Positions 1 through 64,000 of a stretch of 64,000 bases of DNA are shown one piece after another. Each line of letters opens with the position of its first letter. Positions within the stretch are counted from its first letter, which is position 1. The notes below the pieces were generated by a model. It searched no databases, was not told where the DNA came from, and saw nothing but the letters and a program-made list of their open reading frames with translations. The DNA comes from a virus. Position numbers and translations under genes: made by a program. The stretch lies in the IMG/VR virus record IMGVR_UViG_3300045988_144650; one strand, given 5' to 3'.

Positions 1-666
1 GCAGAGATAACGACACTTCCAGAAATCTAACTTTGGTGACCAATCTTCGTTGTTGGTAATGGTCTCAATACTGTCTGCAGCCCACTGCTTTGCTCGTTCC
101 AATTCTTCTTCCCGAAACGGCTCGGAAATCAACTGACCTGTTCTGTAACAATTGAATTCCAACCGCGCAGGATAGCAGTGAAATGTGTCTTTGATCGGGA
201 TGCTGTATAAGTAAAGCTGGCGAAGATATTCGTCCAACTCAGCATCAGATTTGGTTGGCTTCTTTCGTTTGGAACGCTCTTTTAGTGCTCGTGACTTATT
301 GTCCACCAGAATGATACCGTTTTCATCTTTGGCAACACAGTCAATGATGCCCGTAAACGGCTTGTCTCCGATCTTAAATTCCACCTTATGCTCTACACAC
401 AAGGGGTCTGGATAGGGGAACTTGATATCGCTTAGATAAGAGAGACCCTGTTCAAAATAGGATTTGAAGATGTCTCTGTTTGGTGCGATACCACGAACCT
501 CCCCTTTGAACCGAGCCAGATACTCACCAACAAGTTCGTCTTTCTTAAGCTTGCCGGTGAGATACTGCTCAATCAGTTTATGTATGAATGAACCATAGTC
601 CGAAAAGAACAACGGCTTCTTTGGCGTATGCTTAATATAGTTAAGTAGGAAAGCATACGGACACAT
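1..666 (-). CDS. PD-(D/E)xK exonuclease, Cas4/RecB-like with C-terminal Cys cluster. The start is at 666 and the gene runs off the left edge, so it is partial.
   Basis: Manual minus-strand translation from ATG 664-666 reads MCPYAF...GIIDCVAKDENGIILVDNKS...WKCRYLC with no stop before position 1. It carries a D..(E/L)VDxK nuclease motif and a terminal Cys cluster, and lies just before the SSB/ERF genes, a classic exonuclease plus annealase pair. Confidence 0.5.
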   Translation of the reverse strand, partial: MCPYAFLLNYIKHTPKKPLFFSDYGSFIHKLIEQYLTGKLKKDELVGEYLARFKGEVRGIAPNRDIFKSYFEQGLSYLSDIKFPYPDPLCVEHKVEFKIGDKPFTGIIDCVAKDENGIILVDNKSRALKERSKRKKPTKSDAELDEYLRQLYLYSIPIKDTFHCYPARLEFNCYRTGQLISEPFREEELERAKQWAADSIETITNNEDWSPKLDFWKCRYLC

Positions 667-745
667 CTCAAATTGATTGATACGAGAATAAGACCATGTG
701 AAATCAGAGATGATGTTTGAATATTTCACAAGTCATCACCACCGA

Positions 746-1135
746 TTAGAACGGCAGATCGTCTTCGTCAACTTCGCCCTCTTCAGCAAGAGCAGCCTTT
801 TTCTTGGTTGCGGGAGCAGCAGTGCCTGCAGTGGGAGTGGAACCGTCAGCCATCTCAAAACCAAAGACCTTGTAGTTGACATACTCAACCTTCTTTTCCT
901 TATCGTAGGTTGTGCCAACATCACACTCCAGAATCTTGATGCGATCCTTTTCCTTCAGATGTGCAGCCATCTCATGCGCCTGACCAATAAAGGTACAGAA
1001 ACCAGAGAAATCCTGCTCATACTCGTCTGTCTTCTTGTTCTTGCGGCTGGAAGAAAGACGAACTCGGGTGGTGCTGCCGGACTTGCTCGGCTCAGCAGAC
1101 CATACTGTCATATAACCGCCCTGTCGAAAACCCAT
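746..1135 (-). CDS. ssb: Single-stranded DNA-binding protein (SSB).
   Basis: OB-fold-like body with a Gly/Ala-rich linker and the acidic C-terminal tail ...EEGEVDEDDLPF typical of SSB. Confidence 0.8.
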   Translation of the reverse strand: MGFRQGGYMTVWSAEPSKSGSTTRVRLSSSRKNKKTDEYEQDFSGFCTFIGQAHEMAAHLKEKDRIKILECDVGTTYDKEKKVEYVNYKVFGFEMADGSTPTAGTAAPATKKKAALAEEGEVDEDDLPF

Positions 1136-1138
1136 AAC

Positions 1139-1855
1139 TTATTCCTCCTTGTTGTTTGTAATCTCAGCCTTCAGCGCGTTCAGAAGTTCTGTTGCCACGA
1201 CAGGAGACTCGATTGCGTAGTAGTTTGCGGTTGCCTTACCGTTTTCCTTGACATACTTCTTGGTGAGCGCAACAATCTTCTGTTTATCATCAGGATTTGC
1301 GGCGAGATGATCGGTTACCAGCTTGTGGATCTGGTCTACGATCTTTTCTGCAATCAGACGATCTTCCTGATTCTCGGCCTCGCGCTGACGGCTACGCCAG
1401 TTATCGGGATCATCATCGGATGTTGCAACATTGAAATACTTCAGCAGGAAGTAACGGGAAGCATAGGTGAGTGCAGAGCCAAACGCCTGACTGGCATCTG
1501 ACTGAGAGCCAACGAAAAGCCAGGGAACAACAACGCGATCCTCGGGGTTCTCGTCATTGACCCAAATCCAGTCCATGTCTGCACGAACCATGACCTCATT
1601 GATATGCTCTTCGTAAGTTTTTCCGTCCTTGGTAGCCTTTGTCTTGGTGTAGTGATAGGGTTCTACAACGGCGGAACCGTGAGTGATGTTGGGGATCAGT
1701 GAGACACCGTATTTCCCCATAAGACCTGTGATTTTGGAGAGGATCTCTTCCTCATCCACATATGTATAGCCGTAACCCTTGCGGTTTTTCTTTACGACTT
1801 CGACGGGCTTGCGGATCTTGGCAAGCTTCTGATAGATGTTCAAAACCTCTGACAT
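1139..1855 (-). CDS. ERF-family single-strand annealing protein.
   Basis: The motif GSALTYASRYFLLKYF matches the conserved ERF core (compare P22 Erf GATSSYARKYCLNGLF). It sits in a module with SSB and the exonuclease. Confidence 0.7.
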   Translation of the reverse strand: MSEVLNIYQKLAKIRKPVEVVKKNRKGYGYTYVDEEEILSKITGLMGKYGVSLIPNITHGSAVVEPYHYTKTKATKDGKTYEEHINEVMVRADMDWIWVNDENPEDRVVVPWLFVGSQSDASQAFGSALTYASRYFLLKYFNVATSDDDPDNWRSRQREAENQEDRLIAEKIVDQIHKLVTDHLAANPDDKQKIVALTKKYVKENGKATANYYAIESPVVATELLNALKAEITNNKEE

Positions 1856-1857
1856 AT

Positions 1858-2427
1858 TTACTCCTTCTTCTCGACGATAAAAGTAGCTGCTTCATCAGCA
1901 ACATGGACGAGCCAAGCAAGGGGAAACTGCTCGAAAGCATTTCCAACATCCTTGTTGCCATCCCATGACGCCATGTGGCAGTTGATTGAAACAGCTTCTT
2001 CCGGTGTCAGGTTCATAAAGTTCTGAATGATAAACACCGACTTGCTGCCGTGTCCACCGTAACAAAGCTTTTCTTTGATTGAGTAGGCATCATAGCTTTC
2101 CCACTGACCTGCGCTGTTCTTTCTGTTGCGCTTTTCGGTCGTGTAGAAATTGACCTTACAAAGATCGTGAAACAGTGATACGATACGGATCGTGGACTCG
2201 CTAACACTGACACTGTCACCGTAAATCTCCAGCAGACGCTTCAGCTCGTCGTAGACATTCAAAGAATGCTCCAACAAACCTCCGGCGTAATTGCCGTGGA
2301 ACTTGGTGCTTGCCGGCGCCGAATAGAAATCGCTCTTTTCAAGCCACTCCATCAGCTCGTGCATACCGTCGCGGTCAATGTCATTGCACAGCGAAATAAA
2401 ACGCTCCTTGTTGGTCATGGCGACCAT
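1858..2427 (-). CDS. HD-domain phosphohydrolase.
   Basis: H..H...LLEHSLNV and LFHDLCK motifs typical of HD metal-dependent phosphohydrolases. Confidence 0.65.
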   Translation of the reverse strand: MVAMTNKERFISLCNDIDRDGMHELMEWLEKSDFYSAPASTKFHGNYAGGLLEHSLNVYDELKRLLEIYGDSVSVSESTIRIVSLFHDLCKVNFYTTEKRNRKNSAGQWESYDAYSIKEKLCYGGHGSKSVFIIQNFMNLTPEEAVSINCHMASWDGNKDVGNAFEQFPLAWLVHVADEAATFIVEKKE

Positions 2428-2438
2428 CTCCTTTCATT

Positions 2439-2780
2439 CTAAAATCTGAGTTTCTCGGTATACCGAACTACACAGTTCAAAACTTCATAATCGATACCCG
2501 GCTCATGCAAAACCTTGTGGAAAGCATGACCACGAGCATTCTGACTTGCGCTGAGAACTTTGATATAGCTCCCATTTTTGAACTCTATAAAAGAGCTGTT
2601 GGCATTTCTTACTGCTCGATGTGTTGCTTTCTGTTCTTCTTCATCCATGCTCTCAAGCAATTCCAGACAAACGGACAACCTGTTGGCCTGTGTTCTGGTG
2701 AAGATACCGACACAAAACCTTTCCTTGTTCACACATTCGCGAACTGCGGTAAGCATGGTGAGATAATTGAGTTCCTGCAT
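2439..2780 (-). CDS. Hypothetical protein.
   Basis: 113-aa ORF, co-directional and tightly packed with its neighbours. Confidence 0.4.
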   Translation of the reverse strand: MQELNYLTMLTAVRECVNKERFCVGIFTRTQANRLSVCLELLESMDEEEQKATHRAVRNANSSFIEFKNGSYIKVLSASQNARGHAFHKVLHEPGIDYEVLNCVVRYTEKLRF

Positions 2781-2906
2781 CGTGTTCTCCTTGCCAAATG
2801 CGTGTTTTATATGGATTATAGAAATACTGCACCTATCGGACTTAAAGCCGATTTCAAGCCATTAACAGGTGTCACCAAAACGAAAGACTTTGGAAAACTT
2901 ACTGCT

Positions 2907-3101
2907 TCAAAACTTGATAAACTTCTTTTCAAGAGCCTGCGGATTCTTATCCTTGCCGAGCTTTACAAACTTGCCGTCCTTCAGCTCATAGAGGAAATAG
3001 AAATCTCTTGCCGGCTTTGAAGTTGTGATATAACGAAGATTGTGGTCTTTGTCATAATGACCGACCCAAACAATTTCTCCCTTAGGATACTGATATTCCA
3101 T
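2907..3101 (-). CDS. Hypothetical small protein.
   Basis: 64-aa ORF in the operon context. Confidence 0.3.
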   Translation of the reverse strand: MEYQYPKGEIVWVGHYDKDHNLRYITTSKPARDFYFLYELKDGKFVKLGKDKNPQALEKKFIKF

Positions 3102-3186
3102 CTTGTCGCCTCATATTTAAGTATTGATATGCAAGAAAAAGAAGAGGTCGCGAAACCTCTTCTTAAACCGCTGTTCAGTTTATGCC

Positions 3187-3600
3187 CTACTTTTGAAAGA
3201 TGAGCGTTACCCCCAACGGGATGTCGTACAGAATCCTTTCGCCGTCATAATCCAAAAGCTTCTTTTCATCGTTTTCTGACACAAGTTCAATAAAAGTGTC
3301 TTCGACGATATATGTGCCGGTTACTTCAAATGCTTTTCCGTTTTCACTACGAACCATGTGGACTGATCCGTCTTTTGTAAACCTTAGAGTGGTTTCGCTC
3401 CATTCAAGTAGAGAGTAACCACATTGCTCACAGAGATCCATAACATCTGATGCGTCATACACTGTGCCATCATACTCATATTCGCTTACTTTCCAAGTGC
3501 CTGACACAGACGAATCTGTCTTCGTGCAAGAAGCACATAGTACCAAACAGATGAAGGTTAGGAACACTACAATTATTTTGTTACGCAACATTGTAGTCAC
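3187..3600 (-). CDS. Putative lipoprotein.
   Basis: N-terminal hydrophobic signal followed by a Cys (LVLCASCTK lipobox-like), then a soluble domain. Confidence 0.5.
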   Translation of the reverse strand: MTTMLRNKIIVVFLTFICLVLCASCTKTDSSVSGTWKVSEYEYDGTVYDASDVMDLCEQCGYSLLEWSETTLRFTKDGSVHMVRSENGKAFEVTGTYIVEDTFIELVSENDEKKLLDYDGERILYDIPLGVTLIFQK

Positions 3601-4554
3601 CTACCTTGTAAACGCCGCTTTCCAACACTCGTAGTCGTCTTCAAGATCACGACGAATACCGTTGGCAAGCTTATTCCTGGTGTAGTTACGGTGGTACTGG
3701 TGGTCTGTTTTACCCATGCGCTCAACAATGAATGCGTCGAAATTCACTGGCTCTCCAAACCTTTCCATCTCATAGGTCTTATAGAAGAGGCCAGACAGAC
3801 GGATTTTACCATACGATGTTTCAATACCTTCGGCCTTAAACTTCTTACCAATGACTGCCCTTATGGTAGTGAGCTTGATCTGAGCGGAACGAATTCCTCT
3901 CAAAAGATGCTCGCCCGGATACCTGTTACGATACCCACCCTGCTTACCATCAGTATAGTTTGGGTTAACATAGCGAAACTCTGTAGCGTTGCAGGCCATC
4001 TTAAAGGCAGGAACTGCTTCACGATAGATCTCATAAGACTTTCCGCCATGTTCAATCGTCATGGTGTCAAAGTCTACTTCATCGACTGTTACCTCAATCG
4101 CTTCTGCTTCTTCAATGCCTGCAAAACCCATCCAGAGATAACATCTGTATAGACAGTCTACTGTTTCGCTTGCTACCGGTTCAAAGATCTTATTGAGTAT
4201 GGCTTCGAGATGGATTGGAGAAGCTATCATCATGCGTTTCATCTTCTCGTCCATCTCAGTTTTCAGCTCATACACATCGCTACAGGTAGGATAACCTTGT
4301 TCTTTGCACCAGCCGACATACGATCTCAAAAAGGCTATGGTTGAGTCCGTCGTTCTTGTACGGGAGCCAAACTTCGCATTAGCAATAGGCTGTAGGATGT
4401 CCACAGTAAGTTCGCAGAGATCCTTTTCCTCTTTCTGCTCATAGGGCTCTATGGTGTTGAACACAGACTTGCCAAAGTCTACTGAACTTCTCATTTCGGT
4501 CAAAAACCGCATCTTTCGCTCTTCGTTATACATGGGAACCTCCTTACGCAGCAC
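3601..4554 (-). CDS. Hypothetical protein, possibly a degenerate tyrosine-recombinase-like fold.
   Basis: 317 aa with HLLRGIR (HxLR-like) and a late Y (NYTRNK). The box-I Arg is not evident, so the resemblance is weak. Confidence 0.35.
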   Translation of the reverse strand: MLRKEVPMYNEERKMRFLTEMRSSVDFGKSVFNTIEPYEQKEEKDLCELTVDILQPIANAKFGSRTRTTDSTIAFLRSYVGWCKEQGYPTCSDVYELKTEMDEKMKRMMIASPIHLEAILNKIFEPVASETVDCLYRCYLWMGFAGIEEAEAIEVTVDEVDFDTMTIEHGGKSYEIYREAVPAFKMACNATEFRYVNPNYTDGKQGGYRNRYPGEHLLRGIRSAQIKLTTIRAVIGKKFKAEGIETSYGKIRLSGLFYKTYEMERFGEPVNFDAFIVERMGKTDHQYHRNYTRNKLANGIRRDLEDDYECWKAAFTR

Positions 4555-4978
4555 AACAGTTCAGCCGGACGGCTGCCTGCCATACCTCCAGCAGATCGCT
4601 CTCGTTCAGAAACGAGATAGCTGCTGTGGCAAGCAAGTTCGCTGCTGCGATTTTCTTCATATACTCGTCGGGAAGTCTTGTCAGAAACTTTCCGATCCTC
4701 GCCTTAGACATTTTTTCGGGGTTCTCACACAAAACCATGCTGTCTCTCCGCAGACCGGTGTCTGCAGCGAGCACGACCACATGGGTCGGCTGGTTTGTTT
4801 TCTTGATAGAGCTGGTGAGTGGAAGTGCAATCACATTAGGGCTGTGTGCATTACCGACATTATTCTGAAACACCACGCCAGGTCTCCATCCGCTTTGCTC
4901 GTTCCCGCTACCCTCAAACTTCATCAGGTAGACATCTCCGATCACCGGAGCCATACTACTCTGCCGATTCTCGCTCAT
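4544..4978 (-). CDS. MazF/PemK-family endoribonuclease toxin.
   Basis: GDVYLMKF...GWRPGVVFQNN...VIALPLTSS...THVVVL...GLRRDSMVLCE matches the MazF/PemK fold signature. Confidence 0.7.
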   Translation of the reverse strand: MSENRQSSMAPVIGDVYLMKFEGSGNEQSGWRPGVVFQNNVGNAHSPNVIALPLTSSIKKTNQPTHVVVLAADTGLRRDSMVLCENPEKMSKARIGKFLTRLPDEYMKKIAAANLLATAAISFLNESDLLEVWQAAVRLNCCAA

Positions 4979-5073
4979 TCTTCAGTTCCTCCTATGTCGA
5001 GTCCTCTTTCCTCCTGTTGTGACCCAATTATAGCACGAACTGACGCGTATGTCAATACTTATTTATGAAGTTT

Positions 5074-5382
5074 TTAGTAGCATTTCAAAGAAAATTTTAC
5101 GGGGACAGGCGCATTTGCCAGAGAATGGTCGTTGCACAAGAGGATAAAACCCTTTTCTTTGGCGTTAGAGCCATGTTTTTTGATGGTTTCCACATGGCTA
5201 AGGCATAGTTTCGCATCACTATTTTTCAAGGCGATATAAGGTGATGCAGACAGACTTATGGCAATGTGGTCAAAGTGGATAGAGAAGCTTAACGGCGTAA
5301 GCGGATCTTCGTATGTAAGGAGAAAATGGTTGTACGGCTCTGTTTCGGTTCTAAACCGCCCCAGAGAAATGGTAGAATTCAT
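5074..5382 (-). CDS. Hypothetical protein, first gene of the leftward operon.
   Basis: The likely start is ATG at 5382 (MNSTISL...), preceded by GGAGG. The track ORF extends to a GTG at 5403. Confidence 0.35.
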   Translation of the reverse strand: MNSTISLGRFRTETEPYNHFLLTYEDPLTPLSFSIHFDHIAISLSASPYIALKNSDAKLCLSHVETIKKHGSNAKEKGFILLCNDHSLANAPVPVKFSLKCY

Positions 5383-5559
5383 GCAGCATACCTCCAGAAG
5401 CACTTGATTTTTCGCGGCTATCGTGATACACTACAAGCGTTAAGCTGCATATGTGGTAGTGTGCAACTTAGCTTGCAGTTCCTTGCGAGCTGCAATACCA
5501 GGTTTTGATACAACGACCTGGGCTTTCCTTGAGGGCGGGCATTTCGGTGCTCGTCCTCT

Positions 5560-5650
5560 TCTTATATGTACTACAGCTCTTGACACAAACAGTCTTTTGT
5601 GATAACATAGCCATATCAAACAACTGTTTGTGTTCCCTATATTAGCACAA
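5560..5650 (+). promoter_or_regulatory. Repressor-gene promoter with an inverted-repeat operator.
   Basis: TTGACA-17-TAACAT upstream of the cI-like gene. CACAAACAGT and its complement ACTGTTTGTG bracket it, with a third partial copy (CTTTTGTGA) nearby. Confidence 0.4.
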
Positions 5651-5699
5651 GCAGGAAATCATGTCAAGACCTTGATAGTCTCAAAATTAGGAGGCAGTT

Positions 5700-6494
5700 A
5701 TGAATTTTAGTGAAAACTTAAAGAGCATCCGAAGCGATGCCGGAATGACACAGAAATCCCTTGGCGAGAAGATCGGCGTTACTTCGGTCACTATCGGGAA
5801 CTGGGAGCGTGGCGTCCGGCAGCCTTCGTTTGAGCTGCTTCCCAAACTCGCAGACGCTCTTGATACAAGCGTTGATGCGTTGCTTGGAAAACATAGAACC
5901 GCCAGGAGGAACCTTGCGGAAGAGGAACTATTAGCAAACTACAGACAACTTGACGCACACGGTCAAAAACTTGTTCGTATCATATGCAACACAGAACTTG
6001 AACGGTTAAAGCCGCGCAAACCAGATGTTATTCGGTTCCCAGAGAAGAAACAGGAGAGAAAGGTCGCCAGAAAACACAATCGATACATCCCGTTTTACCT
6101 TACACCACCCGCAGCGGGCATTGCTGTTCCGCTTGAGGGCGATGAATTTGAGATGCTTCTGGCTGACGACTCTGTGCCGACAGATGCAGACTATGCCGTT
6201 TGCATTTCTGGCGACAGTATGGAACCTTATATCCATGACGGAGAAATGGTGTTTGTTAAAGAGACGCAGGAATTATACGATGGTGATGTCGGTATTTTCT
6301 GTGTAGATGGCGCAATGTATTGCAAACAATACTATGTTGACGAAGAGAGAAACCTACACTTGCTGTCTGCAAACCCAAACAGGATAAACGCAAACATCTA
6401 TGTAGATGGCGAAAGCGGGTCTTCTGTTAAATGCTGTGGCAAGGTTTTGCTTGGTAAGACAATACCGTTGCCTGATTATTTTGAAGAAGATTAA
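5700..6494 (+). CDS. CI/LexA-like phage repressor with an N-terminal XRE HTH and a C-terminal S24 peptidase domain.
   Basis: HTH reads QKSLGEKIGVTSVTIGNWERG. The S24 catalytic Ser motif GDSMEP and a downstream Lys are present. It is transcribed divergently from the flanking minus-strand operons. Confidence 0.85.
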   Translation: MNFSENLKSIRSDAGMTQKSLGEKIGVTSVTIGNWERGVRQPSFELLPKLADALDTSVDALLGKHRTARRNLAEEELLANYRQLDAHGQKLVRIICNTELERLKPRKPDVIRFPEKKQERKVARKHNRYIPFYLTPPAAGIAVPLEGDEFEMLLADDSVPTDADYAVCISGDSMEPYIHDGEMVFVKETQELYDGDVGIFCVDGAMYCKQYYVDEERNLHLLSANPNRINANIYVDGESGSSVKCCGKVLLGKTIPLPDYFEED

Positions 6495-6495
6495 A

Positions 6496-6523
6496 GAAGA
6501 GGGGTGCAAACCCCTCTTTTTTA
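6496..6523. terminator. Bidirectional rho-independent terminator.
   Basis: GAGGGGTGCAAACCCCTC hairpin followed by TTTTTT on the plus strand and a T-rich run on the minus strand. Confidence 0.5.
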
Positions 6524-7174
6524 TCATGGTATTGAGCAACTCCCCAACACTTCTTTTCTGTCAAATTCAAACATACGCTCTCCATTTGCAGGATCATTTT
6601 GGTGCTGCGGATGGGTTCCTTCCCAATAATACGCTTCTTTTGCAAGGTGCTGATGATAATAAAGCTTAACCTTGGCACCCTGCAGGCGCATTAACTTCAA
6701 AATTGTTTCAGCATACTCATAGGCACTTTCTCTCAAGTCGCGGGTTCCATTTCTCACATAGGCTTTATACCCAAAGGTAGCGGCCAGCATAGAGACTTTT
6801 CCCCTATTTGCGAGCATAATATCCAAAGCTATCGTTTGATTTTTTCTCAAAATCTCACGAGCCTGTTTATGATTAACAACCCCTACGATCTGACTTTCAT
6901 TCAGTACAAAATCCCCATCTAACAGATACCGCCAATGTTCCATAGTTGAAAGCACTTTGGAGATCTCCTCGCGTACCGCTGTATAGTTGCGCTCATCTGC
7001 AATACAGCGTTCCAACCTCGCTTCAAGATCCTTATCAACATAAAGGTCTTCCCAATCTGAAATTATACTATCTCGTTTGCTCTTTTCGCGATCAAATGCA
7101 GCGGCTTTGGACTTATCGCTACCTACTTTGCATAGTACAATCGCAATCAGAACCAGTGCTAAAATCAAACTCAT
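6524..7174 (-). CDS. Membrane-anchored hypothetical protein.
   Basis: N-terminal transmembrane helix (MSLILALVLIAIVL) followed by a soluble domain. Confidence 0.45.
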   Translation of the reverse strand: MSLILALVLIAIVLCKVGSDKSKAAAFDREKSKRDSIISDWEDLYVDKDLEARLERCIADERNYTAVREEISKVLSTMEHWRYLLDGDFVLNESQIVGVVNHKQAREILRKNQTIALDIMLANRGKVSMLAATFGYKAYVRNGTRDLRESAYEYAETILKLMRLQGAKVKLYYHQHLAKEAYYWEGTHPQHQNDPANGERMFEFDRKEVLGSCSIP

Positions 7175-7189
7175 ATGGTAACTCCTTGG

Positions 7190-7420
7190 TTATGCGATAG
7201 CTCTGTCGATGTGATCTTTTGCTTCATCAATGCTACTGATAGCATCTTCCAAATGATCGATTGCTTCTTCCATTGCTTCGCATCTTTCGCTGCTCTGGAG
7301 GTTTTCCGGCATATTATCCAGTGCATCCTGTTCTTCATCTTTGGCGTCTCGAATCAAGTCAATTGCCATATCGAGATAACTTGCGGCAATCTTAATAGAT
7401 GAACGACGGCGCTTATTCAT
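7190..7420 (-). CDS. Hypothetical small helical protein.
   Basis: 76 aa with repeated acidic heptads (IDxxxDAxxxxE). Confidence 0.35.
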   Translation of the reverse strand: MNKRRRSSIKIAASYLDMAIDLIRDAKDEEQDALDNMPENLQSSERCEAMEEAIDHLEDAISSIDEAKDHIDRAIA

Positions 7421-7423
7421 GCG

Positions 7424-7792
7424 TTACACCGCCTTCCAAAGACCTGCTACACTCACCTCAATAATCAAATCTCCGCTCTTGGAAGCGGAGACATCGATTG
7501 AGTCAACCATCGCCAGTAGTTCTGAGAACAGGTCAAGTCCCTCTCGGAACAGATCTACGGCAGGAACCTCCGCCACAATTTTTACTTTGTCAACACCACA
7601 AACATCGGTGTTCTTGATACCGCCATCATTCTGGAGAGCAAACTTTCTGAACTTTTTATAGGTGTTCAGCACACGCTTATACACCTCGTTGTTCATAGTG
7701 TATTTGCCCTCGTATTCTGCAGCGACAGCTTCAATCTTTGCCGCCACAGGTGCTGCAATGTCGACGGTTACTGTGAAATTCTTTTCAGACAT
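7424..7792 (-). CDS. Hypothetical protein.
   Basis: 122-aa ORF, tightly packed. Confidence 0.4.
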   Translation of the reverse strand: MSEKNFTVTVDIAAPVAAKIEAVAAEYEGKYTMNNEVYKRVLNTYKKFRKFALQNDGGIKNTDVCGVDKVKIVAEVPAVDLFREGLDLFSELLAMVDSIDVSASKSGDLIIEVSVAGLWKAV

Positions 7793-7857
7793 AGCATCTT
7801 CCTCTTTTCTTGCATACTCTTATATTATAGCCGAAATTACGGTATTTTTCAACCGAA

Positions 7858-8517
7858 TCACAGCATTACAAGGCACTTGATATCCAGTTTAACAGGAGCG
7901 CCCTTAGGCAGCATAGAAGCAAGAGAATTACAAATCATCTCTCTGTTAAAGTTGCCGGAGAAACTCAGTGTAAACTCCGTCATGGCCATATCAGGTGACT
8001 GCGTCGCGTTATCCAGATCAATAAACGCTTCGGTCTTAGCCGGCTCCTGTTCTTTCTTTGCCACTACAACTTCTTCCTGAGGAGCAACTACACCGCAAAA
8101 CTCTTCAAAAGCCTTACGCTTTTCCTTGGACATACGCTTACCAGGAGAGAAGCGGATACCAATTTCCTCGTGCCCACAGTGCTTTGTTACCGTCTGAGGA
8201 GTAATACCAAACATCTTTGCCAAATCAGAAGCAGTTGTCTGGTATTCGTCAATCAGATTGAGCAGGTATTCCTTCTGGATATGTATAGGGAGTTCACAAA
8301 AATCTTGCCACATAATGGGCTTTCTAAAATTATAGGTCACTGTTTTACCACACCTTTCTAACCACTGTTTATGCGTCAGACGATCTGAGCTAAGATTGCA
8401 TTTCTTGCTCTTACTGCCGCGCTTGCGATATCTTGCTTGGTTTGCAAGCTTTTTCTTTTCTCTTACATCATCATTGAATATCCAATCAACGCGTTCTACT
8501 TCCTGCATAGGCAACAC
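7858..8517 (-). CDS. HTH DNA-binding protein.
   Basis: Helix-turn-helix-like segment TTASDLAKMFGITPQTVTKH and a basic N-terminus. Confidence 0.45.
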   Translation of the reverse strand: MLPMQEVERVDWIFNDDVREKKKLANQARYRKRGSKSKKCNLSSDRLTHKQWLERCGKTVTYNFRKPIMWQDFCELPIHIQKEYLLNLIDEYQTTASDLAKMFGITPQTVTKHCGHEEIGIRFSPGKRMSKEKRKAFEEFCGVVAPQEEVVVAKKEQEPAKTEAFIDLDNATQSPDMAMTEFTLSFSGNFNREMICNSLASMLPKGAPVKLDIKCLVML

Positions 8518-8520
8518 CTC

Positions 8521-8934
8521 TTAAGAAGATTGATAGCTGTACACCCCTTTGCGTGTATCAGCGCTTTCTCTGCCAGCGCAGAGCTTTGACGGATCAAAAT
8601 CCTCGTAGGTAATAACGGCAGGACAATGCTGACACTTGCCTTCGAAAAAGTAGGCATCCCAAAGATCATCGCCGCTTTCACCCTCACCGTGCAGACAGAA
8701 GAGGAGTTCAGGAAAACGCTTGGAGAGAAGACACATATCTTCTTCCCAATCGTACCACTTGGCATTTGCATAGTATCCATACTCAATATCGCCGCCGCCA
8801 TCGAAGATGTTCATCTTTTCGATTTCATCTTCAAGACTTACAAGTGTAATATGAGGAATAGTTGCAGTTGTGTAAGAGTCGGCGCCAACCGTACAAATTG
8901 ACGCTGTAAGTGTGTAATCGGTGTAGTAACCCAT
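8521..8934 (-). CDS. Hypothetical acidic protein.
   Basis: 137-aa ORF immediately downstream of the NifS gene. Confidence 0.4.
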   Translation of the reverse strand: MGYYTDYTLTASICTVGADSYTTATIPHITLVSLEDEIEKMNIFDGGGDIEYGYYANAKWYDWEEDMCLLSKRFPELLFCLHGEGESGDDLWDAYFFEGKCQHCPAVITYEDFDPSKLCAGRESADTRKGVYSYQSS

Positions 8935-8937
8935 AGT

Positions 8938-10080
8938 TTATCTCCTTTGCAGCTTCTTCACTGAATCTGCGATGACATGAGCTGCCTCGCAAATCTCCTC
9001 GTTCGTTGTAAACACAGAAAATGAAACACGGATTGAACTTCTCGCCTCATCGTCTGACAAACCAATCGCAGTCAACACATGGCTTGGAACTGCAGAATGG
9101 GCAGAACAGGCAGAGCCGGCAGATACAAAAATTCCTTTATTGTTGAGTAGAAGGAGCAAAGTTTCCCCATCCACTCCATCAAAGAAAAGATTGACTGTTT
9201 TTGAACCATCATGGGGGCAACCGTTAATCTGAACCTCACCCAGTTCTTTGGTGAGTTCACTCAAGAAAAGCTTACGCTTGTCTGCATTCTTCTGTTTGCT
9301 TGTAGGATCTTCGAATGCGGCCTCGGCAGCTTCTCCCATGCCGACAATAGACGGAACATTTTCCGTTCCAGACCGAAGCGTCTGCTCCTGACCTCCGCCA
9401 AGAATGATTGGTCGAAGAAGTTCTTTGTGTTTTGCGTATAAAAAACCCACGCCCTTTGGAGCGTGGAACTTATGACCGGAGACTGAAAGAAAATCGATAT
9501 GATCCCTTTCCACATCAATATCCATATTGCCATATGCCTGGACACAATCTGTATGGAAGAAGATGCCATACTTCTTACACTTTGCTCCGATCCTCTGGAT
9601 GTCATAGGAATTTCCCGTTTCATTGTTGACTGCCATCACGGACACAAGACCGGTATTTTTCCTAATCTTCCTGGTGAGTTCGGCAGTATCCAATTCACCG
9701 TCTTTACCCATAGCCAAATACTCGACTTCAAAACCACTATAAAACAGGTATTTCATAGCCTCCAAAACGGAAGGATGCTCTACCGGAGTGGTAATCACAT
9801 GAGTCTTGCCAATGGAAATAAGGTGTTTTGCCAAACCCACGATTGCCAGTGTGTTTGCTTCTGACCCACCAGAAGTGAAGATAATATCTTCTGGGTCAGC
9901 ATTGATTGGCCTTGCACACTGTTCCCTTGCTTTCTGCATTGCTTTTGCCGCATCTGCTCCCATCGTGTGAATACTTCCTGCATTACCATACATTTCTGTG
10001 AAGTACGGAAGCATAGCATTTACCACTCGCTGAGAGACCTGTGTGGTTGCGGCATTATCCAAATAGATCATGGGAACCAC
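8938..10080 (-). CDS. Cysteine desulfurase (NifS/IscS-like class V aminotransferase).
   Basis: N-terminal YLDNAATT, the PLP lysine motif SGHKF and an active-site Cys in SAGSACS. Confidence 0.85.
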   Translation of the reverse strand: MVPMIYLDNAATTQVSQRVVNAMLPYFTEMYGNAGSIHTMGADAAKAMQKAREQCARPINADPEDIIFTSGGSEANTLAIVGLAKHLISIGKTHVITTPVEHPSVLEAMKYLFYSGFEVEYLAMGKDGELDTAELTRKIRKNTGLVSVMAVNNETGNSYDIQRIGAKCKKYGIFFHTDCVQAYGNMDIDVERDHIDFLSVSGHKFHAPKGVGFLYAKHKELLRPIILGGGQEQTLRSGTENVPSIVGMGEAAEAAFEDPTSKQKNADKRKLFLSELTKELGEVQINGCPHDGSKTVNLFFDGVDGETLLLLLNNKGIFVSAGSACSAHSAVPSHVLTAIGLSDDEARSSIRVSFSVFTTNEEICEAAHVIADSVKKLQRR

Positions 10081-10086
10081 CTCCCA

Positions 10087-10575
10087 TCAATGGTTATCGT
10101 TATCGGTGTGCAGCGTTACGCCAGCACCGAAGATAAATTCCTTGATGTCAGTGTCGTACTCACGCAGGAAATCATCCAGAGTGCGATAATCTTCGCGACT
10201 CTGATGGTCAATATAACCATCTGAAGGATCGAGCCAAAGCCCCTTGCAGTTTGCATACTCTGCAACGACCTCATTGATACGGTCAAAATCACGCGTTTCA
10301 ATGAAGTTCTTAATATCCTCTTCGTTGGTTACATCATCATAGCACGACTCGTTACAGCCATTCAGGCAACGAGCCATTGTCAGCAGATAGCTCAATCTGG
10401 TTTCCTGATCGGTGTAGTCCCAGACCTCCCAACCAAACTCGCCAAACTCTGCATGGACATATCCGTCCTCGCTGACATACAAATAATTGGTGGACAACCC
10501 CTTACTATGGTCAACGGTCACAGAATGGGTGCTACTGGAGTTCGTTTCAAAAACTCCTCTGCGAATTTGCTTCAT
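10087..10575 (-). CDS. Member 1 of a three-paralog family with the invariant N-terminus MKQIRRGVFETNSSSTHS. Function unknown.
   Basis: The first 18 aa are near-identical to those of ORFs 25190-25486 and 26868-27380. The remainder diverges. Confidence 0.5.
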   Translation of the reverse strand: MKQIRRGVFETNSSSTHSVTVDHSKGLSTNYLYVSEDGYVHAEFGEFGWEVWDYTDQETRLSYLLTMARCLNGCNESCYDDVTNEEDIKNFIETRDFDRINEVVAEYANCKGLWLDPSDGYIDHQSREDYRTLDDFLREYDTDIKEFIFGAGVTLHTDNDNH

Positions 10576-10829
10576 TACTTTTCAGCCTCCTTTGCATCAA
10601 GCTGTGCGGCAAGATCCAAGGCGCGATACTTCCAGGCATCTGCATCGGTGACTACACAGTCTTCTCCGACTGCCAAGCCAACGATTGCTTCATCCTGGTA
10701 ATGGTTGTCCTTGAAAAACGAAACCCTCAGCTTCATAGGCTCCTGAGTGTCATCGTAGTCTACAACAATGTTGTCGCATCCTGCAGCCTTGTTCGGATCA
10801 ATGGTCAATTCTCCAATTCGTCTGTACAT
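10575..10829 (-). CDS. Hypothetical protein.
   Basis: 84-aa ORF. Confidence 0.35.
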   Translation of the reverse strand: MYRRIGELTIDPNKAAGCDNIVVDYDDTQEPMKLRVSFFKDNHYQDEAIVGLAVGEDCVVTDADAWKYRALDLAAQLDAKEAEK

Positions 10830-11296
10830 TCTTTGTAATACTCCTCTATCGGCATAGATTCATAATATCCGGTGGTCTCACCGTTCTTACCTCTGGGAAC
10901 GCAGTCATCACAGAACGGGCAGATCCAGTCTAAGGTGATACGGGTGGCAGGCTTACCGCAGCGAATACAGGTATAAGCGGAAAGATTTTCGTACTTGGGA
11001 ATAATCTCCCGCAGCATTTTCTCAGTACAGCCGTGGTCATACCATCGTAGAGATCCAAACTTCTCTTTGATCTGAGTAATGCGGTACTTATCAAGATACC
11101 CGATCTTGACCAGTTCCTGCCGGATTTCCTCACACATCTGCTCACCAAAGGCGATACGCCAACCGTCAGGCATAGCGTCGAGTTCTGTGTAGGAATAGTC
11201 GTAATCTTCGGGAACCTTATCCGTCCACCTATTGTGCGGCAGAAGAAACGGATACCTCTCAATGAGTTTCTTGTTCTGTTCCTTTGTCATATCCAT
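10805..11296 (-). CDS. Hypothetical protein with a zinc ribbon.
   Basis: CIRCGKP...CPFCDDC Cys pairs. Confidence 0.4.
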   Translation of the reverse strand: MDMTKEQNKKLIERYPFLLPHNRWTDKVPEDYDYSYTELDAMPDGWRIAFGEQMCEEIRQELVKIGYLDKYRITQIKEKFGSLRWYDHGCTEKMLREIIPKYENLSAYTCIRCGKPATRITLDWICPFCDDCVPRGKNGETTGYYESMPIEEYYKECTDELEN

Positions 11297-11311
11297 CGTT
11301 TATCACCTCCG

Positions 11312-11803
11312 TTAATACAGCGTCCACCAGTAGTCGAAGCATTTTCTATACTGGTTTCCGCGATAGACTTCTTTGCTTCTGCGAACGATCTTGTTGGAGT
11401 AACGCTTCCAATACCTCTGAGCGTTAGAGTTTTTGGGGTATTTGATGTACTTGCCAACAGGCTGCCATTTGCCGTCCACCCAGTCCCAATCTACATACCC
11501 CGCCATAGGGTTGTATCCACAGTGGTTGATGATCCACATCAGATCATCTCTATGTTTGATTGCCATTGCACGGCGGTACTCCATGCCAGTTTTGCGCTTA
11601 CCCTTTTTCCTTTTGCGGGGTTTGCCCACATACGCATCTTCGCAGCAACCGCTGATAAAGAACTCTGTTTGAACCTTATCGCAGCCGCAATATTCAAACT
11701 GGGGATCATAGCCACCTTCTTTAGCGGCACGAAGACGGTGTTCAACACCTTCGCTGATCGGACATTCGTCACAGGCAAAATAACAGTTGCCAACATCGAT
11801 CAT
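11312..11803 (-). CDS. Cys-rich hypothetical protein.
   Basis: Multiple CxxC-like pairs and a basic KRKKGKRK stretch. Confidence 0.4.
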   Translation of the reverse strand: MIDVGNCYFACDECPISEGVEHRLRAAKEGGYDPQFEYCGCDKVQTEFFISGCCEDAYVGKPRKRKKGKRKTGMEYRRAMAIKHRDDLMWIINHCGYNPMAGYVDWDWVDGKWQPVGKYIKYPKNSNAQRYWKRYSNKIVRRSKEVYRGNQYRKCFDYWWTLY

Positions 11804-11824
11804 TGGAGCACCTCCTTTTTGGGT

Positions 11825-12343
11825 TTACACTACGATTCCGGGGTCGTGATCGCAAGCATCTCTGCACGACCATTCTCTTTCGTTGCCAAAACTCATCACA
11901 CACTTGTAATGCTCTGACGCCAGATTATCAATGAGACAGTCGTTGCTCAGAACTGCAGCTTTGCTCGTTCCTCTTTCCTCAAAATATGTATCATCCTGGT
12001 TGGTGAGATAGGAAATAATATCATGTTCCGCTTCATCTCTCGAAAAGCCGAAACCCTTTCCGTAGAACTCACGAAGAGAACTGATGCGCTCCAGAACATA
12101 GGTCGTATTTGCCGTTTCAATGGAAAGAATTTTGCCGCCATCGGATTCACACCAGTCAACAACCGTTGAAGTGTGAAGGCGATGGAATCTTCCCATATCG
12201 TATTCTGGTTCAAACTTGATAAAACCGCGCTGACCCTTTTCAAGGGCAATGATATAACAGCGGCGACCAAGAACATCGTAATGAATTTCTTTCATCACAC
12301 CATCCTTGGGCTTTACCTCTTTGAAAATATAATCGTTACACAT
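11825..12343 (-). CDS. Hypothetical protein.
   Basis: 172-aa ORF. Confidence 0.4.
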   Translation of the reverse strand: MCNDYIFKEVKPKDGVMKEIHYDVLGRRCYIIALEKGQRGFIKFEPEYDMGRFHRLHTSTVVDWCESDGGKILSIETANTTYVLERISSLREFYGKGFGFSRDEAEHDIISYLTNQDDTYFEERGTSKAAVLSNDCLIDNLASEHYKCVMSFGNEREWSCRDACDHDPGIVV

Positions 12344-12355
12344 CTGGGCACCTCC

Positions 12356-12796
12356 TTAGCCGCATCCAACCACATACAGATCATTGTTGATAATCTTCTT
12401 GATCTCCTCTTCGGTCATATCAGTAATCTTCTGCACTGCTTTGATGATACGGTCAATGACCTCCTGCTCACTCTGAGGTTCGTTGCTGGTATGGTGCCAC
12501 GGCATGGAAGGCGGGTAGTAAAAATATGCACCGCCGTCTCCATCGTCACCAAAGGTGAGGGAATCTGTCTCGTCACAATGACACAGGACATCGGCAAGAC
12601 TTTCAAAACCGTTGCCGTAGTAATATTCTTCGATGTCAAAAGAAGAATAGTCATTGGCGGCGATCATATCTGCCAGATCGGACTCCTCAGGGAGCTGTTC
12701 AAGAAAAAACCGAACAGCCTTTTCTTTGTTGATATGCGGCGCCACATCGTCTGCGTTGAGACCAACGCCCTCAATCATCCAATAACTCATGCTCAT
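12356..12796 (-). CDS. Hypothetical acidic protein.
   Basis: 146-aa ORF. Confidence 0.4.
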   Translation of the reverse strand: MSMSYWMIEGVGLNADDVAPHINKEKAVRFFLEQLPEESDLADMIAANDYSSFDIEEYYYGNGFESLADVLCHCDETDSLTFGDDGDGGAYFYYPPSMPWHHTSNEPQSEQEVIDRIIKAVQKITDMTEEEIKKIINNDLYVVGCG

Positions 12797-12811
12797 TTTG
12801 AAAGCCCTCCT

Positions 12812-13414
12812 TTAGTGTTCATTGAAGACTACCTGTTCACCTTTCTTCAAAGTCCAGCAACCGCCGCTGACAGATGCACACTCAGTACAGTTGCCAGCAC
12901 ATTCCACCGCACCATCTCTGGCAGTTGTGGAACCATCGCGATAGCGCACATGAGCTTCGGGTAAAGAAAAAGGGTTGATCATTTCAAGACCAACCCATCC
13001 GCTGAACACGATATGCAGATTTTTAGGAAGCTCGCCGTGAGCCACTATGTATTCGTTTACGATCTCAAACTTCTTGGTAAAGCAGAGAATGTCGCAATGT
13101 TTCTGGCGTATTGCTACCTCAACCATTTTATCGAAGTAGTCCTTATTCGGAATGTCGCCGGATACATGAAAGCGGAAGTATCGTGACAACATGATCGTTG
13201 CCTCAACCTCCCGCCAATAAATATCAGGTGCCTCAATCAGCACCTGAAGATTGTTTTTATATGCTTGTGCTACTGTCCTTCGGATCTTTTCCAGCTTTCT
13301 GGCGTAACATTTCTGCTGACAGTCACAGGCTCTGCAGGTCACTACAGCCGGGAGCGATACGCTCTGAATCGCACCCATCTTAGAGTTGCCCTTACTGATG
13401 CTTACTACTCCCAT
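12812..13414 (-). CDS. Cys-rich hypothetical protein.
   Basis: N-terminal SKGNSKMG...TCRACDCQQKCYA and C-terminal CAGNCTECAS Cys clusters. Confidence 0.4.
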   Translation of the reverse strand: MGVVSISKGNSKMGAIQSVSLPAVVTCRACDCQQKCYARKLEKIRRTVAQAYKNNLQVLIEAPDIYWREVEATIMLSRYFRFHVSGDIPNKDYFDKMVEVAIRQKHCDILCFTKKFEIVNEYIVAHGELPKNLHIVFSGWVGLEMINPFSLPEAHVRYRDGSTTARDGAVECAGNCTECASVSGGCWTLKKGEQVVFNEH

Positions 13415-13668
13415 CTACTTCACCTCGCTTATCGTCAAGATGGAAATGCTTTTTGATAATCTCCATCATCTCGTCGTCTTCAATGTAAAAAGGGTCTTCT
13501 GTCAGTACATTCATAATCAACTGGCCGAATCTCCAATCTGGGCACTGGCCTTCCCAGATGTCGGCGAGCTGATTGCAAAACTTACGAATACGCTTAGGAT
13601 CTCTCACGGGGCTACCTCCTCTCAGGTGTAAAAAGCTTTGATATAAACCTATTAAAAGGTGCAAGTTA

Positions 13669-14529
13669 TCACAGCCACCGCTCAACATAGTCGCGGTCTT
13701 GTGTGAAAATCGGAGGCTCCTTGTCGATAATCCATTTGCGTCTGGAAACCGTGATGGTCTTACCGGGATTTTTCGGGTCAGGCATATTGGTTTCCTCAGC
13801 TTGCCTATAGCAGCAAGAACCTCTCTTGCAATCCACGGGGAAATCGTTCCAGTTGATACCATGTACCTGCCACAGCATCTCCTGAATCATGTTTGTGGTC
13901 TTCTTATGAAGCTGATTAGCGCTGAAATACGCTTGTCCAACAGCCTCAATACTGTTCCTGGTGGCATCCTGCTGTCGCCAAATCAAGCAGTTGCAAACTT
14001 CATCTTTGGGAACTGAGAATGCACGAGAATCAAAAAGAGCACCCTTATTCAGCGCCCTCTTCAAAGTTTCTGCGTATTTGTTCAGTTCCTTTTTGATCTC
14101 AGGATCTTCGCCATACATACCACTCAGTACATCTTCCCGATTAAAATAATCATCAATGTTCTGATAGAGCGCCTTGTTAAAAGCCAGGGTTGCCAGCGAT
14201 GCTGAGATGCTGCACATCTTCTGGAGGTTATATCCAAACCACGCATCGGTTGTGATGGTCGCGTAGTCCGTCAAAACCAAAGTGATTTCGTCAGACTGTG
14301 TGTAGCCAAATACACAACCCTGAATATTGGCGCAGAGACTTTGCATGGTCTGTTGCATGGTTTTCATCAAGATAGAATCAAAAGGCTTTTTCATGCCCTT
14401 TGTAAAGGTGTGAAACGCCTTGCCGTCAATGCGGATCACAACTGGGACTCTGCGTGTCAGATAGCTACGAGAAATATTTTCATAGCTCTCTTTCATACGG
14501 TCACCCAAAGAGTCCTTCTTATTGCTCAT
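13669..14529 (-). CDS. Thg1-like protein (tRNA-His guanylyltransferase / 3'-5' polymerase family).
   Basis: VVIRIDGKAFHTFTKGMKKPFD...YTQSDEITLVL matches the Thg1 catalytic core (RIDGRxFHxF...KPxD...QSDEIS). Confidence 0.7.
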   Translation of the reverse strand: MSNKKDSLGDRMKESYENISRSYLTRRVPVVIRIDGKAFHTFTKGMKKPFDSILMKTMQQTMQSLCANIQGCVFGYTQSDEITLVLTDYATITTDAWFGYNLQKMCSISASLATLAFNKALYQNIDDYFNREDVLSGMYGEDPEIKKELNKYAETLKRALNKGALFDSRAFSVPKDEVCNCLIWRQQDATRNSIEAVGQAYFSANQLHKKTTNMIQEMLWQVHGINWNDFPVDCKRGSCCYRQAEETNMPDPKNPGKTITVSRRKWIIDKEPPIFTQDRDYVERWL

Positions 14530-15871
14530 CGCTGCACCATCCTTTCATAATCAAATGTTTAATGATTGCGGGGCGCTCGTTTTCAAGGTTACCACTGATG
14601 ACAGCATCAAGAACCTCGTTTAGAATTCGCCCAACATCTTTACCCTCTTTTACATCGCAGAGGTTCATAATGTCATACCCGTCAATGACCAGATCCTTCA
14701 GCTTAAAACATTGGTTCTGCTCAATGATTTCGCTTGCCATCATGCCAAGAGCGACACATCTGTCAATGCGAGACTCTTGCGTATCTTTTCTGTGAGCCAG
14801 AATATCTGCCATGCGAATATCAAGTAGCCGCATGAACTGCTTTTCACCGACTTTATTGAGCCATCTACGAACTGTTTTGGGGGTAGGCTCAATAACTGCA
14901 TCGTGATACAGCACCAGTTCAAGAATGTCGTCTCGCGATTTGTTATCAAAACGAAGTCTTGTTAGGACTTTTTCTGCAAGGTCATGGCTGAAAACCCCGT
15001 GACCGTAGAAGTGCCCACCATTGTGATCTTCTGTATAACAGCATGGTTTACCAATGTCGTGAAGCAGAAGTGATACATTTACCACCGGATCTGTGGCGTC
15101 GTAGTTTGCAACCGCATGAGCAATATGATCGTAAATCGTAAACTCATGGAATCTGTTGTTCTGGTCAAACCCAATGCAAGGCTTAAGTTCGGGGATAATC
15201 GTTGCCATCACATCGCTATATTCGAGCAGGATATTAAGAATACCCTTGCCGGCCAGCATCTTGCATAGTTCTGACTGGATGCGCTCTGCAGCAATGTTCA
15301 TCAACCTATCTTTGTTTTGGTGGATGGATCTTGCTGTTTCTTCAGCAATAGAAAAACCATAGACAGATGCAAATCGCATTGCTCTGAGGATACGCAGCGC
15401 ATCCTCTCCAAACCTATCGTCTGGATTTCCAACACAAGAAATCATGCCGCGTTCCAAATCTTCTTTGCCACCAAAAGGATCAATCAGGCCATTGTGGTTG
15501 TATGCCATTGCGTTAATGGTGAAGTCTCTGCGAGCCAGATCTTCGACCACATCCGTTACGAATCTTACGGTATCGGGGTGGCGGTTGTCTGAGTATTCAC
15601 CATCCACTCGGAATGTAGTGACCTCATACTGTCCATCGTCCATTACAATGGTTACAGTGCCGTGCTTCAGCCCTGTTTCGATCACACGCTTGTCACAAAA
15701 ACTGTATAGAATTTGTGACGGAGAAGCAGATGTACACACATCCCAATCCTTAGGCTCGACGCCAAGCAGACTGTCTCTTACACAGCCACCAACCACATAT
15801 GCGTCATATCCTGCCTGCTGTAGAGTATGGATAATAACTTGGGCGCCATGAGGAATATTGATATTACTCAT
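14519..15871 (-). CDS. cca: CCA-adding enzyme (class II tRNA nucleotidyltransferase with HD domain).
   Basis: GGCVRDSLLG...DWD head motif, RDFTINAMA, RILRAMRF and a downstream HD motif LLLHDIGK. Confidence 0.85.
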   Translation of the reverse strand: MSNINIPHGAQVIIHTLQQAGYDAYVVGGCVRDSLLGVEPKDWDVCTSASPSQILYSFCDKRVIETGLKHGTVTIVMDDGQYEVTTFRVDGEYSDNRHPDTVRFVTDVVEDLARRDFTINAMAYNHNGLIDPFGGKEDLERGMISCVGNPDDRFGEDALRILRAMRFASVYGFSIAEETARSIHQNKDRLMNIAAERIQSELCKMLAGKGILNILLEYSDVMATIIPELKPCIGFDQNNRFHEFTIYDHIAHAVANYDATDPVVNVSLLLHDIGKPCCYTEDHNGGHFYGHGVFSHDLAEKVLTRLRFDNKSRDDILELVLYHDAVIEPTPKTVRRWLNKVGEKQFMRLLDIRMADILAHRKDTQESRIDRCVALGMMASEIIEQNQCFKLKDLVIDGYDIMNLCDVKEGKDVGRILNEVLDAVISGNLENERPAIIKHLIMKGWCSDEQ

Positions 15872-16886
15872 TGATCGCCCTCCTGTTCACTTCCACCACG
15901 AACTCTTCAACGCGCTTCATATTAGGTGTTACCGGCAGGTCAGTGTTTTCCTTGGCGTACTTCAAACGCTTCTCGTAGTCGTTCACCAAGTCAAAGAATT
16001 CCTGTCTATATGAACCGTCTTCTCTCTGGAATTTGCCATTACGAATACTCAGTAAAAACTCCCGATCTCCGTAACGGTAGGTGTTGATCTCACCCTTTTC
16101 CAGAATGTCAAGGCACATCATGTACAGACGGATCAGGTGCATGGCGTGCTTGTTGAGATGGTTGTCGTCCTTTTTACGATTTCGATGATTCAGCTTTTCA
16201 TAGTTGCCAATGACATTGGAAAGCGTATTTATCATCACGCTGAAATCTCTTGCGGGGAATTTGTCGATGTGAATGTTGCAAAAGACCTCTCGATCCAAAT
16301 CATCGCGTGGACTTTCATCTGTGAACAGGGTAATGCCGCCACTATCCATCACAGAATAGCGGTCTGCAAAAGCCTTGAAAGAACGCTCCATTGCGCTTCG
16401 AATGTGTTCTTCGGTATCCGCCTGACACATTTTGTCTCTTGCCAGAGCATTCTGCAAACGGCGTAGTTGCTGCGTTGCATACCCGCCAAAAGAATTAACT
16501 GCTTTCTGAGAAAGGAAGAGATCGCGGTTGTCAATCATCATCTGTCCAGCGTCAGAGATGTAAAAATAATGCTCTGGCTTGCAGCCGAGCATCTCAATGG
16601 TGTTAGGGTTGCAGTTAAGCAAAAGACCAATCAGTTTATTAAACCCGTAGATCGTGGTATCAGTCTGCGTGTGTACGACCTGCTCAAAATTCGTGAGGCC
16701 GAGGATATCGCTTTTGCTGTTCATCGCACACCCTCGAATATCAACATCTGAGGTTTCGATGTTCGTGCCGTAGGCGTAACTACCGCCCAGCGTCAGAAAC
16801 ATGATGCGACCTTTGAGATGTGGGTTGGTTCGCAGAAAATCATATTCTTCGCTTGCCATCATCTCTTTGATTTGTTCAATCGTCAT
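15864..16886 (-). CDS. Pol-beta superfamily nucleotidyltransferase, RNA-repair-associated type.
   Basis: GGSYAYGTNIETSDVDIRG is the GS...D.D nucleotidyltransferase signature. The gene is co-operonic with the CCA enzyme and the Thg1-like gene. Confidence 0.55.
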   Translation of the reverse strand: MTIEQIKEMMASEEYDFLRTNPHLKGRIMFLTLGGSYAYGTNIETSDVDIRGCAMNSKSDILGLTNFEQVVHTQTDTTIYGFNKLIGLLLNCNPNTIEMLGCKPEHYFYISDAGQMMIDNRDLFLSQKAVNSFGGYATQQLRRLQNALARDKMCQADTEEHIRSAMERSFKAFADRYSVMDSGGITLFTDESPRDDLDREVFCNIHIDKFPARDFSVMINTLSNVIGNYEKLNHRNRKKDDNHLNKHAMHLIRLYMMCLDILEKGEINTYRYGDREFLLSIRNGKFQREDGSYRQEFFDLVNDYEKRLKYAKENTDLPVTPNMKRVEEFVVEVNRRAINE

Positions 16887-17422
16887 ACGCTCCTCCTTCC
16901 TTGGTATGTTTCGTATAATGCTCTCTGCGGCGCATACTCACCAAAGAGTTCAATCTCTTTTGAGAGCCTTGCCTTGACAGCATCTTCTTTGAATTTGTAT
17001 CTCCCTATGTAAACGCGCTTGCCGTTGTATGAGATATTAGCAAGCCACATTCCGCGTTCCTTATCGTAGAAAACGCCCGTCACGCCGGAAGTGTTGGTGG
17101 AATAAAGACCACGGTTGCGGTCGTTCTCTGTAAACGCACAGCGTCTCAGATTGCGCTTGCGGTTATCTTTTCTATTCTTGTCGATATGGTCAACTATCTC
17201 TCCGGGCTTAGCGTGCATCACAATCCTGTGGAATCTGGAGACCTGATATCGACCGAAATAGTAATAGCCGCATACGAGGTATCCATCCTTATCGGGATAC
17301 CAGTTGCGGCTTTGGATCATATGTAGATCTTCAAGATCAAACAGATATTCAGATGCCCCAATGTGAAGAATGCCATGAGTTGGAAGAAGCTCAATTCGCT
17401 TCTGGGCGGCTTTCATCTCCAC
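16883..17422 (-). CDS. HNH homing endonuclease with an AP2 DNA-binding domain.
   Basis: HNH motif in HRIVMHAKPGEIVDHIDKNRKDNRKRNLR. AP2-like segment SGVTGVFYDKERGMWLANISYNGKRVYIGRYKFKEDA. Confidence 0.7.
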   Translation of the reverse strand: MEMKAAQKRIELLPTHGILHIGASEYLFDLEDLHMIQSRNWYPDKDGYLVCGYYYFGRYQVSRFHRIVMHAKPGEIVDHIDKNRKDNRKRNLRRCAFTENDRNRGLYSTNTSGVTGVFYDKERGMWLANISYNGKRVYIGRYKFKEDAVKARLSKEIELFGEYAPQRALYETYQGRRSV

Positions 17423-17706
17423 TTACCGTCAAAACTCTCTCCGGTTGAGTAGCCATCCGCATCATAGTAGTTGACACGAACCCAGCCGTTTTCCTGCTCA
17501 GTTTTCAAAACCATGCCGGTTTTAGAAACAGACAGATACACGGTTTCGCCGTCGGAGTTTTCTCCTGTAAACATAGTATCGCTGTCAGCGTACTGCTGAA
17601 TAATTTCCTTTCGTCCTTCTACCGTATCAAAACGGCAGGACAACTCATTTGGGATCTTCATACTTATTGCCCTCCCTTGTATCCAGTGTGCCGTGCAACC
17701 ACTCAC
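17413..17706 (-). CDS. Hypothetical protein.
   Basis: 97-aa ORF. Confidence 0.3.
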   Translation of the reverse strand: MSGCTAHWIQGRAISMKIPNELSCRFDTVEGRKEIIQQYADSDTMFTGENSDGETVYLSVSKTGMVLKTEQENGWVRVNYYDADGYSTGESFDGKWR

Positions 17707-17926
17707 TATGCGTCCAGTACACTAAATAGTTTTCGTTTTCGTACTCAAACCTTACGACCTCTTCGTCAAGGCTATAATAATCTCCATCGAGAGAGATTAG
17801 CTTTTCACCGTCCCATTGACAATACCCAAAAAGAATGCCGTCTTCACACTCGTCAAACGGATCGTTGGTTCTTGCCATAATGGTTTCAACCGGTTTGCCT
17901 TTGGTGAGAATATCTCGGAGTTTCAT
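17645..17926 (-). CDS. Hypothetical protein.
   Basis: 93-aa ORF. Confidence 0.3.
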   Translation of the reverse strand: MKLRDILTKGKPVETIMARTNDPFDECEDGILFGYCQWDGEKLISLDGDYYSLDEEVVRFEYENENYLVYWTHSEWLHGTLDTREGNKYEDPK

Positions 17927-17950
17927 GGTTAATCCACCTCAATATTGACA

Positions 17951-18535
17951 TCAGCAGATCCAATGAATAACCATATCTTCGCCATCGTCATTGGTACGAA
18001 CTCCCGACGGATGGCTGTCGATAAAGTCAATCAGATCTTCAATATCCGCAAACGGCACAGCATCCAGGTCGTACTTGCAGACCGCAAGATCTTCGAGCTG
18101 AAGATCTTCTTCGTCGCAATATTCCTCAAAATATTCTTCGGGCATATCAAACCACGCGACATCAAACTTGAAAGTTCCAGACCCAAGGTCGATGGTAACA
18201 CGACCTTCTTCCCACTTTCTGGTCTCCTCTTTTCCGTTTTCGGTTACTGAGATCAAACCATTGTTGCGATTAGTACAGTCCTTGAATTCAAAGCTGCCGA
18301 ATTTTTCCGGCTGTTTCTGAATTTCAGCTCGTTCAGTCTCGTTGACACCACCACCGGTTGCCTCCAGAAGCTCAATCGCCATCTTCAAACCAACGATTGC
18401 CTCAGAATCGTAGTAGGAATCAATGATATGCTTAGTAAGATTAAGAGCGGAACCCGTATAGGCAGACCAGTGATAGTAACAGTTTGCCAACGAGGTTTCG
18501 CCGTTTACGATCTCAATATTCAATCTCTGACCCAT
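17951..18535 (-). CDS. Hypothetical protein.
   Basis: 194-aa ORF. Confidence 0.4.
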   Translation of the reverse strand: MGQRLNIEIVNGETSLANCYYHWSAYTGSALNLTKHIIDSYYDSEAIVGLKMAIELLEATGGGVNETERAEIQKQPEKFGSFEFKDCTNRNNGLISVTENGKEETRKWEEGRVTIDLGSGTFKFDVAWFDMPEEYFEEYCDEEDLQLEDLAVCKYDLDAVPFADIEDLIDFIDSHPSGVRTNDDGEDMVIHWIC

Positions 18536-18553
18536 AGGGCACCCTCCTATCTT

Positions 18554-19090
18554 TTATCCGAAGAAGTATCGCTGCGGGACGCTTTCTTCTCCGTTATTTT
18601 CTTGAGTAGACCAAGCAGAACCGCATTTTCTACAGCTATAAAGCCGCTCCGTAAAACCGGAAAGCGACTCGTCAGATCCAATCACACATTCGCACATGAT
18701 TGGAAAACCACATTCGGGGCACACCTTGTCCCTTGCCCAGTTCACAAGGAACATCATTTCTTCATGGACACCACCGTGGTAACCAAGAACAAAATCTGCA
18801 GTTGGATAAGCATCGGTATATTCGTCGAAGTCTTTTGTTCCGCTGTTGCAGTAGTACCACTCGCCCTGGAAGCAGTTGGGAAGCGCCTCGAAAAATTGAT
18901 CGTGATCTCCATTCACCTCTTCGTAAATCTGGAGAATTCTTTCCTTATCCACGACCTCAATTTCCCATGAACCGTTCCCATCGTTTGCCTGCTCGTTGAG
19001 GTAGATGATGTACGCCTGCCAATCACAGCCATGTATCTTTCCGGGAAGAAATACGGCATCTATACCGTCTTGAATTTCGATTTTTCTCAT
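18554..19090 (-). CDS. Hypothetical protein with a C-terminal zinc ribbon.
   Basis: CPECG...CRKCG Cys pairs. Confidence 0.4.
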   Translation of the reverse strand: MRKIEIQDGIDAVFLPGKIHGCDWQAYIIYLNEQANDGNGSWEIEVVDKERILQIYEEVNGDHDQFFEALPNCFQGEWYYCNSGTKDFDEYTDAYPTADFVLGYHGGVHEEMMFLVNWARDKVCPECGFPIMCECVIGSDESLSGFTERLYSCRKCGSAWSTQENNGEESVPQRYFFG

Positions 19091-19099
19091 ATTTCCTCC

Positions 19100-19321
19100 T
19101 TAGTGGCGGTATATATCCGACCATTCCGTTTTGCTCCAGTCGATTCTCTGACCACACTCTTTGCAGAACTTATCCGTATGAGTTGACCAATCGTCCTCGC
19201 CATTGCCAGTAATAATAAAACCACCAACCTCGGCGCCGCAAACTGGGCATCCAAAGTAATGGTGGTGAACCGCATTGCTTCCTGCATTGCATAAGACAGG
19301 AGACAAACCATTATTCGCCAT
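19100..19321 (-). CDS. Small zinc-ribbon protein.
   Basis: CPVCG...CKECG Cys pairs. Confidence 0.35.
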   Translation of the reverse strand: MANNGLSPVLCNAGSNAVHHHYFGCPVCGAEVGGFIITGNGEDDWSTHTDKFCKECGQRIDWSKTEWSDIYRH

Positions 19322-19334
19322 GTCGCTTTACTCC

Positions 19335-19763
19335 TTATCTCAGGTTTTCAGGCTCCAAAGGCATGGTATCGCCAGAAGCAACGCAATCTACAATAAGATC
19401 TACAAACTCACTGTCCTCACAAAACTGGAGACGCGTAATCAGTTCTCTTGCATGAGCTGCAAGAAACTGCTTTTCCTGGATTGTCATATTGCTTTCACTC
19501 CTTTGATTCGTATTTCTTAAATGATGGTAATAAGCTACATGACCACAGTCAGGACAGACAATCTGATATACCCCAAGTTCCTTAACCTTTGGAAAGTACA
19601 GTGTGTATCCACACGGACAGAAGACTGCATCATACCCATCTTTTACAAGTATGGAATGCTCCATTACAATGTCCTCAACATCTACTCTGTATTCTCTAAT
19701 GGAATCAACACCTCTGAACCATTTCAAAACCGGAATCTCTTCTTGGATTGGTTTAGGGAACAT
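19335..19763 (-). CDS. Hypothetical protein.
   Basis: 142-aa ORF with a CPDCG motif. Confidence 0.4.
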   Translation of the reverse strand: MFPKPIQEEIPVLKWFRGVDSIREYRVDVEDIVMEHSILVKDGYDAVFCPCGYTLYFPKVKELGVYQIVCPDCGHVAYYHHLRNTNQRSESNMTIQEKQFLAAHARELITRLQFCEDSEFVDLIVDCVASGDTMPLEPENLR

Positions 19764-20070
19764 CCGAACACCCCTTTACTGTTACAAGTTCTCTTGTGTT
19801 ATCCAGCCATACCCCGCCATTGAAAAACGATGGACGATAAACTTCCATACCTTCTTCTATTTTCAAGAACACATCTGGGTTTTTCTTGAAGTAGTCAATC
19901 GCAGCCTCTTCGTTTGGAAAGTCCATAGGGAATTCATAGTAAAAGAATCTCTGATTGGTGGCAAACCAACTGTCCGAGTCTGGACAGAAAGCTAAGATGT
20001 ATGTTGGAAACTCTGTGTTAAATGTAATACCATCTATATTTGGGAGGGGCTCATAGACCGCATTCTTCAT
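19753..20070 (-). CDS. Hypothetical protein.
   Basis: 105-aa ORF. Confidence 0.35.
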   Translation of the reverse strand: MKNAVYEPLPNIDGITFNTEFPTYILAFCPDSDSWFATNQRFFYYEFPMDFPNEEAAIDYFKKNPDVFLKIEEGMEVYRPSFFNGGVWLDNTRELVTVKGCSDVP

Positions 20071-20074
20071 AAAA

Positions 20075-20416
20075 TCACACTTTCATATTCGGTACAACCA
20101 TCGGCTCGGGAGGAATCCATGCCCAAACCGTATAGCCGAGGTTGTCGCTATTGTCAATTTCATCAGAGTATGCTTCAGCCATAATGCCGCCCCACATTCT
20201 TTGCGAACATTGAAAAACTTCACCACTATCGAATACGGGGACTCCATAATCGCCGTCCTGATGATAGCTGCCAGTAAACTTATACCCGTTGTTCCTCAGC
20301 TCTTTTGCAATAACTGACCTAACGGCTTTGATTTCCGCTTCTTTGTAAGTCCCACCGAGAGGGAACATTTCTCTATATCTGGGATCATCCCATTCAGTCC
20401 ACCCAACAATCTTCAT
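20075..20416 (-). CDS. Hypothetical protein.
   Basis: 113-aa ORF. Confidence 0.4.
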   Translation of the reverse strand: MKIVGWTEWDDPRYREMFPLGGTYKEAEIKAVRSVIAKELRNNGYKFTGSYHQDGDYGVPVFDSGEVFQCSQRMWGGIMAEAYSDEIDNSDNLGYTVWAWIPPEPMVVPNMKV

Positions 20417-20453
20417 CAGGCACCTCCTTTATGCTATTGATTGCACAAATTTA

Positions 20454-20792
20454 TTAAAACTGGAGCCTTTGTGCATCACAGATGATCTTGTGAAACTCCT
20501 CTTCGGAGATCTCATATTCATCATTTTCAAAGTGTTCTTTGAATGCCCTGTTCAAACCGATGCAAATATCCTCTGCATACTTGGCAAACTCCGCATGAAT
20601 CATTGCCATCACCCTATCACCAAGGGCTCGATAGTCTATAGCCTCATGTACCTCATGCATATTTGGGTGAGCCCACACCGCATCAACATCGGCTCGGATA
20701 TTTGCCTGCTGCTCTTGTATGTCATACACTTTGGCTTCAACATCGTAAATAAGCCCTTGCAGGCGATCAAAATCTTCAGGCATTAGTACCAC
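20454..20792 (-). CDS. Hypothetical protein.
   Basis: 112-aa ORF. Confidence 0.4.
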   Translation of the reverse strand: MVLMPEDFDRLQGLIYDVEAKVYDIQEQQANIRADVDAVWAHPNMHEVHEAIDYRALGDRVMAMIHAEFAKYAEDICIGLNRAFKEHFENDEYEISEEEFHKIICDAQRLQF

Positions 20793-21337
20793 TCCCAGTA
20801 AAAGAGTGCTTCCTCCTCGTCGGGTTCGATTGCTTCAATTCGATCCTCGGGGAAAGCCTTGTTGAACGCCAGGAGCATTGCACCGGAAAGAATGTAGAAA
20901 CCTGTATTTTCTACATCTTCCTCAATGTGTTTGTGGAACCAATCCTGAATGTCGTATGCTTTGCGCCAGTATCGAATTTCTTCGGAGTCGCACACAAAGC
21001 GCTTTTCCACGCGCTCAACAGTGTATTTACGATCAATGTCTTCGCTCCTAATCTCTACCGTTTTGCGTGTCTTGCGATCAGTAATTGAAATACAGGAAGA
21101 GCACATCATACTGATGTAAGAATCATCAGACAGTTTATAATCCTTTCGGATTTTTTCCATGTCGTAATACTGGCTTCTGACTCGGAGCTCCTGAGTATAA
21201 GGTGCAAGCTGCCGATACATCGGTTCTTTCAGCTCGTCCTCATCCAAGATAACGCCGTTGATATCCACACGGTCATAAATTACGGAGTCGTCCATATGAG
21301 GTTTGGAGATCCGACGAATTTCCATATCCAGTCCCAT
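20783..21337 (-). CDS. Hypothetical protein.
   Basis: 184-aa ORF. Confidence 0.4.
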   Translation of the reverse strand: MGLDMEIRRISKPHMDDSVIYDRVDINGVILDEDELKEPMYRQLAPYTQELRVRSQYYDMEKIRKDYKLSDDSYISMMCSSCISITDRKTRKTVEIRSEDIDRKYTVERVEKRFVCDSEEIRYWRKAYDIQDWFHKHIEEDVENTGFYILSGAMLLAFNKAFPEDRIEAIEPDEEEALFYWEWY

Positions 21338-21912
21338 TAGTAATCCTCCCCTTCGTCCTCATCATCACCAATGAAAATCACATAGGCGAAATCGACTTTG
21401 CCATCAATACCGATATGGTAAATGCAGGGATAACCGCCATCACCATAACCGGAACTGGTAACCACTCCGTCAGCAAAGACGCCAGCATTGGCTTTTGACA
21501 GAGTGATATTGCACATCTCATCGTACCAGTCATCATCTTCGCCACCATTCCTTGCAACGAAATTGTTGTCATCATAGAAACCCGCCTGACCACTATCGAC
21601 GCCGGTTTCAAAATCTGCGATTTTCCAATCTGTTGAAAGCAGAGGAGACAGCCCATCTCCAGTATTGTTGATCGTATGTGTCGCCAGAGGAAGGGGACAA
21701 TCCTTGTGTTTTACTGCGAGAACCGCTACGCGGTCGCCCCACCCTCTTGTTGCCTCATTGTCAAGGATCAGAACTGCTGCCTCCCAGATACCAGGCTTGG
21801 TATCAAGAACGCCGCTGCACCAAACATCAGGCTTGTAGCAGGGATCGCTGACTCTCATTTTCCCTGCAATAGAAAAGTTGCCGAGCTGTGTCAATTCAGT
21901 TTTGTATTTCAT
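21337..21912 (-). CDS. Hypothetical protein with a Gly-rich GYGDGGY motif.
   Basis: The true start is probably MKYKTELTQ at 21912, preceded by GGAGGTG. The track start at 21987 would overlap the terminator hairpin. Confidence 0.4.
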   Translation of the reverse strand: MKYKTELTQLGNFSIAGKMRVSDPCYKPDVWCSGVLDTKPGIWEAAVLILDNEATRGWGDRVAVLAVKHKDCPLPLATHTINNTGDGLSPLLSTDWKIADFETGVDSGQAGFYDDNNFVARNGGEDDDWYDEMCNITLSKANAGVFADGVVTSSGYGDGGYPCIYHIGIDGKVDFAYVIFIGDDEDEGEDY

Positions 21913-21943
21913 CCTTACACCTCCGCATATGTAAAAAGTCGAG

Positions 21944-22000
21944 AGATAAAAAAGACCCGAACAGATCATGTAGTGAATGGAACTCATGTTGTTCGGGTCT
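21944..22000 (-). terminator. Rho-independent terminator (minus strand).
   Basis: AGACCCGAACA...TGTTCGGGTCT stem followed by TTTTTTAT on the minus strand. Confidence 0.45.
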
Positions 22001-22479
22001 TGATGTCGAATATTAAATTGTTTGTTCGGTTGCCTTGTTCAGAACGAAAGCTTTCTATGCCTTACAGCCAATTTGAGCTGACACGAGGTCAGGCATTAAG
22101 TTCAGAACTTACTAAGTAAAGTATAGGGAGAATCATTCCCAAATAATTTTCTTCATTTACAAACGACGCATGGCGAAACGCATCTCGTAAGCGGCAATTC
22201 TGGAACGAATTGTTGAACTGTCGGGCTGTGCATAGATCGCTTGGCGAATAACAGAAATTCTTGAATAACGGATGTTGCTCTTCCAGATAGAGCCTTGAAA
22301 AAGCAAGGCGGCTTTTACATCTATTTCAAGTAGATTTTTGTTATATGAAACGACCAAAGTCGGTGAGTATAGGTACTCGGTTCGCAGCGTTACACTTCAT
22401 CTGCGACTGAAGCGACTGATAAGTCAAAGTCCACTTTCGCCCTGAACAAGACAACCGAAGTTGTCTGTTCGATTATGCA

Positions 22480-23111
22480 TTAAGCAGCAGGAGTAAGAAA
22501 CTGCTCAATGGCATCCTCGAAGGAATCGTTGACGCTGTAATTGGGGTTGTAATCCACCGCCAGCTCAACCATTGCCTTATCAATGGCAGTAGACGCTTCG
22601 TCGGCGCACTGGATCAGCTTCTTGCTGATACCCTTGACCTTATTGCGGTCAAAGTCGATGGTAGTCACTTCCTTAACTTCGTAGGCATACTGAACCTGAT
22701 TGCCTTCGGCGTTAAACTTGTAGGCATATGCTCTGGTCATACGCTCGGAAGGCTTCATATTGCCCATACGAGACAGTGTGGCAGCCACACTCTGACGAAT
22801 ACGATTGTTGGCAACCTCAGCATCAATGTCAATGCTGCAGCCCTTCTTGGCTTCGCTGATCGCCTTGGTCAGCTTCTGCTTCTCGTCAATCAGATGCTGC
22901 AGGAAATCAACCATCTGATTTGCAGTGTAAGCCAAAGCTCTTTCTGCAGACAGATCAATGGTTTCGTTTTCCGCATCGGGGTTTGCCTTCTTACGCAGGT
23001 GCTCTTGCACCGTCTTTGTGGTGTACTGACCGCCGTTCAGATAACTGGTAGTGGCGGAGATTAGTTCGTTCAGATAATTCTGATATCGAAAAGCTTCTTT
23101 CAAATACATTC
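22480..23111 (-). CDS. Hypothetical protein.
   Basis: Likely start MYLKEAF at 23111 after GAGGAGG. The track N-terminal extension overlaps the next gene. Confidence 0.4.
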
Positions 23112-23113
23112 CT

Positions 23114-23431
23114 TTATTCCTCCTCTTTATTCTCGATAGGACGATTGAGTCTGATTTCGCTGAGCTTGTAGTATTCAACGAAATCAAATGCTGTGATGTT
23201 GTAAGGATCGCAATCATCGACCGGTTGGAAACCCAACAGGAAATCTCCGTCACCGAGCGGGATACAATCCTTGATAATGCCGACATTGGCGTGTGTGTCT
23301 TCAAAAATGCTCTCGTCCATAAAGCATTCTTTTTGTTCATAGGGTGTAAATACACGCCGGTAAATCCAGTAGCGGAATATCTCACCCTCATGTGCCTTGA
23401 TGAAAGCGCGGAAGTCTGTGTATGTATCCAT
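23114..23431 (-). CDS. Hypothetical protein.
   Basis: 105-aa ORF. Confidence 0.4.
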   Translation of the reverse strand: MDTYTDFRAFIKAHEGEIFRYWIYRRVFTPYEQKECFMDESIFEDTHANVGIIKDCIPLGDGDFLLGFQPVDDCDPYNITAFDFVEYYKLSEIRLNRPIENKEEE

Positions 23432-23445
23432 TCAAAGCCCTCCAA

Positions 23446-23781
23446 TTAGAAATTAACGCAGTCACGAATAATGTGTTCGGCATGAAGCTCGTCTTCATCT
23501 ACCACAGAGATCCATGTCTGCCAGTTATATTTGCCTGTAACATCTCCGGTGATATCATACACACGACCATCAATCTGACAGCCAAAGTGGTTTTCAACCT
23601 GGTCATACATAATTTCTACATCTTCATGCCAAGCGTCAATATCATAGAATCGCTCCTGAAGAATATATGCAAACCAGAAACAACAGCCGCAGGTAAAAGT
23701 ATCAATGGTTCCTTGGTTCTTACCGCCCTGCGTAAAACGGTTAATGAACCCCATTACCTTATCGTGCCTGTTCATCAGCAA
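23446..23781 (-). CDS. Hypothetical protein.
   Basis: 111-aa ORF. Confidence 0.4.
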   Translation of the reverse strand: MLMNRHDKVMGFINRFTQGGKNQGTIDTFTCGCCFWFAYILQERFYDIDAWHEDVEIMYDQVENHFGCQIDGRVYDITGDVTGKYNWQTWISVVDEDELHAEHIIRDCVNF

Positions 23782-24242
23782 TGATAATCAACAACGCCGC
23801 CAATGAAATAGGTCTCTCCATCCTTTACCAGACGCATGAAGTTGTCCAGAGTATCGAGGAAACCATCATCGCAATAGACATAGAAACCATAGCGGTCACT
23901 ATAGGCTTCCCTCAGGTTGAAGAGAACCGAATCAACGGAGTGGCTGGAAACAAAATCTTCAAAGGTGGTTTCCGAAAGTTTTTCTGCCGCTTTGATAAAA
24001 GCTTCATGCTTTTCTTTGAAGTATCTGCGAACATCAGAGGAGAAAGTCAGCTTGTCACCATCGACTGTGGCAATATCGCCAAGCGCAGCAGTCATCAGCC
24101 AATCAATGTCGTCTTCACGACTACAATCATCGCTGGTGTAATCCGCAACCGAATTGGTAAACCACTCAGGGATACAATCGCTGTCAATGCGTTCTTCCTC
24201 GGGAACGACCTCTTTTTCGATCTGAAAAATTCTGCTATGCAA
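23775..24242 (-). CDS. Hypothetical acidic protein.
   Basis: 155-aa ORF. Confidence 0.4.
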   Translation of the reverse strand: MHSRIFQIEKEVVPEEERIDSDCIPEWFTNSVADYTSDDCSREDDIDWLMTAALGDIATVDGDKLTFSSDVRRYFKEKHEAFIKAAEKLSETTFEDFVSSHSVDSVLFNLREAYSDRYGFYVYCDDGFLDTLDNFMRLVKDGETYFIGGVVDYHC

Positions 24243-24244
24243 TC

Positions 24245-25183
24245 TTACTCCTCCTTTGCCTTTAAGAATTGGAACATCTCCGTGATGTTGTTGGTGACGG
24301 GGAAACGCTCTGTGCTACAAGAGTTTCTTGCAAATTGGCCGGAAACTGCATCCACATACATAGAAGCAGAACTCAACTCGCCCTCTCTGCCATCGTCTCC
24401 CATATAGAAAATCTTCCACTCTTCTTCAGACATCAGTCGCTTGACATCAAGCTGAGAAATCGCCAGATTGTCAAAACTTATGGTCTTGAACCAACCGTTT
24501 TTGATAATCTGCGGAAGATATTCATACATATCATGCATTTTGTTGTCGACGATCTGACCAACCTTCATATGGTGGTCAGCGCCGCGTCGGAAATCCTTAT
24601 ATCCAAGGATCAGGATCTTCAGCTCACGGTTGCGTTCCGAAAGCCAAGACACCTGTTCCATACTAACAATGCCGTTGATGATGTGAATAACAGCATTGGG
24701 AAACTTGGAAACTTCATCCGCAAAACGGTAAGTGCTTTCGCGATCTCCGCCGGTATAAGAAATTCCCAAGCCATAAATAAACCCTTGCTCCATCAGTTCG
24801 AGAAGCAAGGGAATGTTTTTCAGAAAATGAACTTCGTTGACCGTCACATTTGCTATCAGCTTGCGCTTCTTCAGCAAATGCAGAAACGGGATAAAATCTG
24901 GGTGCGAGAGCGGGTTGCCGCCGCCAATCGCCAGTTCCGTAAACTCGTGGAGAGAGTCAAGAAACGGCAGGTTGAGGATATCACCGTGCTTGCCATCCGG
25001 CCTGGAATCCTCATGGCACATAGGACAACCCTTATCGCAAGCGTTGGTGATTTTGATATCCATCGACTCAGGGAACTCGGCATCAAAGAAGTCCAGATCG
25101 TTTTCTCGGATCTTGGTGCCGTCGGAGAGTATCGTCACGCTATAGTTTCCATTTTGATATTGACCCAAGATACTCATACACAA
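24245..25183 (-). CDS. Radical SAM enzyme, small, with no SPASM domain.
   Basis: CDKGCPMC is a Cx3Cx2C cluster. GGGNP glycine-rich SAM motif present. Confidence 0.7.
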   Translation of the reverse strand: MCMSILGQYQNGNYSVTILSDGTKIRENDLDFFDAEFPESMDIKITNACDKGCPMCHEDSRPDGKHGDILNLPFLDSLHEFTELAIGGGNPLSHPDFIPFLHLLKKRKLIANVTVNEVHFLKNIPLLLELMEQGFIYGLGISYTGGDRESTYRFADEVSKFPNAVIHIINGIVSMEQVSWLSERNRELKILILGYKDFRRGADHHMKVGQIVDNKMHDMYEYLPQIIKNGWFKTISFDNLAISQLDVKRLMSEEEWKIFYMGDDGREGELSSASMYVDAVSGQFARNSCSTERFPVTNNITEMFQFLKAKEE

Positions 25184-25189
25184 CCTCCC

Positions 25190-25486
25190 TTAACCGTCTC
25201 TTCCGTAGGTGCCAAAGGCAACCATCTTATCACCACTCGGCGTAGTAAAGCGATGGGAATAAACATCAAGTGAGTACCATCTGTTATCGCCGAGATTTTC
25301 GTAGGTGCAATACTGACCGTCTTCACCCTCAGTGAGGATAGAGGATTTCGGAACCAGCTTTTCGCCCCAACTGTCATACATCAGCTCACCGCGCTTAAAC
25401 TTCTCATACTCGTCTTCGGTGCAAATGGTAATGCTATGAGTGGAGCTGCTGTTCGTTTCGAACACGCTGCGTCGAACTTGCTTCAT
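25190..25486 (-). CDS. Member 2 of the conserved-N-terminus paralog family (MKQVRRSVFETNSSSTHS).
   Basis: Shares the 18-aa N-terminus with the other two paralogs. It lies 7 bp upstream of the radical SAM gene and 6 bp downstream of RtcB. Confidence 0.5.
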   Translation of the reverse strand: MKQVRRSVFETNSSSTHSITICTEDEYEKFKRGELMYDSWGEKLVPKSSILTEGEDGQYCTYENLGDNRWYSLDVYSHRFTTPSGDKMVAFGTYGRDG

Positions 25487-25491
25487 TTTCT

Positions 25492-26700
25492 CTACCTCTC
25501 TTCTTCGCCGGCTTTGAAATTATAGATCGGCTTAATAACCGAAATAATCTTTGCCGTCGGCTCAATATTGTCGACAATGTCTTCCATATTCTTGTATGCC
25601 ATAGGGCACTCATCAAGAGTGCTTTGACCTACAGATGTCGTATAAATTCCACTCATCTGCTTTTTGAACTCAGAAACTGTAAATGTCTGCTTTGCCGCAC
25701 TTCTGCTCATCAATCGACCTGCTCCATGAGGTGCAGAATAGTTCCAATCTTCATTACCCTTACCAATACAGATTAGACTTCCATCTCTCATGTTGATCGG
25801 GATCAGAAGTTTTTCTTCGTTCTGTGCAGAAACAGCTCCCTTTCGCAGAATCATATTATCCAAATCAATATAGTTATGAATTGTTGTAAATTGTTCAACA
25901 ACATGGAACCCCATGTTCTTTACAATAATATCCATCATAGCTTGCCTATTTAATTCGGCAAACTGCTGTGCAATTTGCATATCGTGCAAATATTGCTCGA
26001 ACAACTCACCCTCTACATAGGCTAATGCTTTAGGGATGGATGACTGCTTAGTCTTCATCTGTTTCAAAACGGTTTGAATTTCCTTTTGGCGACCGTCTTT
26101 TTTTAATCTCTGGACAACCTCATCAATTTCATCTTTACTGTATGAGGTTAATGATTTATAAGCAGCATCCTGATAATAATTAGCTATTTCCAACCCAAGA
26201 TGTCTGCTTCCAGAATGGACGACAATATAAATATTTCCATCATCGTCTTTATTTGCTTCAATAAAATGATTACCACCACCGAGTGTTCCGATGCTGTTAT
26301 AGGCGCGATCGGTATTAACTTTGTCTGCACAAAACAGTTTTGACAAATCGATACGATCAGAAAACTTATGTGGTCTCTTATGAATTTCAAACCCAGATGG
26401 AATACTTGATCGAATTACCTTGTCCAACTTTTGTGGTTCAATATGTGTCTCTTTCAGCCGGATGGTTTCCATTCCGCATCCAATATCAACCCCTACAAGA
26501 TTGGGGCATATCTTGTCCTTGATAGTCATTGTGGTTCCAATTGTACACCCTGCACCAGCATGAATGTCGGGCATCATTCGAACTCTGCTTCCCTCCATAT
26601 AGGGTTGATTCAGCAAATTTATCACCTGAGAGATAGATTCGTTGTCGACCACATCAGTAAATACTTTTGCAATGCCGTATTTTCCGCTCAACTCAAACAT
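25492..26700 (-). CDS. rtcB: RtcB-family RNA ligase (3'-phosphate/5'-OH).
   Basis: DIHAGAGCTIG, GGGNHF and HGAGR motifs. Confidence 0.85.
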   Translation of the reverse strand: MFELSGKYGIAKVFTDVVDNESISQVINLLNQPYMEGSRVRMMPDIHAGAGCTIGTTMTIKDKICPNLVGVDIGCGMETIRLKETHIEPQKLDKVIRSSIPSGFEIHKRPHKFSDRIDLSKLFCADKVNTDRAYNSIGTLGGGNHFIEANKDDDGNIYIVVHSGSRHLGLEIANYYQDAAYKSLTSYSKDEIDEVVQRLKKDGRQKEIQTVLKQMKTKQSSIPKALAYVEGELFEQYLHDMQIAQQFAELNRQAMMDIIVKNMGFHVVEQFTTIHNYIDLDNMILRKGAVSAQNEEKLLIPINMRDGSLICIGKGNEDWNYSAPHGAGRLMSRSAAKQTFTVSEFKKQMSGIYTTSVGQSTLDECPMAYKNMEDIVDNIEPTAKIISVIKPIYNFKAGEEER

Positions 26701-26852
26701 TATTGTGAATCGCCCCTCTTTCTGTAAGAATCTTTTTGCCTATTGCGATCATATGCCTTTTTATTCGGGACTGACTGTGTTACAGGGCGAGCGCAAGTCC
26801 AGAAGTTCCGAAACTTTTTAGCATACTCTTTCTTCTGATTTTTCTCAGTCAT
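26697..26852 (-). CDS. Small basic protein (about 51 aa), not in the ORF track.
   Basis: ATG after GGAGG reads MTEKNQKKEYAKKFRNFW... and its stop overlaps the RtcB start. Confidence 0.3.
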
Positions 26853-26867
26853 GTGCTCGCCTCCATT

Positions 26868-27380
26868 TTAATTTCCTTTGTAATACTCTTCGTGAGGATA
26901 AAGTGCATGGATATCTACATCCATATCACTATTATCGTTTCCGGTGAGTACAAAACTGTCTTCAGAGAAGAGATATCGCAAAAGGCGCCCCTTGTTACTT
27001 GTGGTCTTGTCCACAAACCTTTGGTGGTCATCTTCGCCGCAGTGGTCTACGCTTGCATTCACCACATAAGAACTGCTTCCGTATTTGTGGTACACCGCTT
27101 CGTCGAACTCGCACTCGACACCAATACTATCAAGCGTTTCCATAATAAACGCCATGACATCTTGTGCTTTTTCTCTGCTGTAAAGACTCAGAAAACTGGC
27201 GTAAAGATATGCTGCCTTTTCTTCAGGGGTGTCAAGTCGATCAAAACCCCAACCAAAATCTTCACAACGGAAGACGAGTTTGTCAGGGTAAGAAAGTTCT
27301 GTGTTGCGATTAGTTGCAATACAGATACTGTGGGTACTGCTGGAGTTTGTTTCAAAAACACCGCGCCGTTCCTGTCTCAT
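26868..27380 (-). CDS. Member 3 of the conserved-N-terminus paralog family (MRQERRGVFETNSSSTHS).
   Basis: The likely start is the internal ATG preceded by AGGAGA, which makes the conserved motif the exact N-terminus. Confidence 0.5.
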   Translation of the reverse strand: MRQERRGVFETNSSSTHSICIATNRNTELSYPDKLVFRCEDFGWGFDRLDTPEEKAAYLYASFLSLYSREKAQDVMAFIMETLDSIGVECEFDEAVYHKYGSSSYVVNASVDHCGEDDHQRFVDKTTSNKGRLLRYLFSEDSFVLTGNDNSDMDVDIHALYPHEEYYKGN

Positions 27381-27453
27381 CGGGTTTCTCCTCTCGTTCG
27401 TATTTGAAAAGAATTCGTAATCCATTATAGATCTCTTTAGTGTTGAAGAGAGA

Positions 27454-27609
27454 TTATAATGCAGAAGAACACACGAAGTGATCTCCGCACGATCCTTTAG
27501 GATCGAAGCAGATCACGAGTGTGAAAAGTAACAAAACCTTACTTCGATTTACAATACGAAGCGACTGCCTCTATGTATGATTGTGTATGGCAGACCATGT
27601 GCATTATAA
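27454..27609 (-). ncRNA. Family-1 structured element, short copy D.
   Basis: Terminal inverted repeats TTATAATGCA and TGCATTATAA flank SL1 (CTGCC/GGCAG) and the conserved SL2 CTTCG-ATTTACAATA-CGAAG. Confidence 0.4.
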
Positions 27610-27707
27610 ATTCTTTTCGGTTGTTTATCGTTCGCAACCTGAATAAAGTGCTTTTGGATCTATAGAGATAAATTCCTGGAAAACCCCGTTTTCCTGGAAT
27701 TTAGCGC

Positions 27708-27815
27708 TATTGATACAAAACATCTTTATTTACAACGGGGTATGGGGTTTACCCCAGATAAGCTTCTCAAACCTTTACTTCGATTTACAATACGAAGCCA
27801 CCCTATGTATCAAAG
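27708..27815 (-). ncRNA. Family-1 structured element, short copy E.
   Basis: a1-like CTTTGATAC and a2-like GTATCAA with the conserved SL2 CTTCG-ATTTACAATA-CGAAG. Confidence 0.35.
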
Positions 27816-27848
27816 AAATGGGTAAATGTTCGTTGCAAACGCAAAATA

Positions 27849-28443
27849 TTACTCGTGGAAGTGGAACATAACCTCTTCCATTTTGCCAGGTCTTAAGGCC
27901 GAAACATAAATCTTATCGAAAGCCCATGTTCCAACCTCGGGATCGTCTCCCCGGTAATCGCCACCGCCCTGACCGTTGCCGATACTGGTGAGCAGAGGCA
28001 GAGGATTGATACACCAACCCTCTTTGTCTTTGTTTTCTGCCACATACTTTTCCATGTCGATGTAGCAATTTCTTGTGATGTTCACAATGAAGCAATCCGC
28101 CTCATCATTGGAAAGCTTGTACTGCGGCAGCTTTCTGTCAATCGGCGTGATAACCTCTTTTCCATCACTCCAGAGAGTATTGTAGAGCCGCATGAAATCC
28201 TTGCGGTCTGTGATAAAAGCATCGCTGAAGCAACACTCATCATCAACTACGCTGTCAGCATAATCGCCGACCCACGCCAGTCGCTGAGGAGTGCCGTCAA
28301 GGTTCTGAAGAACTGCGTTAACAAAATCATTTCCAACCCAAGAATGTTCCATGAGCTTCAGACCGTTGCCGTAATCGTGAGAATAGGCAGTCTGTTTGGT
28401 CCCGTCATCTGCAATCAAGAGTGGCTTGTAATACTGACCCATA
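27849..28443 (-). CDS. Hypothetical protein with a Gly-rich GNGQGGGDY motif.
   Basis: The real start is probably ATG at 28443 after GAGGAAGAAAGG. The track start at 28532 lies inside tRNA-Leu. Confidence 0.45.
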
Positions 28444-28482
28444 GTGAAACCTACCTTTCTTCCTCGCTTTTGAAAATCGTAA

Positions 28483-28569
28483 TGGTACGGATAGTGGGAC
28501 TTGAACCCACACATCATTGCTGACATTAGCACCTGAAGCTAACGCGTCTGCCAATTCCGCCATATCCGC
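28483..28569 (-). tRNA. tRNA-Leu (anticodon CAG), type II, CCA encoded.
   Basis: Manual fold: acceptor GCGGATA, anticodon loop TTCAGGT, long variable arm, T-arm GTGGG-TTCAAGT-CCCAC, 3' ACCA. Confidence 0.7.
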
Positions 28570-28742
28570 ATATTTCTTTGGTCGGCTTCCCGCTTAGATT
28601 GTCACATCGTCTACTTGGGAGTAAAGGTCTCGTTCGCAAACAACCGTGTATACCCGATTGCTCCGCAGTTTTCAGCGGACATTTTCATTCTCTGTGTGGT
28701 AAGCCGATAATCGCACACATCATCTGGGAGCTACCCAGCCAC

Positions 28743-28833
28743 TGGCGGAGCAGATAGGACTTGAACCTACACACCCTTTCGGGCTACTCACGGTTTAGCA
28801 AACCGCTGCCTTACCAATTAGGCTTACTGCTCC
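28743..28833 (-). tRNA. tRNA-Ser (anticodon GCU), type II.
   Basis: Acceptor GGAGCAG, anticodon loop TTGCTAA, long variable arm, T-loop TTCAAGT, 3' GCCA. Confidence 0.7.
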
Positions 28834-28837
28834 ATAT

Positions 28838-28913
28838 TGGAGCTGGTGGACGGATTCGAACCCCCGACCTACTGATTACAAATCAGTTGCTCTACCGACT
28901 GAGCTACACCAGC
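28838..28913 (-). tRNA. tRNA-Thr (anticodon UGU).
   Basis: Canonical D-arm AGCTCAGTCGGTAGAGC, anticodon loop TTTGTAA, T-arm GGGGG-TTCGAAT-CCGTC, 3' TCCA. Confidence 0.8.
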
Positions 28914-29527
28914 ATCTCTTTATAGGGTTTTTCGCGCTTCTGCAGATTTCCACGCCTTGTCCTTACCGTCTATCCCTATTGCCACATGGGATCACAGACC
29001 CTAAACACTTCTGCTCTATGCCGGTTGTGTTCTGATACCGGAAAACATTCTGGGGACTTTATTTCACCTTGTTGCTCCAGCCCTCAAGGGTAACTCGGCA
29101 AGTGGCTTGCCTATTTGGATTTTGGTGCCATCATCTCAGCCATACACTCCGGCCTAAACCTAAGTTTGCCAGAACCTCACCGATTGCTCCTATGTATGCC
29201 GTCCTCGCCTCTGACTGAAATGATGTGCCGACACCTTCCATACCGTCTCACTTGCAAAATAAAACAAACTACGAACGGGGTGTGGTAAGCACATACCACC
29301 CAAACCTCTGCTTAGTCCCGCCGGTTCTGGTTTACGACATGGTTTGGTGCTCATGCCCTTGAGCTATTAGGCTATTTAACTATCTCTCACCGGCTTGATT
29401 TGCTTTTGTTAAGACGGTGCCAGAGCACGCTGCTCATATCCCGTTATCTTCCGCCCATCGTAGTCGATGACCCAGCCACTATATATCATTTCAAGTGGGC
29501 TTTTCCCATACCGTCTAAAGCGTATGG

Positions 29528-29637
29528 CTGGTGGAGAGGGATGGATTCGAACCACCGAAGCTTAATTGACCACACGGCGCCACAAGTCAAAAAGCGGAGA
29601 TTTACAGTCCCCGACTTTGGCCACTTGTCTACCTCTC
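29528..29637 (-). tRNA. tRNA-Tyr-like (anticodon GUA), atypically long at 110 nt with a ~39-nt variable arm.
   Basis: Acceptor GGAGAGG/CCTCTCC, anticodon stem-loop GGGGA-CTGTAAA-TCTCC, T-arm GGTGG-TTCGAAT-CCATC, 3' ACCA. The variable region GCTTTTTGACTTGTGGCGCCGTGTGGTCAATTAAGCTTC forms an extended hairpin. Confidence 0.55.
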
Positions 29638-29655
29638 CATATTGGTAAACTGGTC

Positions 29656-30468
29656 TTATTCCCAGTTTGTCGTAACACGACCATCTGGATGAATAATAAT
29701 ATTGGAATACCCATCCTGATAATCATTATGTTGCTGTTGCCACATATCTCCGAGTGTTACCCTGGCGTGCTTGCCAGCATAATCAAAAGTTGCATACACA
29801 AAGAAGTCGCCAATACGAAATGTGTGAAGATCAACTTCGTGATCGTTTTGTAATTCATTCCAAATATCTACCGAGTAGTCTTTTCGTTCAAGGCCACTAA
29901 GAAACCGAAAAGAAAAGGCATCTGCATCCATCTTCATGTAATCTTTAATGAATGCCAATGTTGGGGTTTCAACCACTGTTTGGACTGTACACCCAGGAAA
30001 CTTACTTGGATTTGGATGAATAAACTCGTTACAGGACAGATTGATATGTGCCAAACCATTTAATTCTGTGCTGAAACCAGAAGTATTTATTGAGCAAAAG
30101 ACACCGTTGCTGTAACTCTGATATGTTTCAACGATTTTTGCAATGTGTTTTGGATATAGACCGGGTTCTCCGCCAGTGATAGTAAGCCTTCCATTCGGAT
30201 GTTCTTTTAACACACGCTTTAGCGCCTCAACCTGGAGCGGAAAATTATTGTTGCCGGACATTGGGTGCTGCCTTTCCAAGCAAAACGGACAGCTAAACGG
30301 ACATTCCTGTGTGGTAATCAGTTGGATATTGATTCGATAGTAAAGAGGCCGACCAAGTGATGTTTTGATTAACCTGTCTCTTAGCCTATATTGCAGATCA
30401 TTATTCATTTCATTCCTTATTTCGTCGTAAGAACCAATGAACGGAATGAAGTTCAACTTGCTACTCAT
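29656..30468 (-). CDS. Radical SAM enzyme, second copy, small.
   Basis: CPFSCPFC is a Cx3Cx2C cluster. ITGGEPGLYP SAM-binding motif present. Confidence 0.7.
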   Translation of the reverse strand: MSSKLNFIPFIGSYDEIRNEMNNDLQYRLRDRLIKTSLGRPLYYRINIQLITTQECPFSCPFCLERQHPMSGNNNFPLQVEALKRVLKEHPNGRLTITGGEPGLYPKHIAKIVETYQSYSNGVFCSINTSGFSTELNGLAHINLSCNEFIHPNPSKFPGCTVQTVVETPTLAFIKDYMKMDADAFSFRFLSGLERKDYSVDIWNELQNDHEVDLHTFRIGDFFVYATFDYAGKHARVTLGDMWQQQHNDYQDGYSNIIIHPDGRVTTNWE

Positions 30469-30493
30469 CTAAATCAACCTCCTTTGCTGTTAG

Positions 30494-30569
30494 TGGTGGA
30501 GATGGTCGGGATCGAACCGGCGACCTCCTGCTTGCAAGGCAGGCGCTCTCCCAACTGAGCTACATCCCC
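30494..30569 (-). tRNA. tRNA-Ala (anticodon UGC).
   Basis: GGGGATGTAGCTCAGTTGGGAGAGC..., G3:U70 pair, anticodon loop CTTGCAA, T-arm with TTCGATC, 3' ACCA. Confidence 0.8.
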
Positions 30570-30683
30570 GTATGAAATGATTGTTTTATACACTGTAGAT
30601 ATATTGCAAACCATGCAGTAAAGCCCTTGATTCTGGGCTTTACTGACATAGTTAAAACGAAAGATTTTTGGTTTTCCTGCAGT

Positions 30684-31193
30684 TCAGCGCTTGGACACCC
30701 GCTTATCCTGCACCAGACGCTTGAACTTTGTGCCACTTGCTTCGATGTATTCGTCGATCAATTTGCTCTGACTTTTGGTTTCAGCATAAGCCGTAATAGT
30801 AAGAGTTTTTCGCTCCCAATCCATTGTGTAGCTATCACTCGCCACATTGGTAATCTTGTTCTCTGCCAAGAAATCTCGGAGCTTCATCATTTCCTCTTTA
30901 TCATCTGACATGATGACATTCACATAGGTTTTCTCTTTGGAAAACTTATTGTTGAACGCAACTGCCAAACAGCACCCTACGCCGCTTGCAATGGAGACCA
31001 CTACAAGAGCGAGGGTGCTGTCGGTAGTTACGATATCTTTCGTGATGCTAAGGTAGATGAAGTTTGACAATCCAAGAGCTAAACCGGCGAGAACACATCG
31101 GTTTCTTTGAACCAAAATGGTCTTTGCTGTCCCCAGTGCATTATCGAAAACTTTTGCGACGAACAGCGCCGCCAGATATAACCATGATGTCAT
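30684..31193 (-). CDS. UPF0316/DUF2179 (YebE-like) membrane protein.
   Basis: Three N-terminal transmembrane segments with TILVQRNRCVLAG (compare B. subtilis YebE TILLVKNQTRSAAG), followed by a C-terminal soluble domain. Confidence 0.5.
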   Translation of the reverse strand: MTSWLYLAALFVAKVFDNALGTAKTILVQRNRCVLAGLALGLSNFIYLSITKDIVTTDSTLALVVVSIASGVGCCLAVAFNNKFSKEKTYVNVIMSDDKEEMMKLRDFLAENKITNVASDSYTMDWERKTLTITAYAETKSQSKLIDEYIEASGTKFKRLVQDKRVSKR

Positions 31194-31226
31194 TCTCTCA
31201 TCTCCTCTTCATCAAACTATGTATGC

Positions 31227-32720
31227 TTAGTGCTTGTCAGCAATCGCGCCGCCCAGCATACCGGACAGCACGGCCATCAGATCCAGGCCGGTTGCATCCT
31301 TGAAACCATCCTGAACCTGCTTCATGCCGGTGGTAACGGCGCCGGTCAGAGTGGAAGTACCACCCTCGTAGATGGTCATGTTGTCGATACCCTCCATAGG
31401 CTTAGCAACGGCAGCGGCAATCTCAGGCATGGTCTTGACATACTCCATTGCCACATCCAGAACCATCTGCTGCTTAGCAGCGTCGCCGTATTCCTTCATA
31501 GCTTCTGCCTTCTTCAGAATGCCTGCAGCCTCAGCCTCTGCCTTAGCCTGAATGGCCTCGGCTTCAGCACGACCCTTGGCAGCGATACCGGCAGCTTCGT
31601 TTTCCATTGCCACACGAGCAGCTTCGGAACGAGCCTTTTCAGCAGCAGCTCTCTGCTCTGCCTCAAACAGCTCTGCAGCAGCCTGCTTCTGACGCTCGAA
31701 CAGCTCAGCCTCAGAAGACTTCTGAACCTCATACAGCTTTGCATCAGCTTCCTGCTGTGCAGCGTACTTATCGGCCTCAGCCTTCTTCTTGATCTCTGCA
31801 TCCAAAGAACGCTCACGGATAGCAACCTCGCGCTCCTTCAGTTCGATTTCCTTTTCCAGACGAGCCAGGTTGGCTTCGGCTGTCTTGGTTTCGATGGATG
31901 CACGCTGCTCCTGCTCCTGAATTGCATAGGCAGCATCTGCTTCTGCTCGCTTGGCGTCCTCAATCTTCTTCAGCTCAGCCATCTGAATGGCAAGCTCGTT
32001 CTGACGCTTAGCAATCTCCTGATCGGACTTAACCTGAGCCTCGTTGGCAGCCATAGCAGCCTGAGCCTGAGCAATAGCAATCTCCTTCTCTGCCTGAGCC
32101 TTGGAAATTGCGGCGTCCTTGGAAATCTGAACAGTGTTCTCCAGACCGAGGTTGTCGATCACGCCGTTGCGATCCTTGAAGTTCTGAATGTTAAAGGTAG
32201 TCAGCTCCAGACCCATATCGTTCAGGTTGGGAGTAACATTCTCAATGATACGCTCGGCAAAAATCTTCTTGTCACCCTGGATCAGTTCCTTCAGAGTGGT
32301 CTGAGAAATAATCTCACGAATATTACCCTCCAGAACAGGAGTAATGATTTCGCGAATCTGATTGGGATTATAGCCAAGGAATTTAGAGGCTGCGACCTTC
32401 AGCATATCAGGATCTTTAGCGATGGACACATTGGCTACTGCGTCAACCATAATGTTGATAGCATCCTTGGTGGGGATCTCATCGCGAGAAGTGAAGTCAG
32501 ACTGAATGTTTTCCAGAGACATATAGTCGACACGCTGGATGATAGGAATAACCAGTGCGCCCTGACCGATAATTGTTCTTGCACCACGGGGGCCGGTGAT
32601 GACCATTGCCACATTGGGAGGTGCTTTCTTATACATAACCTTGCCAATGAAGATCAGAAGAATGATTGCGACAAGGATGCCGACACCGGCGGTTGCGTAA
32701 GGCAAAATCATTTCGAGCAT
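31227..32720 (-). CDS. Flotillin-like SPFH-domain protein (FloT/YuaG-like).
   Basis: N-terminal transmembrane anchor, an SPFH region, then a long Ala/Glu/Gln/Lys-rich coiled coil (EA repeats) and a C-terminal flotillin tail. Confidence 0.75.
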   Translation of the reverse strand: MLEMILPYATAGVGILVAIILLIFIGKVMYKKAPPNVAMVITGPRGARTIIGQGALVIPIIQRVDYMSLENIQSDFTSRDEIPTKDAINIMVDAVANVSIAKDPDMLKVAASKFLGYNPNQIREIITPVLEGNIREIISQTTLKELIQGDKKIFAERIIENVTPNLNDMGLELTTFNIQNFKDRNGVIDNLGLENTVQISKDAAISKAQAEKEIAIAQAQAAMAANEAQVKSDQEIAKRQNELAIQMAELKKIEDAKRAEADAAYAIQEQEQRASIETKTAEANLARLEKEIELKEREVAIRERSLDAEIKKKAEADKYAAQQEADAKLYEVQKSSEAELFERQKQAAAELFEAEQRAAAEKARSEAARVAMENEAAGIAAKGRAEAEAIQAKAEAEAAGILKKAEAMKEYGDAAKQQMVLDVAMEYVKTMPEIAAAVAKPMEGIDNMTIYEGGTSTLTGAVTTGMKQVQDGFKDATGLDLMAVLSGMLGGAIADKH

Positions 32721-32763
32721 TAAGTTTTCTCCTTTATATTCTTGTGATTGGTGACTACGGATT

Positions 32764-33177
32764 TCACTTCTTTACTACCACATCGTTCTCACCCCTTCCA
32801 AGTACGCGAGGGTAATAGACCCTGTTCTCCATCTTCTCTTCGGCTTTTCTCGTTTTGCCGAGAACCTCTTTGAGAAGATTGACTAACTGCCGACCCTTGT
32901 CTGTATTTAGATACTGAACCAATGGTTCAAGAATCATCGTGGTGTCCTTATGTTCGCGCCGCTCCTGCCGGCACTTTGCAAGTTGCGTTGCGATTTTTGC
33001 TCGCTCCTCGTATTTCAATCCGTCAAGTTCCAGGCTGTGCAGATAATCCTGTGTGAGCTTGTCCATCTCAACGATCTTATCGCTATTCCATTGGTAGTCC
33101 TTGATGGCTTCATCAAACATTCTGCAGACGCTGCTGATGTTTTCGGAGAATGATGGGTTTTGCTTCTGCTTTTTCAT
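32764..33177 (-). CDS. Hypothetical protein.
   Basis: 137-aa basic ORF. Confidence 0.4.
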   Translation of the reverse strand: MKKQKQNPSFSENISSVCRMFDEAIKDYQWNSDKIVEMDKLTQDYLHSLELDGLKYEERAKIATQLAKCRQERREHKDTTMILEPLVQYLNTDKGRQLVNLLKEVLGKTRKAEEKMENRVYYPRVLGRGENDVVVKK

Positions 33178-33179
33178 AC

Positions 33180-33863
33180 CTACACACCTCCGAGCGGGAG
33201 AACCCTACGATAAAGAGCTGTGTGTCTATCATCAATGTCTAAGTCGACATGATAGTGACCAAAATACCAATGCTTAAACCTGCAATTTTCCTCTACAAAC
33301 TGCAGAAAACTGGTGACCGCGTCGTTCTCATACCAACTTGCAATTTTGGCCTGTATGCTTTTGGATGCACAATGCGTAACTATGTAATCAACACACCAGT
33401 TGTGCTTTTCGAGCGTTTCAACAGCGTGTTCGAACTCTGCTTTGCTCGGGATTTCTTCTTCCCACCAAGATATATTTGGCTTTCTCAAATGCTTGTCATG
33501 AGATGATGCCCCGCCCATGCAGAACACCTTAGCTCCATCAATTTCAAACACCTCGCCACGCATCAAATGAAACAAGCTTGGCTGAATTTGGTGAACTGAC
33601 CCGCCATACTGATTTACAATGGGGAACTCTGCGAGCATTCGGTGGTTTTCATGGTTGCCATCCACAAAAAGAGTGGTGAATGATTTTTCTTCGTACCACT
33701 TCTGCCAGTATCGGTCACATTTCGATCCGTCCCAAACACAACCAAAATCCCCGCATACAATTAGGGAATCGTTTTTGCTCATGGACTTTTGTTGAGGGAA
33801 GTTTCTCATTGCAAGCTTATGAATGTCGATATCTCCATGAGTATCGCCAGTGATATAAACCAT
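33180..33863 (-). CDS. Calcineurin-like metallophosphoesterase.
   Basis: MVYITGDTHGD...GDF...GNHE...GHYH motifs. Confidence 0.7.
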   Translation of the reverse strand: MVYITGDTHGDIDIHKLAMRNFPQQKSMSKNDSLIVCGDFGCVWDGSKCDRYWQKWYEEKSFTTLFVDGNHENHRMLAEFPIVNQYGGSVHQIQPSLFHLMRGEVFEIDGAKVFCMGGASSHDKHLRKPNISWWEEEIPSKAEFEHAVETLEKHNWCVDYIVTHCASKSIQAKIASWYENDAVTSFLQFVEENCRFKHWYFGHYHVDLDIDDRHTALYRRVLPLGGV

Positions 33864-33889
33864 CCGTTCACCCCTTTCCTTTTCGTTTC

Positions 33890-34218
33890 ATCTGTAATCT
33901 ACAAGTACACCCGTCTTCTTGAGGAAGCTCTGGAGGGACTCCTCGTCGAGAGCTGAGGCTTCGTGAAGCGTGAGTTCGGGATTTCGCATCGGGTCGGTGA
34001 GCGAGAAAACCCTTGTAGTTACAGGGGTTTTCGAGTGTTTCCGAGTGAGGAAAATTTATTTATTTCCTGACCCTGCGAGCAGTGTCATCTCTTGCGCCGG
34101 GCGAATTCGCTGGAGGCGCCTGCCGCAGCGGCGTGCCCCTGGTATTTCCCCCCGGCCATTCGTAACTCCGATTTACAATACGGAGCATTAACTGAAACAG
34201 TTAATAATGCATTACAGA
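33890..34218 (-). ncRNA. Family-1 structured element, long copy B (about 329 nt, retron-ncRNA-like architecture).
   Basis: Minus-strand a1 ATCTGTAAT immediately followed by G, then the conserved CATTA-SL1-TGC-SL2(CTCCG-TATTGTAAAT-CGGAG)-TTACGAATGG module, a variable GC-rich ~230-nt body, and a2 ATTACAGAT 27 nt upstream of the next gene start. Confidence 0.45.
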
Positions 34219-34233
34219 TGATATTTTCTGGAT

Positions 34234-34788
34234 TTATCTCCAGTGAATTAGATACAAACTGTATTCCTCAGACTCAAGATCCTCGGCGAGTCTGAAGCCG
34301 ATTGCTTCATACTGTGCCCAAATCGCAGACCAGTCGATATAGTCCGTGATTTCGTCTTTGCTGATAAAGTCGAGGATTTCCTTGGTGATACCTGTGTCGA
34401 AAGGAACGCCAAGTTCGGTAGCTATGTAACAGGCGGCGAGTTCTTCGTTACCCATTTTCCAAGTGACCTCGGAAAGATCTTCAAACATGAAGTCATTTTC
34501 TTTGATGCGGCGGACAAATTCTTCGTCTTCAAGTTCTCCATCAACGGCATCCATAATCAGCGCAAGAAGTTCAGCCGTCATACCGGGATTCTCGCTGTTG
34601 ATGTCGTCAATAACTTCATTCAACTCCCAAACATCCATCGTTTGGATACCGGGAATAGACGGCGTACTGTCGATGATGACATACTCGTTTTGGCGATTCA
34701 GTTCAGAGCGAATATTAGATGGGATCGTGACAGTCTTATCCGCGCAACCGTCATCCCAGTCCTGCAGTTCAAGTTCCAGTTTAATCAT
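34234..34788 (-). CDS. Hypothetical acidic protein.
   Basis: 184-aa ORF preceded by AGGTGATGG. Confidence 0.45.
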   Translation of the reverse strand: MIKLELELQDWDDGCADKTVTIPSNIRSELNRQNEYVIIDSTPSIPGIQTMDVWELNEVIDDINSENPGMTAELLALIMDAVDGELEDEEFVRRIKENDFMFEDLSEVTWKMGNEELAACYIATELGVPFDTGITKEILDFISKDEITDYIDWSAIWAQYEAIGFRLAEDLESEEYSLYLIHWR

Positions 34789-34820
34789 TTGCCATCACCT
34801 CTTATTGTTTTGTTTGGTTT

Positions 34821-35157
34821 CTTTGTAATCATTACATATATATCCTGATTCCCTTCAGTGCGATCATCGATGGGATGCCAATCCCAGTTCTGTCGTCATC
34901 TGATGTGATTTGGACTTCTTGCAGTTGGGAAACCACCTAATTCCGAGGTCTTAGTTGGTGTTTTGCACGGAATTATTTATTTAGTCTTGGTTCAACCGCC
35001 GGAGACTGGGTGCCTCTTGAGGTGTTAACGCGTTGACGGCCGGCGGAGCTGCGGGCGTCACCAGTGGTGGGCTATGTGTTTCCTCCCGACCATTCGTTAC
35101 TTTGATTGACAATACAAAGTGCTACTTGCCAAAGACAAACAGCTATGCATTACAAAG
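34821..35157 (-). ncRNA. Family-1 structured element, long copy C (about 337 nt).
   Basis: a1 CTTTGTAAT-G and a2 ATTACAAAG carry compensatory changes relative to copies A and B. SL2 is CTTTG-TATTGTCAAT-CAAAG. The conserved TAACGAATGG block is present. Confidence 0.45.
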
Positions 35158-35166
35158 AAATTTGGT

Positions 35167-35361
35167 TTAGAATATTGCTTGTTCGTACTGTGCTTGGGTT
35201 ATTTCGCCGTTCTTGCAAAGAGCGTCAATCCAGCACGACCACTCAAACTGAACCTTACAGTAGTCGTCCTGACGCGCTCTCAGGTAGGCTTTATAGTCAC
35301 CGCCGAACGCTTCGTCGATGAATCTTCTTCTCAGGGTTTTTCGTCTTTGGCGTCTATACAT
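35167..35361 (-). CDS. Small basic protein.
   Basis: 64-aa ORF (MYRRQRRKTLRRR...). Coding status is uncertain. Confidence 0.3.
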   Translation of the reverse strand: MYRRQRRKTLRRRFIDEAFGGDYKAYLRARQDDYCKVQFEWSCWIDALCKNGEITQAQYEQAIF

Positions 35362-36050
35362 TATCCGTTGTCAACCTCCTCGGCAAAGAAAGTTTCGTTC
35401 ATATATGCCAGAACACGGTCGGCATATCCACTCGTGCCCGGGCTACCAGTGTTATAGCAGGTAAGGGCAGACTCGACTGACCCGTACTTTTCTATCAATT
35501 CGGCAAGCAAATCGCATCCGACTCTGAAGTTTGAAAGAGGATCGGAAAGGTCTGTCACACCAAGCCGCTCCATTCTTTCCTGGTGCCAACGAGGCTGAAC
35601 CTGCATATACCCGATGCTGTTTCCATTGTCGCCATTTACATTCCTGTATGTGGACTCACGGAAAATAACCGCCAAAGCAAGCTCATAAGGGCAGCCTGTT
35701 TCTTCACAAGCTGCCCATACAAGTTCCTGCAATTCATATTCAAGGGAAATATTTTCGTAGTATCGAAATGTCTCTTCCGGTTCCGGTTCTGGGGTGGGCT
35801 CTGAAACTAACATGGTTTCGCGTGGAATATACACCGGTGGAACAACCATCGGTTCAAGTTTTAATGGAATAGTTTCGTATGTATCGCTGATAGCAGGAGT
35901 TGGGATTTCCGGCTCAGCATCTGCAGCCGGATTTGAAAGGCCACATAAAACCACGGTTACGAATGCCAGAAAAAGCAGCATTGCGATGATATGCGGAAAC
36001 CGTCTGTGAGAACGGCGCCGTCTTCGTCTTTTCTGATACAAGGGTAACAC
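35361..36050 (-). CDS. Lytic transglycosylase (SLT domain) with an N-terminal membrane anchor.
   Basis: ELALAVIFRESTYR...GYMQV matches the catalytic E-S and GLMQ-like motifs of the SLT domain. A hydrophobic helix lies near the N-terminus. Confidence 0.75.
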   Translation of the reverse strand: MLPLYQKRRRRRRSHRRFPHIIAMLLFLAFVTVVLCGLSNPAADAEPEIPTPAISDTYETIPLKLEPMVVPPVYIPRETMLVSEPTPEPEPEETFRYYENISLEYELQELVWAACEETGCPYELALAVIFRESTYRNVNGDNGNSIGYMQVQPRWHQERMERLGVTDLSDPLSNFRVGCDLLAELIEKYGSVESALTCYNTGSPGTSGYADRVLAYMNETFFAEEVDNG

Positions 36051-36075
36051 TCCTCTCTTGTGACCGATGCTGAAA

Positions 36076-37221
36076 CTACTGGTTGAGATCCTCGCTCATG
36101 CTTTTCATAACATCGGTGTGGAACTTCTCATTGTTGTACTTGATTACGCTATCTACATACTCTTTTTCGACCATGCTGTAATAGTTGACCAAACCACGCA
36201 GAACCTGTACATCGTGCAGATCCCAATGGCGACCATTCTGCCGGTCGAGAATGTAGTTGCAAATCATTGCCCGCAAGCGCTGTTTGTTCTTATAACCAAT
36301 GGTGATCTCATTATCCTTATTGAGCATCACACCGAGGTTCCAATTACTTCCAGCGCGTGAGCCATAGCGCGTCTTTTCGTCTTTGATCTTAAAAGGAGCA
36401 CCAAACTCTGCGAGGGTAGAATTGATAAAGCCGATGATTTCATCCTTATCAAAACCCTTACGGCTTGAAAAGAGAGAGTCATCGGCATATCTGGTATATA
36501 CATAATGATTTCCATTGAAGTCACGCAGGCAATTGTTGATACGATGGTCAATGGGAATCATCATCAGATTTGTGAGCATAGGGGAAATAGGTGTTCCCTG
36601 CGGGAGACCACCGTTCAGGAAACACAGATCCAACGCTTTTTCCAAAGCATCAAATCCGCGCTGAGATTTTACGATCTCGCTAAATGGAAATACTTTGGAA
36701 AGCATAGACATCAGGAACTTCGGAGTTGTGCTGCCAAAGAAGTCAGAGAAGTCGGTCTTGAGGAACCAATGACTCTCATTCTTCTGATGACGCTTTACCG
36801 CGTCGATGGTAGATCTTCCGGGAACATAAGCAAATGCGCTGGTATGATACAGCGCAAACATCTGGGTTTCAAAAATCGTTTTCAGATTTCTGAGCGCATT
36901 CATCAGCGCTGGCTGCGGCGCATTGATCTCACGCAAGCCACCGGACTTCTTAGGGATATAGAACTTATCGTAGAGGTCGCTGCGCTTTGCCTCGTAAAGT
37001 TTAGCGTTCTGCTTGCAAAACTCTTCCAAGGTTACGACCATTGCATCAATATCAAAACGCTCAAGGAACTTGGGGTTCAGAACTTTGGAAAAGTAAGTTC
37101 TTGTGTTGGTCTCATTGGGGTTGACCATGTTGGCGAGATTGACATTCCCCGAAATAATTTCATCAAATGTGATCTGATGGAAAATCGGAGACTGCATCAG
37201 CGTAATGTAAGGCACTTCCAA
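36076..37221 (-). CDS. Reverse transcriptase, retron-type.
   Basis: RT motifs: IPKKSGGLREINAP (1/2), AYVPGRS, FLKTDFSDFFGS (A), GLPQGTPISPMLTNL (B'), YTRYADD (C), and a downstream KT....NLGVML resembling the retron VTG region. Start follows AAAGGAGG. Confidence 0.75.
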   Translation of the reverse strand: MEVPYITLMQSPIFHQITFDEIISGNVNLANMVNPNETNTRTYFSKVLNPKFLERFDIDAMVVTLEEFCKQNAKLYEAKRSDLYDKFYIPKKSGGLREINAPQPALMNALRNLKTIFETQMFALYHTSAFAYVPGRSTIDAVKRHQKNESHWFLKTDFSDFFGSTTPKFLMSMLSKVFPFSEIVKSQRGFDALEKALDLCFLNGGLPQGTPISPMLTNLMMIPIDHRINNCLRDFNGNHYVYTRYADDSLFSSRKGFDKDEIIGFINSTLAEFGAPFKIKDEKTRYGSRAGSNWNLGVMLNKDNEITIGYKNKQRLRAMICNYILDRQNGRHWDLHDVQVLRGLVNYYSMVEKEYVDSVIKYNNEKFHTDVMKSMSEDLNQ

Positions 37222-37242
37222 ACCTCCTTTTTCATTATTCGT

Positions 37243-37569
37243 ATCTGTAATCTACATACTCTGTGATGAGATGACCAGATCAGCTCAGGATACTCGTAGA
37301 TCTTCAGATTCCTGGATTCGGACATCTGATGGCTATGAAGTAACGGTGAACTCCTGGTTGTGCAGGTAATGAGTCTTGGATTTCCTGTGGTTCCTTAAAG
37401 TTTTCTTCAGGAGACACTGATGAAACTCTTGACTTTTGCTGTATAACCTGCGATGCTGCGACCGAGTCGCTGCAGCGTTTCTGGGTAGCCGGGTATTTCC
37501 CGTCCACCATTCGTAACTTTGATTTACAATACAAAGCACTTCCTATTCGGGAAGTAATGCATTACAGAT
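37243..37569 (-). ncRNA. Family-1 structured element, long copy A (about 327 nt), directly 5' of the RT gene. Candidate retron msr-msd ncRNA.
   Basis: a1 ATCTGTAAT-G at the 5' end (minus strand). SL1 is CTTCC-CGAATA-GGAAG and SL2 is CTTTG-TATTGTAAAT-CAAAG, followed by TTACGAATGG. a2 ATTACAGAT lies 22 nt upstream of the RT start. Confidence 0.5.
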
Positions 37570-37574
37570 CTCGT

Positions 37575-38456
37575 TTACATCTTTTTCAGAATCGCAAAGA
37601 ACTCCTCTTCATCAATCTCGATGATCTCCTGTGGAGCACTGAGAACCTCATAGTACCCATCGCCGTCAGGCTCATCTGAGATTAGGATTTCAGGATTGAG
37701 TTTCAAAGCTGGGCGCACCCCCACACAATCGTCGCAAGCACAGGCACTGCCGACATCGCCATCGCGATTAACGCAACGCACATTGTACGAGCGGCCAGAG
37801 TTCGGGGAGCGCAGGTAGTAGTACCACTCCTCGTCTTCATATTCGGGCTTGTCATTATTGGGAGTATTTGCGTACAGTTCGGGAGAGAACAGGCAGGCTC
37901 TGTTTGCACCATCCGCAAACAAATCCCAAACCTCACCCTCCTGAATACGGTTCTCAGTTCCACCGCCCACATTGGTTCTGGAGGGCATGAAAACCTTAGC
38001 ATAAATGGTTTCATACTTTTCGCCACCAGTAGGAATATCCTTGGTAGGCAGCGCCGTTTTGATCTCGGACTCCTCAATGGCTTCGACTTCCCACTCCTCA
38101 AAGTAGTGCAGGAAACCAGGCTTGTGAACATAGCCGTAGCGACCATTGTACATCAGGCGATCCTCGGGAGCCGTGTCGTGTTCGTGTGTCGGGCGGAACC
38201 AGTCTGTCCCCTCAGCATTCAGAAACTGATGACTGTTACTTAAGGAGTAGCGGTTATTACCGTAACTCCTGCGGTATTCGTCGGGGTTATCGGGCTCTTT
38301 GGCATCGAACGCACACTGATCTTCCATAAACTCGGTCAAGATCGTGCCGTCGCGATGAGCCTTTACCCAGCAAATCTTATGCGGCATCTCACCGCTGACG
38401 CTATAAGCGCCGAATTTCAGTTTTGCCCCGATGGGCAGGTCTGCGATAGTAGGCAT
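37575..38456 (-). CDS. Hypothetical protein.
   Basis: 293-aa ORF with a Cys cluster CACDDC near the C-terminus. Confidence 0.45.
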   Translation of the reverse strand: MPTIADLPIGAKLKFGAYSVSGEMPHKICWVKAHRDGTILTEFMEDQCAFDAKEPDNPDEYRRSYGNNRYSLSNSHQFLNAEGTDWFRPTHEHDTAPEDRLMYNGRYGYVHKPGFLHYFEEWEVEAIEESEIKTALPTKDIPTGGEKYETIYAKVFMPSRTNVGGGTENRIQEGEVWDLFADGANRACLFSPELYANTPNNDKPEYEDEEWYYYLRSPNSGRSYNVRCVNRDGDVGSACACDDCVGVRPALKLNPEILISDEPDGDGYYEVLSAPQEIIEIDEEEFFAILKKM

Positions 38457-38480
38457 AACCGCTACTCCTTTCGTATTTAT

Positions 38481-39158
38481 TTAGAACGCATCAACCGTGT
38501 GACCAAAAGCGTCGATCAAGATCAGCTTACGCAGATCGCCGCCCTTGACAAAATTGATGAAGTTGGAGACTCCGCAAGCAACAATCATTCTGACTGTCGG
38601 AACCACGGACAGAGTGACATTGCAGGCAGAAACAGGGGTCTCTTCCTTAGCCTCCTCGTGAGAGAATGCCATGCTCTTGATGAAATCCTCAACCATCTTC
38701 TGGTTGTCCCAAGCCGCAGCATAGTGCTGGGCATCAGTCAGTCTCATACGGAAGTCAAACATTCCCTTGACATACTGATTTTCCTTGCACTTGGTGGCAA
38801 TCTCACGGCGGAGGTCGATATTATCCACGCAGAGGAAAACATAACCGGAAAGCCGCTGACCTGTCCAACCATCGGGAACCAACTTAAGCTCCTCCGCGCA
38901 ATCGGGATTGATCTCACACAGGTAATCAGCAAGCGCCTCGATCTTCAGCTTGCCGATGTCGGTCTGACGGAACATCTGGTTTGCGATGTTGTGCGCCTCA
39001 ACCTTGTCGAAATCGTAAAGAGTGATTTTGGTGATACCGAACCGAACCAGATTTTCTGCGACGGTCGATCCGATTGCACCGCAGCCGATGATATGCACAC
39101 GAGAAGTCAGCATATCAGGCTTGAAAAAGTCATAAGACTTGGACAAATCCATAGCCAT
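38481..39158 (-). CDS. E1-like ThiF/MoeB-family adenylyltransferase.
   Basis: Rossmann loop IIGCGAIGSTVAENL followed by ITLYDFDKVEAHNIANQ (compare GxGxxG ... D.D.V..SNLNRQ). Confidence 0.65.
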   Translation of the reverse strand: MAMDLSKSYDFFKPDMLTSRVHIIGCGAIGSTVAENLVRFGITKITLYDFDKVEAHNIANQMFRQTDIGKLKIEALADYLCEINPDCAEELKLVPDGWTGQRLSGYVFLCVDNIDLRREIATKCKENQYVKGMFDFRMRLTDAQHYAAAWDNQKMVEDFIKSMAFSHEEAKEETPVSACNVTLSVVPTVRMIVACGVSNFINFVKGGDLRKLILIDAFGHTVDAF

Positions 39159-39179
39159 TTGGTCAGTCTCCCTTCTTAT

Positions 39180-40082
39180 TTATTTCTGAAAGCGACCGTA
39201 ATCGTAGATGCCGTACTGATCGTCGTCATCGTCATAGCCGCCGTAGTTATATCCTTTGCCGGAACTTCCGATATCGGGCTTATCCTTCTTGCCGCCCTTG
39301 GGCTTGCTCTTGGTCTTATCGGAACCGGTCTGAGCCTGGAAACCCGTCTGCTGCTTGCCATACTGGTAACCACTCTGACCGTACTGGCCTCCGCCGTACT
39401 GATAGGTCTTGGTCTTGACCAGTTCCTTGGCATCCTTGATAAAGGCGTTCAGGTCACAACCCTCATCGCCGATATACAGGTCAACATCTGCGGTTTCGTA
39501 GAGCGTATTGTTTGCCATATCGAAAATCTTGATGTTGCGCTCGAACTTCTTGTTCCAAATCATAAAGATGTAGAACATATCGTCGTCGATCTGGCTCAGG
39601 ATCTTTTCCTGATGGGTGGTATCCACACCGGAGGGGGTCGTGCTGAAATCTACATGAGAATGACCCTGCATACGGATGTTGTTAAACACCTCATCATCGT
39701 GGGTGTAGAGCCAAGTCTGATACGCATCCTGGTCGGTGTTAACGGTAGAACCGGTAACAACCTGGGGATAAACCAGAATGTCAGTGATGTAGAACTTATT
39801 CTTTTCCTTTTCGTCGCGATATGCGACACCGTGCCAAGCGACCTCGCTGGTAAAGTTCTGAACCAACATGGTCATCTTGGCAAATGCGACGGCGGAGAAC
39901 ACAACAGAAGCCCTGTCCTCACCATCCCATTTGAAGTTCTTGGTGTAATTGAGCTTACCGTCGAACATCTTCATCTTTTTGACATTCTCGATAAACTCCT
40001 GCTGAATCGCAGCAATCAGCTCGTCGGTGAGCTTGATCGGCTTACTCATGTGCTTCCTCCTTTTTCTTTTGCTTTTCCGCAT
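39180..40082 (-). CDS. JAB/MPN (JAMM) metalloprotease-domain protein with a Gly/Tyr/Gln-rich disordered tail.
   Basis: GHSHVDFSTTPSGVD matches HxHx7Sx2D with an upstream Glu. The C-terminal 90 aa are low complexity (YQYGGGQYGQSGYQYG...). Confidence 0.6.
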   Translation of the reverse strand: MRKSKRKRRKHMSKPIKLTDELIAAIQQEFIENVKKMKMFDGKLNYTKNFKWDGEDRASVVFSAVAFAKMTMLVQNFTSEVAWHGVAYRDEKEKNKFYITDILVYPQVVTGSTVNTDQDAYQTWLYTHDDEVFNNIRMQGHSHVDFSTTPSGVDTTHQEKILSQIDDDMFYIFMIWNKKFERNIKIFDMANNTLYETADVDLYIGDEGCDLNAFIKDAKELVKTKTYQYGGGQYGQSGYQYGKQQTGFQAQTGSDKTKSKPKGGKKDKPDIGSSGKGYNYGGYDDDDDQYGIYDYGRFQK

Positions 40083-41559
40083 CCTGTGCCTCCAACCACT
40101 TCACTGCATCCAGAGGCGTTGCGGTAGAGCCGTCAGGCATCTGGATAATCTTACCCACATCGTTTGCACAAATCTTCTGCATAAAGAAAGTGCCAGTGTT
40201 GGCTTCGGTCAAATTGATATTGGTTGCGGAACCACAGCAGTTGCTCACTGCCGCGACATAGTCGCGGTTCATCATTGCTTTTCGGATATAGGTCTGATTA
40301 TTACCCAAGCAAGCATAATACTGGATATGCTGGTTGGGGGTATGATCCACAAGAATTTCAGGCGGGAACGAGTAGTTCTTCAGACCGTAATAACCGCCAT
40401 CAGAGAAGTTCAGTTTGTATGCCGCGCAGACACGAAGCTTCATAATTTCATCTCTGAAAATCGCAATCATCAAGCGCTTGATACGCTCGTCGGTCATTTC
40501 CTTGTTCTGGTAACGCTGACCGGTCTGATAGTGACGATAGAAGAAGCTACGGCCAAACTGCTCAATAGCGGACTCGAACAGCTCAGGGTCGAAACTGGAA
40601 ATCGTAGTGGTTACGATAAACTCAATCGTACCACCACTGACACGAACAAGATTGATGGACTTATTGCAGAGCATATACTCCATAAACTCGGTATCTTCGC
40701 CATCATCACCGTCGCCGCGCATTTTCGCAATCAAACCCAGTTCCTGTGTGGTCAGATCAGCAATCCGCACATACAGGTCGCGGAACTGCTGTTCCAACTG
40801 TTCAATGCGATTACGGTCGTTGGCAATCTGCTGCTGAACATTCCGAAGTTTGTCCTTCTCAAAGGCATTCTCAAAACCACGGAGCATATTGCGAACCGCC
40901 TGCGTTCTGAAATCAAACTTCTTAGCGAATTGTTCAATCAGCTCGGTATAATCAGGAGCATAACGCTTGGTGAGGGATCGGATCAGTGCAACCTCTTCGT
41001 CATTGAAGGGGTTTTCACGCACATACCAAGGCATATAGCGGGGAATCAGAGACTGCAACAGATGCCATCTCTTGATATCCAGCTTTTCAACGAAAATCAG
41101 AACGGACTTACGCTCCTCGCTGATAAACACACGGGCATGAACCTTGCCGTTCTGTTCCAGAAACTTAGATACATCGGGCAGAGCGATAAAAGCATTGCCC
41201 AGTGCGGCATTTACACCGCCATTGTCGATAGCAGCGAAGCTTGCGGTGTTGCCCTCTTCGTCACCATCAAAAGTGTGAATATGCAGAGCACCGGGAACTG
41301 CAGACATAATATCGGTATTTCTCAGGAATGCACGGACGCAATCCTTAGCAGTTGCTCCGTCAATTTCATACTTACCATAACGAGAGGCAGTAACGCGAAG
41401 CAAAATGGACTCTTCTTTCGGAACCCTTTTGTACATAAGGGCTCGCAAGGTCGCCAGAAAAGAGGTATCGCCTCTAAAGTCCTGCCCATTGATGTTTTGG
41501 AACAGACCATCGGCGACCTGTTTGGTGAGAGTCAGACCAGAAAGAGTTTTGTTAAACAT
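40042..41559 (-). CDS. Hypothetical protein, 505 aa.
   Basis: Large ORF with a central coiled-coil-like region, co-directional with and upstream of the JAB and E1-like genes. Confidence 0.45.
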   Translation of the reverse strand: MFNKTLSGLTLTKQVADGLFQNINGQDFRGDTSFLATLRALMYKRVPKEESILLRVTASRYGKYEIDGATAKDCVRAFLRNTDIMSAVPGALHIHTFDGDEEGNTASFAAIDNGGVNAALGNAFIALPDVSKFLEQNGKVHARVFISEERKSVLIFVEKLDIKRWHLLQSLIPRYMPWYVRENPFNDEEVALIRSLTKRYAPDYTELIEQFAKKFDFRTQAVRNMLRGFENAFEKDKLRNVQQQIANDRNRIEQLEQQFRDLYVRIADLTTQELGLIAKMRGDGDDGEDTEFMEYMLCNKSINLVRVSGGTIEFIVTTTISSFDPELFESAIEQFGRSFFYRHYQTGQRYQNKEMTDERIKRLMIAIFRDEIMKLRVCAAYKLNFSDGGYYGLKNYSFPPEILVDHTPNQHIQYYACLGNNQTYIRKAMMNRDYVAAVSNCCGSATNINLTEANTGTFFMQKICANDVGKIIQMPDGSTATPLDAVKWLEAQDAEKQKKKEEAHE

Positions 41560-41629
41560 AGCCTGCTCCTTTACTCAATGATTAAGGGCACCCACCGTAT
41601 TTCAGATGGGTGCCCCAGCCGATATGTAA

Positions 41630-41872
41630 TTAGGCGTTGTCAGCCTTAACGACATTGAGCAGGAAGCACTTGTCGTGACCCTCAGTGCCGTCGTAGCCGA
41701 AGTCGGCAAAAGTCTTGTTCAGGTCGCCGGGGCCGAGAGTGGAACCATCCAGAGTGGTCATGCCGGAGGTGTAGTCGATGCCGGCCTGCTCCATAGCAGC
41801 ACGCAGGGTGGTATCAGGGGTATAGTTCTCAGAGGAACGCTTCAGGTTGTTACCAATAGTGACACGGATCAT
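41630..41872 (-). CDS. Small protein, 80 aa.
   Basis: ORF MIRVTIGNN... Its size and position make it a ubiquitin-like (beta-grasp) candidate. Confidence 0.35.
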   Translation of the reverse strand: MIRVTIGNNLKRSSENYTPDTTLRAAMEQAGIDYTSGMTTLDGSTLGPGDLNKTFADFGYDGTEGHDKCFLLNVVKADNA

Positions 41873-41968
41873 AATGATTTCTCCTTTTTATTCATCAGAT
41901 TTTGTTTGTGAAACTTGAATTTGGTTAGGAGCTGGGCGGTTTGCCCGCCCAACCCCAAGCTGCTTTAC

Positions 41969-42370
41969 TTAGCAGGCAACGGTGATGCACTCGCGAACCG
42001 CAGCCTTCTCAGCAGCGACAGCGTTGACGGCATCCTCGAACTGAGCCTCGACCTGGTTCAGCATGGTGATAGCCTTACCGATCTTCTCGGCAGCGTAGTC
42101 GACCGCATTGGCGGTGCCGGCAGGGATGGGCATGGTGATGGAAGCCAGCTTCTGATCGTCGTGAGTGACGGAAGCGAACACCGCACCATTACCGTTGATG
42201 ACACCAGTGCTGCCGGAAGCGACACGGAAAACCTCGGACTTGTTGCCGTCCTCGTCGCGCTCGTACAGACGCAGTGCCTTGGGGCGATACTTCTCCAGAT
42301 CCTTGATTGCCTCCAGAGTCTTGCTGGAAGTGATGACGATGGAGTCGCCAGCGATAGTGATTTTTGCCAT
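41969..42370 (-). CDS. Hypothetical protein, 133 aa.
   Basis: ORF MAKITIAGDSIVITS..., strong RBS context. Confidence 0.4.
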   Translation of the reverse strand: MAKITIAGDSIVITSSKTLEAIKDLEKYRPKALRLYERDEDGNKSEVFRVASGSTGVINGNGAVFASVTHDDQKLASITMPIPAGTANAVDYAAEKIGKAITMLNQVEAQFEDAVNAVAAEKAAVRECITVAC

Positions 42371-42539
42371 AGTGAAATCTTCCTTTCTGTTCTGGGCTTT
42401 GCCCGATTTGAATTATGTATTCCGTTTGCTTGAACCTTGCGGTTCTCCCCGCCCTGAACTTGCAGAGAATGGTTATCTGCGGAAGTGGAACCATTCAGGA
42501 CATGAAAACCCCGCAACCTGTTGGCTACGGGGTGTGCTA

Positions 42540-42764
42540 TCAGTCATACATCTCGATATCTTTCGTATTTTCGTTGGCAATAGTTACGATGCCATTGTCT
42601 TCCGTCACATAGACCTCAATGCCACTATTCGGAAAACTCCAGATATCACGATGAGCATGGTTGTAATTGTGTCGGTCATACCACGAAACATCTATGTCGA
42701 GCTCACTATTTTCATCAAACTCTTTGAGTTTCTCTATAAGTTGACCTACGGTTTTTATGCTCAT
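42540..42764 (-). CDS. Hypothetical protein.
   Basis: 74-aa ORF. Confidence 0.35.
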   Translation of the reverse strand: MSIKTVGQLIEKLKEFDENSELDIDVSWYDRHNYNHAHRDIWSFPNSGIEVYVTEDNGIVTIANENTKDIEMYD

Positions 42765-43009
42765 ACCGACACCCCTCTCCGTATCAACTCCTGCTTGAAC
42801 TCATCACGACGCTTTGCAGTCGTAATGTAAATCCCGTAAGCGTAGCTTGTACCGGTGCCAATGTGCCTTGCATCAGAACTATACTTGGTATAGGCAATGT
42901 ACAGCAGGTCTGTTGGAAAATCCGAAGCGGGGATATCGTGATGGCGAGCCATTCTTGTTGCTTCTTCAAACTGAGAAGCAGAGCACTCAAGATAGTTAAG
43001 CATCAGCAC
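42761..43009 (-). CDS. Hypothetical protein.
   Basis: 82-aa ORF. Confidence 0.35.
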   Translation of the reverse strand: MLMLNYLECSASQFEEATRMARHHDIPASDFPTDLLYIAYTKYSSDARHIGTGTSYAYGIYITTAKRRDEFKQELIRRGVSV

Positions 43010-43379
43010 ACCTCACTTTCATGTATTGAGGATAGTCGCATGGAAGATTTCTCAGAAACAACCAAAGGAATGTGTCAATGGTCATGGTGTACTCTCTTGG
43101 ATACACTTCAATAACAGAAATTCCTCTTGTTGCTCGAACTACCTTAACCATTCCGGCTACAAGATACGCATTGTAGATTTGTGGATCATCTTTTCGTCTG
43201 AAGTTTTTAATAGAGCCGTAACGCTCCAGTCTTTCCCATGCGGTCATACCGTAATTACTTGGATAATTCGGATACCTAAGCAACTCAGCCATGTCAAACA
43301 CCTCACGAATGAGACGGGACACCGAAGAGTAACCCCGTTTTCTTTTGCTCTGGATATGAGCTATAATCAAATCCCTCAA
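42996..43379 (-). CDS. Hypothetical protein.
   Basis: 127-aa ORF. Confidence 0.4.
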   Translation of the reverse strand: MRDLIIAHIQSKRKRGYSSVSRLIREVFDMAELLRYPNYPSNYGMTAWERLERYGSIKNFRRKDDPQIYNAYLVAGMVKVVRATRGISVIEVYPREYTMTIDTFLWLFLRNLPCDYPQYMKVRCADA

Positions 43380-43550
43380 GTTGGCACGAGGGGATAAGGC
43401 GCTCTATACCATCGCTACATACACAGATTGCGATACCAGGGTCTTCAGTCCACTCTTTGAACTCTGCCGTGTATTTTGCATATCCTTTAAGGCTACGGCA
43501 GTAAAAACCATTGTACTCAAATTTTTTGACACGCATATTATCACCATCCC

Positions 43551-44051
43551 TTATCCAGCCGCCAGAATGGCATCGAAATCATTTTGGTTTATTTCTGGGG
43601 AGTACACATCGGAAAATGTGCTTCCTGTCCCGGGGAGAGAAAACAGCCATTCCAAAACATCAAGCGGAACTTCTTCTTTGAGCCATGCAGTTCCGTATCT
43701 GTATCCGCCATCGATCAAAAGATTGATGCTTTCGAGCATCTTGCAGGCGCCCTGATAACTCGGATCGTCGGCGGTCGGGCGCCACTTGCGAACCGCTTCT
43801 TCTTGCTTTGGCGTGCCGGCTCTCATATCGTTGAGGTGCCAACGCTGCCAAGCTTGCTTCAAGCGGAAGCAATCCTTTCTCGTGAACCCATAAGCAGGAT
43901 TGTCTTTGGTTAGGTATTCGTAAACCTGACCAGAACCATGTCTGCCAGAACCGACAAGAGAAAGCCGTCCGTCAGCTCTATAGGTTATTGTGACCTTCAT
44001 AGAGGTTGTGGGCTGAATAACTCGTCTAAATACTTCCGTCAAGTTCTTCAT
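43551..44051 (-). CDS. Hypothetical protein.
   Basis: 166-aa ORF. Confidence 0.4.
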   Translation of the reverse strand: MKNLTEVFRRVIQPTTSMKVTITYRADGRLSLVGSGRHGSGQVYEYLTKDNPAYGFTRKDCFRLKQAWQRWHLNDMRAGTPKQEEAVRKWRPTADDPSYQGACKMLESINLLIDGGYRYGTAWLKEEVPLDVLEWLFSLPGTGSTFSDVYSPEINQNDFDAILAAG

Positions 44052-44293
44052 ACACCTCCCTCATGTTGTCAGCGCTGAACTGAAACACACCGTTGAGGAA
44101 AACCTCAATGTGCTCACGAACCCATCTGATTTCGTACATAAGATTTCCTCCTTTTCCTCTTTGGTGAGATGGCTCTTTTTCTGCGTTGAAAATACAGAGA
44201 TTCTTTTTAAGGGTGACACCCCGAAAACCCGCATGAACACGGGCTTTTCTTTTTATTTTGCGACCGGAGTCGTCGCAAAACCGTTTCGGTCTG

Positions 44294-44345
44294 CTCTGCA
44301 TTTACACGGGCTTGCAACCGTTTTGGAAACCCAAAGCTGCATTAG
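44294..44345. repeat. Family-2 two-hairpin element, copy 1.
   Basis: CTCTGCATTTACACGG-GCTTGCAA-CCGT-TTTGG-AAAC-CCAAA-GCTGCATTAG. It is followed on the minus strand by TTGCGA-17-TAAAAA and a hairpin. Confidence 0.45.
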
Positions 44346-44426
44346 ACCAGGCGGGAAACCGCCTGACCGTAGAAAGGAAAGGAAGCCGAAAGCCAAAGCA
44401 TTCAGCAAAAGTCGCCATGTGGCGAT

Positions 44427-44514
44427 GGCGGAGAGGGTGGGATTCGAACCCACGGAGGTTTTACCCTCGCCGGTTTTCAAGACCGGTTCCTTAAACCAGC
44501 TCGAACACCTCTCC
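44427..44514 (-). tRNA. tRNA-Ser (anticodon UGA), type II.
   Basis: Acceptor GGAGAGG, anticodon stem-loop CCGGT-CTTGAAA-ACCGG, long variable arm, T-arm GTGGG-TTCGAAT-CCCAC, 3' GCCA. Confidence 0.7.
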
Positions 44515-44518
44515 TTAT

Positions 44519-44746
44519 TCAATAGATGGCGACCGTTTTGGTGAACAGAAGATACAGACCCATGGGAGCAGTCAGCAGAACTGCGGTTGCATCTTTATCT
44601 TCAACCGTGGTTCCCTGAGAAGCTATGTAAATGAGCAGGATGCTCATGGCGATCAGCGCCAAACCATAAAGCTTCTGGATAAACAGCTTCTTGCGACGGA
44701 TCTGATTGCGGGTTCTCTTACTAACAGCTTGCGTGCTCATTTTCAA
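44519..44746 (-). CDS. Small membrane protein.
   Basis: 75 aa with a basic N-terminus and two hydrophobic helices. Confidence 0.4.
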   Translation of the reverse strand: MKMSTQAVSKRTRNQIRRKKLFIQKLYGLALIAMSILLIYIASQGTTVEDKDATAVLLTAPMGLYLLFTKTVAIY

Positions 44747-45237
44747 ACCTCCTCAGAATACGGATACTGAATAACTTTGTCCCCATCAACGATGGGGTGA
44801 CGAATGGAAAACCCATATGCGTCGTAGAGATATTCCTCAAACGCAGATGCGATTTCCTCAATGCAGTCATCATCGAAGCACTCGTCCGGTTCGCACTCCA
44901 ACAGAACGGAGAGGTAATCAATGGTTGCGCTGTGGATTTCTCCAAGTCGGTCAAGGTCTTCTGCATCCAAAACCTCATCGCTATCGGTTTCGCAGATGTA
45001 GAGATTGAGAAGCTGCGAGTAAACCTTTTCGATTTCAGCTTCAGAACTTGCTTTGGCTTCGTATTCAACGACTCCGTCCACTTCAACCGTGAAGTAAGGC
45101 AAACCCTCTTCCTCGGTGATGTAAACCTCGGCGCCAACCTCTGCTTCATCAGCGACCAAGCGATATTCGCTCTGCAGGGCAAACCGATTTTCGTTGTAGA
45201 ACTTTCGGATCTCGCCAACAGATACAATCGCTGCCAT
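44743..45237 (-). CDS. Hypothetical acidic protein.
   Basis: Likely start MAAIVSVGEI at 45237 after AAAGGAGG. The track extension to 45291 would run through the family-2 element. Confidence 0.45.
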   Translation of the reverse strand: MAAIVSVGEIRKFYNENRFALQSEYRLVADEAEVGAEVYITEEEGLPYFTVEVDGVVEYEAKASSEAEIEKVYSQLLNLYICETDSDEVLDAEDLDRLGEIHSATIDYLSVLLECEPDECFDDDCIEEIASAFEEYLYDAYGFSIRHPIVDGDKVIQYPYSEEV

Positions 45238-45275
45238 CTGAACACCTCCTTTTCCTGTTAAATTCAAAACTTTCC

Positions 45276-45321
45276 ACTCTGCATTTCTCATGCGGGCTTG
45301 TGACCGCCATTGGCTGCATTA
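45276..45321. repeat. Family-2 element, copy 4 (short form).
   Basis: CTCTGCATTTCTCATGCGG-GCTTGTGA-CCGC-CATTGGCTGCATTAG. The hairpin-1 stem changed ACGG/CCGT to GCGG/CCGC (compensatory). TTGAAT follows 9 nt downstream on the minus strand. Confidence 0.4.
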
Positions 45322-45549
45322 GAAAACCCCTCTTGAGAACAGGTAAGCAGCCGATTCACAAGAGGGGAATTTCCCCCGCGTTCAGGTGTTAATGCGGGAT
45401 TGTTTAATCAATCATAAACTTTAATCATTTGGATAACACCTGCCCAAAGCAAGAGGTCAGCGCTAACCCCTCACTCTCCGCATTTCGGGAATCTTTTCGC
45501 ATACGGTACGCCGCGTCAAGGCTCGTCGCGGAAAACCCTGCCAGGGATG

Positions 45550-45621
45550 TGACATGAGCAAGACTCGAACTTGCGACACGCCGGTCATATCCGGTTGCTC
45601 TACCGACTGAGCTATCATGCC
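45550..45621 (-). tRNA. tRNA-like element or pseudo-tRNA, with no encoded CCA and a noncanonical anticodon arm.
   Basis: Canonical D-arm TAGCTCAGTCGGTAGAGC and T-arm GCAAG-TTCGAGT-CTTGC with acceptor GGCATGA/TCATGTC. The anticodon region CCGG-ATATGA-CCGG gives only a 4-bp stem and a 6-nt loop. Confidence 0.4.
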
Positions 45622-45838
45622 ATAGCAGGAGAAGCGTGGACTTTTGCCAAAGCCTCCAGAGCCTCAAAACTCTCTACGACGGTTTTGTGAGCGCAGGCAA
45701 TCGCACAACGATCACAGTCAATGTGCATACCGCGATTACAGCACACATTGCAGGAGTAACGGAAACTTCCTTGTGCTTTTCGCTTACTGGTCGCGCCGTA
45801 CTGAATTTCGACACCGATTTCTTCAAATCTGGTCATCG
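45615..45838 (-). CDS. Small Cys-rich protein.
   Basis: Likely start MTRFEE... after AAAGGAG. The body reads CNVCCNRGMHIDCDRCAIACAH. Confidence 0.4.
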
Positions 45839-46124
45839 TAACAACTCCTTTCGTATTGAATTTTGAAACCTGGGAGACGCGCTCCACCGACCGCCATTGT
45901 GGCGGTTATCGTCTTAATTTTCAAAGACTCATCAGGGTGGCTCTACCCACGGCAACAAAAGGAGCAAGGCAAATTGTTTTCTGTTTGAGAACTTGTCTGC
46001 CTCTGCACACTTGCGAGGAGATCACAAGTCGGTTTAATTCATAAGACCTTGCAGCTTTCGTTTTCCGTTTTTTGGCATAAAAAAGACCCTCCAGAGAAAC
46101 CGGAAGGTCTTGATAGGGAAAAGC

Positions 46125-46455
46125 TTATTCAGTTGTTTTGAAAACGCCCTTAACCGTTACGGACGCTCTAACGGTGCCGTCATTCAACGGCAAAATCTCG
46201 AATGTGTTGCATCTGCTCAAAACCTCTTTGAGCCTCAAAGCTCCATCCTTGTCCAGGTGGATCGCAGGAACTTCAACGGTAACGCTTCCAGAGGTAAAGT
46301 TCGGGAACAGCTTCAGCTCCGGCAGAGTTCCAATCAGGCTGGAAACCTCAGTGAAAACCTGGCTCAAAACCTCATACCGTTCCGGGACAATTTCCTTGTT
46401 CTCATTGCCCTCGGTCACAGCGGAATACAACAAGGCTTCAAAAACCTCGCCAAAC
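46125..46455 (-). CDS. Hypothetical protein.
   Basis: No ATG in frame. The likely start is a GTG next to GAGAGGAG, and the exact start is uncertain. Confidence 0.35.
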
Positions 46456-46477
46456 TCGTACAGATTTCTCACACTCC

Positions 46478-46510
46478 TCTCGTTTTTCAAATCGTGCTTA
46501 TTATAGCACA
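46478..46510 (-). promoter_or_regulatory. Sigma-70-like promoter, TTGAAA-17-TGcTATAAT (minus strand).
   Basis: Minus strand reads TTGAAAAACGATCCGATTTGTGCTATAAT: the -35 TTGAAA, 17 nt, then the -10 TATAAT with a TG extension. It lies 11 nt downstream of family-2 copy 2. Confidence 0.5.
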
Positions 46511-46544
46511 AATCGGATCGTTTTTCAATTCAAGACCCTGCCCA

Positions 46545-46599
46545 CTCTGCGTTTACACGGACTTGTGACCGTTTGCAAAACCTTTGCAAGTCGCATTAG
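46545..46599. repeat. Family-2 two-hairpin element, copy 2.
   Basis: CTCTGCGTTTACACGG-ACTTGTGA-CCGT-TTGCAAA-ACC-TTTGCAA-GTCGCATTAG. Confidence 0.45.
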
Positions 46600-46633
46600 G
46601 CGCGGAGAGCCGAAACCCTCCGCGTTTGGGGAT

Positions 46634-47473
46634 TTATGCGGCAGCTTCAGCCTTCTTGACAACAACGGTCTCGGCTTCAGCAACCTTCTTGGAAGCCTTG
46701 GGCTTGGTCTGCTTAGCGGTTTCGGTCTTAGGTTCGGAACCTTCAGCCACATTGGAAGTGCGCTTGTGGTCGACACCGTAAGTGCCATTGGTAACTACGC
46801 GATGGAACACATCCATCAGCAAGCTCTGGAGGATGGTGTGCTTGGAACAGATAACCCTCAGAGCGGTCTTGTTGTTCTTCTTGGCGTAACAGAGCCAGAT
46901 GTAAGCCAGGTCATGGCTGTTCACGCGACCTTCGCCTTCGGAAAGAGAGTCCAAAACCTTCTGCATATGCTTAACGCACTGGGTATCGGAAGTCGGGGTC
47001 TTGCCAAGGTCGATTTCGGCAGCCAGCTTATCCATGCTGTAACTGTCGTCGATGGATTTCATTTCCTTTGCGGAAACCCCAAGCTCGGTGGCAGCCTTGA
47101 GGGTCAGGCGCTTGTTAAGAGCCTGCATCTCATAGAACCAACCCATGTCCAGGCTCTTGTACTCGCAGAACTTGCGGAGGTCAATCTGAACCATACGCTC
47201 AGACTTTTCGACGCCGGTCATAACGCCGTCCTCGGAGATCTTCTTGTGGGAAATGGTGGTGAAGTGGTGCTGCACGAGTGCTTCGTGAACATCAGCACAA
47301 GAAGCGAAAACCTCCTTCTCACGAAGGGCGCGGTAATCGTTCTCGATGTTCTTCAGCTCGGTAAGCTTGCCCTCAACCTCTGCGGCGGTGCCTTTGGCAC
47401 AAATCTTGTTGACCTCGGCGATTTTCGCCTCATAATCGGCAAGAAGTCGGGCTTTAATGTCTTTTGTTGCCAT
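46634..47473 (-). CDS. Hypothetical protein, 279 aa, with a Lys/Ala-rich C-terminal tail.
   Basis: Strong RBS AAAGGAG. The C-terminus reads KQTKPKASKKVAEAETVVVKKAEAAA. Confidence 0.45.
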   Translation of the reverse strand: MATKDIKARLLADYEAKIAEVNKICAKGTAAEVEGKLTELKNIENDYRALREKEVFASCADVHEALVQHHFTTISHKKISEDGVMTGVEKSERMVQIDLRKFCEYKSLDMGWFYEMQALNKRLTLKAATELGVSAKEMKSIDDSYSMDKLAAEIDLGKTPTSDTQCVKHMQKVLDSLSEGEGRVNSHDLAYIWLCYAKKNNKTALRVICSKHTILQSLLMDVFHRVVTNGTYGVDHKRTSNVAEGSEPKTETAKQTKPKASKKVAEAETVVVKKAEAAA

Positions 47474-48041
47474 AGTTCTTACTCCTTTATGGTTTATTTA
47501 TGGGCAAGCCCATAATGAAGCGCAGTAACCCTTGTGGAGCTACTGCGCTCGATATAGACTTGCGTAGCAAGGGCAAGCCCCTGCGCGCATAAACTTTTTG
47601 ATTGACAAATCATGCTCGCTCAAGTAATTCCCCTGGTCGCCTTACATCTGCGCTATACACCTCCTTGAAGCTTTCACGCATAACACCCAACTCTACCACG
47701 ATAGAGGCATCCTTGATACCTAAACCGCTTAACGGCTTTATCAAATGCTGCTCAGAAACCAGGCTGCATAAGTGAGCCAACACTTATTCACTTGCGCTTA
47801 TTCATATCGCTCAAAGGTCATAGTGACTATAACCTATTGCCGAGAACTCAATACTACCCGCGTTCAGTATCCGCGCACTCTGAACCTAACTTTCAGAATT
47901 TTTGGCTGACCTTCTCTTATGGCGGTTGAAGCCGCGCTCGTGGTAAGAGTACCCTTCTTTTGGTGGCAAAAGTACCCCTTGTGTATGCCCATCAAGGTGG
48001 CGCGTTGGATCGCTCAACCAAGTAAAAACCTGGTCGAACCA

Positions 48042-48099
48042 CTCTGCATTTATACGGGCTTGTGACCGTTCGCCGGAAACCTCCGGCAAGCTGCATTAG
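48042..48099. repeat. Family-2 two-hairpin element, copy 3.
   Basis: CTCTGCATTTATACGG-GCTTGTGA-CCGT-TCGCCGGA-AACC-TCCGGC-AAGCTGCATTAG. Confidence 0.45.
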
Positions 48100-48132
48100 T
48101 TCTTTGGGTCTTTCCGTGTGCGCTTTTGCGCT

Positions 48133-48376
48133 CGTTTCGGTTGCCCCATATACACGCACACGGCTGTATGTCACCCTGTGCGGTGTGGCTGTCCGTTTCG
48201 GTTGCCCCATATACACGCACACGGCTGTATGTCACCCTGTGCGGTGTGGCTGTCCGTTTCGGTTGCCCCATATACACGCACACGGCTGTATGTCACCCTG
48301 TGCGGTGTGGCTGTCCGTTTCGGTTGCCCCATATACACGCACACGGCTGTATGTCACCCTGTGCGGTGTGGTCGCG
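48133..48376. repeat. Tandem direct repeats, 61-bp unit x 4 (3.9 copies), GC-rich.
   Basis: The unit CGTTTCGGTTGCCCCATATACACGCACACGGCTGTATGTCACCCTGTGCGGTGTGGCTGTC repeats exactly at 48133, 48194, 48255 and 48316, with a divergent last unit. A partial fifth copy (TACGCACACGGCTGTATGTCACCC) sits at 49368-49392. Confidence 0.8.
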
Positions 48377-48457
48377 GTGTGCGCGGTATATGGTAGTCAC
48401 CAGAGCGCAAAAAAAGGAGGGGCGCGGTTGCCCCTCCTGCGGTGTGTGTATGCGGTT

Positions 48458-49231
48458 TTACCATCTTGCACGCTTGCGGAGAATGGTTTGCATTTCGTCA
48501 ATGTCCTCCGCCGTGTATCCTGCCTCCGTAAAGGCGCGAAGGTCGCGGTCAAGCTCTACCATGCGCGCAAGCACTTTGAAATATGCGCGGTATAAGGTCT
48601 GATATACTGTCGCGCGTTTGATGTTGAGCGCGTCCGCGATGTCCTGCGCGCTCTGTCCGTCCTGATATGCCATGTTGAGCACACGCGCTTGATTTTCGGT
48701 CATGTCGGCGGTTTCAACTGCCTTGCGCGTCAAGCGGTCAAGCGCGGGGAAGGTTGCCTTTGCGGTGCGCGGTGTGATGTTGCACGCGCTCCATCCCGGC
48801 AGATATTCGCGCTCGCTGTTGCGGTCGCGTTTCGCTTGTTCTGCGCGGATTGCGGAAAATGCCGCCGTTTTCAATGTGTGCATATCGGCGGAGGGGTTCT
48901 CTGCGAAAATGACAGCGAACGCAACGCAAGCGGTCATAATGTAGTCCTCCCTGTCCTCCGCTGTGCGCTTGAAGGGTTCTAATACTGCGTTATCGTTTCG
49001 CCGTTCCCAATTCTCCACACTGCGGAGGGTATGCTGTGCAAGTGCAAGCTGTCCTTCGCCATCCTGCGCGGTGCAGTACGGATATACACGGAAGGAGGCG
49101 CGGTCATGCTTGCCTTCCGCCTGCGCGGTTGCCTGCATGATGTTGTCAGCCTCCACAAGTGCGGTTTGCTTGACTGTTGCCTTCGTGGTTTCGGTTGCCT
49201 TGTTCAATACACAGATTTGATACAACATAGG
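48458..49231 (-). CDS. Sigma-70 region-4-like transcriptional regulator (late activator or ECF-like sigma candidate).
   Basis: C-terminal TENQARVLNMAYQDGQSAQDIADALNIKRATVYQTLYRAYFKV matches the sigma region 4 HTH. Likely start MLYQICV at 49231 after GGAAGGAAAG. Confidence 0.55.
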   Translation of the reverse strand, partial: PMLYQICVLNKATETTKATVKQTALVEADNIMQATAQAEGKHDRASFRVYPYCTAQDGEGQLALAQHTLRSVENWERRNDNAVLEPFKRTAEDREDYIMTACVAFAVIFAENPSADMHTLKTAAFSAIRAEQAKRDRNSEREYLPGWSACNITPRTAKATFPALDRLTRKAVETADMTENQARVLNMAYQDGQSAQDIADALNIKRATVYQTLYRAYFKVLARMVELDRDLRAFTEAGYTAEDIDEMQTILRKRARW

Positions 49232-49316
49232 TCTTTCCTTCCTGTCCATGGGATATAGTATAGTTTTCGGGATTGCTTGTGGTAGATTGCAAGCCCTGCC
49301 CCATGTGACATTATGG

Positions 49317-49345
49317 ATTATACCTCCGATTTTCCATGTTGTCAA
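49317..49345 (-). promoter_or_regulatory. Perfect-consensus sigma-70 promoter TTGACA-17-TATAAT (minus strand).
   Basis: Minus strand reads TTGACAacatggaaaatcggaggTATAAT, upstream of the sigma-like gene. Confidence 0.6.
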
Positions 49346-49731
49346 CAGTTTTTTTCACGGCGTTATTACGCACACGGCTGTATGTCACCCAATAGGAACG
49401 GAGGCGCGTGTGCGGTCATATATCTATGTTGCAAAATGGCACTATGCAACATGGGGGCGTGTTTTCCATATTTACGGCAGAACGGCGACCAGGCTATCCG
49501 GGTAGTTGCTCCACCACATTCACAGCCCTTTTCTCTCAACTTGACCCATCACCCCAAACGCCTGTAAACACAAGGAAAATAGGGCTTTTTATTGTCGGAG
49601 AGAGTGCCGTGATCATGCTGTTTAACCACGATGATCTCTTTGAGAATAAAAAGCCCGCCTTGCTGTAATGGCTTAAAAACGCACTTTAGCATTGGTGCAA
49701 AAAATATCAACAATTTTTTATGAAGAACCCC

Positions 49732-49759
49732 TTGACAAATGCTCCAAAATGAGTATAAT
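49732..49759 (+). promoter_or_regulatory. Near-consensus sigma-70 promoter TTGACA-16-TATAAT (plus strand).
   Basis: TTGACAaatgctccaaaatgagTATAAT, 55 nt upstream of the first plus-strand gene. Confidence 0.55.
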
Positions 49760-49814
49760 GGTATTGTAGTCAGTAGTTATTTACACGGCGAACAAGCAGA
49801 GAGGAGCAAAGCTC

Positions 49815-50633
49815 ATGGGTAACATCATTATGGTAGATTTCAACGCTATGCGTGAGAGTAGGGTGATCGACACTGCAGCAGTCAAGCAGTCACGGAGAGT
49901 TCTCCGAGAAGGTCTGATTGCACCGGCTATCGAGGATACTTCCTACCAGATTGCTGGCGAGCATACCAGTGATCCCATCAAGAGCATTGATGACATCTAC
50001 TCTATCTCCAACTGGTTTATCAGCCAGGGTAGATACAGAGACAATATGCTCTTTATCGTTGGCATCAACTTTGGTCTTCGTGTCAGCGATCTCCTCACGC
50101 TTCGTTTCTCCCATCTGATCGATGAACAGTTCAGGTTCAAGACCACCTTCCCCATTCTGGAGAAGAAGACCAAGAACACCAGAAAGGTTCAGAAGAACAG
50201 ATACATCACCATCAACGATGCGGTGGTCGATGCGGTCATGCTCTACCTTGAGCATACCCACGGTGTGAAGCTGAGTGACTATATGTTTCGTGGTGAGAGC
50301 AACCGGTGTGGTAGCGACAACAAGCCTATGCACCGCAACTCCGTCGAGAGAATTCTGAAAGAGGTTGGTACAGTCCTTGGTATCGAAGCTCATATGGCAA
50401 CCCATACACTTCGCAAGACTTTTGCCTATCATCAGATGCTGATTAGCAACAACGATCCTCGTAAGCTGCTGCTTCTGCAGAAGATGTTTGGACACAGCAC
50501 CTCGGCTCAGACATTGGACTATATCGGCATTACTGGCGAGGAGATCGAAGCTGCCTATATGGAGCTGAACCTCGGTGCCAGACATAAGCCTTACTTGGTG
50601 GACAGCACCATCGGAGAGATGGCTGCCTGCTAA
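49815..50633 (+). CDS. Small tyrosine recombinase (phage integrase family).
   Basis: Box I LRVSDLLTLRF, then HTLRKTF (HxLR) and the catalytic Tyr in SAQTLDYIG. Confidence 0.6.
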   Translation: MGNIIMVDFNAMRESRVIDTAAVKQSRRVLREGLIAPAIEDTSYQIAGEHTSDPIKSIDDIYSISNWFISQGRYRDNMLFIVGINFGLRVSDLLTLRFSHLIDEQFRFKTTFPILEKKTKNTRKVQKNRYITINDAVVDAVMLYLEHTHGVKLSDYMFRGESNRCGSDNKPMHRNSVERILKEVGTVLGIEAHMATHTLRKTFAYHQMLISNNDPRKLLLLQKMFGHSTSAQTLDYIGITGEEIEAAYMELNLGARHKPYLVDSTIGEMAAC

Positions 50634-50847
50634 CCCACCAACCCTGTACCTTGACAAACAGGCGCCTGTCGCCTCATATGACCATCACGATTCCTTATTT
50701 ACAATGTCCTTGGGAAGCTCTTTCTTTCACTGTTGTCTGACAGAGATTCTCTTTAAGGGCATCCCCAACTTAGGCCGGATTTCACAGGCCGAAAAATTCA
50801 TTTTGCGACCGCCTTGGTCGCAGAATTAGAAAAGAGGTAGCAAAACT

Positions 50848-51234
50848 ATGAGAAACAACTGGATCTTGCAGGCCGACGAGGACAATATCGCCGCCGCAAG
50901 AGGAGATTACGATGACTACGGATACGGCGGTACGCACCCAGTGTCCATCGGCGACGAGATCGCTGTGGACGACGAGGAGTGCTTCCAGAGCGGTATCGTA
51001 GTCGGCATTATTCGCAATATCTATGGCGTCCCCGTGTGCTATAAGGTGGTGAGCCGCGCGGACGCAAACGACACCGTGGGCGTGTTCGATTATATCTCTC
51101 CAGACAAGGTAACTGTCTGCGACCCTTGTGGGTCAGCATCATGGTCAGTCAGTCGCATTGGTTATGAGTGGACTGAGGATGATGCCGGTGGGCGCTTCTT
51201 CAATAAGCTGACGGGAGATGTGATCTTTTGGTAA
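50848..51234 (+). CDS. Hypothetical protein.
   Basis: 128-aa ORF. Confidence 0.4.
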   Translation: MRNNWILQADEDNIAAARGDYDDYGYGGTHPVSIGDEIAVDDEECFQSGIVVGIIRNIYGVPVCYKVVSRADANDTVGVFDYISPDKVTVCDPCGSASWSVSRIGYEWTEDDAGGRFFNKLTGDVIFW

Positions 51235-52457
51235 AGGTGTGCGATGCCATCATGGGCACCGGCAAGAGTTCCGCTGCTATCACCTACATGAATGAGCATC
51301 CCGAGAAACGCTTCATTTATATTACCCCCTACCTTGAAGAAGCCAACCGCATCGCCACCTCCTGCGACAAGACACAGTTCTTCGAGCCGCAGAAGATCAC
51401 ACAGTTTTCGGGCTCCAAGACACTGCACACCATCGATCTGGTGAGTCGCGGAGAGAACATTGCAACCACACACCAAGCATTCCGTTTCTATCCGCAGGAA
51501 CTGCTCGACCTTGTCAAAGAGAAGCAGTACACACTGATTATCGATGAGAATGTGGATGTGCTGGAAACACTCGACGAAGATCCTGCCGACATCCAGATGG
51601 CAATTGACGCAGGGTACATTGAGGAGACACGGAGCGGTGTATATCACCTCGTTAAAGATGTGTATACTGGCAAGCTCCACCGTGATCTGTTCCGTGTTCT
51701 GCGGACGAGGGATCTTATTAAGGTTACCGGCGAGAAAAAAGAGTCGTTCTTCTACTGGCAGCTTCCGCCGGAGCTGATTACTTCCTTTGAGGAAGTGTTC
51801 ATTCTGACATATCTGTTCAACGGTCAGAGCCTGCACCATTTTCTGGAGATGTACAACATTCCCTATGAGTTTATCGGGATCGACAAGGCTGACGGTGTAT
51901 TCCGTTTCAGTGACACCTCCAGATATGTGCCGGACTATGTACACACGCTGAAAGATATGATACATATTATCGACAACAAGAAGCTGAACCAAATTGGCGA
52001 GGACAATTTCGCTCTGTCGCTGAGCTGGTTTGGCAAAGAGCAGTCAGATATCAAGAAGCTGAAGAACAATGTCTACAACTTCTTTAATCATATCTGTGCT
52101 GCTACCTCCGCTGAGAGAATGTGGAGCACTTACGCCGATGCAGAATACAAACTGCGCGGCAAGGGATATTCCAACGGGTTTATTCCTTTTAACAAAAAAG
52201 CAACTAATAACTTTAAGGATCGGACGGCTGCAGCCTATTGCGTCAACATCTTTATGAATGTGGGGCAGAAGCTCTTTTATCAGAACAATGGTGTTGATGT
52301 GTACGAAGATGACTATGCACTGTCCATCATGGTGCAATGGATCTGGCGAAGCGCCATTCGTGACGGCAAGAAGATATGGCTGTATGTGCCCAGCAAGCGT
52401 ATGCGCGATTTGCTTACAAACTGGATTGAGGAGGTGAGCAATGGTGGCAGCGTGTGA
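51228..52457 (+). CDS. P-loop NTPase (Zot-like/replication-type ATPase).
   Basis: Walker A GTGKSS at the N-terminus and Walker B LIIDEN. Confidence 0.5.
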   Translation: MVKVCDAIMGTGKSSAAITYMNEHPEKRFIYITPYLEEANRIATSCDKTQFFEPQKITQFSGSKTLHTIDLVSRGENIATTHQAFRFYPQELLDLVKEKQYTLIIDENVDVLETLDEDPADIQMAIDAGYIEETRSGVYHLVKDVYTGKLHRDLFRVLRTRDLIKVTGEKKESFFYWQLPPELITSFEEVFILTYLFNGQSLHHFLEMYNIPYEFIGIDKADGVFRFSDTSRYVPDYVHTLKDMIHIIDNKKLNQIGEDNFALSLSWFGKEQSDIKKLKNNVYNFFNHICAATSAERMWSTYADAEYKLRGKGYSNGFIPFNKKATNNFKDRTAAAYCVNIFMNVGQKLFYQNNGVDVYEDDYALSIMVQWIWRSAIRDGKKIWLYVPSKRMRDLLTNWIEEVSNGGSV

Positions 52458-52577
52458 TAAGTGTCTGTGGCGCGAACAGTGCCTGTCGGATGAAGTGTGC
52501 GAACACTACACCCCAGTTGATGAAGACGAATACATCGACGAAATGATCGAGAAAGGCCGCTACGAGTTCCGTAAAGA

Positions 52578-55412
52578 GTGGTTTGCTTACATCAGCCAGG
52601 ACGATTAACTTATTTTTTTGACAATTCAATACTTATTTATGAGGCGGTGAGCAACATTTCTAAACAACAGTCTTGCCAGAAGTTTATTTACAAGATACAT
52701 AGCGCACGCTTACGCAAGGCGAGGTGGAATTTGACTTTACCGATCTCCGAAGCTCGAAGAAACGACGAGGTCATTTCCTTAAGCGATAGCCAGATGCTGC
52801 GCTTCATAGATAAGCTGAACGGTATTGAAAACGGAGATGCGATTGCAAAAGGTATCAAAAATGAGATAAAAATGCTCAGAAAAGAGCCAAATTCCTTGCA
52901 AAATCGCAGAAAAATCAAGAAATTATACGAAAAACTGGACGAAATCCAGTATAAACCAGACTATATGTGTCTGATTATTGATAAGGAAAAGGATTACTGG
53001 CGTGCTTGCCGTGGCTTCAAGATCAACGGTTTGAAGTATGTGCGGCTGCTCGGAACCAACGGTGGCATCAAGAACTCCACCATCGTGTTCGTCAGCGAGC
53101 GGCTTGCGCCGGAGCTGAGGCGTCGAATCGACAACGGGCGCAATAAGGATATGGAGCTTGTCCCTGCCAAGTTGGAAGCATATCAGGCATTGGTGTGCAG
53201 CGGCTCTACTCCTGTGTCGATGCCAAAGGGTATCGCGGTCGTCAATGACTGTATTACCCACTTCAAGTCTGATGTGGTCAACCTGAATGACGAGACCGCC
53301 GGCGAGCCTGTGATGCAGTTTACCCCTGATGTCGATATTGAACTCAACGCTTCCGACGGATACGGACTGATGCTCCCGTCTTTGGCGAGAAAGTGGTCTG
53401 AAGAACTGAAGCTCGACTATATGGTTAGCGGTGTGAACACCCGCTTCTCGTGGGAGAAAGGTATGGTCTTTACATTCGACTTCCTTGCTTTTGCGGATGA
53501 GGTGGCAGGCACCCGCATCATCAAAGATGCTTGGGGTAACGATGTAGACCTGACCGATGTAGAGTTGATTCTTACGACTTCTATGCTTAAGCTTTGGGAC
53601 TCCTACGACAGTTGCGAGGATTATCTGAGAAACTGCGCGGAGAATGAGTACACATTTGGCATTGCCAAGACTTGTCCTAAACGGTTGGAGCGCGAGCGAA
53701 ATCTGAACTATCAGTTTATTCAGAGCTATGAGCTGACAAATGAACAGATTGAGGAACTGATTGCTCCTACCATCAATGAGATCCATGACATCTTGAGCCT
53801 TGACTGGCGTAAATCGGTTCTGTTCTTAAAGGGCGTTGGGCTTTCCGATGAAAACATCGACTATGTGGACGCCGACTTCGCCAAGGCAATCATGGTAGAC
53901 CGCAGGATGATGGAAGATCCGTTCGTCAGAAAAAAGATTTTCGCTCTAATCAAGAAGCGTATCACCGACGCCAAGATCGGTGTCATCAAGGTGCATGGCA
54001 ACTACTCCATCATTTCTGGCGACCCGTATGCTTTGTGTCAGAGTATATTTGGGCTTGAGATTACAGGTTTGCTGAAGACCGGCGAGATCTACAACAAGTA
54101 TTGGCTTGACAGTGGTTCCGAGAGACTTGCCTGTTTCCGGGCGCCTATGACTTGTCACAACAACATCCGCTTGATGCGAGTGGCGTCTGGCGAGGATGTT
54201 CAGAAGTGGTATCAGTATATGACTACTTGCACCATCCTTAACGCTTGGGACACATCATCGCAGGCATTGAACGGCTGCGACTTCGACGGTGATTTGGTGA
54301 TGTTGACTGACAATAAGATCCTCGTTGAGAATCTCGTTGAGTTGCCGGCTATCATGTGTGTGCAGCGCAAGGCTAAAAAGCGTGTGCCTACTGAGCAGGA
54401 TATGATCCAGTCCAACATCGACAGTTTTGGTGACGATATTGGCAAGATCACCAATCGTATTACTTCCATGTTCGATGTGATCGCCCAGTTTGAAAAAGGG
54501 TCTGAGGAATACGAAGTGCTGGACTACCGCATTAAGTGTGGTCAGCTTTTCCAGCAGAACGCCATTGATAAGGCTAAGGGCATTATTGCAAAGCCTATGC
54601 CGAAAGAATGGTATGACAGAAATTCCAATCGTAGCTGTGATATTGAGGATGAAGCACAGCGACAGTTTAATCTGCGAGTTATCGCTGATAAGAAACCGTA
54701 CTTTATGCGGTACATCTATCCTACGATGATGAAGCAGTACAATACATATATCTCCAACACTAACAAAAAGGCTATTCGCGAGTTCCGCCTGACAATTGAT
54801 GAACTGTTGGAGAAACCTACGGACGAACTCACTGATGACGAGCGCAACTTCATTCGTTACTACCACGCAAAGATGCCTGTTGGTGTACACGACTGCGTAA
54901 TGAACCGAATTTGCAGACGCTTCGAACAGGAGTTCGACGGATACATAGCCCGTCATAGCGGTGACTTTGAGTTTGACTACCGCATTATGAAGAGTGGGCA
55001 AGATTATACAACCACGCAGTACAATGCTGTGCTGCAGCTTTACAACGCTTATAATCGTCGCGCACAGGACTATATGCAGTATGCAAAGAAAGAGCGTGTT
55101 GACGACGATGAAAACGCTAACCAGAAGAGCGTAATGATCCAGGAATTTAAGAGCGAGTGTCAGAGCGTATGCTCCAACAATCTGCAACTGTGCGATATCC
55201 TGCTCGACATCTGTTACCAGAAAGAGGGCTCCAAACAGTTTGTTTGGGATATTGCAAGCGAGGAGATCATTGAGAATCTGCTGAACCGAAATGACAGGTA
55301 TATTTCCTACCCGGTGCTCAATGCCGAGGGCGATGTGGAGTTCGGCGGAGAACGGTTCTCTTTCTCAATAAAGCAGATTGGAGGAGATGCAGATGAGCAT
55401 TGTGTTGAATGA
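52578..55412 (+). CDS. Large protein with the DFDGD motif; YonO-like single-subunit RNA polymerase candidate.
   Basis: 944 aa containing NGCDFDGDLVML, which resembles the universal NADFDGD Mg-binding motif of double-psi beta-barrel RNA polymerases. The phage context and size match B. subtilis SPbeta YonO. Confidence 0.5.
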   Translation: MVCLHQPGRLTYFFDNSILIYEAVSNISKQQSCQKFIYKIHSARLRKARWNLTLPISEARRNDEVISLSDSQMLRFIDKLNGIENGDAIAKGIKNEIKMLRKEPNSLQNRRKIKKLYEKLDEIQYKPDYMCLIIDKEKDYWRACRGFKINGLKYVRLLGTNGGIKNSTIVFVSERLAPELRRRIDNGRNKDMELVPAKLEAYQALVCSGSTPVSMPKGIAVVNDCITHFKSDVVNLNDETAGEPVMQFTPDVDIELNASDGYGLMLPSLARKWSEELKLDYMVSGVNTRFSWEKGMVFTFDFLAFADEVAGTRIIKDAWGNDVDLTDVELILTTSMLKLWDSYDSCEDYLRNCAENEYTFGIAKTCPKRLERERNLNYQFIQSYELTNEQIEELIAPTINEIHDILSLDWRKSVLFLKGVGLSDENIDYVDADFAKAIMVDRRMMEDPFVRKKIFALIKKRITDAKIGVIKVHGNYSIISGDPYALCQSIFGLEITGLLKTGEIYNKYWLDSGSERLACFRAPMTCHNNIRLMRVASGEDVQKWYQYMTTCTILNAWDTSSQALNGCDFDGDLVMLTDNKILVENLVELPAIMCVQRKAKKRVPTEQDMIQSNIDSFGDDIGKITNRITSMFDVIAQFEKGSEEYEVLDYRIKCGQLFQQNAIDKAKGIIAKPMPKEWYDRNSNRSCDIEDEAQRQFNLRVIADKKPYFMRYIYPTMMKQYNTYISNTNKKAIREFRLTIDELLEKPTDELTDDERNFIRYYHAKMPVGVHDCVMNRICRRFEQEFDGYIARHSGDFEFDYRIMKSGQDYTTTQYNAVLQLYNAYNRRAQDYMQYAKKERVDDDENANQKSVMIQEFKSECQSVCSNNLQLCDILLDICYQKEGSKQFVWDIASEEIIENLLNRNDRYISYPVLNAEGDVEFGGERFSFSIKQIGGDADEHCVE

Positions 55413-56148
55413 GAGAGAATGCGCCATAGAAGCGCTGCAGAGATGCGTGCTCGACACGAAGCCTTTGGAAACGCTTGGTCGGGTTGCGAAATATTATCGA
55501 GCAGAGGGCTACAAGAAGTCTGAGATCCACAGTATGTTGGAGTCGTTCATGTTGAAGTGTGATCCTACAATCAACATTGTGAAGTGGCAGGATGCCATCG
55601 ATAGGCAGATCAAGGATGCTGAGAAGTTTCCTCTGATTGAACTCGACGGTATTCCTATCACACAAAGCGAATTGGATGTTTGCGATGGCCTGTCAGGAAA
55701 ACAGATGAAGCGATTGATGTTTACACTCATCTGTCTTGCCAAGTTCTGTAACGCGGTCAGCGATAAGAACAACAACTGGGTCAATCGTCCAGACAAGGAA
55801 ATCTTTAAGATGGCAAATGTGGTTACCCCCATTAAGCGCCAGTCTCTGATGCTTAATGATTTACGCGAAGCAGGATTGATCCGCTTTAGCAGAAAAGTGG
55901 ATAACATCAACATCAATGTTTCCTGTATTGATAATACTGGCGATCCCGTGCTTGTTATCACTGACTATCGTAATCTTGGATATCAGTATATGCGGTACTG
56001 CGGTGAACCGTATTTTGAGTGTGCGTCGTGCGGTGTCGTGATTAAGCGCACCGGAAAGAACCATAAGTATTGTAGCGACTGTGCTGCGGACATCCATCGC
56101 CAGAAAGCGCGTGATAACTTCAAGAACAGGACTCAATATACTAAGTAG
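55378..56148 (+). CDS. Hypothetical protein with a C-terminal zinc finger.
   Basis: CASCG...CSDC Cys pairs. Confidence 0.4.
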   Translation: MEEMQMSIVLNERECAIEALQRCVLDTKPLETLGRVAKYYRAEGYKKSEIHSMLESFMLKCDPTINIVKWQDAIDRQIKDAEKFPLIELDGIPITQSELDVCDGLSGKQMKRLMFTLICLAKFCNAVSDKNNNWVNRPDKEIFKMANVVTPIKRQSLMLNDLREAGLIRFSRKVDNININVSCIDNTGDPVLVITDYRNLGYQYMRYCGEPYFECASCGVVIKRTGKNHKYCSDCAADIHRQKARDNFKNRTQYTK

Positions 56149-56295
56149 CCATTTCAAAAAACTTTCGTTTTAACCATGTCCGTAAAGCCTGATAACAAGG
56201 GCTTTACGGCATGGGGTGCAGTATATCTAAAATGTATATAAAATATGTCAACGCTTTTTTATGAAGCGAAATTCAGACCGAAAGGGAGTTTATTG

Positions 56296-56469
56296 TGATT
56301 ACTATCACCAGTCAGGAAAAAGAGATTATTGCGGAGCGTATGCCGAATGTTCACATTCGCAGAACGGTCAGACAGAAGTCCAAGCGCCATAAGTATTATA
56401 TGGAAGAGAACAAAAACGCCATGCGCCTTCTGAAGGAACTTCGCACTGACAAAACAGAAGTTAAGTAAG
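56296..56469 (+). CDS. Small basic protein (about 57 aa), GTG start.
   Basis: GAAAGGGAG RBS then GTG reads VITITSQEKEIIAERMPNVHIRRTVRQKSKRHKYY... It is not in the ORF track. Confidence 0.3.
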
Positions 56470-56480
56470 GAGGTTAACAC

Positions 56481-57677
56481 ATGGACAAGCTTTCAAAGCA
56501 GCCAAACGAAACAGAGTTGGCGTATCACAAGCGTCTGATCTTTGGTAAGTTGGTTGATGGGACGCTTGCCGATGAGGACTATTCCGAACTTGCACCTTAT
56601 GTATATGGTAAAGAGTATAGTTCTGATGTCGCCCGAAGAATGATGTATGGCAGCAGACGAACTCTGGAGTTGTTGGATGAACAAGCTGTAAAGCAAATCA
56701 CATCCGACGATATTTTGAGCGAGCTGGACGCAAAGATGATTGAGTCCAAAAAGGAGCGTCAAAAGTTTTATGACCAGCGTAATGCGCTGACCAAAGTGAT
56801 CAGAGATCGCTCTCGTCAGGAAGAGTTGAATGAGATCCTGTACGAAGCTATCCAGTCCGGCAATCTTCCTCAGCTTAACTATCAGAGGACAGAAATCGAA
56901 CCCTCGGACAATGATCTACTGGTGAGTCTGAACGATATCCATTATGGAGCAAATGTTCAGAATTACTGGAATACATATAATTCCGACATCTGCCGTGATA
57001 TGATGTGCAGATACCTTGATAAGATTATTTCTATCGGCGAGACACACGGCAGTGAGAACTGTATCGTGTGGGCAAATGGAGATGAGATTAGTGGTAACAT
57101 CCATCAGTCTATTGCTGTCACCAATAAGGAAACTGTGATTGAACAGATTAAGGGTGTGTCGGAGCTGATTGCTGAGTTTCTTGCTGAACTGAGCAAACAT
57201 TTCAGACAGGTAACCTATGTGAGCGTTGCCGGCAATCATAGTCGTATTGACCCCAACAAAGATAAGGCGCTGATTTCTGAGCGACTTGACGATCTTGTTG
57301 AGTGGTATCTTGCCGCAAGACTGCAGAATTTCGATAATGTAGTTGTAGGCGGCGGTGAAAAGGTTGACTGCACTATGTACCTTATTGATGTCCGTGGTAA
57401 GACCTACTGCGGTGTACATGGTGACTTTGATGGCAGCGCAACCAAGATTCAGGCATTGCAGACAATGGCACAAAAGCCTCTGTACGCAGTATTGTCTGGT
57501 CATCTGCACCACAATAAGATTGATGATGTGCAGGGTATTAAAACAATCATGGCAGGATCTTTCCTCGGTATGGACGACTACTGTGTCCAGAAGAGAATTT
57601 ATGGTCGTGCTGAGCAGATGGTATGTGTCTGTGATGGTGATGGCGTCCGGTGTTCATATCCGGTGCCTTTGAATTAA
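56481..57677 (+). CDS. Metallophosphoesterase (calcineurin-like, SbcD/Mre11-type fold).
   Basis: LNDIHYG, GDE, GNH and GHLHHN motifs. Confidence 0.65.
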   Translation: MDKLSKQPNETELAYHKRLIFGKLVDGTLADEDYSELAPYVYGKEYSSDVARRMMYGSRRTLELLDEQAVKQITSDDILSELDAKMIESKKERQKFYDQRNALTKVIRDRSRQEELNEILYEAIQSGNLPQLNYQRTEIEPSDNDLLVSLNDIHYGANVQNYWNTYNSDICRDMMCRYLDKIISIGETHGSENCIVWANGDEISGNIHQSIAVTNKETVIEQIKGVSELIAEFLAELSKHFRQVTYVSVAGNHSRIDPNKDKALISERLDDLVEWYLAARLQNFDNVVVGGGEKVDCTMYLIDVRGKTYCGVHGDFDGSATKIQALQTMAQKPLYAVLSGHLHHNKIDDVQGIKTIMAGSFLGMDDYCVQKRIYGRAEQMVCVCDGDGVRCSYPVPLN

Positions 57678-57757
57678 ATTGATTAGATGTGCTATAGCGA
57701 GCGGGAGGGGTTGACAGCCCCATCCCGCTTTCTTTTTCTCAAAATTATGACAAGGAG

Positions 57758-58798
57758 GTGGCTTGTTTGCCGAGAAGCACACAGATGAATGATCTGACAA
57801 GCCCCGAGCTTGTCGCGCAGGTCAACCCCGAGAATCTGCGGCTAAAAAAGGATTTTCTGGATTATCTAAAATCCGTTCAGAGAAGCCCTGGTACAATTCG
57901 CGGTTACGAGAATGACCTTGATATCTTCTTCGTGTATTGCATGAAGAATCTTGGCAACAAGAACTTTGCAAATGTAAGTAAGCGAGATCTTGTTTCCTTC
58001 CAAAATTGGCTTATCAACGACAATGGAAATTCGCCGTCGCGAGTGCGGCGAATCAAGTCTGCAATCTCTTCTCTATCCAATTTTATCGAAGCAATTCTGG
58101 ATGACGAGGAAGAGTTTAAGAACTTCCGCTCTATTGTTCGTAAAATTGAGTCCCCCGTAAATCAGCCGGTTCGTGATAAGACGATCCTGTCAGAAGATCA
58201 GCTCAACAGTTTGCTGAAAATGCTGACGGATAGTGGCAAGCACGAAAAGGCTTGTATGCTGGCCTTGGCTATGCATTCAGGCCGAAGAAAGTCTGAGCTT
58301 GTGCGCTTTAGGGTCGATGACTTTAAGGACGAGAACTTGGTTTGCGGCGGTGCGCTGTATAAGACAAGCGAAACAATTAAGACCAAGGGCTTTGGACTTG
58401 GCAAATATATTTATTGCTACACACTGGCAAAAGATTTCAAACCCTACTTTGACCGCTGGATGGAACAGCGTGAGAAAGATGGTATTGTCAGTGAATGGCT
58501 GTTCCCGCTCAAGGATGATCCGACACAGCAGATGAAGCCCGAAACACTAAACAGTTGGGCAATATCTTTCGGAAAGCTGTTGGGCGTAGATTTCTATTGG
58601 CACTGTCTCAGACATTACTTTACAACCGACCTTGCCCGCTCCGGTTTGCCGGACGGTGTAATTCAGGAAATCATTGGTTGGACTTCAAGCGATATGGTTC
58701 GCCTGTATAAAGACCTGACTACCGAAGAGCAGTTGGATCAGTATTTTGATGAGACCGGTATCAAGGTTGTTCAGCCTACAAAGCTGAGCGATTTGTGA
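57758..58798 (+). CDS. Tyrosine integrase/recombinase.
   Basis: MHSGRRKSELVRFRVDDF (box I Arg), HCLRHYF (HxLR), catalytic Tyr in DMVRLY, and an N-terminal SAM-like core-binding domain. Confidence 0.8.
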   Translation: MACLPRSTQMNDLTSPELVAQVNPENLRLKKDFLDYLKSVQRSPGTIRGYENDLDIFFVYCMKNLGNKNFANVSKRDLVSFQNWLINDNGNSPSRVRRIKSAISSLSNFIEAILDDEEEFKNFRSIVRKIESPVNQPVRDKTILSEDQLNSLLKMLTDSGKHEKACMLALAMHSGRRKSELVRFRVDDFKDENLVCGGALYKTSETIKTKGFGLGKYIYCYTLAKDFKPYFDRWMEQREKDGIVSEWLFPLKDDPTQQMKPETLNSWAISFGKLLGVDFYWHCLRHYFTTDLARSGLPDGVIQEIIGWTSSDMVRLYKDLTTEEQLDQYFDETGIKVVQPTKLSDL

Positions 58799-58824
58799 TA
58801 ACAGGAATATGAAAGGGTGTTTAT

Positions 58825-59115
58825 ATGTTACAAAGAGATGATTTTATTACACGGCTTGCTCAAAAGGGATATACGAAGCACGAAGCCGGAATTATCATGG
58901 ATGATTTCATCCGTACACTGGAAGAGATCCTTGTTGAGGGTGAATCCGTGATGTTCCGTGGTTTTGGCACCTTTGATGTGCGCGAGCGCTCCGAAAGAGA
59001 GAGCGTTGATCCTCAGAGCAAGGAACGCATTGTGATTCCCTCATACCGCGCTCCCAAGTTTACTCCCGGTAAGCTGTTGAAGCGAGAGGTTAAAGAGGGC
59101 ATCATCCGAGACTGA
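58825..59115 (+). CDS. HU/IHF-family DNA-binding protein.
   Basis: FGTFDVRERSERESVDPQSKERIVIPSYRAPKFTPGKLL matches the HU beta-arm signature. Confidence 0.8.
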   Translation: MLQRDDFITRLAQKGYTKHEAGIIMDDFIRTLEEILVEGESVMFRGFGTFDVRERSERESVDPQSKERIVIPSYRAPKFTPGKLLKREVKEGIIRD

Positions 59116-59126
59116 GGTGATCTTAT

Positions 59127-60194
59127 ATGCCGAAGCAGAGTAAGATAACCAAATCGAGTCCGGGTGTGGCGGCGCCAATTAAGGATGCTCCCGATAAGTT
59201 CTATTGCACGCGGTGTCCGCGTGATTACACAAGGCAGAAAGGAAACTTCCCTGCCTCCCAAAGCCCGATCTACCGTGAGAACGGTGGCTATCTGCCTGTT
59301 TGCCGGCATTGTGTAGACGAAATGTACCAGCACTATAAGACTGTGCTTGGTGATGAAAAGTCTGCAATCCGCAGAATCTGTATGAAGTTCGATATTTATT
59401 GGAACGACAAGATTTACGGTATGCTTAATAAGAGCAGTACCACAAACTCTCGCGTTCTGAGTTATATCAGCAAGTCCAATTTGTATCAGTTTGTTGGTAA
59501 AACATTTGACGATACACTGGACGAAGAGAATGAGCTGATGCAGAGATCGTCCGATGTGGCTTTGGATGAAATTATTGCAGACAGCAATGAAGAGATTACA
59601 ATTTCGAGCGAAATCGTCGAATTCTGGGGCGCCGGTTTCGCTCCTTCATTTTACATTGATCTGGAGAGGCGCCTGAAATATTGGTGTGGTGACGCTGATC
59701 GCTACTCAATGGATGTCAGTGAATGCGCTATTATCAGACAGATTTGTATGTTGGAAGTTACGATTACTCGTGATACAGCCGCAGGTAAGTCAACTGATAA
59801 GTCAGTTAACGCATTGAACACATTGCTTGGTAGTGCAAACCTGAAGCCTGTCCAGAAAAAGAAAGAAGAGAATCTCGATGCAGCAGCAGAGTCAACTCCC
59901 TTTGGTGTGTGGATTCGCAAGATTGAAAACACTCGGCCTATTGCAGAGCCCGATCCGCAACTTAAGGATGTTGACGGTATCGCAAAATATGTTTCCGTTT
60001 GGTTCCTTGGTCATCTTTGCAAAATGATGAAGATCGAAAATACATACAGCCGTCTGTATGAAGAGGAAATGGCACGGCTTCGTGTTGAACGCCCTGAATA
60101 TGAGGGTGAAGACGAAGAAGCTGTGTTTGAAGATATTTTCGCCAGAGCCGATGAGAACGGAACCGATTTTGACGGTGAGATAGATGGCGAGTGA
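59127..60194 (+). CDS. Hypothetical protein with an N-terminal zinc finger, possibly a terminase small subunit or DNA-binding protein.
   Basis: CTRCPRD...CRHC Cys pairs. Its position immediately upstream of the terminase large subunit is suggestive. Confidence 0.35.
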   Translation: MPKQSKITKSSPGVAAPIKDAPDKFYCTRCPRDYTRQKGNFPASQSPIYRENGGYLPVCRHCVDEMYQHYKTVLGDEKSAIRRICMKFDIYWNDKIYGMLNKSSTTNSRVLSYISKSNLYQFVGKTFDDTLDEENELMQRSSDVALDEIIADSNEEITISSEIVEFWGAGFAPSFYIDLERRLKYWCGDADRYSMDVSECAIIRQICMLEVTITRDTAAGKSTDKSVNALNTLLGSANLKPVQKKKEENLDAAAESTPFGVWIRKIENTRPIAEPDPQLKDVDGIAKYVSVWFLGHLCKMMKIENTYSRLYEEEMARLRVERPEYEGEDEEAVFEDIFARADENGTDFDGEIDGE

Positions 60195-61926
60195 AACAAG
60201 AGAAGGTAGAATTTTGGCCGGCGTGGATGCGTGGGCTTCTTTTTATAGAGCCAACCCACACCGTTTTGCTGAAGACTACCTGAATGTCCACCTGCGATTG
60301 TTCCAGAAGATCCTGCTTTATATGATGAATATTTGCTATTTCTTCTGTTACATCGCTGCTCGTGGTCAGGGTAAATCCTGGCTTCTGGCTGTTTTCTGCT
60401 GTATTCGATGTATCCTATACCCCGGTACAAAAATATGTATTGCATCCGGCACACGAGGTCAGAGTATCAACATTCTTGAAAAGATCAAAATTGAGCTTTT
60501 GCCCAACTCTCCTCTTTTGAAAAATGAGATTGAGAACTTGGTCATTTCAAGTACAAATGCGTATGTTGATTTTAAGAATGGCTCCTCTATTAAGGTTGTT
60601 ACTGCGTCTGACTCCGCACGAAGCAACCGTGCCAACATTCTGTTGGTGGACGAGTTCCGTATGGTTAACAAAGACACTATTGAAACCGTCCTGCGCCGTT
60701 TCTTGACCGCCCCTCGTATGCCCGGGTATTTGCATAATCCAAAGTACGCTCACCTCAAAGAGCGTAACAAGGAAGTATATCTTTCCAGTGCTTATTTCAA
60801 GAGTCATTGGTCATATGAAAAGGTCAAAGACTACAAGGATAAAATGCTGGATGATACAACAAAGTATTTCGTGTGTGGCTTGCCGTATCAGCTTTCCATT
60901 AAAGAGGGGCTACTTGACAACAATGCGGTTGCAGACGAAATGTCAGAGGCCGGCTTTAATGAGACCAAATGGTCTATGGAGATGGAGTGTCTCTGGTTTG
61001 GCGACTTGGATGGTACATTCTTTGATTTTGACACTGTTTCTAAGAACAGAAAGATTGCTTACCCCATGTTGCCTGACGATGTGTCAATTAAGCTGACGGA
61101 CTCCAAAAAGGTAAAGATACTTCCGAAACAGAACGGCGAAAAGCGTATTCTATCGGTTGACCTTGCTTTGATGGCAAGTACGAAAAACAAAAACGACGCA
61201 TCCGCTATTTTCATCAATCAGTTGCTGCCAACAAAGGCAGGACGATATACGAATAATCTTGTGTACACAGAATCTTCTGAGGGCGCACATACTGCCGATC
61301 AGGCGCTACGCGTTCGAAAGTTGTATGAGATGTATATGTGCGACTACATCGTAATCGATGTTAAGGGTGTCGGCTTTGGTGTTGCAGATAGCTTGGTTAG
61401 AGACATTAACGACCCAGATACTGGTGAAGTTTATCCTGCTCTTTCCTGCTGCAACAATGCAGAGTGGGCTGCCCGTGCTCCTCATGGCGCTGAGAAAGCG
61501 TTGTGGGTTATTAACGCAACAGACAAATTCAATTCTGAGTGTGCAATTTTGCTTCGTGATGGATTTAGAGCCGGCAGAGTAAGATTGCTTGTATCTGAGT
61601 ATGACGGTGAGACAAGCCTTGCGGGTATCCGTGGCTATGGCTCTCTTGATGCTTCTGATAAACTGCAGCTTCAAATGCCGTATATCAATACTACGCTTCT
61701 GATCAATGAGCTGATCAATCTGCAGCATGATGAGACGAGCGGCTTTGTTAAAATCACCCGTAAAAAGGGTGTGCGAAAAGACCGTTATTCCAGTTTGAGC
61801 TATAGCTATTGGGTTGCTTGTCAGCTTGAAAGCAAGCTTAAGAAAAGAAATAGTTCTGCTTCTGAGAGTGATCAGGTGTTCATGTTCAGAGCACCAAAAG
61901 TTAAACAAGGAAGGCGGGTGAAATAA
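60184..61926 (+). CDS. Terminase large subunit.
   Basis: Walker A AARGQGKSW, Walker B ILLVDEF and a C-terminal RNaseH-like nuclease region. It lies just upstream of the portal-sized gene. Confidence 0.7.
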   Translation: MASETREGRILAGVDAWASFYRANPHRFAEDYLNVHLRLFQKILLYMMNICYFFCYIAARGQGKSWLLAVFCCIRCILYPGTKICIASGTRGQSINILEKIKIELLPNSPLLKNEIENLVISSTNAYVDFKNGSSIKVVTASDSARSNRANILLVDEFRMVNKDTIETVLRRFLTAPRMPGYLHNPKYAHLKERNKEVYLSSAYFKSHWSYEKVKDYKDKMLDDTTKYFVCGLPYQLSIKEGLLDNNAVADEMSEAGFNETKWSMEMECLWFGDLDGTFFDFDTVSKNRKIAYPMLPDDVSIKLTDSKKVKILPKQNGEKRILSVDLALMASTKNKNDASAIFINQLLPTKAGRYTNNLVYTESSEGAHTADQALRVRKLYEMYMCDYIVIDVKGVGFGVADSLVRDINDPDTGEVYPALSCCNNAEWAARAPHGAEKALWVINATDKFNSECAILLRDGFRAGRVRLLVSEYDGETSLAGIRGYGSLDASDKLQLQMPYINTTLLINELINLQHDETSGFVKITRKKGVRKDRYSSLSYSYWVACQLESKLKKRNSSASESDQVFMFRAPKVKQGRRVK

Positions 61927-63438
61927 GTGGAGAAAAAGATTGTTGAAGTGACTGAGAACACTTCTGGGTCGGCGGCGACAAGTTCCAATTTCAATATTGA
62001 TGGTATGATCCATTTGCCACAGAGATTTGCGGCACTTAATCGACTGATTACCAGAGATCTGAACGGCACTTCGAGGAACCCGACTTTCTACCTATACACA
62101 AAAGATCAAATCACAACATTTTTGCAGAATCCTTATAGTAACCAAAAGAATCTGCGAAATGCTGCTATTTACATTTATGGTGCAAGCTCACACTTCCGTC
62201 GGTTGATCCAGTATTTTACTGGGTTGACCGATTTGTCATATGTGCTGTCTCCGCACAAGATTGACACAAGCACCGTAAAACCGGCAACCATCGGTAAGCA
62301 ATACAGAAAAACGCTGAATATGCTTTCTGCGATGGATATCAAGAACCAGTTCCCCAAGATTATTACGGTTTGTCTCCGCGAAGATACATTCTATGGAACC
62401 ATGTGGGTCACCAACGACAACATTACCATTCAGCAGTTGCCGTCCGATTACTGTGATATTGCAGTTGTTGAGGGAAATGTTCTTAATGTTTCGTTCGATT
62501 TCTCATATTTTGACTCAAACAGTGAGTATTTGGCGCTGTATCCGCCCGAATTTGAGAAAAAGTACAAGCTGTATCAGAATGACCGCACAAAGATGAAGTG
62601 GCAGGAGTTGGATTCTCCTACTTCGTTTGCTGTGAAATGTAACACAGATATTCTGAATTATTCTATTCCCCCGTTTGCAGGTATGTTCCGCGAAGTTTAT
62701 GACCTTGAGGACTACAAGCAACTCAAGATGACAAAGACTGAGTTGGAGAATTATGCCATGTTGGTAATGAAGCTTGGCATCAATTCTGATGGCGAATGGG
62801 AAATGGATCTTGATAAGGCAAAAGAATTCTACCGCAACCTGGACAATGTTCTGCCGGAAGAGGTTGGCGCAGTTCTGTCTCCTATGGAAATCAATAAGAT
62901 CAGCTTTGATCGTTCCACCGCTGGTGATAGCGATACGATTGCGGAAGCTGAGCAGAACCTGTTTACCGCAGCGGGTGTTTCCACTCTGCTATTCAACAAC
63001 GATAAGGCTTCGAGCAATGCTTTGCTCCTGTCTATTAAGGCAGACCAAGCGATTACTTATGGCATCGTTAAGAGTCTTGAGGGTGTTGTGAACCGCTTTA
63101 TTCAGAGCTACTCACACGGTAAGAATTTCAAGGTGACATTCCTTGATTGTAGTCCTTATAACCGCAAGGAAATCGGCGAGCAGTATTTGAAAGCTGCTCA
63201 GTATGGTTTACCTACCATTTCTTACTACTGTGCTTCACAGGGTGTATCTCAGGCAGAGATGGATTGCATGAATTTCCTGGAGGATAGCGTGCTTGATCTG
63301 AAGTCAAGGTTCAAGCCGTTGATGAGTTCTGCAACGATGAGTTCCGCTGACGCCGGCGCTCCTCAAAAGGATATTGGAGAGCTGAGTGACTCTGGTGAGC
63401 AGTCCAGAGAGACTGAAGATGGAGACAACAACGAATAA
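61927..63438 (+). CDS. Portal protein (putative).
   Basis: 503 aa with an acidic C-terminus, located immediately after the terminase large subunit. Confidence 0.5.
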   Translation: MEKKIVEVTENTSGSAATSSNFNIDGMIHLPQRFAALNRLITRDLNGTSRNPTFYLYTKDQITTFLQNPYSNQKNLRNAAIYIYGASSHFRRLIQYFTGLTDLSYVLSPHKIDTSTVKPATIGKQYRKTLNMLSAMDIKNQFPKIITVCLREDTFYGTMWVTNDNITIQQLPSDYCDIAVVEGNVLNVSFDFSYFDSNSEYLALYPPEFEKKYKLYQNDRTKMKWQELDSPTSFAVKCNTDILNYSIPPFAGMFREVYDLEDYKQLKMTKTELENYAMLVMKLGINSDGEWEMDLDKAKEFYRNLDNVLPEEVGAVLSPMEINKISFDRSTAGDSDTIAEAEQNLFTAAGVSTLLFNNDKASSNALLLSIKADQAITYGIVKSLEGVVNRFIQSYSHGKNFKVTFLDCSPYNRKEIGEQYLKAAQYGLPTISYYCASQGVSQAEMDCMNFLEDSVLDLKSRFKPLMSSATMSSADAGAPQKDIGELSDSGEQSRETEDGDNNE

Positions 63439-63453
63439 AAGGAGGAAACGATT

Positions 63454-63645
63454 ATGCGTTTCGTTTATGTAATGAAGAAGGAAGACAAGGACAAGATGGT
63501 CGCGATGGGTTATTCGCTGATCAAAGAGGACAAGCGAAATCATATTTGGGTGTTTGAGAACAAGGATGTAGCTACATTTGCATCCGAGGACGAAATCACC
63601 AATGCAGGTGTCTCATTTGTTCTGTCAGATATGCTTACATTCTGA
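63454..63645 (+). CDS. Hypothetical small protein.
   Basis: 63-aa ORF after AAGGAGG. Confidence 0.35.
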   Translation: MRFVYVMKKEDKDKMVAMGYSLIKEDKRNHIWVFENKDVATFASEDEITNAGVSFVLSDMLTF

Positions 63646-63697
63646 GGTGGGAGTCGCATCCCACCTCTCACTATATTTTGGAGAGGCGGTGATGTAA

Positions 63698-64000
63698 TTG
63701 GACGAACACATGAAGATTACATACAGCTCTTCTGTCGAGAAACTGTGCGAGGTTAATAGCTCGTTTGATGCAGGCGTGCTCAAGGTGGCCTATGTTGGCA
63801 AAAACCGTAATGGATCAAGCATTTCTAAGGAAGCGTTTGAACGCAGTATGAGCACAATTTACAACTGCCCCATTGTTTGCAATTACAACCGGGAGCGTGA
63901 CGAGATCGGTAGTCACGATGTAGAGATCGTGATGAAAGACGGTTCTGCGAGAATTGTCAACATTACTCAGCCGGTCGGCGTAATTCCCGAAAGTGCTAAA
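63698..64000 (+). CDS. Phage morphogenesis or structural protein, partial (runs off the right edge).
   Basis: Open frame from a TTG or ATG after GGAGAGG to the window end, downstream of the portal gene. Confidence 0.35.
   Translation, partial: MDEHMKITYSSSVEKLCEVNSSFDAGVLKVAYVGKNRNGSSISKEAFERSMSTIYNCPIVCNYNRERDEIGSHDVEIVMKDGSARIVNITQPVGVIPESAK

Follow-up and report, generated by a model that had tools for sequence, protein, structure and literature searches.

A retron-type reverse transcriptase accompanied by several retron-like non-coding RNAs in a lineage of large gut phages

In the current view, a retron is a tripartite system of bacterial abortive infection that combines one non-coding RNA (ncRNA), one reverse transcriptase (RT) and one effector. 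In the type II-A retron Ec86 (Retron-Eco1), a single ncRNA of about 170 nt is joined by an RT with canonical VTG and NAxxH motifs and by an adjacent effector gene, and the distribution is patchy. The RTs of the type I-A retrons Ec78 (Eco7) and Ec83 (Eco4) also have a single ncRNA each and pair with PtuA/PtuB-type ATPase and HNH effectors. The published hallmarks of retron ncRNAs are terminal inverted repeats, 'two opposing G residues' and one to three msr hairpins, and the G of VTG and the H of NAxxH are the most conserved residues of those RT motifs (PMC7736814). Retron-type RTs also occur in Staphylococcus jumbo phages: MarsHill gp206 and its relatives have no recognisable effector, and a long non-coding region lies upstream of the RT (bioRxiv 10.1101/2020.12.14.422802). 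Here we describe a phage locus, within the 64,000 nucleotides of viral DNA that we analysed (the window), in which a retron-type RT is accompanied by a family of structured non-coding elements. We found no description of this RT/ncRNA family in the literature, leaving aside a preprint that mentions retrons and ncRNA mining (10.64898/2026.09.22.753630).

The RT gene is an uninterrupted open reading frame on the minus strand at 36076–37221; the plus-strand translation of the same interval is riddled with stops. The protein is 381 residues long if read from TTG 37221, the length given in an earlier note on this DNA, and 379 residues long from the in-frame GTG 37215 (MPYIT...). The GTG is the likelier start: homologues of 379 residues match it, and the TTG lies 1 nt from the AGGAGG ribosome-binding site. 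Every RT motif that the earlier note had quoted is located in this frame (KKSGGLREI, FLKTDFSDFFGS, LPQGTPISP, YTRYADD and KTRYGSRAGSNWNLGVML), and YADD, LPQGTPxSP and KxDxxxFFGS are invariant across the 55 family members. The suggested likeness of the region after YADD to the retron VTG region stands in part: the conserved G is kept in 55/55 members, but the triplet reads N-L-G and is non-canonical (N in 46/55, L in 53/55). The NAxxH position aligns as D-A-V-K-R-H, where Ec83 has D-N-A-K-I-H; across the family, the H of this region X is kept in 55/55 members, and A and V take the places of N and A. Canonical VTG (RT7/region Y) and NAxxH (region X) are thus absent, and the most conserved G and H are retained. 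The protein terminates after the thumb, and a fused domain, a maturase domain and an endonuclease domain are all absent, in agreement with the claim that it lacks the accessory domains of group II intron enzymes.

The RT is a retron-type enzyme: whether compared by profile, sequence or fold, it matches retron RTs best, rather than those of group II introns, diversity-generating retroelements (DGRs), DRT or Abi systems. It matches Pfam RVT_1 with E=1.3e-19, and retron RT models occupy PADLOC ranks 1–25 (RT_II-A, E=1.2e-48). The best NCBIfam model is retron_St85_RT (184.7 bits, E=2.2e-54), which is the top family although its curated cut-off of 235 bits is not reached; the NCBIfam Drt2 model gives 45 bits. 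The nearest solved sequences in the PDB are those of retrons Ec83 (E=2.4e-22), Ec78 and Ec67. Foldseek ranks 1–13 are likewise all retron RTs (Ec78/Ec83, E ~1e-13), with GsI-IIC, DRT and DGR RTs further down the list and the DGR RT at rank 25 or lower. Profile searches, PDB sequences and folds therefore agree on the retron affinity that the earlier note had proposed, and the profiles gave no classification as a group II intron, DGR or Abi-type RT devoid of such affinity.

Five non-coding elements lie on the RT strand in the window, three of about 330 nt and two of about 213 nt, and a core 12-mer of the family occurs six times against 0.3 expected. E1 (37243–37569, minus strand, 327 nt; 73.9 bits with model R1) is a retron msr–msd-like ncRNA that ends 21 nt ahead of the annotated RT start and is thus contiguous with the RT on the same strand. 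Its 5′ arm (37569–37561) is followed by the candidate branching G (37560) and by hairpins 1 and 2 (~37555–37516), and the opposing G (37252) precedes the 3′ arm (37251–37243). E2 (34821–35157, minus strand, 337 nt; 70.3 bits) has the arms CTTTGTAAT (35157–35149) and ATTACAAAG (34829–34821) with Gs at 35148 and 34830, and its arm carries a compensatory C-G to T-A change relative to E1 and E3. E3 (33890–34219, minus strand, 330 nt; 81 bits) has arms at 34219–34211 and 33898–33890 and Gs at 34210 and 33899. The short elements sit 6–10 kb from the RT. E4 (27629–27841, minus strand, 213 nt; R1 28.4 bits, E=4.6e-4) has the arms, as read from the sequence, CGTTTGCAAC (27841–27832) and GTTGCGAACG (27638–27629), with Gs at 27831 and 27639. 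E5 (27406–27618, minus strand, 213 nt) is degenerate and a probable member of the family: R1 finds only its hairpin 2 (18.4 bits, E=0.047), which is identical to that of E4, and inverted repeat I18 coincides with the element, whose imperfect 16-nt arms (27618–27603 and 27421–27406) adjoin a G at 27602 and an opposing G at 27422.

The elements share an architecture composed of a covarying closing stem of 9–16 bp, two opposing Gs, two covarying hairpins, a conserved junction and a hypervariable C-rich core. Two invariant Gs, one immediately following the 5′ arm and the other immediately preceding the 3′ arm, are brought face to face by the closing stem, and the two hairpins come after the first of these Gs. 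Covariation in E1 was assessed in alignments A2 and A3. Across the terminal stem and hairpin 2, 98.1% of alignment cells pair, versus 26–40% when the partners are slid, and both sides change in 15/17 pairs; in the terminal inverted repeats, all nine pairs are 100% paired and eight of the nine show a compensatory change. RNAalifold independently recovers hairpins 1 and 2, with 12/14 pairs compensatory. Pair 41–63 is G-U in 18 of the 22 sequences, which identifies the RT-sense strand as the folding strand. The minimum-free-energy folds of E1, E2 and E3 each close the terminal stem (z=-4.3 for E1 and z=-2.5 for E3). Of 137 non-redundant R1 matches, 87% have a G/G-flanked stem of 9 bp or more, compared with 0.8% of shuffles; a G after the 5′ arm together with xG before the 3′ arm occurs in 153 of 175 matches, and the junction has an A at +2 in 100/100. 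This architecture is maintained at RT identities of 41–47% despite different arm sequences. Hairpin 2 is the same across copies within one phage and different between phages (the L010-type hairpin 2 is CGCCAAAGGC), a pattern of concerted evolution (0.80 versus 0.63). An ~85-nt imperfect hairpin occupies element positions 212–296 of E1; constrained folds of 144 elements were heterogeneous, and single-sequence folds fail to demonstrate a universal long msd hairpin. The elements thus combine pairing inverted repeats, opposing Gs and two msr hairpins, to which E1 adds contiguity with the RT, features by which retron ncRNAs are recognised.

The cores of the elements behave differently from their ends. 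Between E1 and its counterpart in the related locus L071, positions 1–116 are 98% identical and the 3′ part about 93%, versus about 50% in the core. Core identity is 77% at 95% RT DNA identity and falls to the random baseline at 72% RT DNA identity. We ruled out the A-rich motif AAATAAATAA as a defining feature, as only 19/106 elements contain it. The sequence AGGCGCCT is enriched (27/106 elements) and lies inside a GC-rich hairpin in E3, the one element checked.

The E1–RT–E2–E3 unit is conserved in more than 100 related phage contigs, and the R1 matches (175 + 51) all lie on the RT strand and cluster in this order. The upstream family of cognate-looking ncRNAs postulated in the earlier note therefore consists of structured RNAs with retron architecture that are tied to the RT well beyond this window. 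In most related loci an E1 orthologue precedes the RT, and in most relatives E2 begins right after the RT stop codon and is followed in tandem by E3; E4 orthologues of 214–217 nt occupy the same relative place in L003–L006. Among loci seeded with ThiF, the RT is downstream of ThiF in 44/45, and all 44 testable relatives carry it, so the RT is a fixed gene of the lineage. Its divergence parallels that of ThiF. At E <= 1e-30 the RT family comprises 445 cluster representatives, and the RT module is a permanent part of a widespread lineage of large gut phages of about 95–150 kb. Their hosts are probably Clostridia; a search for hosts among genome contigs returned only MAG bins of contradictory taxonomy and no isolate, and the locus DNA matched the phage collection only at tRNAs. 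A link between the RT and a replication origin was rejected, since the GC-skew turning point lies at 47–50 kb, away from the RT.

We consider it likely that this locus is a retron-derived module, fixed in a gut-phage lineage, in which one RT makes branched RT-DNAs from several cognate RNAs. The module would consist of the RT with E1 upstream and E2 and E3 downstream, together with the two shorter distant copies in this phage, all presumably transcribed on the RT strand within a densely packed gene block. A single RT would recognise the hairpins carried by every copy, prime from the 2′-OH of the 5′ G and begin copying at the nucleotide 5′ of the opposing G, moving back into the C-rich hypervariable core. 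The products would be several different branched RNA–DNA molecules, whose G/T-rich DNA parts may extend to about 200 nt. Where a Dbr1/CWF19L1-like phosphoesterase is present, it may free the DNA by cutting the 2′-5′ bond.

The candidate for this last step is a 227-residue metallophosphoesterase encoded directly after E3 (33180–33863, minus strand), whose fold comes closest to those of CWF19L1 and the lariat-debranching enzyme Dbr1. On these fold matches it is possibly a 2′-5′ debranching enzyme. It is present in 26/78 loci, a frequency that led us to reject it as a universal partner and to treat it as a candidate optional accessory enzyme. Downstream of the RT lies a gene with an SLT domain (35361–36050; Pfam E=9.9e-11) and an N-terminal hydrophobic segment, in line with its earlier description as a membrane-anchored transglycosylase. 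It is an incidental neighbour, found beside the RT only in the window and its closest relative, and we rejected it as an effector because it is not conserved. A 184-residue acidic protein follows the RT in 6/78 loci. Upstream, a block of g133, an 80-residue protein, g505, a JAB-like gene and a ThiF/E1-like gene (38481–42370, minus strand) is syntenic in all diverse loci and is treated here as context only; ThiF and the JAB-like gene are found upstream of the RT in 79/84 distinct RT loci and g505 in 71/84. Of the E1-like/JAB pair reported earlier at a few kilobases from the RT, the ThiF/E1-like member is secure (38481–39158; Pfam 93.6 bits versus a cut-off of 28.1), but the 300-residue JAB-like neighbour has no match in Pfam, PHROGs, PADLOC or NCBIfam and shows only an HxHx7Sx2D-like motif, GHSHVDFSTTPSGVD, read by eye.

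These neighbours bear on a rival reading: the phage would carry an ordinary defence retron as cargo, serving lysogenic conversion or superinfection exclusion, and the effector would be unrecognised or unlinked (the SLT protein, the acidic protein, the phosphoesterase or the ThiF/JAB-like block). Classical retrons such as Ec86 do occur in prophages, this phage has two integrase-like genes, the best profile of the RT is the St85/Ec86 family, and the ThiF/JAB-like block lies upstream in 79/84 loci. Against this, searches of the neighbours with Pfam, PHROGs, PADLOC and NCBIfam found no effector, and the only PADLOC defence model of any kind to match them was the generic E1 fold of ThiF, with no retron effector among the matches. 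The downstream gene is not conserved, the SLT, acidic and phosphoesterase candidates are sparse, and the RT carries no fused domain. Defence cargo is usually patchy, whereas this RT is universal among the testable relatives and diverges in step with ThiF, and none of the 13 retron types described so far has three to five ncRNAs for one RT. We therefore regard this explanation as unlikely.

The lack of an effector also recalls the single-gene DRT systems and raises the question of whether the RT uses the element RNAs with another chemistry, in the manner of class 2 DRT systems (DRT2, DRT9): synthesis would be protein-primed, start de novo or proceed by template jumping, with the closed RNAs acting as scaffolds and templates. 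The elements are long and have A/C-rich cores, VTG and NAxxH are non-canonical, and the closing stem joins the start and end of the template in a way that could permit repeated copying. We find this reading quite improbable, as DRT2, DRT3 and DRT9 match the RT far more weakly than retron RTs do, and the invariant opposing Gs and conserved junction are specifically retron-like. Reading frames in the cores have a mean z of about 0.7, with 15/107 fully open and none kept consistently open, and a gene-creating cDNA of the DRT2 type is therefore unsupported.

A cis-acting role for the elements, as intergenic structures that govern RNA processing, translation or stability for the downstream genes and have no connection to reverse transcription, appears very improbable; the RT would then act on something else. 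Such a role would suit their placement, as every element occupies an intergenic gap and ends 5–45 nt ahead of the ribosome-binding site of the next gene, and would suit the distance of E4 and E5 from the RT. Promoters and terminators are not enriched relative to shuffles, and we saw no separate promoter signal. However, in ~1.5 Mb of related phage DNA the R1 matches occur almost exclusively beside the RT and on its strand, and E2 and E3 usually stand in tandem with no gene in between, so they are not gene leaders. The opposing-G geometry and conserved junction have no obvious reason in a processing site, and hairpin 2 co-varies with the phage, and hence the RT, lineage. Finally, identity as a group II intron RT or a DGR is effectively refuted: the similarity is of a weak, general RT kind seen also in the lower fold ranks, group_II_RT_mat scores 85.6 bits, far under its cut-off of 300, the protein ends after the thumb without maturase or endonuclease domains, Rfam scans of the window at gathering thresholds and of 33800–37700 at E <= 10 gave only tRNAs and chance matches and no intron RNA, and no second core copy able to form a template/variable repeat pair was found in the window, 70 loci and the phage collection.

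If the locus is a retron-derived module serving several templates, as we favour, its three to five RNA copies and missing toxin partner argue that it probably has a role other than toxin–antitoxin defence. The products are probably not the antitoxin of a tripartite abortive-infection retron and probably act either in the phage's own cycle or in phage–host or phage–phage conflict, where they could serve as decoys or sponges; we hold both views with low certainty, and they follow from the absence of a partner toxin, the turnover of the cores at no less than the neutral rate and the vertical inheritance of the RT. Extending this, we propose tentatively, as a possibility somewhat short of an even bet, a vertically inherited multi-template retron outside toxin–antitoxin defence, in which three to five RNAs would give rise to fast-evolving branched RT-DNAs, released in some phages by a Dbr1/CWF19L1-like enzyme, and acting either offensively, as decoys or sponges that counter the nucleic-acid-sensing immunity of the host, or within the phage's own cycle. 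If true, this would be the first retron-type system that serves a virus instead of opposing one. Should RT-DNA be made, phages would be using retron chemistry for their own ends, which opens the question of what virus-made msDNA does, and the module, as a natural precedent for multiplexed RT-DNA from one RT, would be of relevance to genome editing with retrons. The cores, long and tolerant of sequence change, point to a scaffold able to take arbitrary inserts of about 100–200 nt, and a Dbr1-like enzyme beside the templates would be the first enzyme dedicated to debranching msDNA.

Among known systems, DRT2 and DRT9 offer a possible functional analogy, with an RT, a structured ncRNA, no separate toxin and a cDNA that is itself active; unlike the phage module, they belong to other RT families, have another ncRNA architecture and are host defences rather than fixed phage genes. 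MarsHill gp206-type RTs are among the tblastn matches and are 27–32% identical over part of the protein only; gp206 itself has 501 residues and a different N-terminal domain, and neither a defined ncRNA nor a multi-copy ncRNA architecture has been reported for it. Ec78 and Ec83 supply the closest solved RT sequences and folds, and genes like their PtuA/PtuB-type partners were not found here. Ec86, whose family with St85 provides the best NCBIfam and PADLOC profiles for the phage RT, resembles the module in several ways. Its ncRNA sits immediately upstream of the RT in the same orientation, its branching G is followed by two hairpins, and a G borders each arm of its terminal inverted repeats on the inner side, an arrangement of arms and Gs that we verified on 48 E. 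coli genomes and that the phage elements reproduce. Ec86 also occurs in a prophage context, between P2-type portal/terminase and replication genes, so that a phage-borne retron is not in itself as unusual as the earlier note supposed; what is unusual is that there are several ncRNAs, that the effector is missing and that the module is fixed throughout the lineage. In contrast to Ec86, the phage module has three to five ncRNAs of 213–337 nt with hypervariable C-rich cores and no conserved effector, and its RT, which has NLG and DAVKRH, does not reach the family cut-off and is a fixed phage gene. The module therefore differs from known retrons in having several ncRNAs for one RT, in lacking an effector and in being a fixed gene of a phage lineage, and it keeps their RNA geometry and RT fold.

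The retron-type reverse transcriptase (RT) occupies an uninterrupted minus-strand reading frame at 36076-37221, encoding 381 residues from a TTG placed 1 nt past an AGGAGG ribosome-binding site, and plus-strand translation of the same interval contains many stops. An in-frame GTG at 37215 (MPYIT..., 379 residues) is the likelier start, because homologues share this length and N terminus. The RT motifs quoted in an earlier note on this DNA all lie in the minus-strand frame, and the retron affinity claimed there is borne out by profile, sequence and fold searches. Beyond a Pfam match to RVT_1, the best 25 PADLOC models are all retron RTs (top model RT_II-A, 1.2e-48, near full-length coverage), and the top NCBIfam model is retron_St85_RT (2.2e-54), at 184.7 bits against a curated cut-off of 235. 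By sequence, the nearest solved proteins are the retron RTs Ec83, Ec78, Ec67, Kva2 and Ec86. With an AlphaFold model (pLDDT 80.8) as the Foldseek query, the best 13 matches are retron RTs, and group II, G2L4, DRT9, DRT2, DGR and Abi enzymes rank lower. The clade comprises 445 representatives of 50%-identity clusters (E <= 1e-30); among deposited phage genomes, the only close relative is on one faecal contig (43% identical). YADD, LPQGTPxSP and KxDxxxFFGS are invariant in 55 distinct family members. The retron signatures are altered, VTG to NLG and NAxxH to DAVKRH; the G of VTG and H of NAxxH, the most conserved signature residues (Mestre et al., PMC7736814), are likewise invariant in these members. 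The RT is a retron-clade enzyme under purifying selection. Some members (P0122, P0129, P0131, P0133 and others) have 440-500 residues and match in two stretches, with an insertion of ~75 residues that follows the N-terminal region or else lies around residue 265.

The window is phage DNA, encoding a large terminase, portal protein, exonuclease and integrase-like recombinases. A temperate lifestyle is possible, as two of its genes encode integrase-like tyrosine recombinases (57758-58798, plus; 3601-4554, minus). The RT unit lies directly downstream of one block in all diverse loci. In the window, this block (38481-42370, minus) encodes proteins of 133, 80 and 505 residues, a 300-residue JAB-like protein and a 225-residue ThiF/E1-like protein; in some loci a DUF6273 protein follows. 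The five genes precede the RT in 71-79 of 84 distinct loci, and four of them have no match in Pfam, PHROGs, PADLOC or NCBIfam. An E1-like/JAB pair had been proposed here; the E1-like member stands, and its neighbour, with no profile match, is JAB-like by an HxHx7Sx2D motif read by eye. The DUF6273 gene (37575-38456, minus), between ThiF and the first RNA element, matches a PHROG annotated as Hoc-like head decoration (3.7e-50) and is found upstream in only 30 of the 84 loci. A search seeded with ThiF only returned 45 loci, 44 of which carry the RT 0.3-1.9 kb downstream (the 45th is truncated), and RT identity drops in parallel with ThiF identity. This carriage and parallel divergence indicate that the RT is a fixed, vertically inherited gene of the phage lineage; the genes downstream of the RT unit vary among loci.

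Matches in genome collections are all in gut metagenome-assembled genome (MAG) bins of inconsistent, mostly Clostridia-type taxonomy, on contigs of 95-135 kb, which suggests mis-binned phage genomes with a clostridial host. Loci L118-L145 (genome contigs) are binned under Bacteroides, Alistipes, Prevotella, Clostridia, Betaproteobacteria and 'archaeon', most likely also through mis-binning, and three of the matches, whose contigs measure 196-359 kb, may represent integrated prophages or larger relatives.

Also in the long gene block oriented with the RT are genes for RtcB, a CCA-adding enzyme and an Erf-like annealing protein, along with several tRNA genes. Genes resembling a tRNA-repair set occur on this strand (14519-16886, 25492-26700, 28483-30569 and 44426-44514): those for the RtcB ligase and the CCA-adding enzyme, another nucleotidyltransferase gene and five genes for tRNAs (Leu, Ser, Thr, Ala, Ser). 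They suggest that the phage counteracts host anticodon nucleases. A 107-nt Rfam tRNA match at 29532-29638 (38 bits), uncalled by ARAGORN, possibly contains an intron, and ARAGORN reports a 'tRNA-???' with a two-base anticodon at 45549-45621. The Erf-like single-strand annealing protein (1139-1855, minus) places a single-stranded DNA recombinase in a phage that may make such DNA by reverse transcription, which may be coincidence; such genes are common in phages. A Band_7/flotillin-like gene of 497 codons (31227-32720, minus) is overlapped by an equally long antisense frame (31230-32723, plus), which we rejected as a second gene and attribute to Ala/Glu/Lys-rich repetitive coding sequence.

Repeat finding recovered a common core at five intergenic sites, all on the RT strand, confirming the element family that had been noted upstream of the RT. 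Comparison of the RT-upstream region in 70 IMG/VR loci (RTs 47-83% identical) revealed a common plan: a 9-12 bp arm, an invariant G, two hairpins and a GTAACRAnTKG motif, then ~200 nt of unalignable sequence, (T/C)AG, the complementary arm and the RT ribosome-binding site. The arms vary jointly (ATCTGTAAT/ATTACAGAT, AACTGTAAC/GTTACAGTT, ATCTGCAAT/ATTGCAGAT, ATAGCGAC/GTCGCTAT). Across 22 aligned elements, pairing reaches 98.1% in the terminal stem and hairpin 2, compared with 26-40% when partners are slid, and 15 of 17 pairs have changes on both sides. RNAalifold, given the 5' module alone, recovered the two hairpins, in which 12 of 14 pairs are compensatory; one hairpin pair is G-U in 18 of the 22 sequences, which identifies the RT-sense strand as the folding strand. 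The predicted folds of the three long window copies, E1 (37243-37569), E2 (34821-35157) and E3 (33890-34219), all minus, each close the terminal stem. Because the stem boundaries had been picked by searching for pairing, we ran an independent control with a covariance model built from the 5' module only, which found 137 non-redundant copies. In 87% of these, the downstream sequence contains a complement of at least 9 bp with G on both flanks, compared with 0.8% when that sequence is shuffled. Both junctions are conserved, the 5' as YAAY-G-N-A-T-W-W (A in 100 of 100) and the 3' as ATGTA-G-RTTR.

Model matches lie on the RT strand in 175 of 175 cases in RT-seeded loci and 51 of 51 in ThiF-seeded loci. 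Most follow one arrangement, with an element ~330 nt upstream of the RT, another directly past its stop codon and the next ~280 nt on, in tandem. The window departs from this pattern, with an SLT gene and a 64-codon frame between the RT and E2, and a gene for a strongly acidic 184-residue protein (34234-34788, minus) between E2 and E3. No family matches this protein, and among 78 distinct loci only the 6 from the closest relatives have a homologue after the RT; that it mimics DNA or counters restriction would be a guess. Two short copies, E4 (27629-27841) and E5 (27406-27618), both minus, lie at 27.4-27.8 kb, and E4 has orthologues in L003-L006. At RT identities of only 41-47%, elements still close on themselves with opposing G's, through other arm sequences (32 of 44 loci, compared with 27% of shuffles, under looser criteria). 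The multiple cognate-looking ncRNAs of the earlier note hold up as covarying closed RNAs with opposing G's, on the same strand and mostly at fixed positions beside the RT, to which they are tied physically and evolutionarily.

The element interiors evolve rapidly. L071 is the closest relative, with 95% identity in the RT protein and ~82% in locus DNA; there, the first 116 nt of E1 are 98% identical, the next ~85 nt ~50% and the last ~120 nt ~93%, and E2 and E3 are alignable at their ends only. Phage pairs with 95% RT DNA identity retain 96% identity in 5' modules, 89% in 3' ends and 77% in cores (67% in E1 cores); at 72% RT identity, cores fall to 51%, against a random baseline of 48%. Core sequences have no match within the window, the loci or the phage collection, and no reading frame stays open across them. 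Compared with the same genome strand, they are enriched in C (30% versus 21%) and depleted in T (19% versus 25%), and this bias, together with the turnover, suggests that core composition and length are constrained and sequence is not. The palindrome AGGCGCCT occurs in 27 of 106 non-redundant cores (~1 expected), among them W_E3 (window 34120-34090), L001, L008 and L032; in E3, the sole element checked, it lies inside a GC-rich hairpin after the 5' module.

These features point to a probable mechanism in which the RT would bind the hairpins common to all elements, prime from the 2'-OH of the 5' G and start copying at the base 5' of the opposing G, proceeding into the core. The products would be several branched RT-DNAs, sometimes debranched by a 227-residue metallophosphoesterase encoded directly after E3 (33180-33863, minus). 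Its sole Foldseek matches at E < 1e-3 are one and the same spliceosomal chain; CWF19L1 is present in 8RO1 (PMC11958768). A fold linked to 2'-5' branch hydrolysis, encoded beside the templates, independently fits a product with a 2'-5' branch, but we treat this role as a lead only: the match leads by a narrow margin in score, the active site has the standard GDxHG motif and the gene is optional. Since no toxin accompanies the RT, its inheritance is fixed and the cores evolve fast, we tentatively propose that the products serve the phage, either within its own cycle or in conflict with rival phages or the host.

A conventional defence retron whose effector escaped recognition is an unlikely alternative: RT neighbours match no retron effector or other defence model, save for the generic E1 fold of ThiF, and defence cargo is typically patchy, whereas this RT is fixed. 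Priming by non-retron chemistry, which the altered retron signatures would suit, is improbable. That the elements are purely cis-acting RNA structures is very improbable. The copies within a phage differ little in hairpin 2 (identity 0.80 within genomes versus 0.63 between), and arms are copy-specific and orthologous across phages, as expected if one RT recognises every copy and each keeps its own identity. A group II intron or DGR element can be dismissed, the NCBIfam group II model scoring 85.6 bits and, like Drt2 and Drt3a, falling well behind retron_St85_RT.

Retron ncRNAs are characterized by terminal inverted repeats, 'two opposing G residues', 1-3 msr hairpins and a long msd stem-loop (Mestre et al., PMC7736814). 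The elements have all of these RNA hallmarks except the long msd hairpin, which could not be established. The Ec86 ncRNA, checked against E. coli genomes, is 100% identical in 48 of them, between annotated retron St85 family effector and RT genes. It reads TGCGCACCCTTA-G...GAC-G-TAAGGGTGCGCA, the same arm-G...G-arm geometry as in the window. Phage portal, terminase and replication genes flank the Ec86 locus, so carriage of a retron by a prophage has precedent. What is unusual is a lineage-fixed RT with several ncRNAs and no recognised effector. In the literature searched, this RT family is not described, nor are retrons that naturally have several ncRNAs or retron-type RTs that are fixed in one lineage of phages. 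The nearest report concerns Staphylococcus jumbo phages with a retron-like RT and an undefined upstream non-coding region (bioRxiv 10.1101/2020.12.14.422802). Each of the 13 described retron types is defined by an effector, and our module departs from retrons in its RT score against the curated cut-off, its VTG/NAxxH signatures and its lack of a recognised effector. Judged from sequence, the module would work like a retron, and it has features absent from any described retron.

What the first reader, a model, noticed from the sequence alone, without database searches (positions are those of the whole stretch)
38481..42370. E1-like adenylyltransferase and JAB/MPN protease in one operon with a 505-aa unknown protein and two small proteins: candidate phage ubiquitin-like or sulfur-carrier system
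The minus-strand gene order is 133-aa, 80-aa, 505-aa, JAB (HSHx7Sx2D), E1-like (GCGAIGS...DFDKVEAHNIANQ). E1 plus JAB with small beta-grasp-sized partners is the signature of prokaryotic ubiquitin-like conjugation systems (Bil/Bub/6E, CBASS Cap2-Cap3) and of ThiS/MoaD sulfur relays.

All described examples are host defence or biosynthetic systems. Here the system sits in a phage. The JAB protein carries a prion-like Gly/Tyr/Gln tail. No E2 (HPN) motif was seen in the 505-aa protein. Neither small ORF ends in Gly-Gly, so any Ubl would need processing.

The phage cysteine desulfurase could feed this E1 if it is a sulfur-carrier system.
Basis: partly seen in the sequence, partly recalled or inferred. 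Interest (0 to 1): 0.75.

Follow-up and report, generated by a model that had tools for sequence, protein, structure and literature searches.

The report
Phage ubiquitin-like conjugation cassette with RT
A large family of gut Clostridia phages carries its own ubiquitin-like tagging kit (tag, activating enzyme, probable conjugating enzyme, trimming protease) almost always next to a retron-like reverse transcriptase, whereas such kits have so far been described as bacterial anti-phage defences.

Summary
The five minus-strand genes are real and lie in a phage (terminase, portal, integrase in the window).

- The 225-aa protein is a minimal ThiF/E1 adenylation domain.
- The 289/300-aa protein keeps an invariant JAMM motif (E...HSHx7SxxD).
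- The 80-aa protein models confidently as a beta-grasp. Its best PDB match is BilA, the Ubl of the bacterial Bil system.
- Its tail (..VVKADNA) sits exactly at the C-terminus, or is followed by 1-4 variable residues, or is fused in frame to the 133-aa protein. That is the signature of a processed, C-terminally activated Ubl.

I compared 161 distinct loci, found by three independent seeds. The order p133-p80-p505-JAB-E1-RT holds, and 124 loci have all six genes, while the flanking genes vary. The RT is preceded by a ~350-nt element closed by covarying inverted repeats.

It fails the defining tests for Bil, Cap2/3, Bub, PRTRC and ThiS/MoaD membership, so it is a new variant. Targets and biological role are unknown. 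A sulfur-carrier role is unlikely.

The parts
42508..42533 (-). Intrinsic-terminator-like hairpin (11 bp stem, 7 GC pairs, then a T run) just upstream of p133. It marks the upstream boundary of the transcription unit.
41969..42370 (-). p133: first gene of the cassette, fold unknown. In about 9 of 112 distinct homologue sets it is fused in frame behind the Ubl (..VVKADNA|A(Y/V)IKI..). It is a candidate partner, adaptor or target of the Ubl.
   Evidence: No Pfam, PHROG, NCBIfam or PDB sequence match. No homology to p80 by hhalign.
41630..41872 (-). p80: ubiquitin-like beta-grasp protein with a floppy tail ending ..VVKADNA-COOH.
40042..41559 (-). p505: N-terminal alpha/beta domain (about residues 1-200), a long coiled-coil helix (229-282), and a C-terminal UBC/RWD-like domain (about 290-470). 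Invariant residues include N409, H411, C417, G419 and also C378. It is the probable E2-like conjugating enzyme with a built-in substrate or adaptor domain.
39180..40049 (-). JAB/MPN+ (JAMM) metalloprotease, active-site residues E68, H129, H131, S139, D142 in numbering from the MSKPIKL start. It carries a disordered G/Y/Q-, K- and D-rich C-terminal tail. The ORF as listed runs to 40082; the conserved start is at 40049 and overlaps the p505 stop by 8 nt.
38481..39158 (-). Minimal E1-like adenylyltransferase: a single ThiF-type adenylation domain of 225 aa. It has GCGxxGS, an invariant D112/R117 (CVDNIDLR) and an invariant Cys179 in TPVSAC. It has no CxxC zinc motif, no rhodanese domain and no separate Cys domain.
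37575..38456 (-). p293: DUF6273 / 'Hoc-like' protein inserted between E1 and the RT. It is present in only a minority of related loci and is probably a passenger gene.
37222..37568 (-). Structured non-coding element upstream of the RT. It has a 5' arm ATCTGTAAT followed by a conserved G, two small covarying hairpins, a variable core of about 250 nt, and a 3' arm ATTACAGAT that ends about 25 nt before the RT start. It is a candidate retron-type ncRNA; a terminator/promoter cassette or TIR element is not excluded.
   Evidence: Fold z = -3.1. Alignment and compensatory changes. Terminal inverted repeats recur in many diverged loci. No Rfam match.
36076..37221 (-). Retron-like reverse transcriptase with a YADD active site. 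It lies adjacent to E1 in nearly all related loci.
   Evidence: Pfam RVT_1 1.3e-19. NCBIfam retron_St85_RT 2e-54, 184.7 bits, below the 235 cut-off. PADLOC RT_II-A 1e-48. No DGR TR/VR repeat. Linkage.

Best explanation
This is a phage-encoded ubiquitin-like protein conjugation cassette of the E1-E2-JAB-Ubl type. Its gene order is the same as BilA-B-C-D.

Proposed mechanism:
1. p80 is the modifier.
2. Where its gene ends beyond ..(N/G)A, or is fused to p133, the JAMM protease cuts after the terminal Ala/Gly to expose the carboxylate.
3. The minimal E1, probably a ThiF/MoeB-like homodimer, adenylates that C-terminus with ATP and probably takes it as a thioester on Cys179.
4. The modifier passes to Cys417 of the UBC/RWD-like domain of p505. 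The N-terminal alpha/beta domain and coiled coil of p505 would choose the substrate, since no E3 is encoded.
5. The JAB can also reverse the conjugates.

p133 is a dedicated partner, either an adaptor or the primary target.

The cassette travels with a retron-like RT and its upstream structured element. I therefore place its role in virus-host or virus-virus conflict (prophage-borne immunity, or counter-defence by tagging host or rival-phage proteins) rather than in cofactor biosynthesis.

Shown here: the folds and motifs of E1, JAB and Ubl; the tail-processing pattern; the conservation and linkage.
Inferred: thioester chemistry, the E2 role of p505, the targets, the biological role, and any functional coupling to the RT.
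For: - E1: ThiF 1.4e-26. The profile hits Uba1, Uba5, MoeB, MccB and Cap2. The best defence-library hits are Cap2-type E1-E2 proteins. Cys179 and the ATP/Mg motifs are invariant.
- Ubl tail: of 112 distinct homologues, 58 end exactly at NA, 25 at NA plus 1-4 aa, 14 at GA plus an extension, 2 at SA plus an extension, 2 at GG, and 9 are fused to p133 right after NA.
- A C-terminal Ala is an accepted substrate end for bacterial Cap2 E1s (PMC10097602).
- Cleavage of a Ubl fusion by the operon's own JAB has a precedent in Bub (PMC11601596).
- JAB: the JAMM motif is invariant, and Rpn11 is the sole PDB hit with the motif aligned.
- Operon structure: overlapping or tightly spaced genes with a terminator upstream.
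- Conservation: 124 of 161 distinct loci have all six genes, and the rest are mostly cut by contig ends. All 76 RT-seeded loci with enough upstream DNA carry the cassette. Flanking genes are variable; the commonest flank family is in 39 of 83 loci.
Against: - The coiled coil plus alpha/beta domain may partly drive the kinetochore RWD hits.
- JAB sequence-profile support is marginal (E 1e-3 to 2e-2).
- The E1 lacks the IAD and mobile Cys domains of conjugating E1s such as BilD, and resembles sulfur-carrier E1s in size.
- No target, no E3, and no experimental data.
- The p133 fold was not obtained.
- Two loci with ample flank (L032, L085) lack the RT next to E1. Copies of the 'ncRNA' element also sit upstream of unrelated genes. 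Coupling to the RT could therefore be positional only.
Confidence: 0.7

Rival explanations
1. Sulfur-carrier relay. p80 is a ThiS/MoaD/TtuB-like carrier. The E1 adenylates it and it is thiocarboxylated with sulfur from the phage cysteine desulfurase, for tRNA thiolation or cofactor synthesis. The JAB only matures the carrier.
For: - The E1 is a minimal 225-aa ThiF-like domain, and the best NCBIfam hit is ThiF PRK08644 at 1e-21.
- The window encodes an Aminotran_5 cysteine desulfurase, a radical-SAM protein and many tRNA-related genes.
- JAB plus ThiS/MoaD sulfur-assimilation operons are known (PMC1779556).
Against: - E1 scores are far below the equivalog cut-offs: 77.5 against 159 for ThiF, 47.9 against 376 for MoeB.
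- There is no rhodanese domain or CxxC motif.
- The tail is ..NA or ..GA, not GG.
- A 505-aa protein with an invariant Cys in a UBC/RWD-like domain is always present.
- The desulfurase lies 28 kb away and is not part of the conserved block, and no ThiG, ThiH, MoaE or thiouridylase gene lies in the block.
Confidence: 0.07
2. E2-independent conjugation. The E1 alone activates and transfers p80, as in archaeal SAMP/UbaA or TtuB/TtuC. p505 is not an E2 but a scaffold, target or unrelated Cys/His enzyme.
For: - Sequence-based and Foldseek evidence for an E2 fold in p505 is absent.
- Minimal single-domain E1s can work without an E2 (established knowledge of SAMP/UbaA, not tested here).
Against: - An invariant Asn lies 8 residues before an invariant Cys, with a YxFP motif upstream as in E2s.
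- p505 sits in the BilB position of the operon and is translationally coupled to the JAB.
Confidence: 0.15
3. Virion-assembly chaperone system like lambda tail assembly proteins I/K (Ubl plus JAB). The Ubl is a cleaved assembly factor and is not conjugated.
For: - Phage Ubl plus JAB pairs are known in lambdoid and T1-like tail modules (PMC1779556).
- A DUF6273/'Hoc-like' gene lies next to E1 in some loci.
Against: - The cassette is not in the structural module. Terminase and portal are about 20 kb away on the other strand.
- There is no NlpC/P60 domain.
- An E1 is always present, which an assembly-only role does not need.
- p293 is absent from most loci.
Confidence: 0.05
4. The Ubl cascade is the effector arm of a retron-type system, so the RT, its ncRNA/msDNA and the cascade work as one unit. 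This is an extension of the best explanation, not exclusive of it. Its probability is conditional and is not additive with the figures for the other readings.
For: - Co-occurrence holds from seeds on both sides: the p505- and E1-seeded loci and the RT-seeded loci.
- 124 of 161 loci are complete.
- The RT is closest to retron RTs.
- The upstream element has a1/a2-like covarying inverted repeats and a conserved G after the 5' arm.
- Flanks vary while the block is fixed.
Against: - The RT score is below the retron family cut-off.
- By my reading of the sequence, the RT has NLG where canonical retron RTs have VTG.
- Element copies also precede unrelated genes.
- A terminator-like hairpin separates E1/p293 from the RT.
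- L032 and L085 lack the RT.
- All loci belong to one phage lineage, so synteny may be inherited rather than functional.
Confidence: 0.3

Closest known systems
Bil (bacterial ISG15-like) systems, BilA-D, in bacterial defence islands (probably one of the Iyer 2006 E1/E2/JAB operon types; I did not establish which)
   Same: - Four functions in the same gene order: Ubl, E2-like, JAB, E1.
- The p80 model's best structural match in the PDB is BilA, and BilB is among the matches of p505.
- Some Ubl genes carry short C-terminal overhangs that need trimming (for Bil; here).
- No E3.
   Different: - Encoded by a phage lineage, not a host island.
- The Ubl ends in Ala (..DNA), not the invariant Gly of BilA.
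- The E1 is a single 225-aa adenylation domain, not IAD-AAD-CYS.
- The 'E2' is 505 aa with an extra alpha/beta domain and a coiled coil, and has no sequence similarity to BilB.
- It has an extra p133 gene.
- It is linked to a reverse transcriptase.
Type II CBASS Cap2/Cap3 (and 6A-MBL)
   Same: - The E1 adenylation domain's best defence-library and NCBIfam defence hits are Cap2-type proteins.
- There is a JAB partner.
- Substrates with a C-terminal Gly or Ala are accepted.
   Different: - E2 and E1 are separate genes here.
- The substrate is a true beta-grasp Ubl, not a CD-NTase.
- There is no cyclase and no effector.
Bub / 6E systems
   Different: - Bub works through Ser/Tyr oxyesters and has BubE/DUF6527.
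- Here Cys is invariant in both E1 and p505, and no DUF6527 was found.
PRTRC cassettes of ICEs and plasmids (ThiF-related)
   Same: A small single-domain ThiF-like E1 (PRTRC_ThiF profile of 245 positions, match 7e-9) in a multi-gene mobile cassette. From memory, that cassette includes JAB-like and small Ubl-like proteins.
   Different: - The E1 scores 35.4 bits against a cut-off of 144.75.
- No other PRTRC family matched any cassette protein.
- No ParB homologue was detected among the 10 neighbourhood proteins scanned.
Retrons (RT + msr/msd ncRNA + effector), some carried by prophages
   Same: A retron-like RT with an upstream structured element closed by inverted repeats, and a fixed set of neighbouring protein genes.
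   Different: No described retron type uses an E1/E2/JAB/Ubl effector, according to my literature searches. The RT is below the family cut-off. msDNA is unproven.

Membership tests
Bil (BilABCD) | Beta-grasp Ubl (BilA) | tested here: met
Bil (BilABCD) | Invariant C-terminal Gly on the Ubl | tested here: not met
   The terminal residue is Ala in 108 of 112 distinct homologues (..NA..GA..SA). Only 2 end in GG. BilA Gly is fully conserved.
Bil (BilABCD) | [quoted passage not shown] | tested here: not met
   The E1 is 225 aa with one ThiF domain covering residues 16-204. The definition comes from PMC11601596.
Bil (BilABCD) | UBC-fold E2 with a catalytic Cys | tested here: inconclusive
Bil (BilABCD) | JAB/JAMM peptidase | tested here: met
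   Invariant E...HSHx7SxxD. Rpn11 alignment. PADLOC JAB 1.5e-3.
Type II CBASS Cap2/Cap3 | Fused E2-E1 protein acting on a CD-NTase encoded in the operon | tested here: not met
   The genes are separate. No nucleotidyltransferase was found in the block.
Bub / 6E | BubE (DUF6527) serine protease, and Ser/Tyr rather than Cys catalytic residues | tested here: not met
   No DUF6527 hit. Invariant Cys179 in E1 and Cys417 in p505. Whether these Cys are catalytic is not testable here.
PRTRC system | Proteins reach the NCBIfam PRTRC_A/B/C/E/F/ThiF cut-offs, and a ParB homologue is present | tested here: not met
   Only the E1 matched PRTRC_ThiF, at 35.4 bits against a cut-off of 144.75. There were no other PRTRC hits.
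ThiS/MoaD-ThiF/MoeB sulfur-carrier pair | E1 reaches the ThiF/MoeB equivalog score; the carrier ends in Gly-Gly; biosynthetic partners (ThiG/ThiH/MoaE) are in the neighbourhood | tested here: not met
   77.5 against 159 (ThiF) and 47.9 against 376 (MoeB). The tail is ..NA. No such partners were found in the block.
Lambda/T1 tail assembly TAPI-TAPK | Ubl next to a JAB+NlpC/P60 protein inside the tail gene module | tested here: not met
   No NlpC/P60 domain. The cassette is in a non-structural, leftward accessory block.
Retron | RT reaches a retron family cut-off | tested here: inconclusive
   retron_St85_RT 184.7 bits against a cut-off of 235. PADLOC RT_II-A 1.2e-48.
Retron | Adjacent ncRNA with a1/a2 inverted repeats and a priming G | tested here: inconclusive
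   A 9-13 bp terminal inverted repeat with compensatory changes and a conserved G after the 5' arm. The same element also precedes unrelated genes, and TIR or promoter-cassette readings are not excluded.
Retron | Production of msDNA | not testable with these tools
   Needs nucleic-acid extraction from infected or expressing cells.

The most novel reading that the evidence does not exclude
The cassette and the reverse transcriptase form a single system: a phage-borne, retron-like RT with its ncRNA or msDNA that controls, or is a substrate of, a ubiquitin-like conjugation cascade. For example, msDNA or RT status could gate E1/E2 activity, or the Ubl could be attached to the RT-DNA complex. That would be a new class of retron effector and the first virus-owned bacterial 'ubiquitination' pathway, fixed in a whole lineage of gut Clostridia phages.
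Probability: 0.3. Interest if true: 0.92.

Novelty: new variant of a known kind. Interest (0 to 1): 0.8.

Why it matters
Bacterial ubiquitin-like conjugation (CBASS Cap2/3, Bil, Bub) has so far been described as host immunity against phages. Here a complete set (Ubl, E1, probable E2, deubiquitinase-type protease) is a fixed feature of a large, uncultured group of temperate-looking gut phages.

Four of the five proteins lack any Pfam or PHROG family. The p505 C-terminal domain alone defines more than 2,000 50%-identity clusters.

If it is active, phages tag proteins with their own ubiquitin-like modifier, as eukaryotic viruses manipulate ubiquitin. That opens a testable case of viral use of this chemistry in bacteria.

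The system is also unusually compact. It has a 225-aa E1, a modifier ending in Ala, and natural Ubl-fusion precursors. This is useful for studying the minimal requirements of E1-E2 chemistry and possibly as a tagging tool.

The near-obligate neighbour, a retron-like RT with a structured RNA element, hints at a link between reverse transcription and protein conjugation that has not been described.

Tried and rejected
1. DGR reading of the RT. No template/variable repeat was found around 35900-38600. Rejected.
2. p80 and p133 as paralogues. MAFFT aligned their N-termini, but hhalign gave probability 0.65%. Rejected.
3. One structure job for both small proteins, using a p80+p133 concatenation that mimics the natural fusion. 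MAFFT misaligned the p133 rows twice, so I abandoned it. The p133 fold remains unknown.
4. Sequence-profile detection of an E2 in p505, with the whole protein and with the C-domain, against Pfam and PDB. Only coiled-coil noise came back.
5. Foldseek against the PDB for p505. Nothing significant. The afdb50 library was unavailable.
6. p80 and p133 profiles against PDB sequences. Nothing. Pfam on p80 family members gave only faint hits (DUF2604, TUG-UBL1, SLBB), at E >= 0.04.
7. Rfam on 35-46 kb. No family matched the RT-upstream element.
8. Is the cassette universal in the phage lineage? I seeded IMG/VR with the portal. The contigs were truncated relative to the expected position of the cassette, so the test was uninformative.
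The E1 alignment was used instead.
10. Six literature searches found no description of a phage-encoded E1-E2-JAB-Ubl cassette or of a retron with such an effector. The library excludes most subscription-journal papers.

Full report
**1. What is there**

On the minus strand, the window encodes the following in transcription order:
- p133, 41969-42370
- p80, 41630-41872
- p505, 40042-41559
- a JAB-like protein, 39180-40082
- an E1-like protein, 38481-39158
- a DUF6273 protein, p293, 37575-38456
- a 350-nt gap
- a reverse transcriptase, 36076-37221
- a lytic transglycosylase-like protein, by my reading of its sequence (not scanned against any library)

A strong terminator-like hairpin (42533-42508) precedes p133, and a weaker one follows p293. 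The conserved JAB start is MSKPIKL at 40049. It has a good ribosome-binding site, and its ATG overlaps the p505 stop by 8 nt (ATGAGTAA), which implies translational coupling. The long plus-strand ORFs over this region (590 and 540 aa) are shadows of the minus-strand genes.

The window is a phage. It has a terminase large subunit, a portal, an integrase, an exonuclease, RtcB and a CCA-adding enzyme, plus six tRNAs.

**2. E1 and JAB**

The 225-aa protein is a single ThiF-type adenylation domain (Pfam 1.4e-26, residues 16-204).
- It stays far below the curated cut-offs for ThiF, MoeB, TcdA and PRTRC_ThiF.
- In the defence library it matches the E1 part of Cap2-type E1-E2 proteins best.
- A family profile hits Uba1, Uba5, UBA6, MoeB, TcdA, MccB, Cap2 and ThiF in the PDB.
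- Invariant positions include the Gly-rich loop, D49/D51, N57/N60/Q61, K72, D112, R117 and Cys179 in TPVSAC.
- There is no CxxC motif, no rhodanese domain and no separate Cys domain.
- Placing Cys179 at the ThiF/MoeB crossover-loop position is my inference from motif order, not a computed alignment.

The JAB has no Pfam hit of its own. However, E...HSHx7SxxD is invariant in 19 homologues with 36-73% identity. Every weak profile hit points the same way: PADLOC JAB 1.5e-3, Rpn11 as the only PDB family at E 0.018 with the active-site residues aligned, and Prok-JAB 0.013. Its C-terminal third is a compositionally conserved but sequence-variable G/Y/Q-, K- and D-rich tail.

**3. The small protein is a Ubl**

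The tail is the most telling feature. VVKADNA is invariant in close homologues and is followed by 0-6 unconserved residues. Over 112 distinct sequences from all loci:
- 58 stop exactly after NA
- 25 have NA plus 1-4 residues
- 14 have GA, always with an extension
- 2 have SA plus an extension
- 2 end in GG
- 9 are fused in frame to p133 immediately after NA, as ..VVKADNA|A(Y/V)IKI..

A small residue fixed at the exact C-terminus, or buried behind disposable sequence, is what is expected of a modifier activated at its carboxylate and matured by a peptidase.

Two published precedents make the details plausible. Cap2 substrates end in Gly or Ala, and Ala-ended ones are conjugated (PMC10097602). 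Bub Ubl-E2 fusion precursors are cut by the operon's JAB domain (PMC11601596).

**4. The 505-aa protein**

The family has no Pfam, PHROG or NCBIfam model. The AlphaFold model is confident (pLDDT 91; pTM 0.51, consistent with mobile domains). It shows:
- an N-terminal alpha/beta domain
- a 54-residue helix (229-282)
- a C-terminal alpha+beta domain whose element order (helix, two strands, an insertion, two strands, loop, short helix, three helices) fits a UBC/RWD fold

Invariant residues across 45 sequences down to 29% identity include C378, N409, H411, C417 and G419. The local motif is Y-x-F-P...(T/M)PNxHIxxYxC(L/I)G. Even so, its only alignment put YSFPP on YPFKPP, PN on HPN, and C417 on the catalytic Cys.

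Against this, Foldseek found nothing significant and no E2, and no sequence-profile search found an E2. I therefore treat 'E2-like conjugating enzyme' as probable (about two in three), not as shown.

The C-domain family is large: 2,117 50%-identity clusters at E<=1e-3, nearly all about 480-505 aa long.

**5. Conservation and linkage**

| Seed | Collection | Loci returned | Result |
|---|---|---|---|
| p505 | IMG/VR, plus one GenBank record | 25 + 1 | all keep p133-p80-p505-JAB-E1-(p293)-RT |
| E1 | one genome per species | 80 | all MAGs, mostly gut Oscillospiraceae, Lachnospiraceae, Acutalibacteraceae and Christensenellaceae; contigs typically 90-140 kb, some up to 359 kb; same order |
| RT | IMG/VR | best 80 of 321 | all 76 loci with enough upstream DNA have the full cassette |

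The larger MAG contigs are compatible with prophages. Pooled, 161 distinct loci give 124 with all six genes. Most of the remainder are cut by contig ends. L032 and L085 have ample flank but no RT.

Flanking genes are much less stable. The commonest flank family is in 39 of 83 loci. p293 is present in a minority. Insertions occur between p80 and p505 and between JAB and E1 without changing the order. The block therefore behaves as a selected unit inside a plastic accessory region.

Caveat: all loci belong to one phage lineage, so inherited synteny contributes. I could not measure how many lineage members lack the cassette.

**6. The RT and its upstream element**

The RT is retron-like: NCBIfam retron_St85_RT 2e-54 but below cut-off, and PADLOC RT_II-A 1e-48. 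No DGR repeats are present.

Most loci have a gap of about 300-350 nt before the RT. The window's gap folds better than shuffles (z -3.1).

nhmmer shows that the element is repeated. The window has three copies on the minus strand: 37568-37222 before the RT, 34218-33870, and a partial copy at 35156-35046. Relatives also have several copies.

An alignment of seven copies shows:
- a 5' arm ATCTGTAAT followed by a conserved G
- two short hairpins with compensatory changes
- a variable core
- a 3' arm ATTACAGAT

The terminal stem keeps pairing through double changes. In many diverged loci the best long-range stem in the 460 nt before the RT again has a ..CTGTAA(T/C) core with different but complementary outer bases. 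It spans about 300-350 nt and ends about 20-30 nt before the RT start. Mean stem length is 8.7 against 7.4 in shuffles, and 59 of 143 unique regions carry the core.

This layout resembles retron a1/a2 repeats around msr-msd. A terminator-promoter cassette or a TIR-bounded element would also explain the conserved ends, and copies upstream of unrelated genes argue for caution. Rfam has no match.

**7. Mechanism and role**

The most economical reading is a Ubl conjugation cascade, as set out in the best explanation. The steps are JAB maturation of p80, adenylation by a dimeric minimal E1 (and probably a thioester on Cys179), transfer to Cys417 of p505, substrate choice by the extra domains of p505, and reversal by the JAB.

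p133 is always first in the operon and is sometimes made as a p80-p133 precursor. It is either a cofactor or the primary target. Mature p133 would start with Ala both after Met removal and after JAB cleavage of the fusion. N-terminal conjugation of p80 to p133 would recreate the fusion product. This is speculation.

The biological role is inferred from three facts. All characterised relatives act in phage-host conflict. The neighbour is a retron-like RT. The surrounding block holds tRNA-repair genes typical of counter-defence. I cannot tell prophage-borne immunity from counter-defence.

**8. Comparison and novelty**

It works like Bil. It fails Bil membership on the Gly terminus and the E1 architecture, and it also fails the Cap2/3, Bub, PRTRC, ThiS/MoaD and lambda TAPI/K tests (see the membership table).

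Six literature searches found no description of a phage-encoded E1-E2-JAB-Ubl cassette or of a retron-type RT tied to one. The library is incomplete, so this is absence of evidence only.

I rate it a new variant of a known kind, with a roughly 30% chance that the RT coupling makes it something more unusual.

Noticed in passing
window 44288-44348 (-) and 45271-45325 (-): Two twister-P1 ribozyme-like matches (55.8 and 48.3 bits; E 1.4e-10 and 1.9e-8; below the gathering score of 67.2). Each lies close to a tRNA gene: tRNA-Ser at 44426-44514, and an odd tRNA at 45549-45621 for which ARAGORN reports a two-base anticodon 'at'.
   Followed up: no
window 33870-34218 (-) and 35046-35156 (-); also L002, L003, L004, L027, L031: Extra copies of the roughly 350-nt inverted-repeat-bounded element found upstream of the RT. 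They sit in other intergenic gaps of the same leftward gene block, with conserved ends and a variable core. They could be additional RT templates, mobile promoter/terminator cassettes that help shuffle accessory genes, or TIR elements.
   Followed up: partly
window 14519-16886 (-), 25492-26700 (-), tRNAs at 28483-30569 (-): An RNA-repair set is encoded alongside a tRNA cluster: a CCA-adding enzyme, an RlaP-family nucleotidyltransferase and an RtcB ligase. This suggests counter-measures against host anticodon nucleases.
   Followed up: no
window 8938-10080 (-) and 29656-30468 (-): A class-V aminotransferase/cysteine desulfurase (Aminotran_5, 1.3e-83) and a radical-SAM protein. Both lie far from the Ubl cassette and outside its conserved block.
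   Followed up: partly
window 31227-32720 (-): A 497-aa SPFH/Band-7 plus flotillin-domain protein encoded by the phage.
   Followed up: no
window 37575-38456 (-): A DUF6273 protein (PHROG 'Hoc-like head decoration', 3.7e-50) wedged between E1 and the RT. It is present in only some related loci, so it looks like a passenger gene inside the cassette.
   Followed up: partly
window 57758-58798 (+) and 3601-4554 (-): Two tyrosine-recombinase-type genes (an integrase, and a protein with an MrpR-like N-terminal core-binding domain). Some related loci lie on MAG contigs of 180-359 kb. Together this suggests a temperate lifestyle.
   Followed up: no
L032 10672-15500 and L085 6002-10500: Two related loci keep p133-p80-p505-JAB-E1 but have other accessory genes where the RT normally sits. 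One of these has a long STNTG(D/N)(C/R)S tandem repeat. These loci are natural 'RT-less' variants that could be used to test the coupling.
   Followed up: partly

Follow-up and report, generated by a model that had tools for sequence, protein, structure and literature searches.

What are the four copies of a roughly 60-nt element that lie between genes of a phage operon and whose hairpins covary? They occur in a stretch of viral DNA of 64,000 nucleotides, hereafter the window, and were originally predicted as a family of two-hairpin elements at 44294–44345, 45276–45321, 46545–46599 and 48042–48099. The family is confirmed at these places and exceeds chance: with up to 3 mismatches, the 14-mer core CGGGCTTGTGACCG gives 12 matches in the window where 3.5 ± 1.6 would be expected, and the four true copies carry 0 to 2 mismatches. 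Sequence and predicted structure indicate that the elements are almost certainly twister self-cleaving ribozymes of type P1. Twister is an already known class of catalytic RNA, and the four window copies are not promoter signals.

Identification of the ribozymes

All four copies match Rfam family RF03160 (twister) over its full model length (1–68) and on the minus strand only, the strand of every gene from about 49400 down to position 1. Twister 4, of type P1 with a P3 stem (48036–48102), scores 65.3 bits (E 9.7e-14), the P3-containing copies at 46539–46602 and 44288–44348 reach 58.1 bits (E 1.1e-11) and 55.8 bits (E 5.1e-11), and the copy without P3 at 45271–45325 reaches 48.3 bits (E 7.1e-9); a search of the entire 64-kb window gives E-values from 1.6e-12 to 1.1e-7. 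Our own model, derived from related copies, detects these four in the window and nothing else, with 63.2, 59.6, 59.4 and 67.3 bits in the same order. All four lie 2–19 bits under the curated RF03160 gathering cut-off of 67.2 bits, which is an annotation threshold and not a structural feature, so that a default Rfam scan or standard annotation misses them. The shortfall is accounted for by compensated changes in T1, by a longer linker and, in one copy, by the lack of the optional P3; related copies elsewhere score similarly low. The full elements, with the outer P1 stem, run a few bases beyond the limits first marked.

Hallmarks of twister ribozymes are a U-A cleavage site, the T1 and T2 pseudoknots and optional P0 and P3 stems (PMC6154101). 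Twister 4 has P1 GAAC/GUUC, P2 UGCA/UGCA, T1 CAC/GUG and T2 GC/GC, and its minimum-energy fold recovers P1, P2, P3 and P4; such folds yield the expected stems in three of the four window copies. The copy at 46539–46602 has P2 UGCG/CGCA and T2 AC/GU, both compensated relative to the UGCA/UGCA and GC/GC of the three others. At 44288–44348, P1 is GGUC/GACC and T1 is the compensated variant UGC/GCA in place of the CAC/GUG found in three copies. The copy at 45271–45325 combines P1 UUUC/GAAA and P4 GCGG/CCGC with a longer P4–P2 linker, CAUGAGAAA, and its P3-less subtype is found again in many related loci. The pairings first noticed in the second hairpin are real, but they do not extend to every copy since this one has no such hairpin; the switch from ACGG/CCGT to GCGG/CCGC is equally real and is carried by the same copy rather than by copy 4. 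The flanks, described initially as a near direct repeat, are conserved sequence but form the palindromic P2 stem instead. Cleavage is predicted between U48098 and A48097 in twister 4, at U46598/A46597 in the copy at 46539–46602 (36 nt past the stop codon of a 279-aa gene), at U45321/A45320 in that at 45271–45325 and at U44344/A44343 in that at 44288–44348.

Covariation and conservation

Covariation was counted on 109 distinct related copies, and the search pattern left the partners of variable T1 and T2 bases unconstrained. Overall, 90.8% of cells are paired, against 21–41% with partners slid. The three pairs of T1, which joins the P4 loop to the P1–P2 internal loop, are formed in 99.7% of cells, pair 50–77 being CG in 91 copies and UA in 18, and pair 51–76 AU in 99 and GC in 9, with one cell unpaired. 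In T2, which links the P4 loop to the junction after P2, pair 14–56 is GC in 97 copies and AU in 12 with none unpaired, and pair 15–55 is CG in 108 of the 109. P2 is 100% paired, with AU in 93 and GC in 16 copies at its variable pair 13–69; P4 is 99% paired and shows four pair types at 45–60 (AU 69, GC 19, CG 9, GU 6). P3 is 95% paired and has double changes in all five pairs, as do all six pairs of P1, whose inner three are 89–95% paired. Little or no variation is seen among these relatives in the segments UAA, CGGU..CAAG.CCG, AAA and GCAGAG and in the C of P2, and the positions invariant in the 109 copies, including the U-A cleavage step, are intact in all four window copies.

No fewer than 120 viral contigs match the narrow search pattern, as do at least 120 genome contigs, mostly of Clostridia, and the motif is present in hundreds of phage and prophage contigs that are unrelated. 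Absence from related phages had been named in the original prediction as the outcome that would speak against a function. Related phages instead hold copies at syntenic positions, which favours function: L143 and L249 have four twisters each in unchanged order, and L128 keeps three, two of which flank its homologue of the 279-aa gene. Syntenic copies are 63–82% identical to their relatives while the stems drift.

Gene context

The typical layout is a gene end, a hairpin without U-tract, the twister, about 20–35 nt, and then a ribosome-binding site with a start codon. A Shine-Dalgarno sequence with the start of an ORF of at least 50 aa is found within 60 nt downstream at 120 of 208 related sites (58%); the antisense side gives 6 of 205, and random positions give 13%. 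The purine-rich strand is the sense strand in about 90% of flanks, and in related loci the median distance from the end of the long upstream ORF to the ribozyme is 42 nt. The typical short distance to the start codon is seen in the window only for copy 2 (45271–45325), where the ATG of the next gene, preceded by AAAGGAGG, stands at 45239, 31 nt past the 3' end; the other distances are 60–70, 149 and 562 nt. Between tRNA-Ser(UGA) and the twister at 44288–44348, which is downstream of it, there are 78 nt.

In related loci, the 3'-terminal 45 nt of the 5' product have a mean folding energy of −13.3 kcal/mol, versus −7.2 in controls (P = 7.5e-47). A hairpin ends within 6 nt of the cleavage site at 156 of 206 distinct loci, and a U-tract (5 or more T within the following 8 nt) follows in only 2 of these 156. 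The stable hairpin without U-tract at 46601–46624 (minus strand; −17.8 kcal/mol for the 3'-terminal 45 nt of the predicted 5' product) is directly 5' of the twister at 46602, and cleavage would make it the 3'-terminal structure of the upstream mRNA. On the same strand, the hairpin CCCCUCUUG...CAAGAGGGG (45329–45367, −16.2 kcal/mol) is followed by UUUUC, the P1 5' strand of the twister at 45325, and the hairpin GGUCAGGCGG-UUUC-CCGCCUGGUC (44345–44368, −15.1 kcal/mol) includes in its 3' arm the P1 5' strand of the twister at 44348. Intrinsic termination was considered for both kinds of hairpin and rejected: those 5' of the ribozymes lack a U-tract, and those of the ribozymes themselves are followed by conserved non-U sequence.

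A −35-like hexamer had been reported after each copy, but a standard scan supports one copy only (46528–46500). This sigma-70-like promoter, TTGAAA-17-TGcTATAAT (46500–46528, minus strand; 11 of 12 matches with TG), is indeed present, 10 nt after the twister at 46539, and is the sole strong one beside a copy; it adjoins the copy first placed at 46545, the earlier numbering of the copies being inconsistent. Promoter-like matches within 90 nt occur at 18 of 219 related sites (8%) versus 27 of 587 control windows (5%), showing no enrichment. The heptamer TAATGCA, said to be shared with another repeat family, was found there in three or four copies.

Neighbouring RNA elements

Hammerhead ribozymes are defined by CUGAUGA and GAAA core boxes around three stems and by a cleavable triplet. 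A hammerhead-like three-way junction, open at stem I, lies at 45884–45941 on the minus strand (partial Hammerhead_3 match of 20.2 bits; fold z = −3.6), in the order GCCACC-CUGAUGAG-stem II-CGAUAAC-stem III-GUC/GGUGG. The CUGAUGAG box, the three stems and GUC are present, and the second box, GAUAA, carries an extra U in the GAAA core box; the window copy may be inactive. If active, it is predicted to cleave at C45889/G45888, 52 nt ahead of the ATG at 45836. In two relatives, L143 and L027, the element in its place reads CGAAAC, the canonical form, and Rfam hammerhead models give no match in these two at E 0.01.

A leader of 562 nt begins at the cleavage site of twister 4. Its 5' domain (47769–48002, minus strand) is a conserved structured RNA of about 220 nt that was previously unannotated and matches no Rfam family. 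Nine distinct sequences (11 loci) of this domain were recovered, each right after a twister. In the seven sequences counted, its 55 pairs are formed in 98% of cells, with 14 compensated pairs versus 7.4 ± 1.5 after shuffling and 0–2 with partners slid.

Proposed role and alternatives

As an overall explanation we consider it probable that these are minus-strand twister ribozymes that self-cleave co-transcriptionally and punctuate the operon. Given the orientation of the genes, transcription is assumed to run through the elements. During synthesis of the leftward transcript, each ribozyme would fold and cut itself at the U-A step immediately 3' of the P1 5' strand. Cleavage would leave the upstream RNA with a 2',3'-cyclic phosphate and with a stable hairpin at its end; with no U-tract in that hairpin, this 3' end would be made without a terminator. 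The downstream RNA would start with a 5'-OH, its first 55–65 nt or so being the compact ribozyme fold, which in most relatives would stand 20–35 nt before the next ribosome-binding site. The elements most likely cut a long transcript into separate pieces, and the four twisters and the hammerhead-like element could in this way split it into units that are each stable and translated on their own. At twister 4, cleavage would also give the conserved structured leader a uniform 5' end, whichever upstream start is used; as this twister follows a strong terminator (48438–48415), it needs a putative promoter in the 61-nt repeats. Bacterial twisters and hammerheads occur near phage genes, and processing of polycistronic mRNA has been suggested for them (PMC6765202). 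That punctuation and insulation of the transcript, rather than another consequence of cleavage, is the role of the elements is the reading to which we incline slightly.

Among those other consequences, cleavage could serve down-regulation, the 5'-OH fragment entering RNase J1-type decay so that downstream expression is lowered or timed. The ribozyme identity fits this equally well, and RNase J is present in Clostridia/Firmicutes, the host group. The 5'-OH product of the Bacillus glmS ribozyme is degraded by RNase J1, according to a work cited in PMC6765202, and by this precedent twister cleavage could destabilise rather than protect the downstream RNA. We nevertheless hold it unlikely: the very regular spacing of 20–35 nt before the ribosome-binding site and the protective hairpin on the upstream product look as if stable and well-defined ends had been selected for, the elements have no evident ligand sensor, and the twister fold is reported to enclose the 5' end of the 3' fragment (PMC8782182), an arrangement that should impede attack by a 5' exonuclease. 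Much more doubtful is that the ends feed the RtcB ligase of the phage and yield re-ligated or circular RNAs. RtcB joins 2',3'-cyclic phosphate and 5'-OH ends, exactly the types made here; its gene is in the phage (25492–26700; PHROG 1075, E 8e-144), and successive twisters are 1.0–1.5 kb apart. If true, this would be the natural parallel to circular RNA systems engineered from twisters and RtcB. The P1 arms of adjacent copies (GAAC/GUUC, GCC/GGC, UUUUC/GAAAG, GGUC/GACC) are, however, non-complementary, so that nothing would bring the two ends of one fragment together; the gene is grouped with those of a CCA-adding enzyme and seven tRNAs, pointing to a role in tRNA repair instead, and no literature link was found.

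It is just as improbable that the copies are decayed or selfish, former twisters that no longer cleave or have no purpose for the phage and spread as repeats. Scores under the Rfam cut-off and the core insertion in the adjacent hammerhead-like element point that way, but the intact invariant positions, changes in T1, T2, P2 and P4 that are compensated and not random, and positions kept at the 63–82% identity given above argue against it. Least credible is the reading, already largely refuted, of signals at the DNA or transcription level, whether promoter-associated elements or sites for the sigma-r4-like (sigma-region-4-like) protein or YonO-like RNA polymerase, both encoded by the phage. One copy does lie 10 nt upstream of a near-consensus promoter. 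Yet a promoter-like site follows only one copy in four, with 8% versus 5% across loci, the ribozyme model matches one strand only, and the motif recurs in unrelated phages and prophages. The conserved flanks, moreover, pair together and with the hairpin-1 loop with perfect compensation; a DNA-binding site would not require such covarying helices and pseudoknots. The proposals of upstream-of-promoter elements, polymerase or sigma signals and common-factor sites are unsupported on these grounds, and that of processing or stability hairpins at operon junctions comes close to the truth, the copies being RNA elements of the coding strand that most likely act in transcript processing. The original interpretation is thereby supported in part.

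Comparison with known systems

The type P1 twister was reportedly described by Roth and co-workers in 2014. The window copies share with RF03160 the helices P1, P2, optional P3 and P4, both pseudoknots, the conserved core and the U-A cleavage dinucleotide, as well as the habitat in Clostridia and by phage-like genes, near hammerheads and RAGATH RNAs. They differ in T1, CCC/GGG in the RF03160 consensus and here CAC/GUG (or UGC/GCA, UAC/GUA, CGC/GCG), and in the one copy with no P3 and a longer P4–P2 linker. Bacterial and phage hammerheads occupy similar intergenic positions in the same gene neighbourhoods, as illustrated by the hammerhead-like element of this operon and the canonical ones of relatives, but their fold and active site are unrelated to those of twister. 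HDV-like theta ribozymes are self-cleaving RNAs of gut phages linked to tRNA genes. Twisters of this phage group are likewise found 66–246 nt downstream of tRNA genes; however, theta ribozymes adjoin the 3' end of the tRNA, which they mature, whereas a spacer and a hairpin intervene between the tRNA and these twisters, the majority of which have no tRNA next to them.

The glmS ribozyme is also a self-cleaving RNA of Firmicutes 5' untranslated regions whose cleavage alters mRNA fate. It requires a metabolite cofactor and triggers decay, while the twisters here have no evident sensor, stand between many unrelated genes and have a hairpin on the upstream product. Insulators of the RiboJ type and ribozyme-assisted polycistronic expression, although synthetic and built on other ribozymes, similarly place a ribozyme just upstream of a ribosome-binding site, where it removes variable upstream RNA and leaves a hairpin-structured 5' end. 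Their layout is matched at 58% of related natural sites, and by this analogy the natural elements may work in a like manner.

Assignment to the Twister Family

Four elements on the minus strand of the window, at 48102-48036, 46602-46539, 45325-45271 and 44348-44288, are members of the twister ribozyme family. Each gives a full-length match to the type-P1 twister model RF03160, on this strand only, with scores of 65.3 bits (E 9.7e-14), 58.1 bits (E 1.1e-11), 48.3 bits (E 7.1e-9) and 55.8 bits (E 5.1e-11), respectively, and the matches remain significant with the whole window as search space. The default Rfam scan of the window at curated (gathering) cut-offs returned tRNAs only and no ribozymes; the twister matches emerged when an E-value threshold alone was applied, the cut-off of RF03160 being 67.2 bits. 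The scores stay below this value because of a compensated change in pseudoknot T1, the absence of the optional stem P3 from one copy, and a longer linker. Minimum-energy folds recovered P1, P2, P3 and P4 in three of the four copies, and automatic repeat finding placed three of them in one group (family D4). The 14-nt core, with up to 3 mismatches, has 12 matches in the window against 3.5 ± 1.6 expected, the four true copies carrying 0-2 mismatches. A covariance model built from the alignment of related copies finds exactly these four copies in the window and none besides.

The original prediction, which described four repeats of two hairpins each, had located all four copies correctly, a few bases beyond its limits forming P1. 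Its first hairpin is P4 with the conserved loop and its second is P3, which had been attributed to every copy and is missing from the one at 45276. The flanking near-direct repeat CTGCATT is indeed present; it corresponds to both arms of stem P2, which is palindromic (UGCA/UGCA). The numbering of the copies was inconsistent: the switch from ACGG/CCGT to GCGG/CCGC, given to a fourth copy, belongs to the one at 45276, and the promoter-like TTGAAA-17-TGcTATAAT actually follows the one at 46545.

Pseudoknots and Covariation

The twister fold is defined by two tertiary helices (PMC6154101). Both were found, and they covary among the window copies: in T1, the copy at 44288 has UGC/GCA where the other three have CAC/GUG, and in T2 the copy at 46539, whose P2 reads UGCG/CGCA, has AC/GU where the others have GC/GC. 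A narrow pattern of the element has matches in at least 120 viral and at least 120 genome contigs, the latter, among the matches listed, mostly from Oscillospiraceae, Lachnospiraceae, Ruminococcaceae and other Clostridia. Pairs were counted in an alignment of 109 distinct copies on a structure that includes both pseudoknots. The T1 pairs are CG in 91 copies and UA in 18 (columns 50-77), and AU in 99 and GC in 9 (columns 51-76); the T2 pair of columns 14-56 is GC in 97 and AU in 12, and the P2 pair of columns 13-69 is AU in 93 and GC in 16. Unpaired cells are essentially zero at these four pairs. Over the whole structure 90.8% of cells are paired; sliding the 3' partners lowers this to 21-41%. 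The search pattern did not contain the partners of the variable T1 and T2 positions, and the covariation is therefore a genuine test. All four window copies preserve every position that is invariant in the alignment, among them the UAA with the predicted cleavage step.

On the covariation of T1, T2 and the stems, the invariant core and the model match, we file the four elements as twister ribozymes, an assignment from sequence, structure and covariation in which cleavage is predicted. The class and the type of neighbourhood were already known; the four copies themselves are new. Since the default Rfam scan misses all four, and at its curated cut-offs also the relatives tested, a large twister subfamily of Clostridia phages is probably under-annotated.

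Operon Context and Conservation in Relatives

Genes between 1 and ~49400 are encoded on the minus strand, those beyond ~49800 on the plus strand. An integrase gene lies on the plus-strand arm, as does the gene of a 944-aa relative of the YonO-type polymerases found in Clostridium phage c-st, Enterocloster phages and SPbeta-like phages. The minus-strand arm opens with a sigma-70 region-4 domain protein followed by a strong terminator (48438-48415). Between this terminator and the first twister of the arm (48036-48102, twister 4) lie ~4.4 copies of a 61-nt tandem repeat (48100-48432), each unit with a promoter-like GTGACA-16-TATATG; the repeats could be tandem promoters or regulator sites. A 23-nt piece of the unit recurs at 49368-49390, upstream of the sigma region-4-like gene, and the related phage contig L143 seemingly has fewer copies of the repeat. 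Further along the minus strand, a 381-aa ORF (36076-37221) matches phage "polymerase"/reverse-transcriptase families (PHROG 2825, E 6e-44; PHROG 1423, E 4e-17).

L143, ~82% identical, carries four twisters, ordered and spaced as in the window. The related contig L249 also has four, and L128 has three, two of which flank a homologue (63% identical) of the 279-aa gene found between twister 4 and the copy at 46539; the position of the third matches the copy at 44288. Absence from related phages had been proposed as the observation that would speak against a role; retention in these three relatives therefore argues for function. Among GenBank phage genomes no close cultured relative was found: they matched the 6-kb region through its tRNA-Ser gene alone, and a 59-nt twister query gave two weak matches. 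The phage probably infects a member of the Clostridia.

The coding strand around the loci was judged by purine skew and by statistics of ribosome-binding sites and start codons. The ribozyme strand is the purine-rich one in ~90% of flanks. Across 223 distinct sites, 58% have a Shine-Dalgarno sequence and the start of an ORF of 50 aa or more no further than 60 nt downstream on the strand of the ribozyme; antisense to it the share is 3%, and random positions give 13%. The upstream long ORF in this set ends at a median of 42 nt from the ribozyme.

Neighbouring RNA Elements

The RNA upstream of the predicted cleavage site is itself predicted to be structured. Folding of the final 45 nt of the predicted 5' product gives a mean of -13.3 kcal/mol, against -7.2 in control windows (P = 7.5e-47), and 156 of 206 distinct products have a hairpin ending at most 6 nt from the cleavage site, accompanied by a U-tract in just 2 of the 156. 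In the window such a hairpin occurs in the 5'-product fold of three of the four copies (46624-46601, 45367-45329 and 44368-44345, minus strand). Its position is presumably that of the twister P0 stem. The published twister consensus includes an optional P0 in 21% of twisters (PMC6154101).

A hammerhead-like three-way junction (45941-45884, minus strand) follows a terminator (46111-46083) and precedes the gene at 45836 by 52 nt. It is open at stem I, and its GAAA box reads GAUAA, with an extra U. Elements of the canonical hammerhead form stand at the equivalent place in L143 (~2640-2760) and in the phage contig L027 (~4960-5070).

Twister 4 and the 279-aa gene are separated by a leader RNA of 562 nt (47474-48035, minus strand; core 47769-48002) that is conserved more strongly than the protein encoded after it and matches no Rfam family. 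Its first ~220 nt occur as nine distinct sequences (11 loci), each directly after a twister. Counted on seven of the nine, 55 pairs of its structure are 98% paired, and 14 of them show compensatory changes, against 7.4 ± 1.5 in shuffles and 0-2 when slid. In L197, another twister-bearing locus, the gene behind the leader is a different one, which marks the leader as an independent module. In L027, the leader's 3' portion has a match to RAGATH-4 below the cut-off; RAGATH RNAs are defined by their association with twister and hammerhead neighbourhoods (PMC11061315). The twister-linked leader RNA merits separate attention.

The other repeat family of the window, family 1, has minus-strand copies at 27532-27565, 27768-27801, 34156-34189, 35090-35123 and 37507-37540. 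It forms a covarying hairpin (CUCCG/CGGAG, CUUUG/CAAAG, CUUCG/CGAAG) around the conserved loop UAUUGUAAAU; three copies are preceded by GUAAUGCAU and a variable hairpin and followed by GUUACGAAUGG. Rfam gave no match to it, and its core pattern occurs in just 7 stretches of 5 viral contigs, at least 3 of them relatives of this phage.

Two tRNA-like genes of the minus strand are unusual. The one at 45549-45621 has a 6-nt anticodon loop, AUAUGA, in which ARAGORN reads a 2-base anticodon, and its L143 counterpart (2997-3107) has ~38 extra nt within the anticodon loop; the gene could represent a tRNA that has decayed or holds an intron, or else a processing signal resembling a tRNA. The other, a 107-nt tRNA-Tyr(GUA)-like gene (29532-29638; Rfam 38 bits), was missed by ARAGORN; its variable arm is unusually long (~40 nt) and the CCA is encoded in the gene.

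Putative Role in Operon Processing

The original prediction offered both transcription signals and processing at operon junctions. Promoter-like sites lie within 90 nt downstream in 8% of the related sites versus 5% of control windows, which is no enrichment, and among the four window copies only that at 46539 is followed by one. The reading as transcription signals is not supported; the processing option is. Maturation of tRNA 3' ends was rejected as the main role because predicted cleavage falls 82 and 228 nt away from tRNA 3' ends and a hairpin intervenes. The same genome encodes an RtcB RNA ligase (25492-26700, minus strand; E 8e-144), whose substrates are 2',3'-cyclic phosphate and 5'-OH ends, of the kind that twister cleavage yields. 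Compared by eye, the P1 arms of neighbouring copies lack complementarity, which leaves no obvious means of circularising the fragments. The more ordinary reading of this RtcB is tRNA repair; the minus strand also codes for a CCA-adding tRNA nucleotidyltransferase and another nucleotidyltransferase (14519-15871 and 15864-16886).

We privilege the hypothesis that each ribozyme would cut at U|A during transcription. The upstream RNA would be left with a hairpin and a cyclic phosphate, a protected 3' end made without termination, and the downstream RNA would begin with a 5'-OH inside the compact ribozyme fold, shortly before the next ribosome-binding site; the 5' end of the twister 3' fragment has been reported to be buried in the fold (PMC8782182). 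With such ends the operon would thus be divided into separate units, each with its own stability and translation. The copy at 48036 would trim transcripts begun in the tandem repeats to a single defined 5' end; the copy at 46539 would make the 3' end of the mRNA of the 279-aa gene, right before the internal promoter; and the copy at 45271 would stand at the head of the mRNA for the gene that starts 31 nt downstream, at 45239. Cleavage might instead destabilise the downstream RNA, since in Bacillus RNase J1 degrades the 5'-OH product that the glmS ribozyme releases (cited in PMC6765202); the sign of the effect is the main uncertainty of the processing hypothesis.

A fuller version, which we consider improbable as a whole, is a ribozyme-punctuated unit in which hairpins devoid of U-tract would replace terminators, together with twisters, as makers of 3' ends, twister 4 would free the 5' end of an undescribed conserved ~220-nt structured RNA, perhaps a new member of the RNAs that accompany twisters and hammerheads, and the phage RtcB would re-ligate, circularise or heal the ribozyme-made ends.

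The locus is a compact test bed for the role of phage and bacterial ribozymes: a single operon carries four twisters and a hammerhead-like element inside 4 kb, both pseudoknots occur in natural compensated variants, relatives share the layout, and the RtcB ligase is encoded in the same genome. The succession of hairpin, twister and ribosome-binding site in ~200 loci provides a concrete, falsifiable functional model. A 2019 review (PMC6765202) describes the roles of such ribozymes as largely elusive and the processing of polycistronic mRNA as no more than suggested. The proposed cutting of the operon into separately stable, separately translated units agrees with that suggestion and resembles the action of engineered ribozyme insulators.
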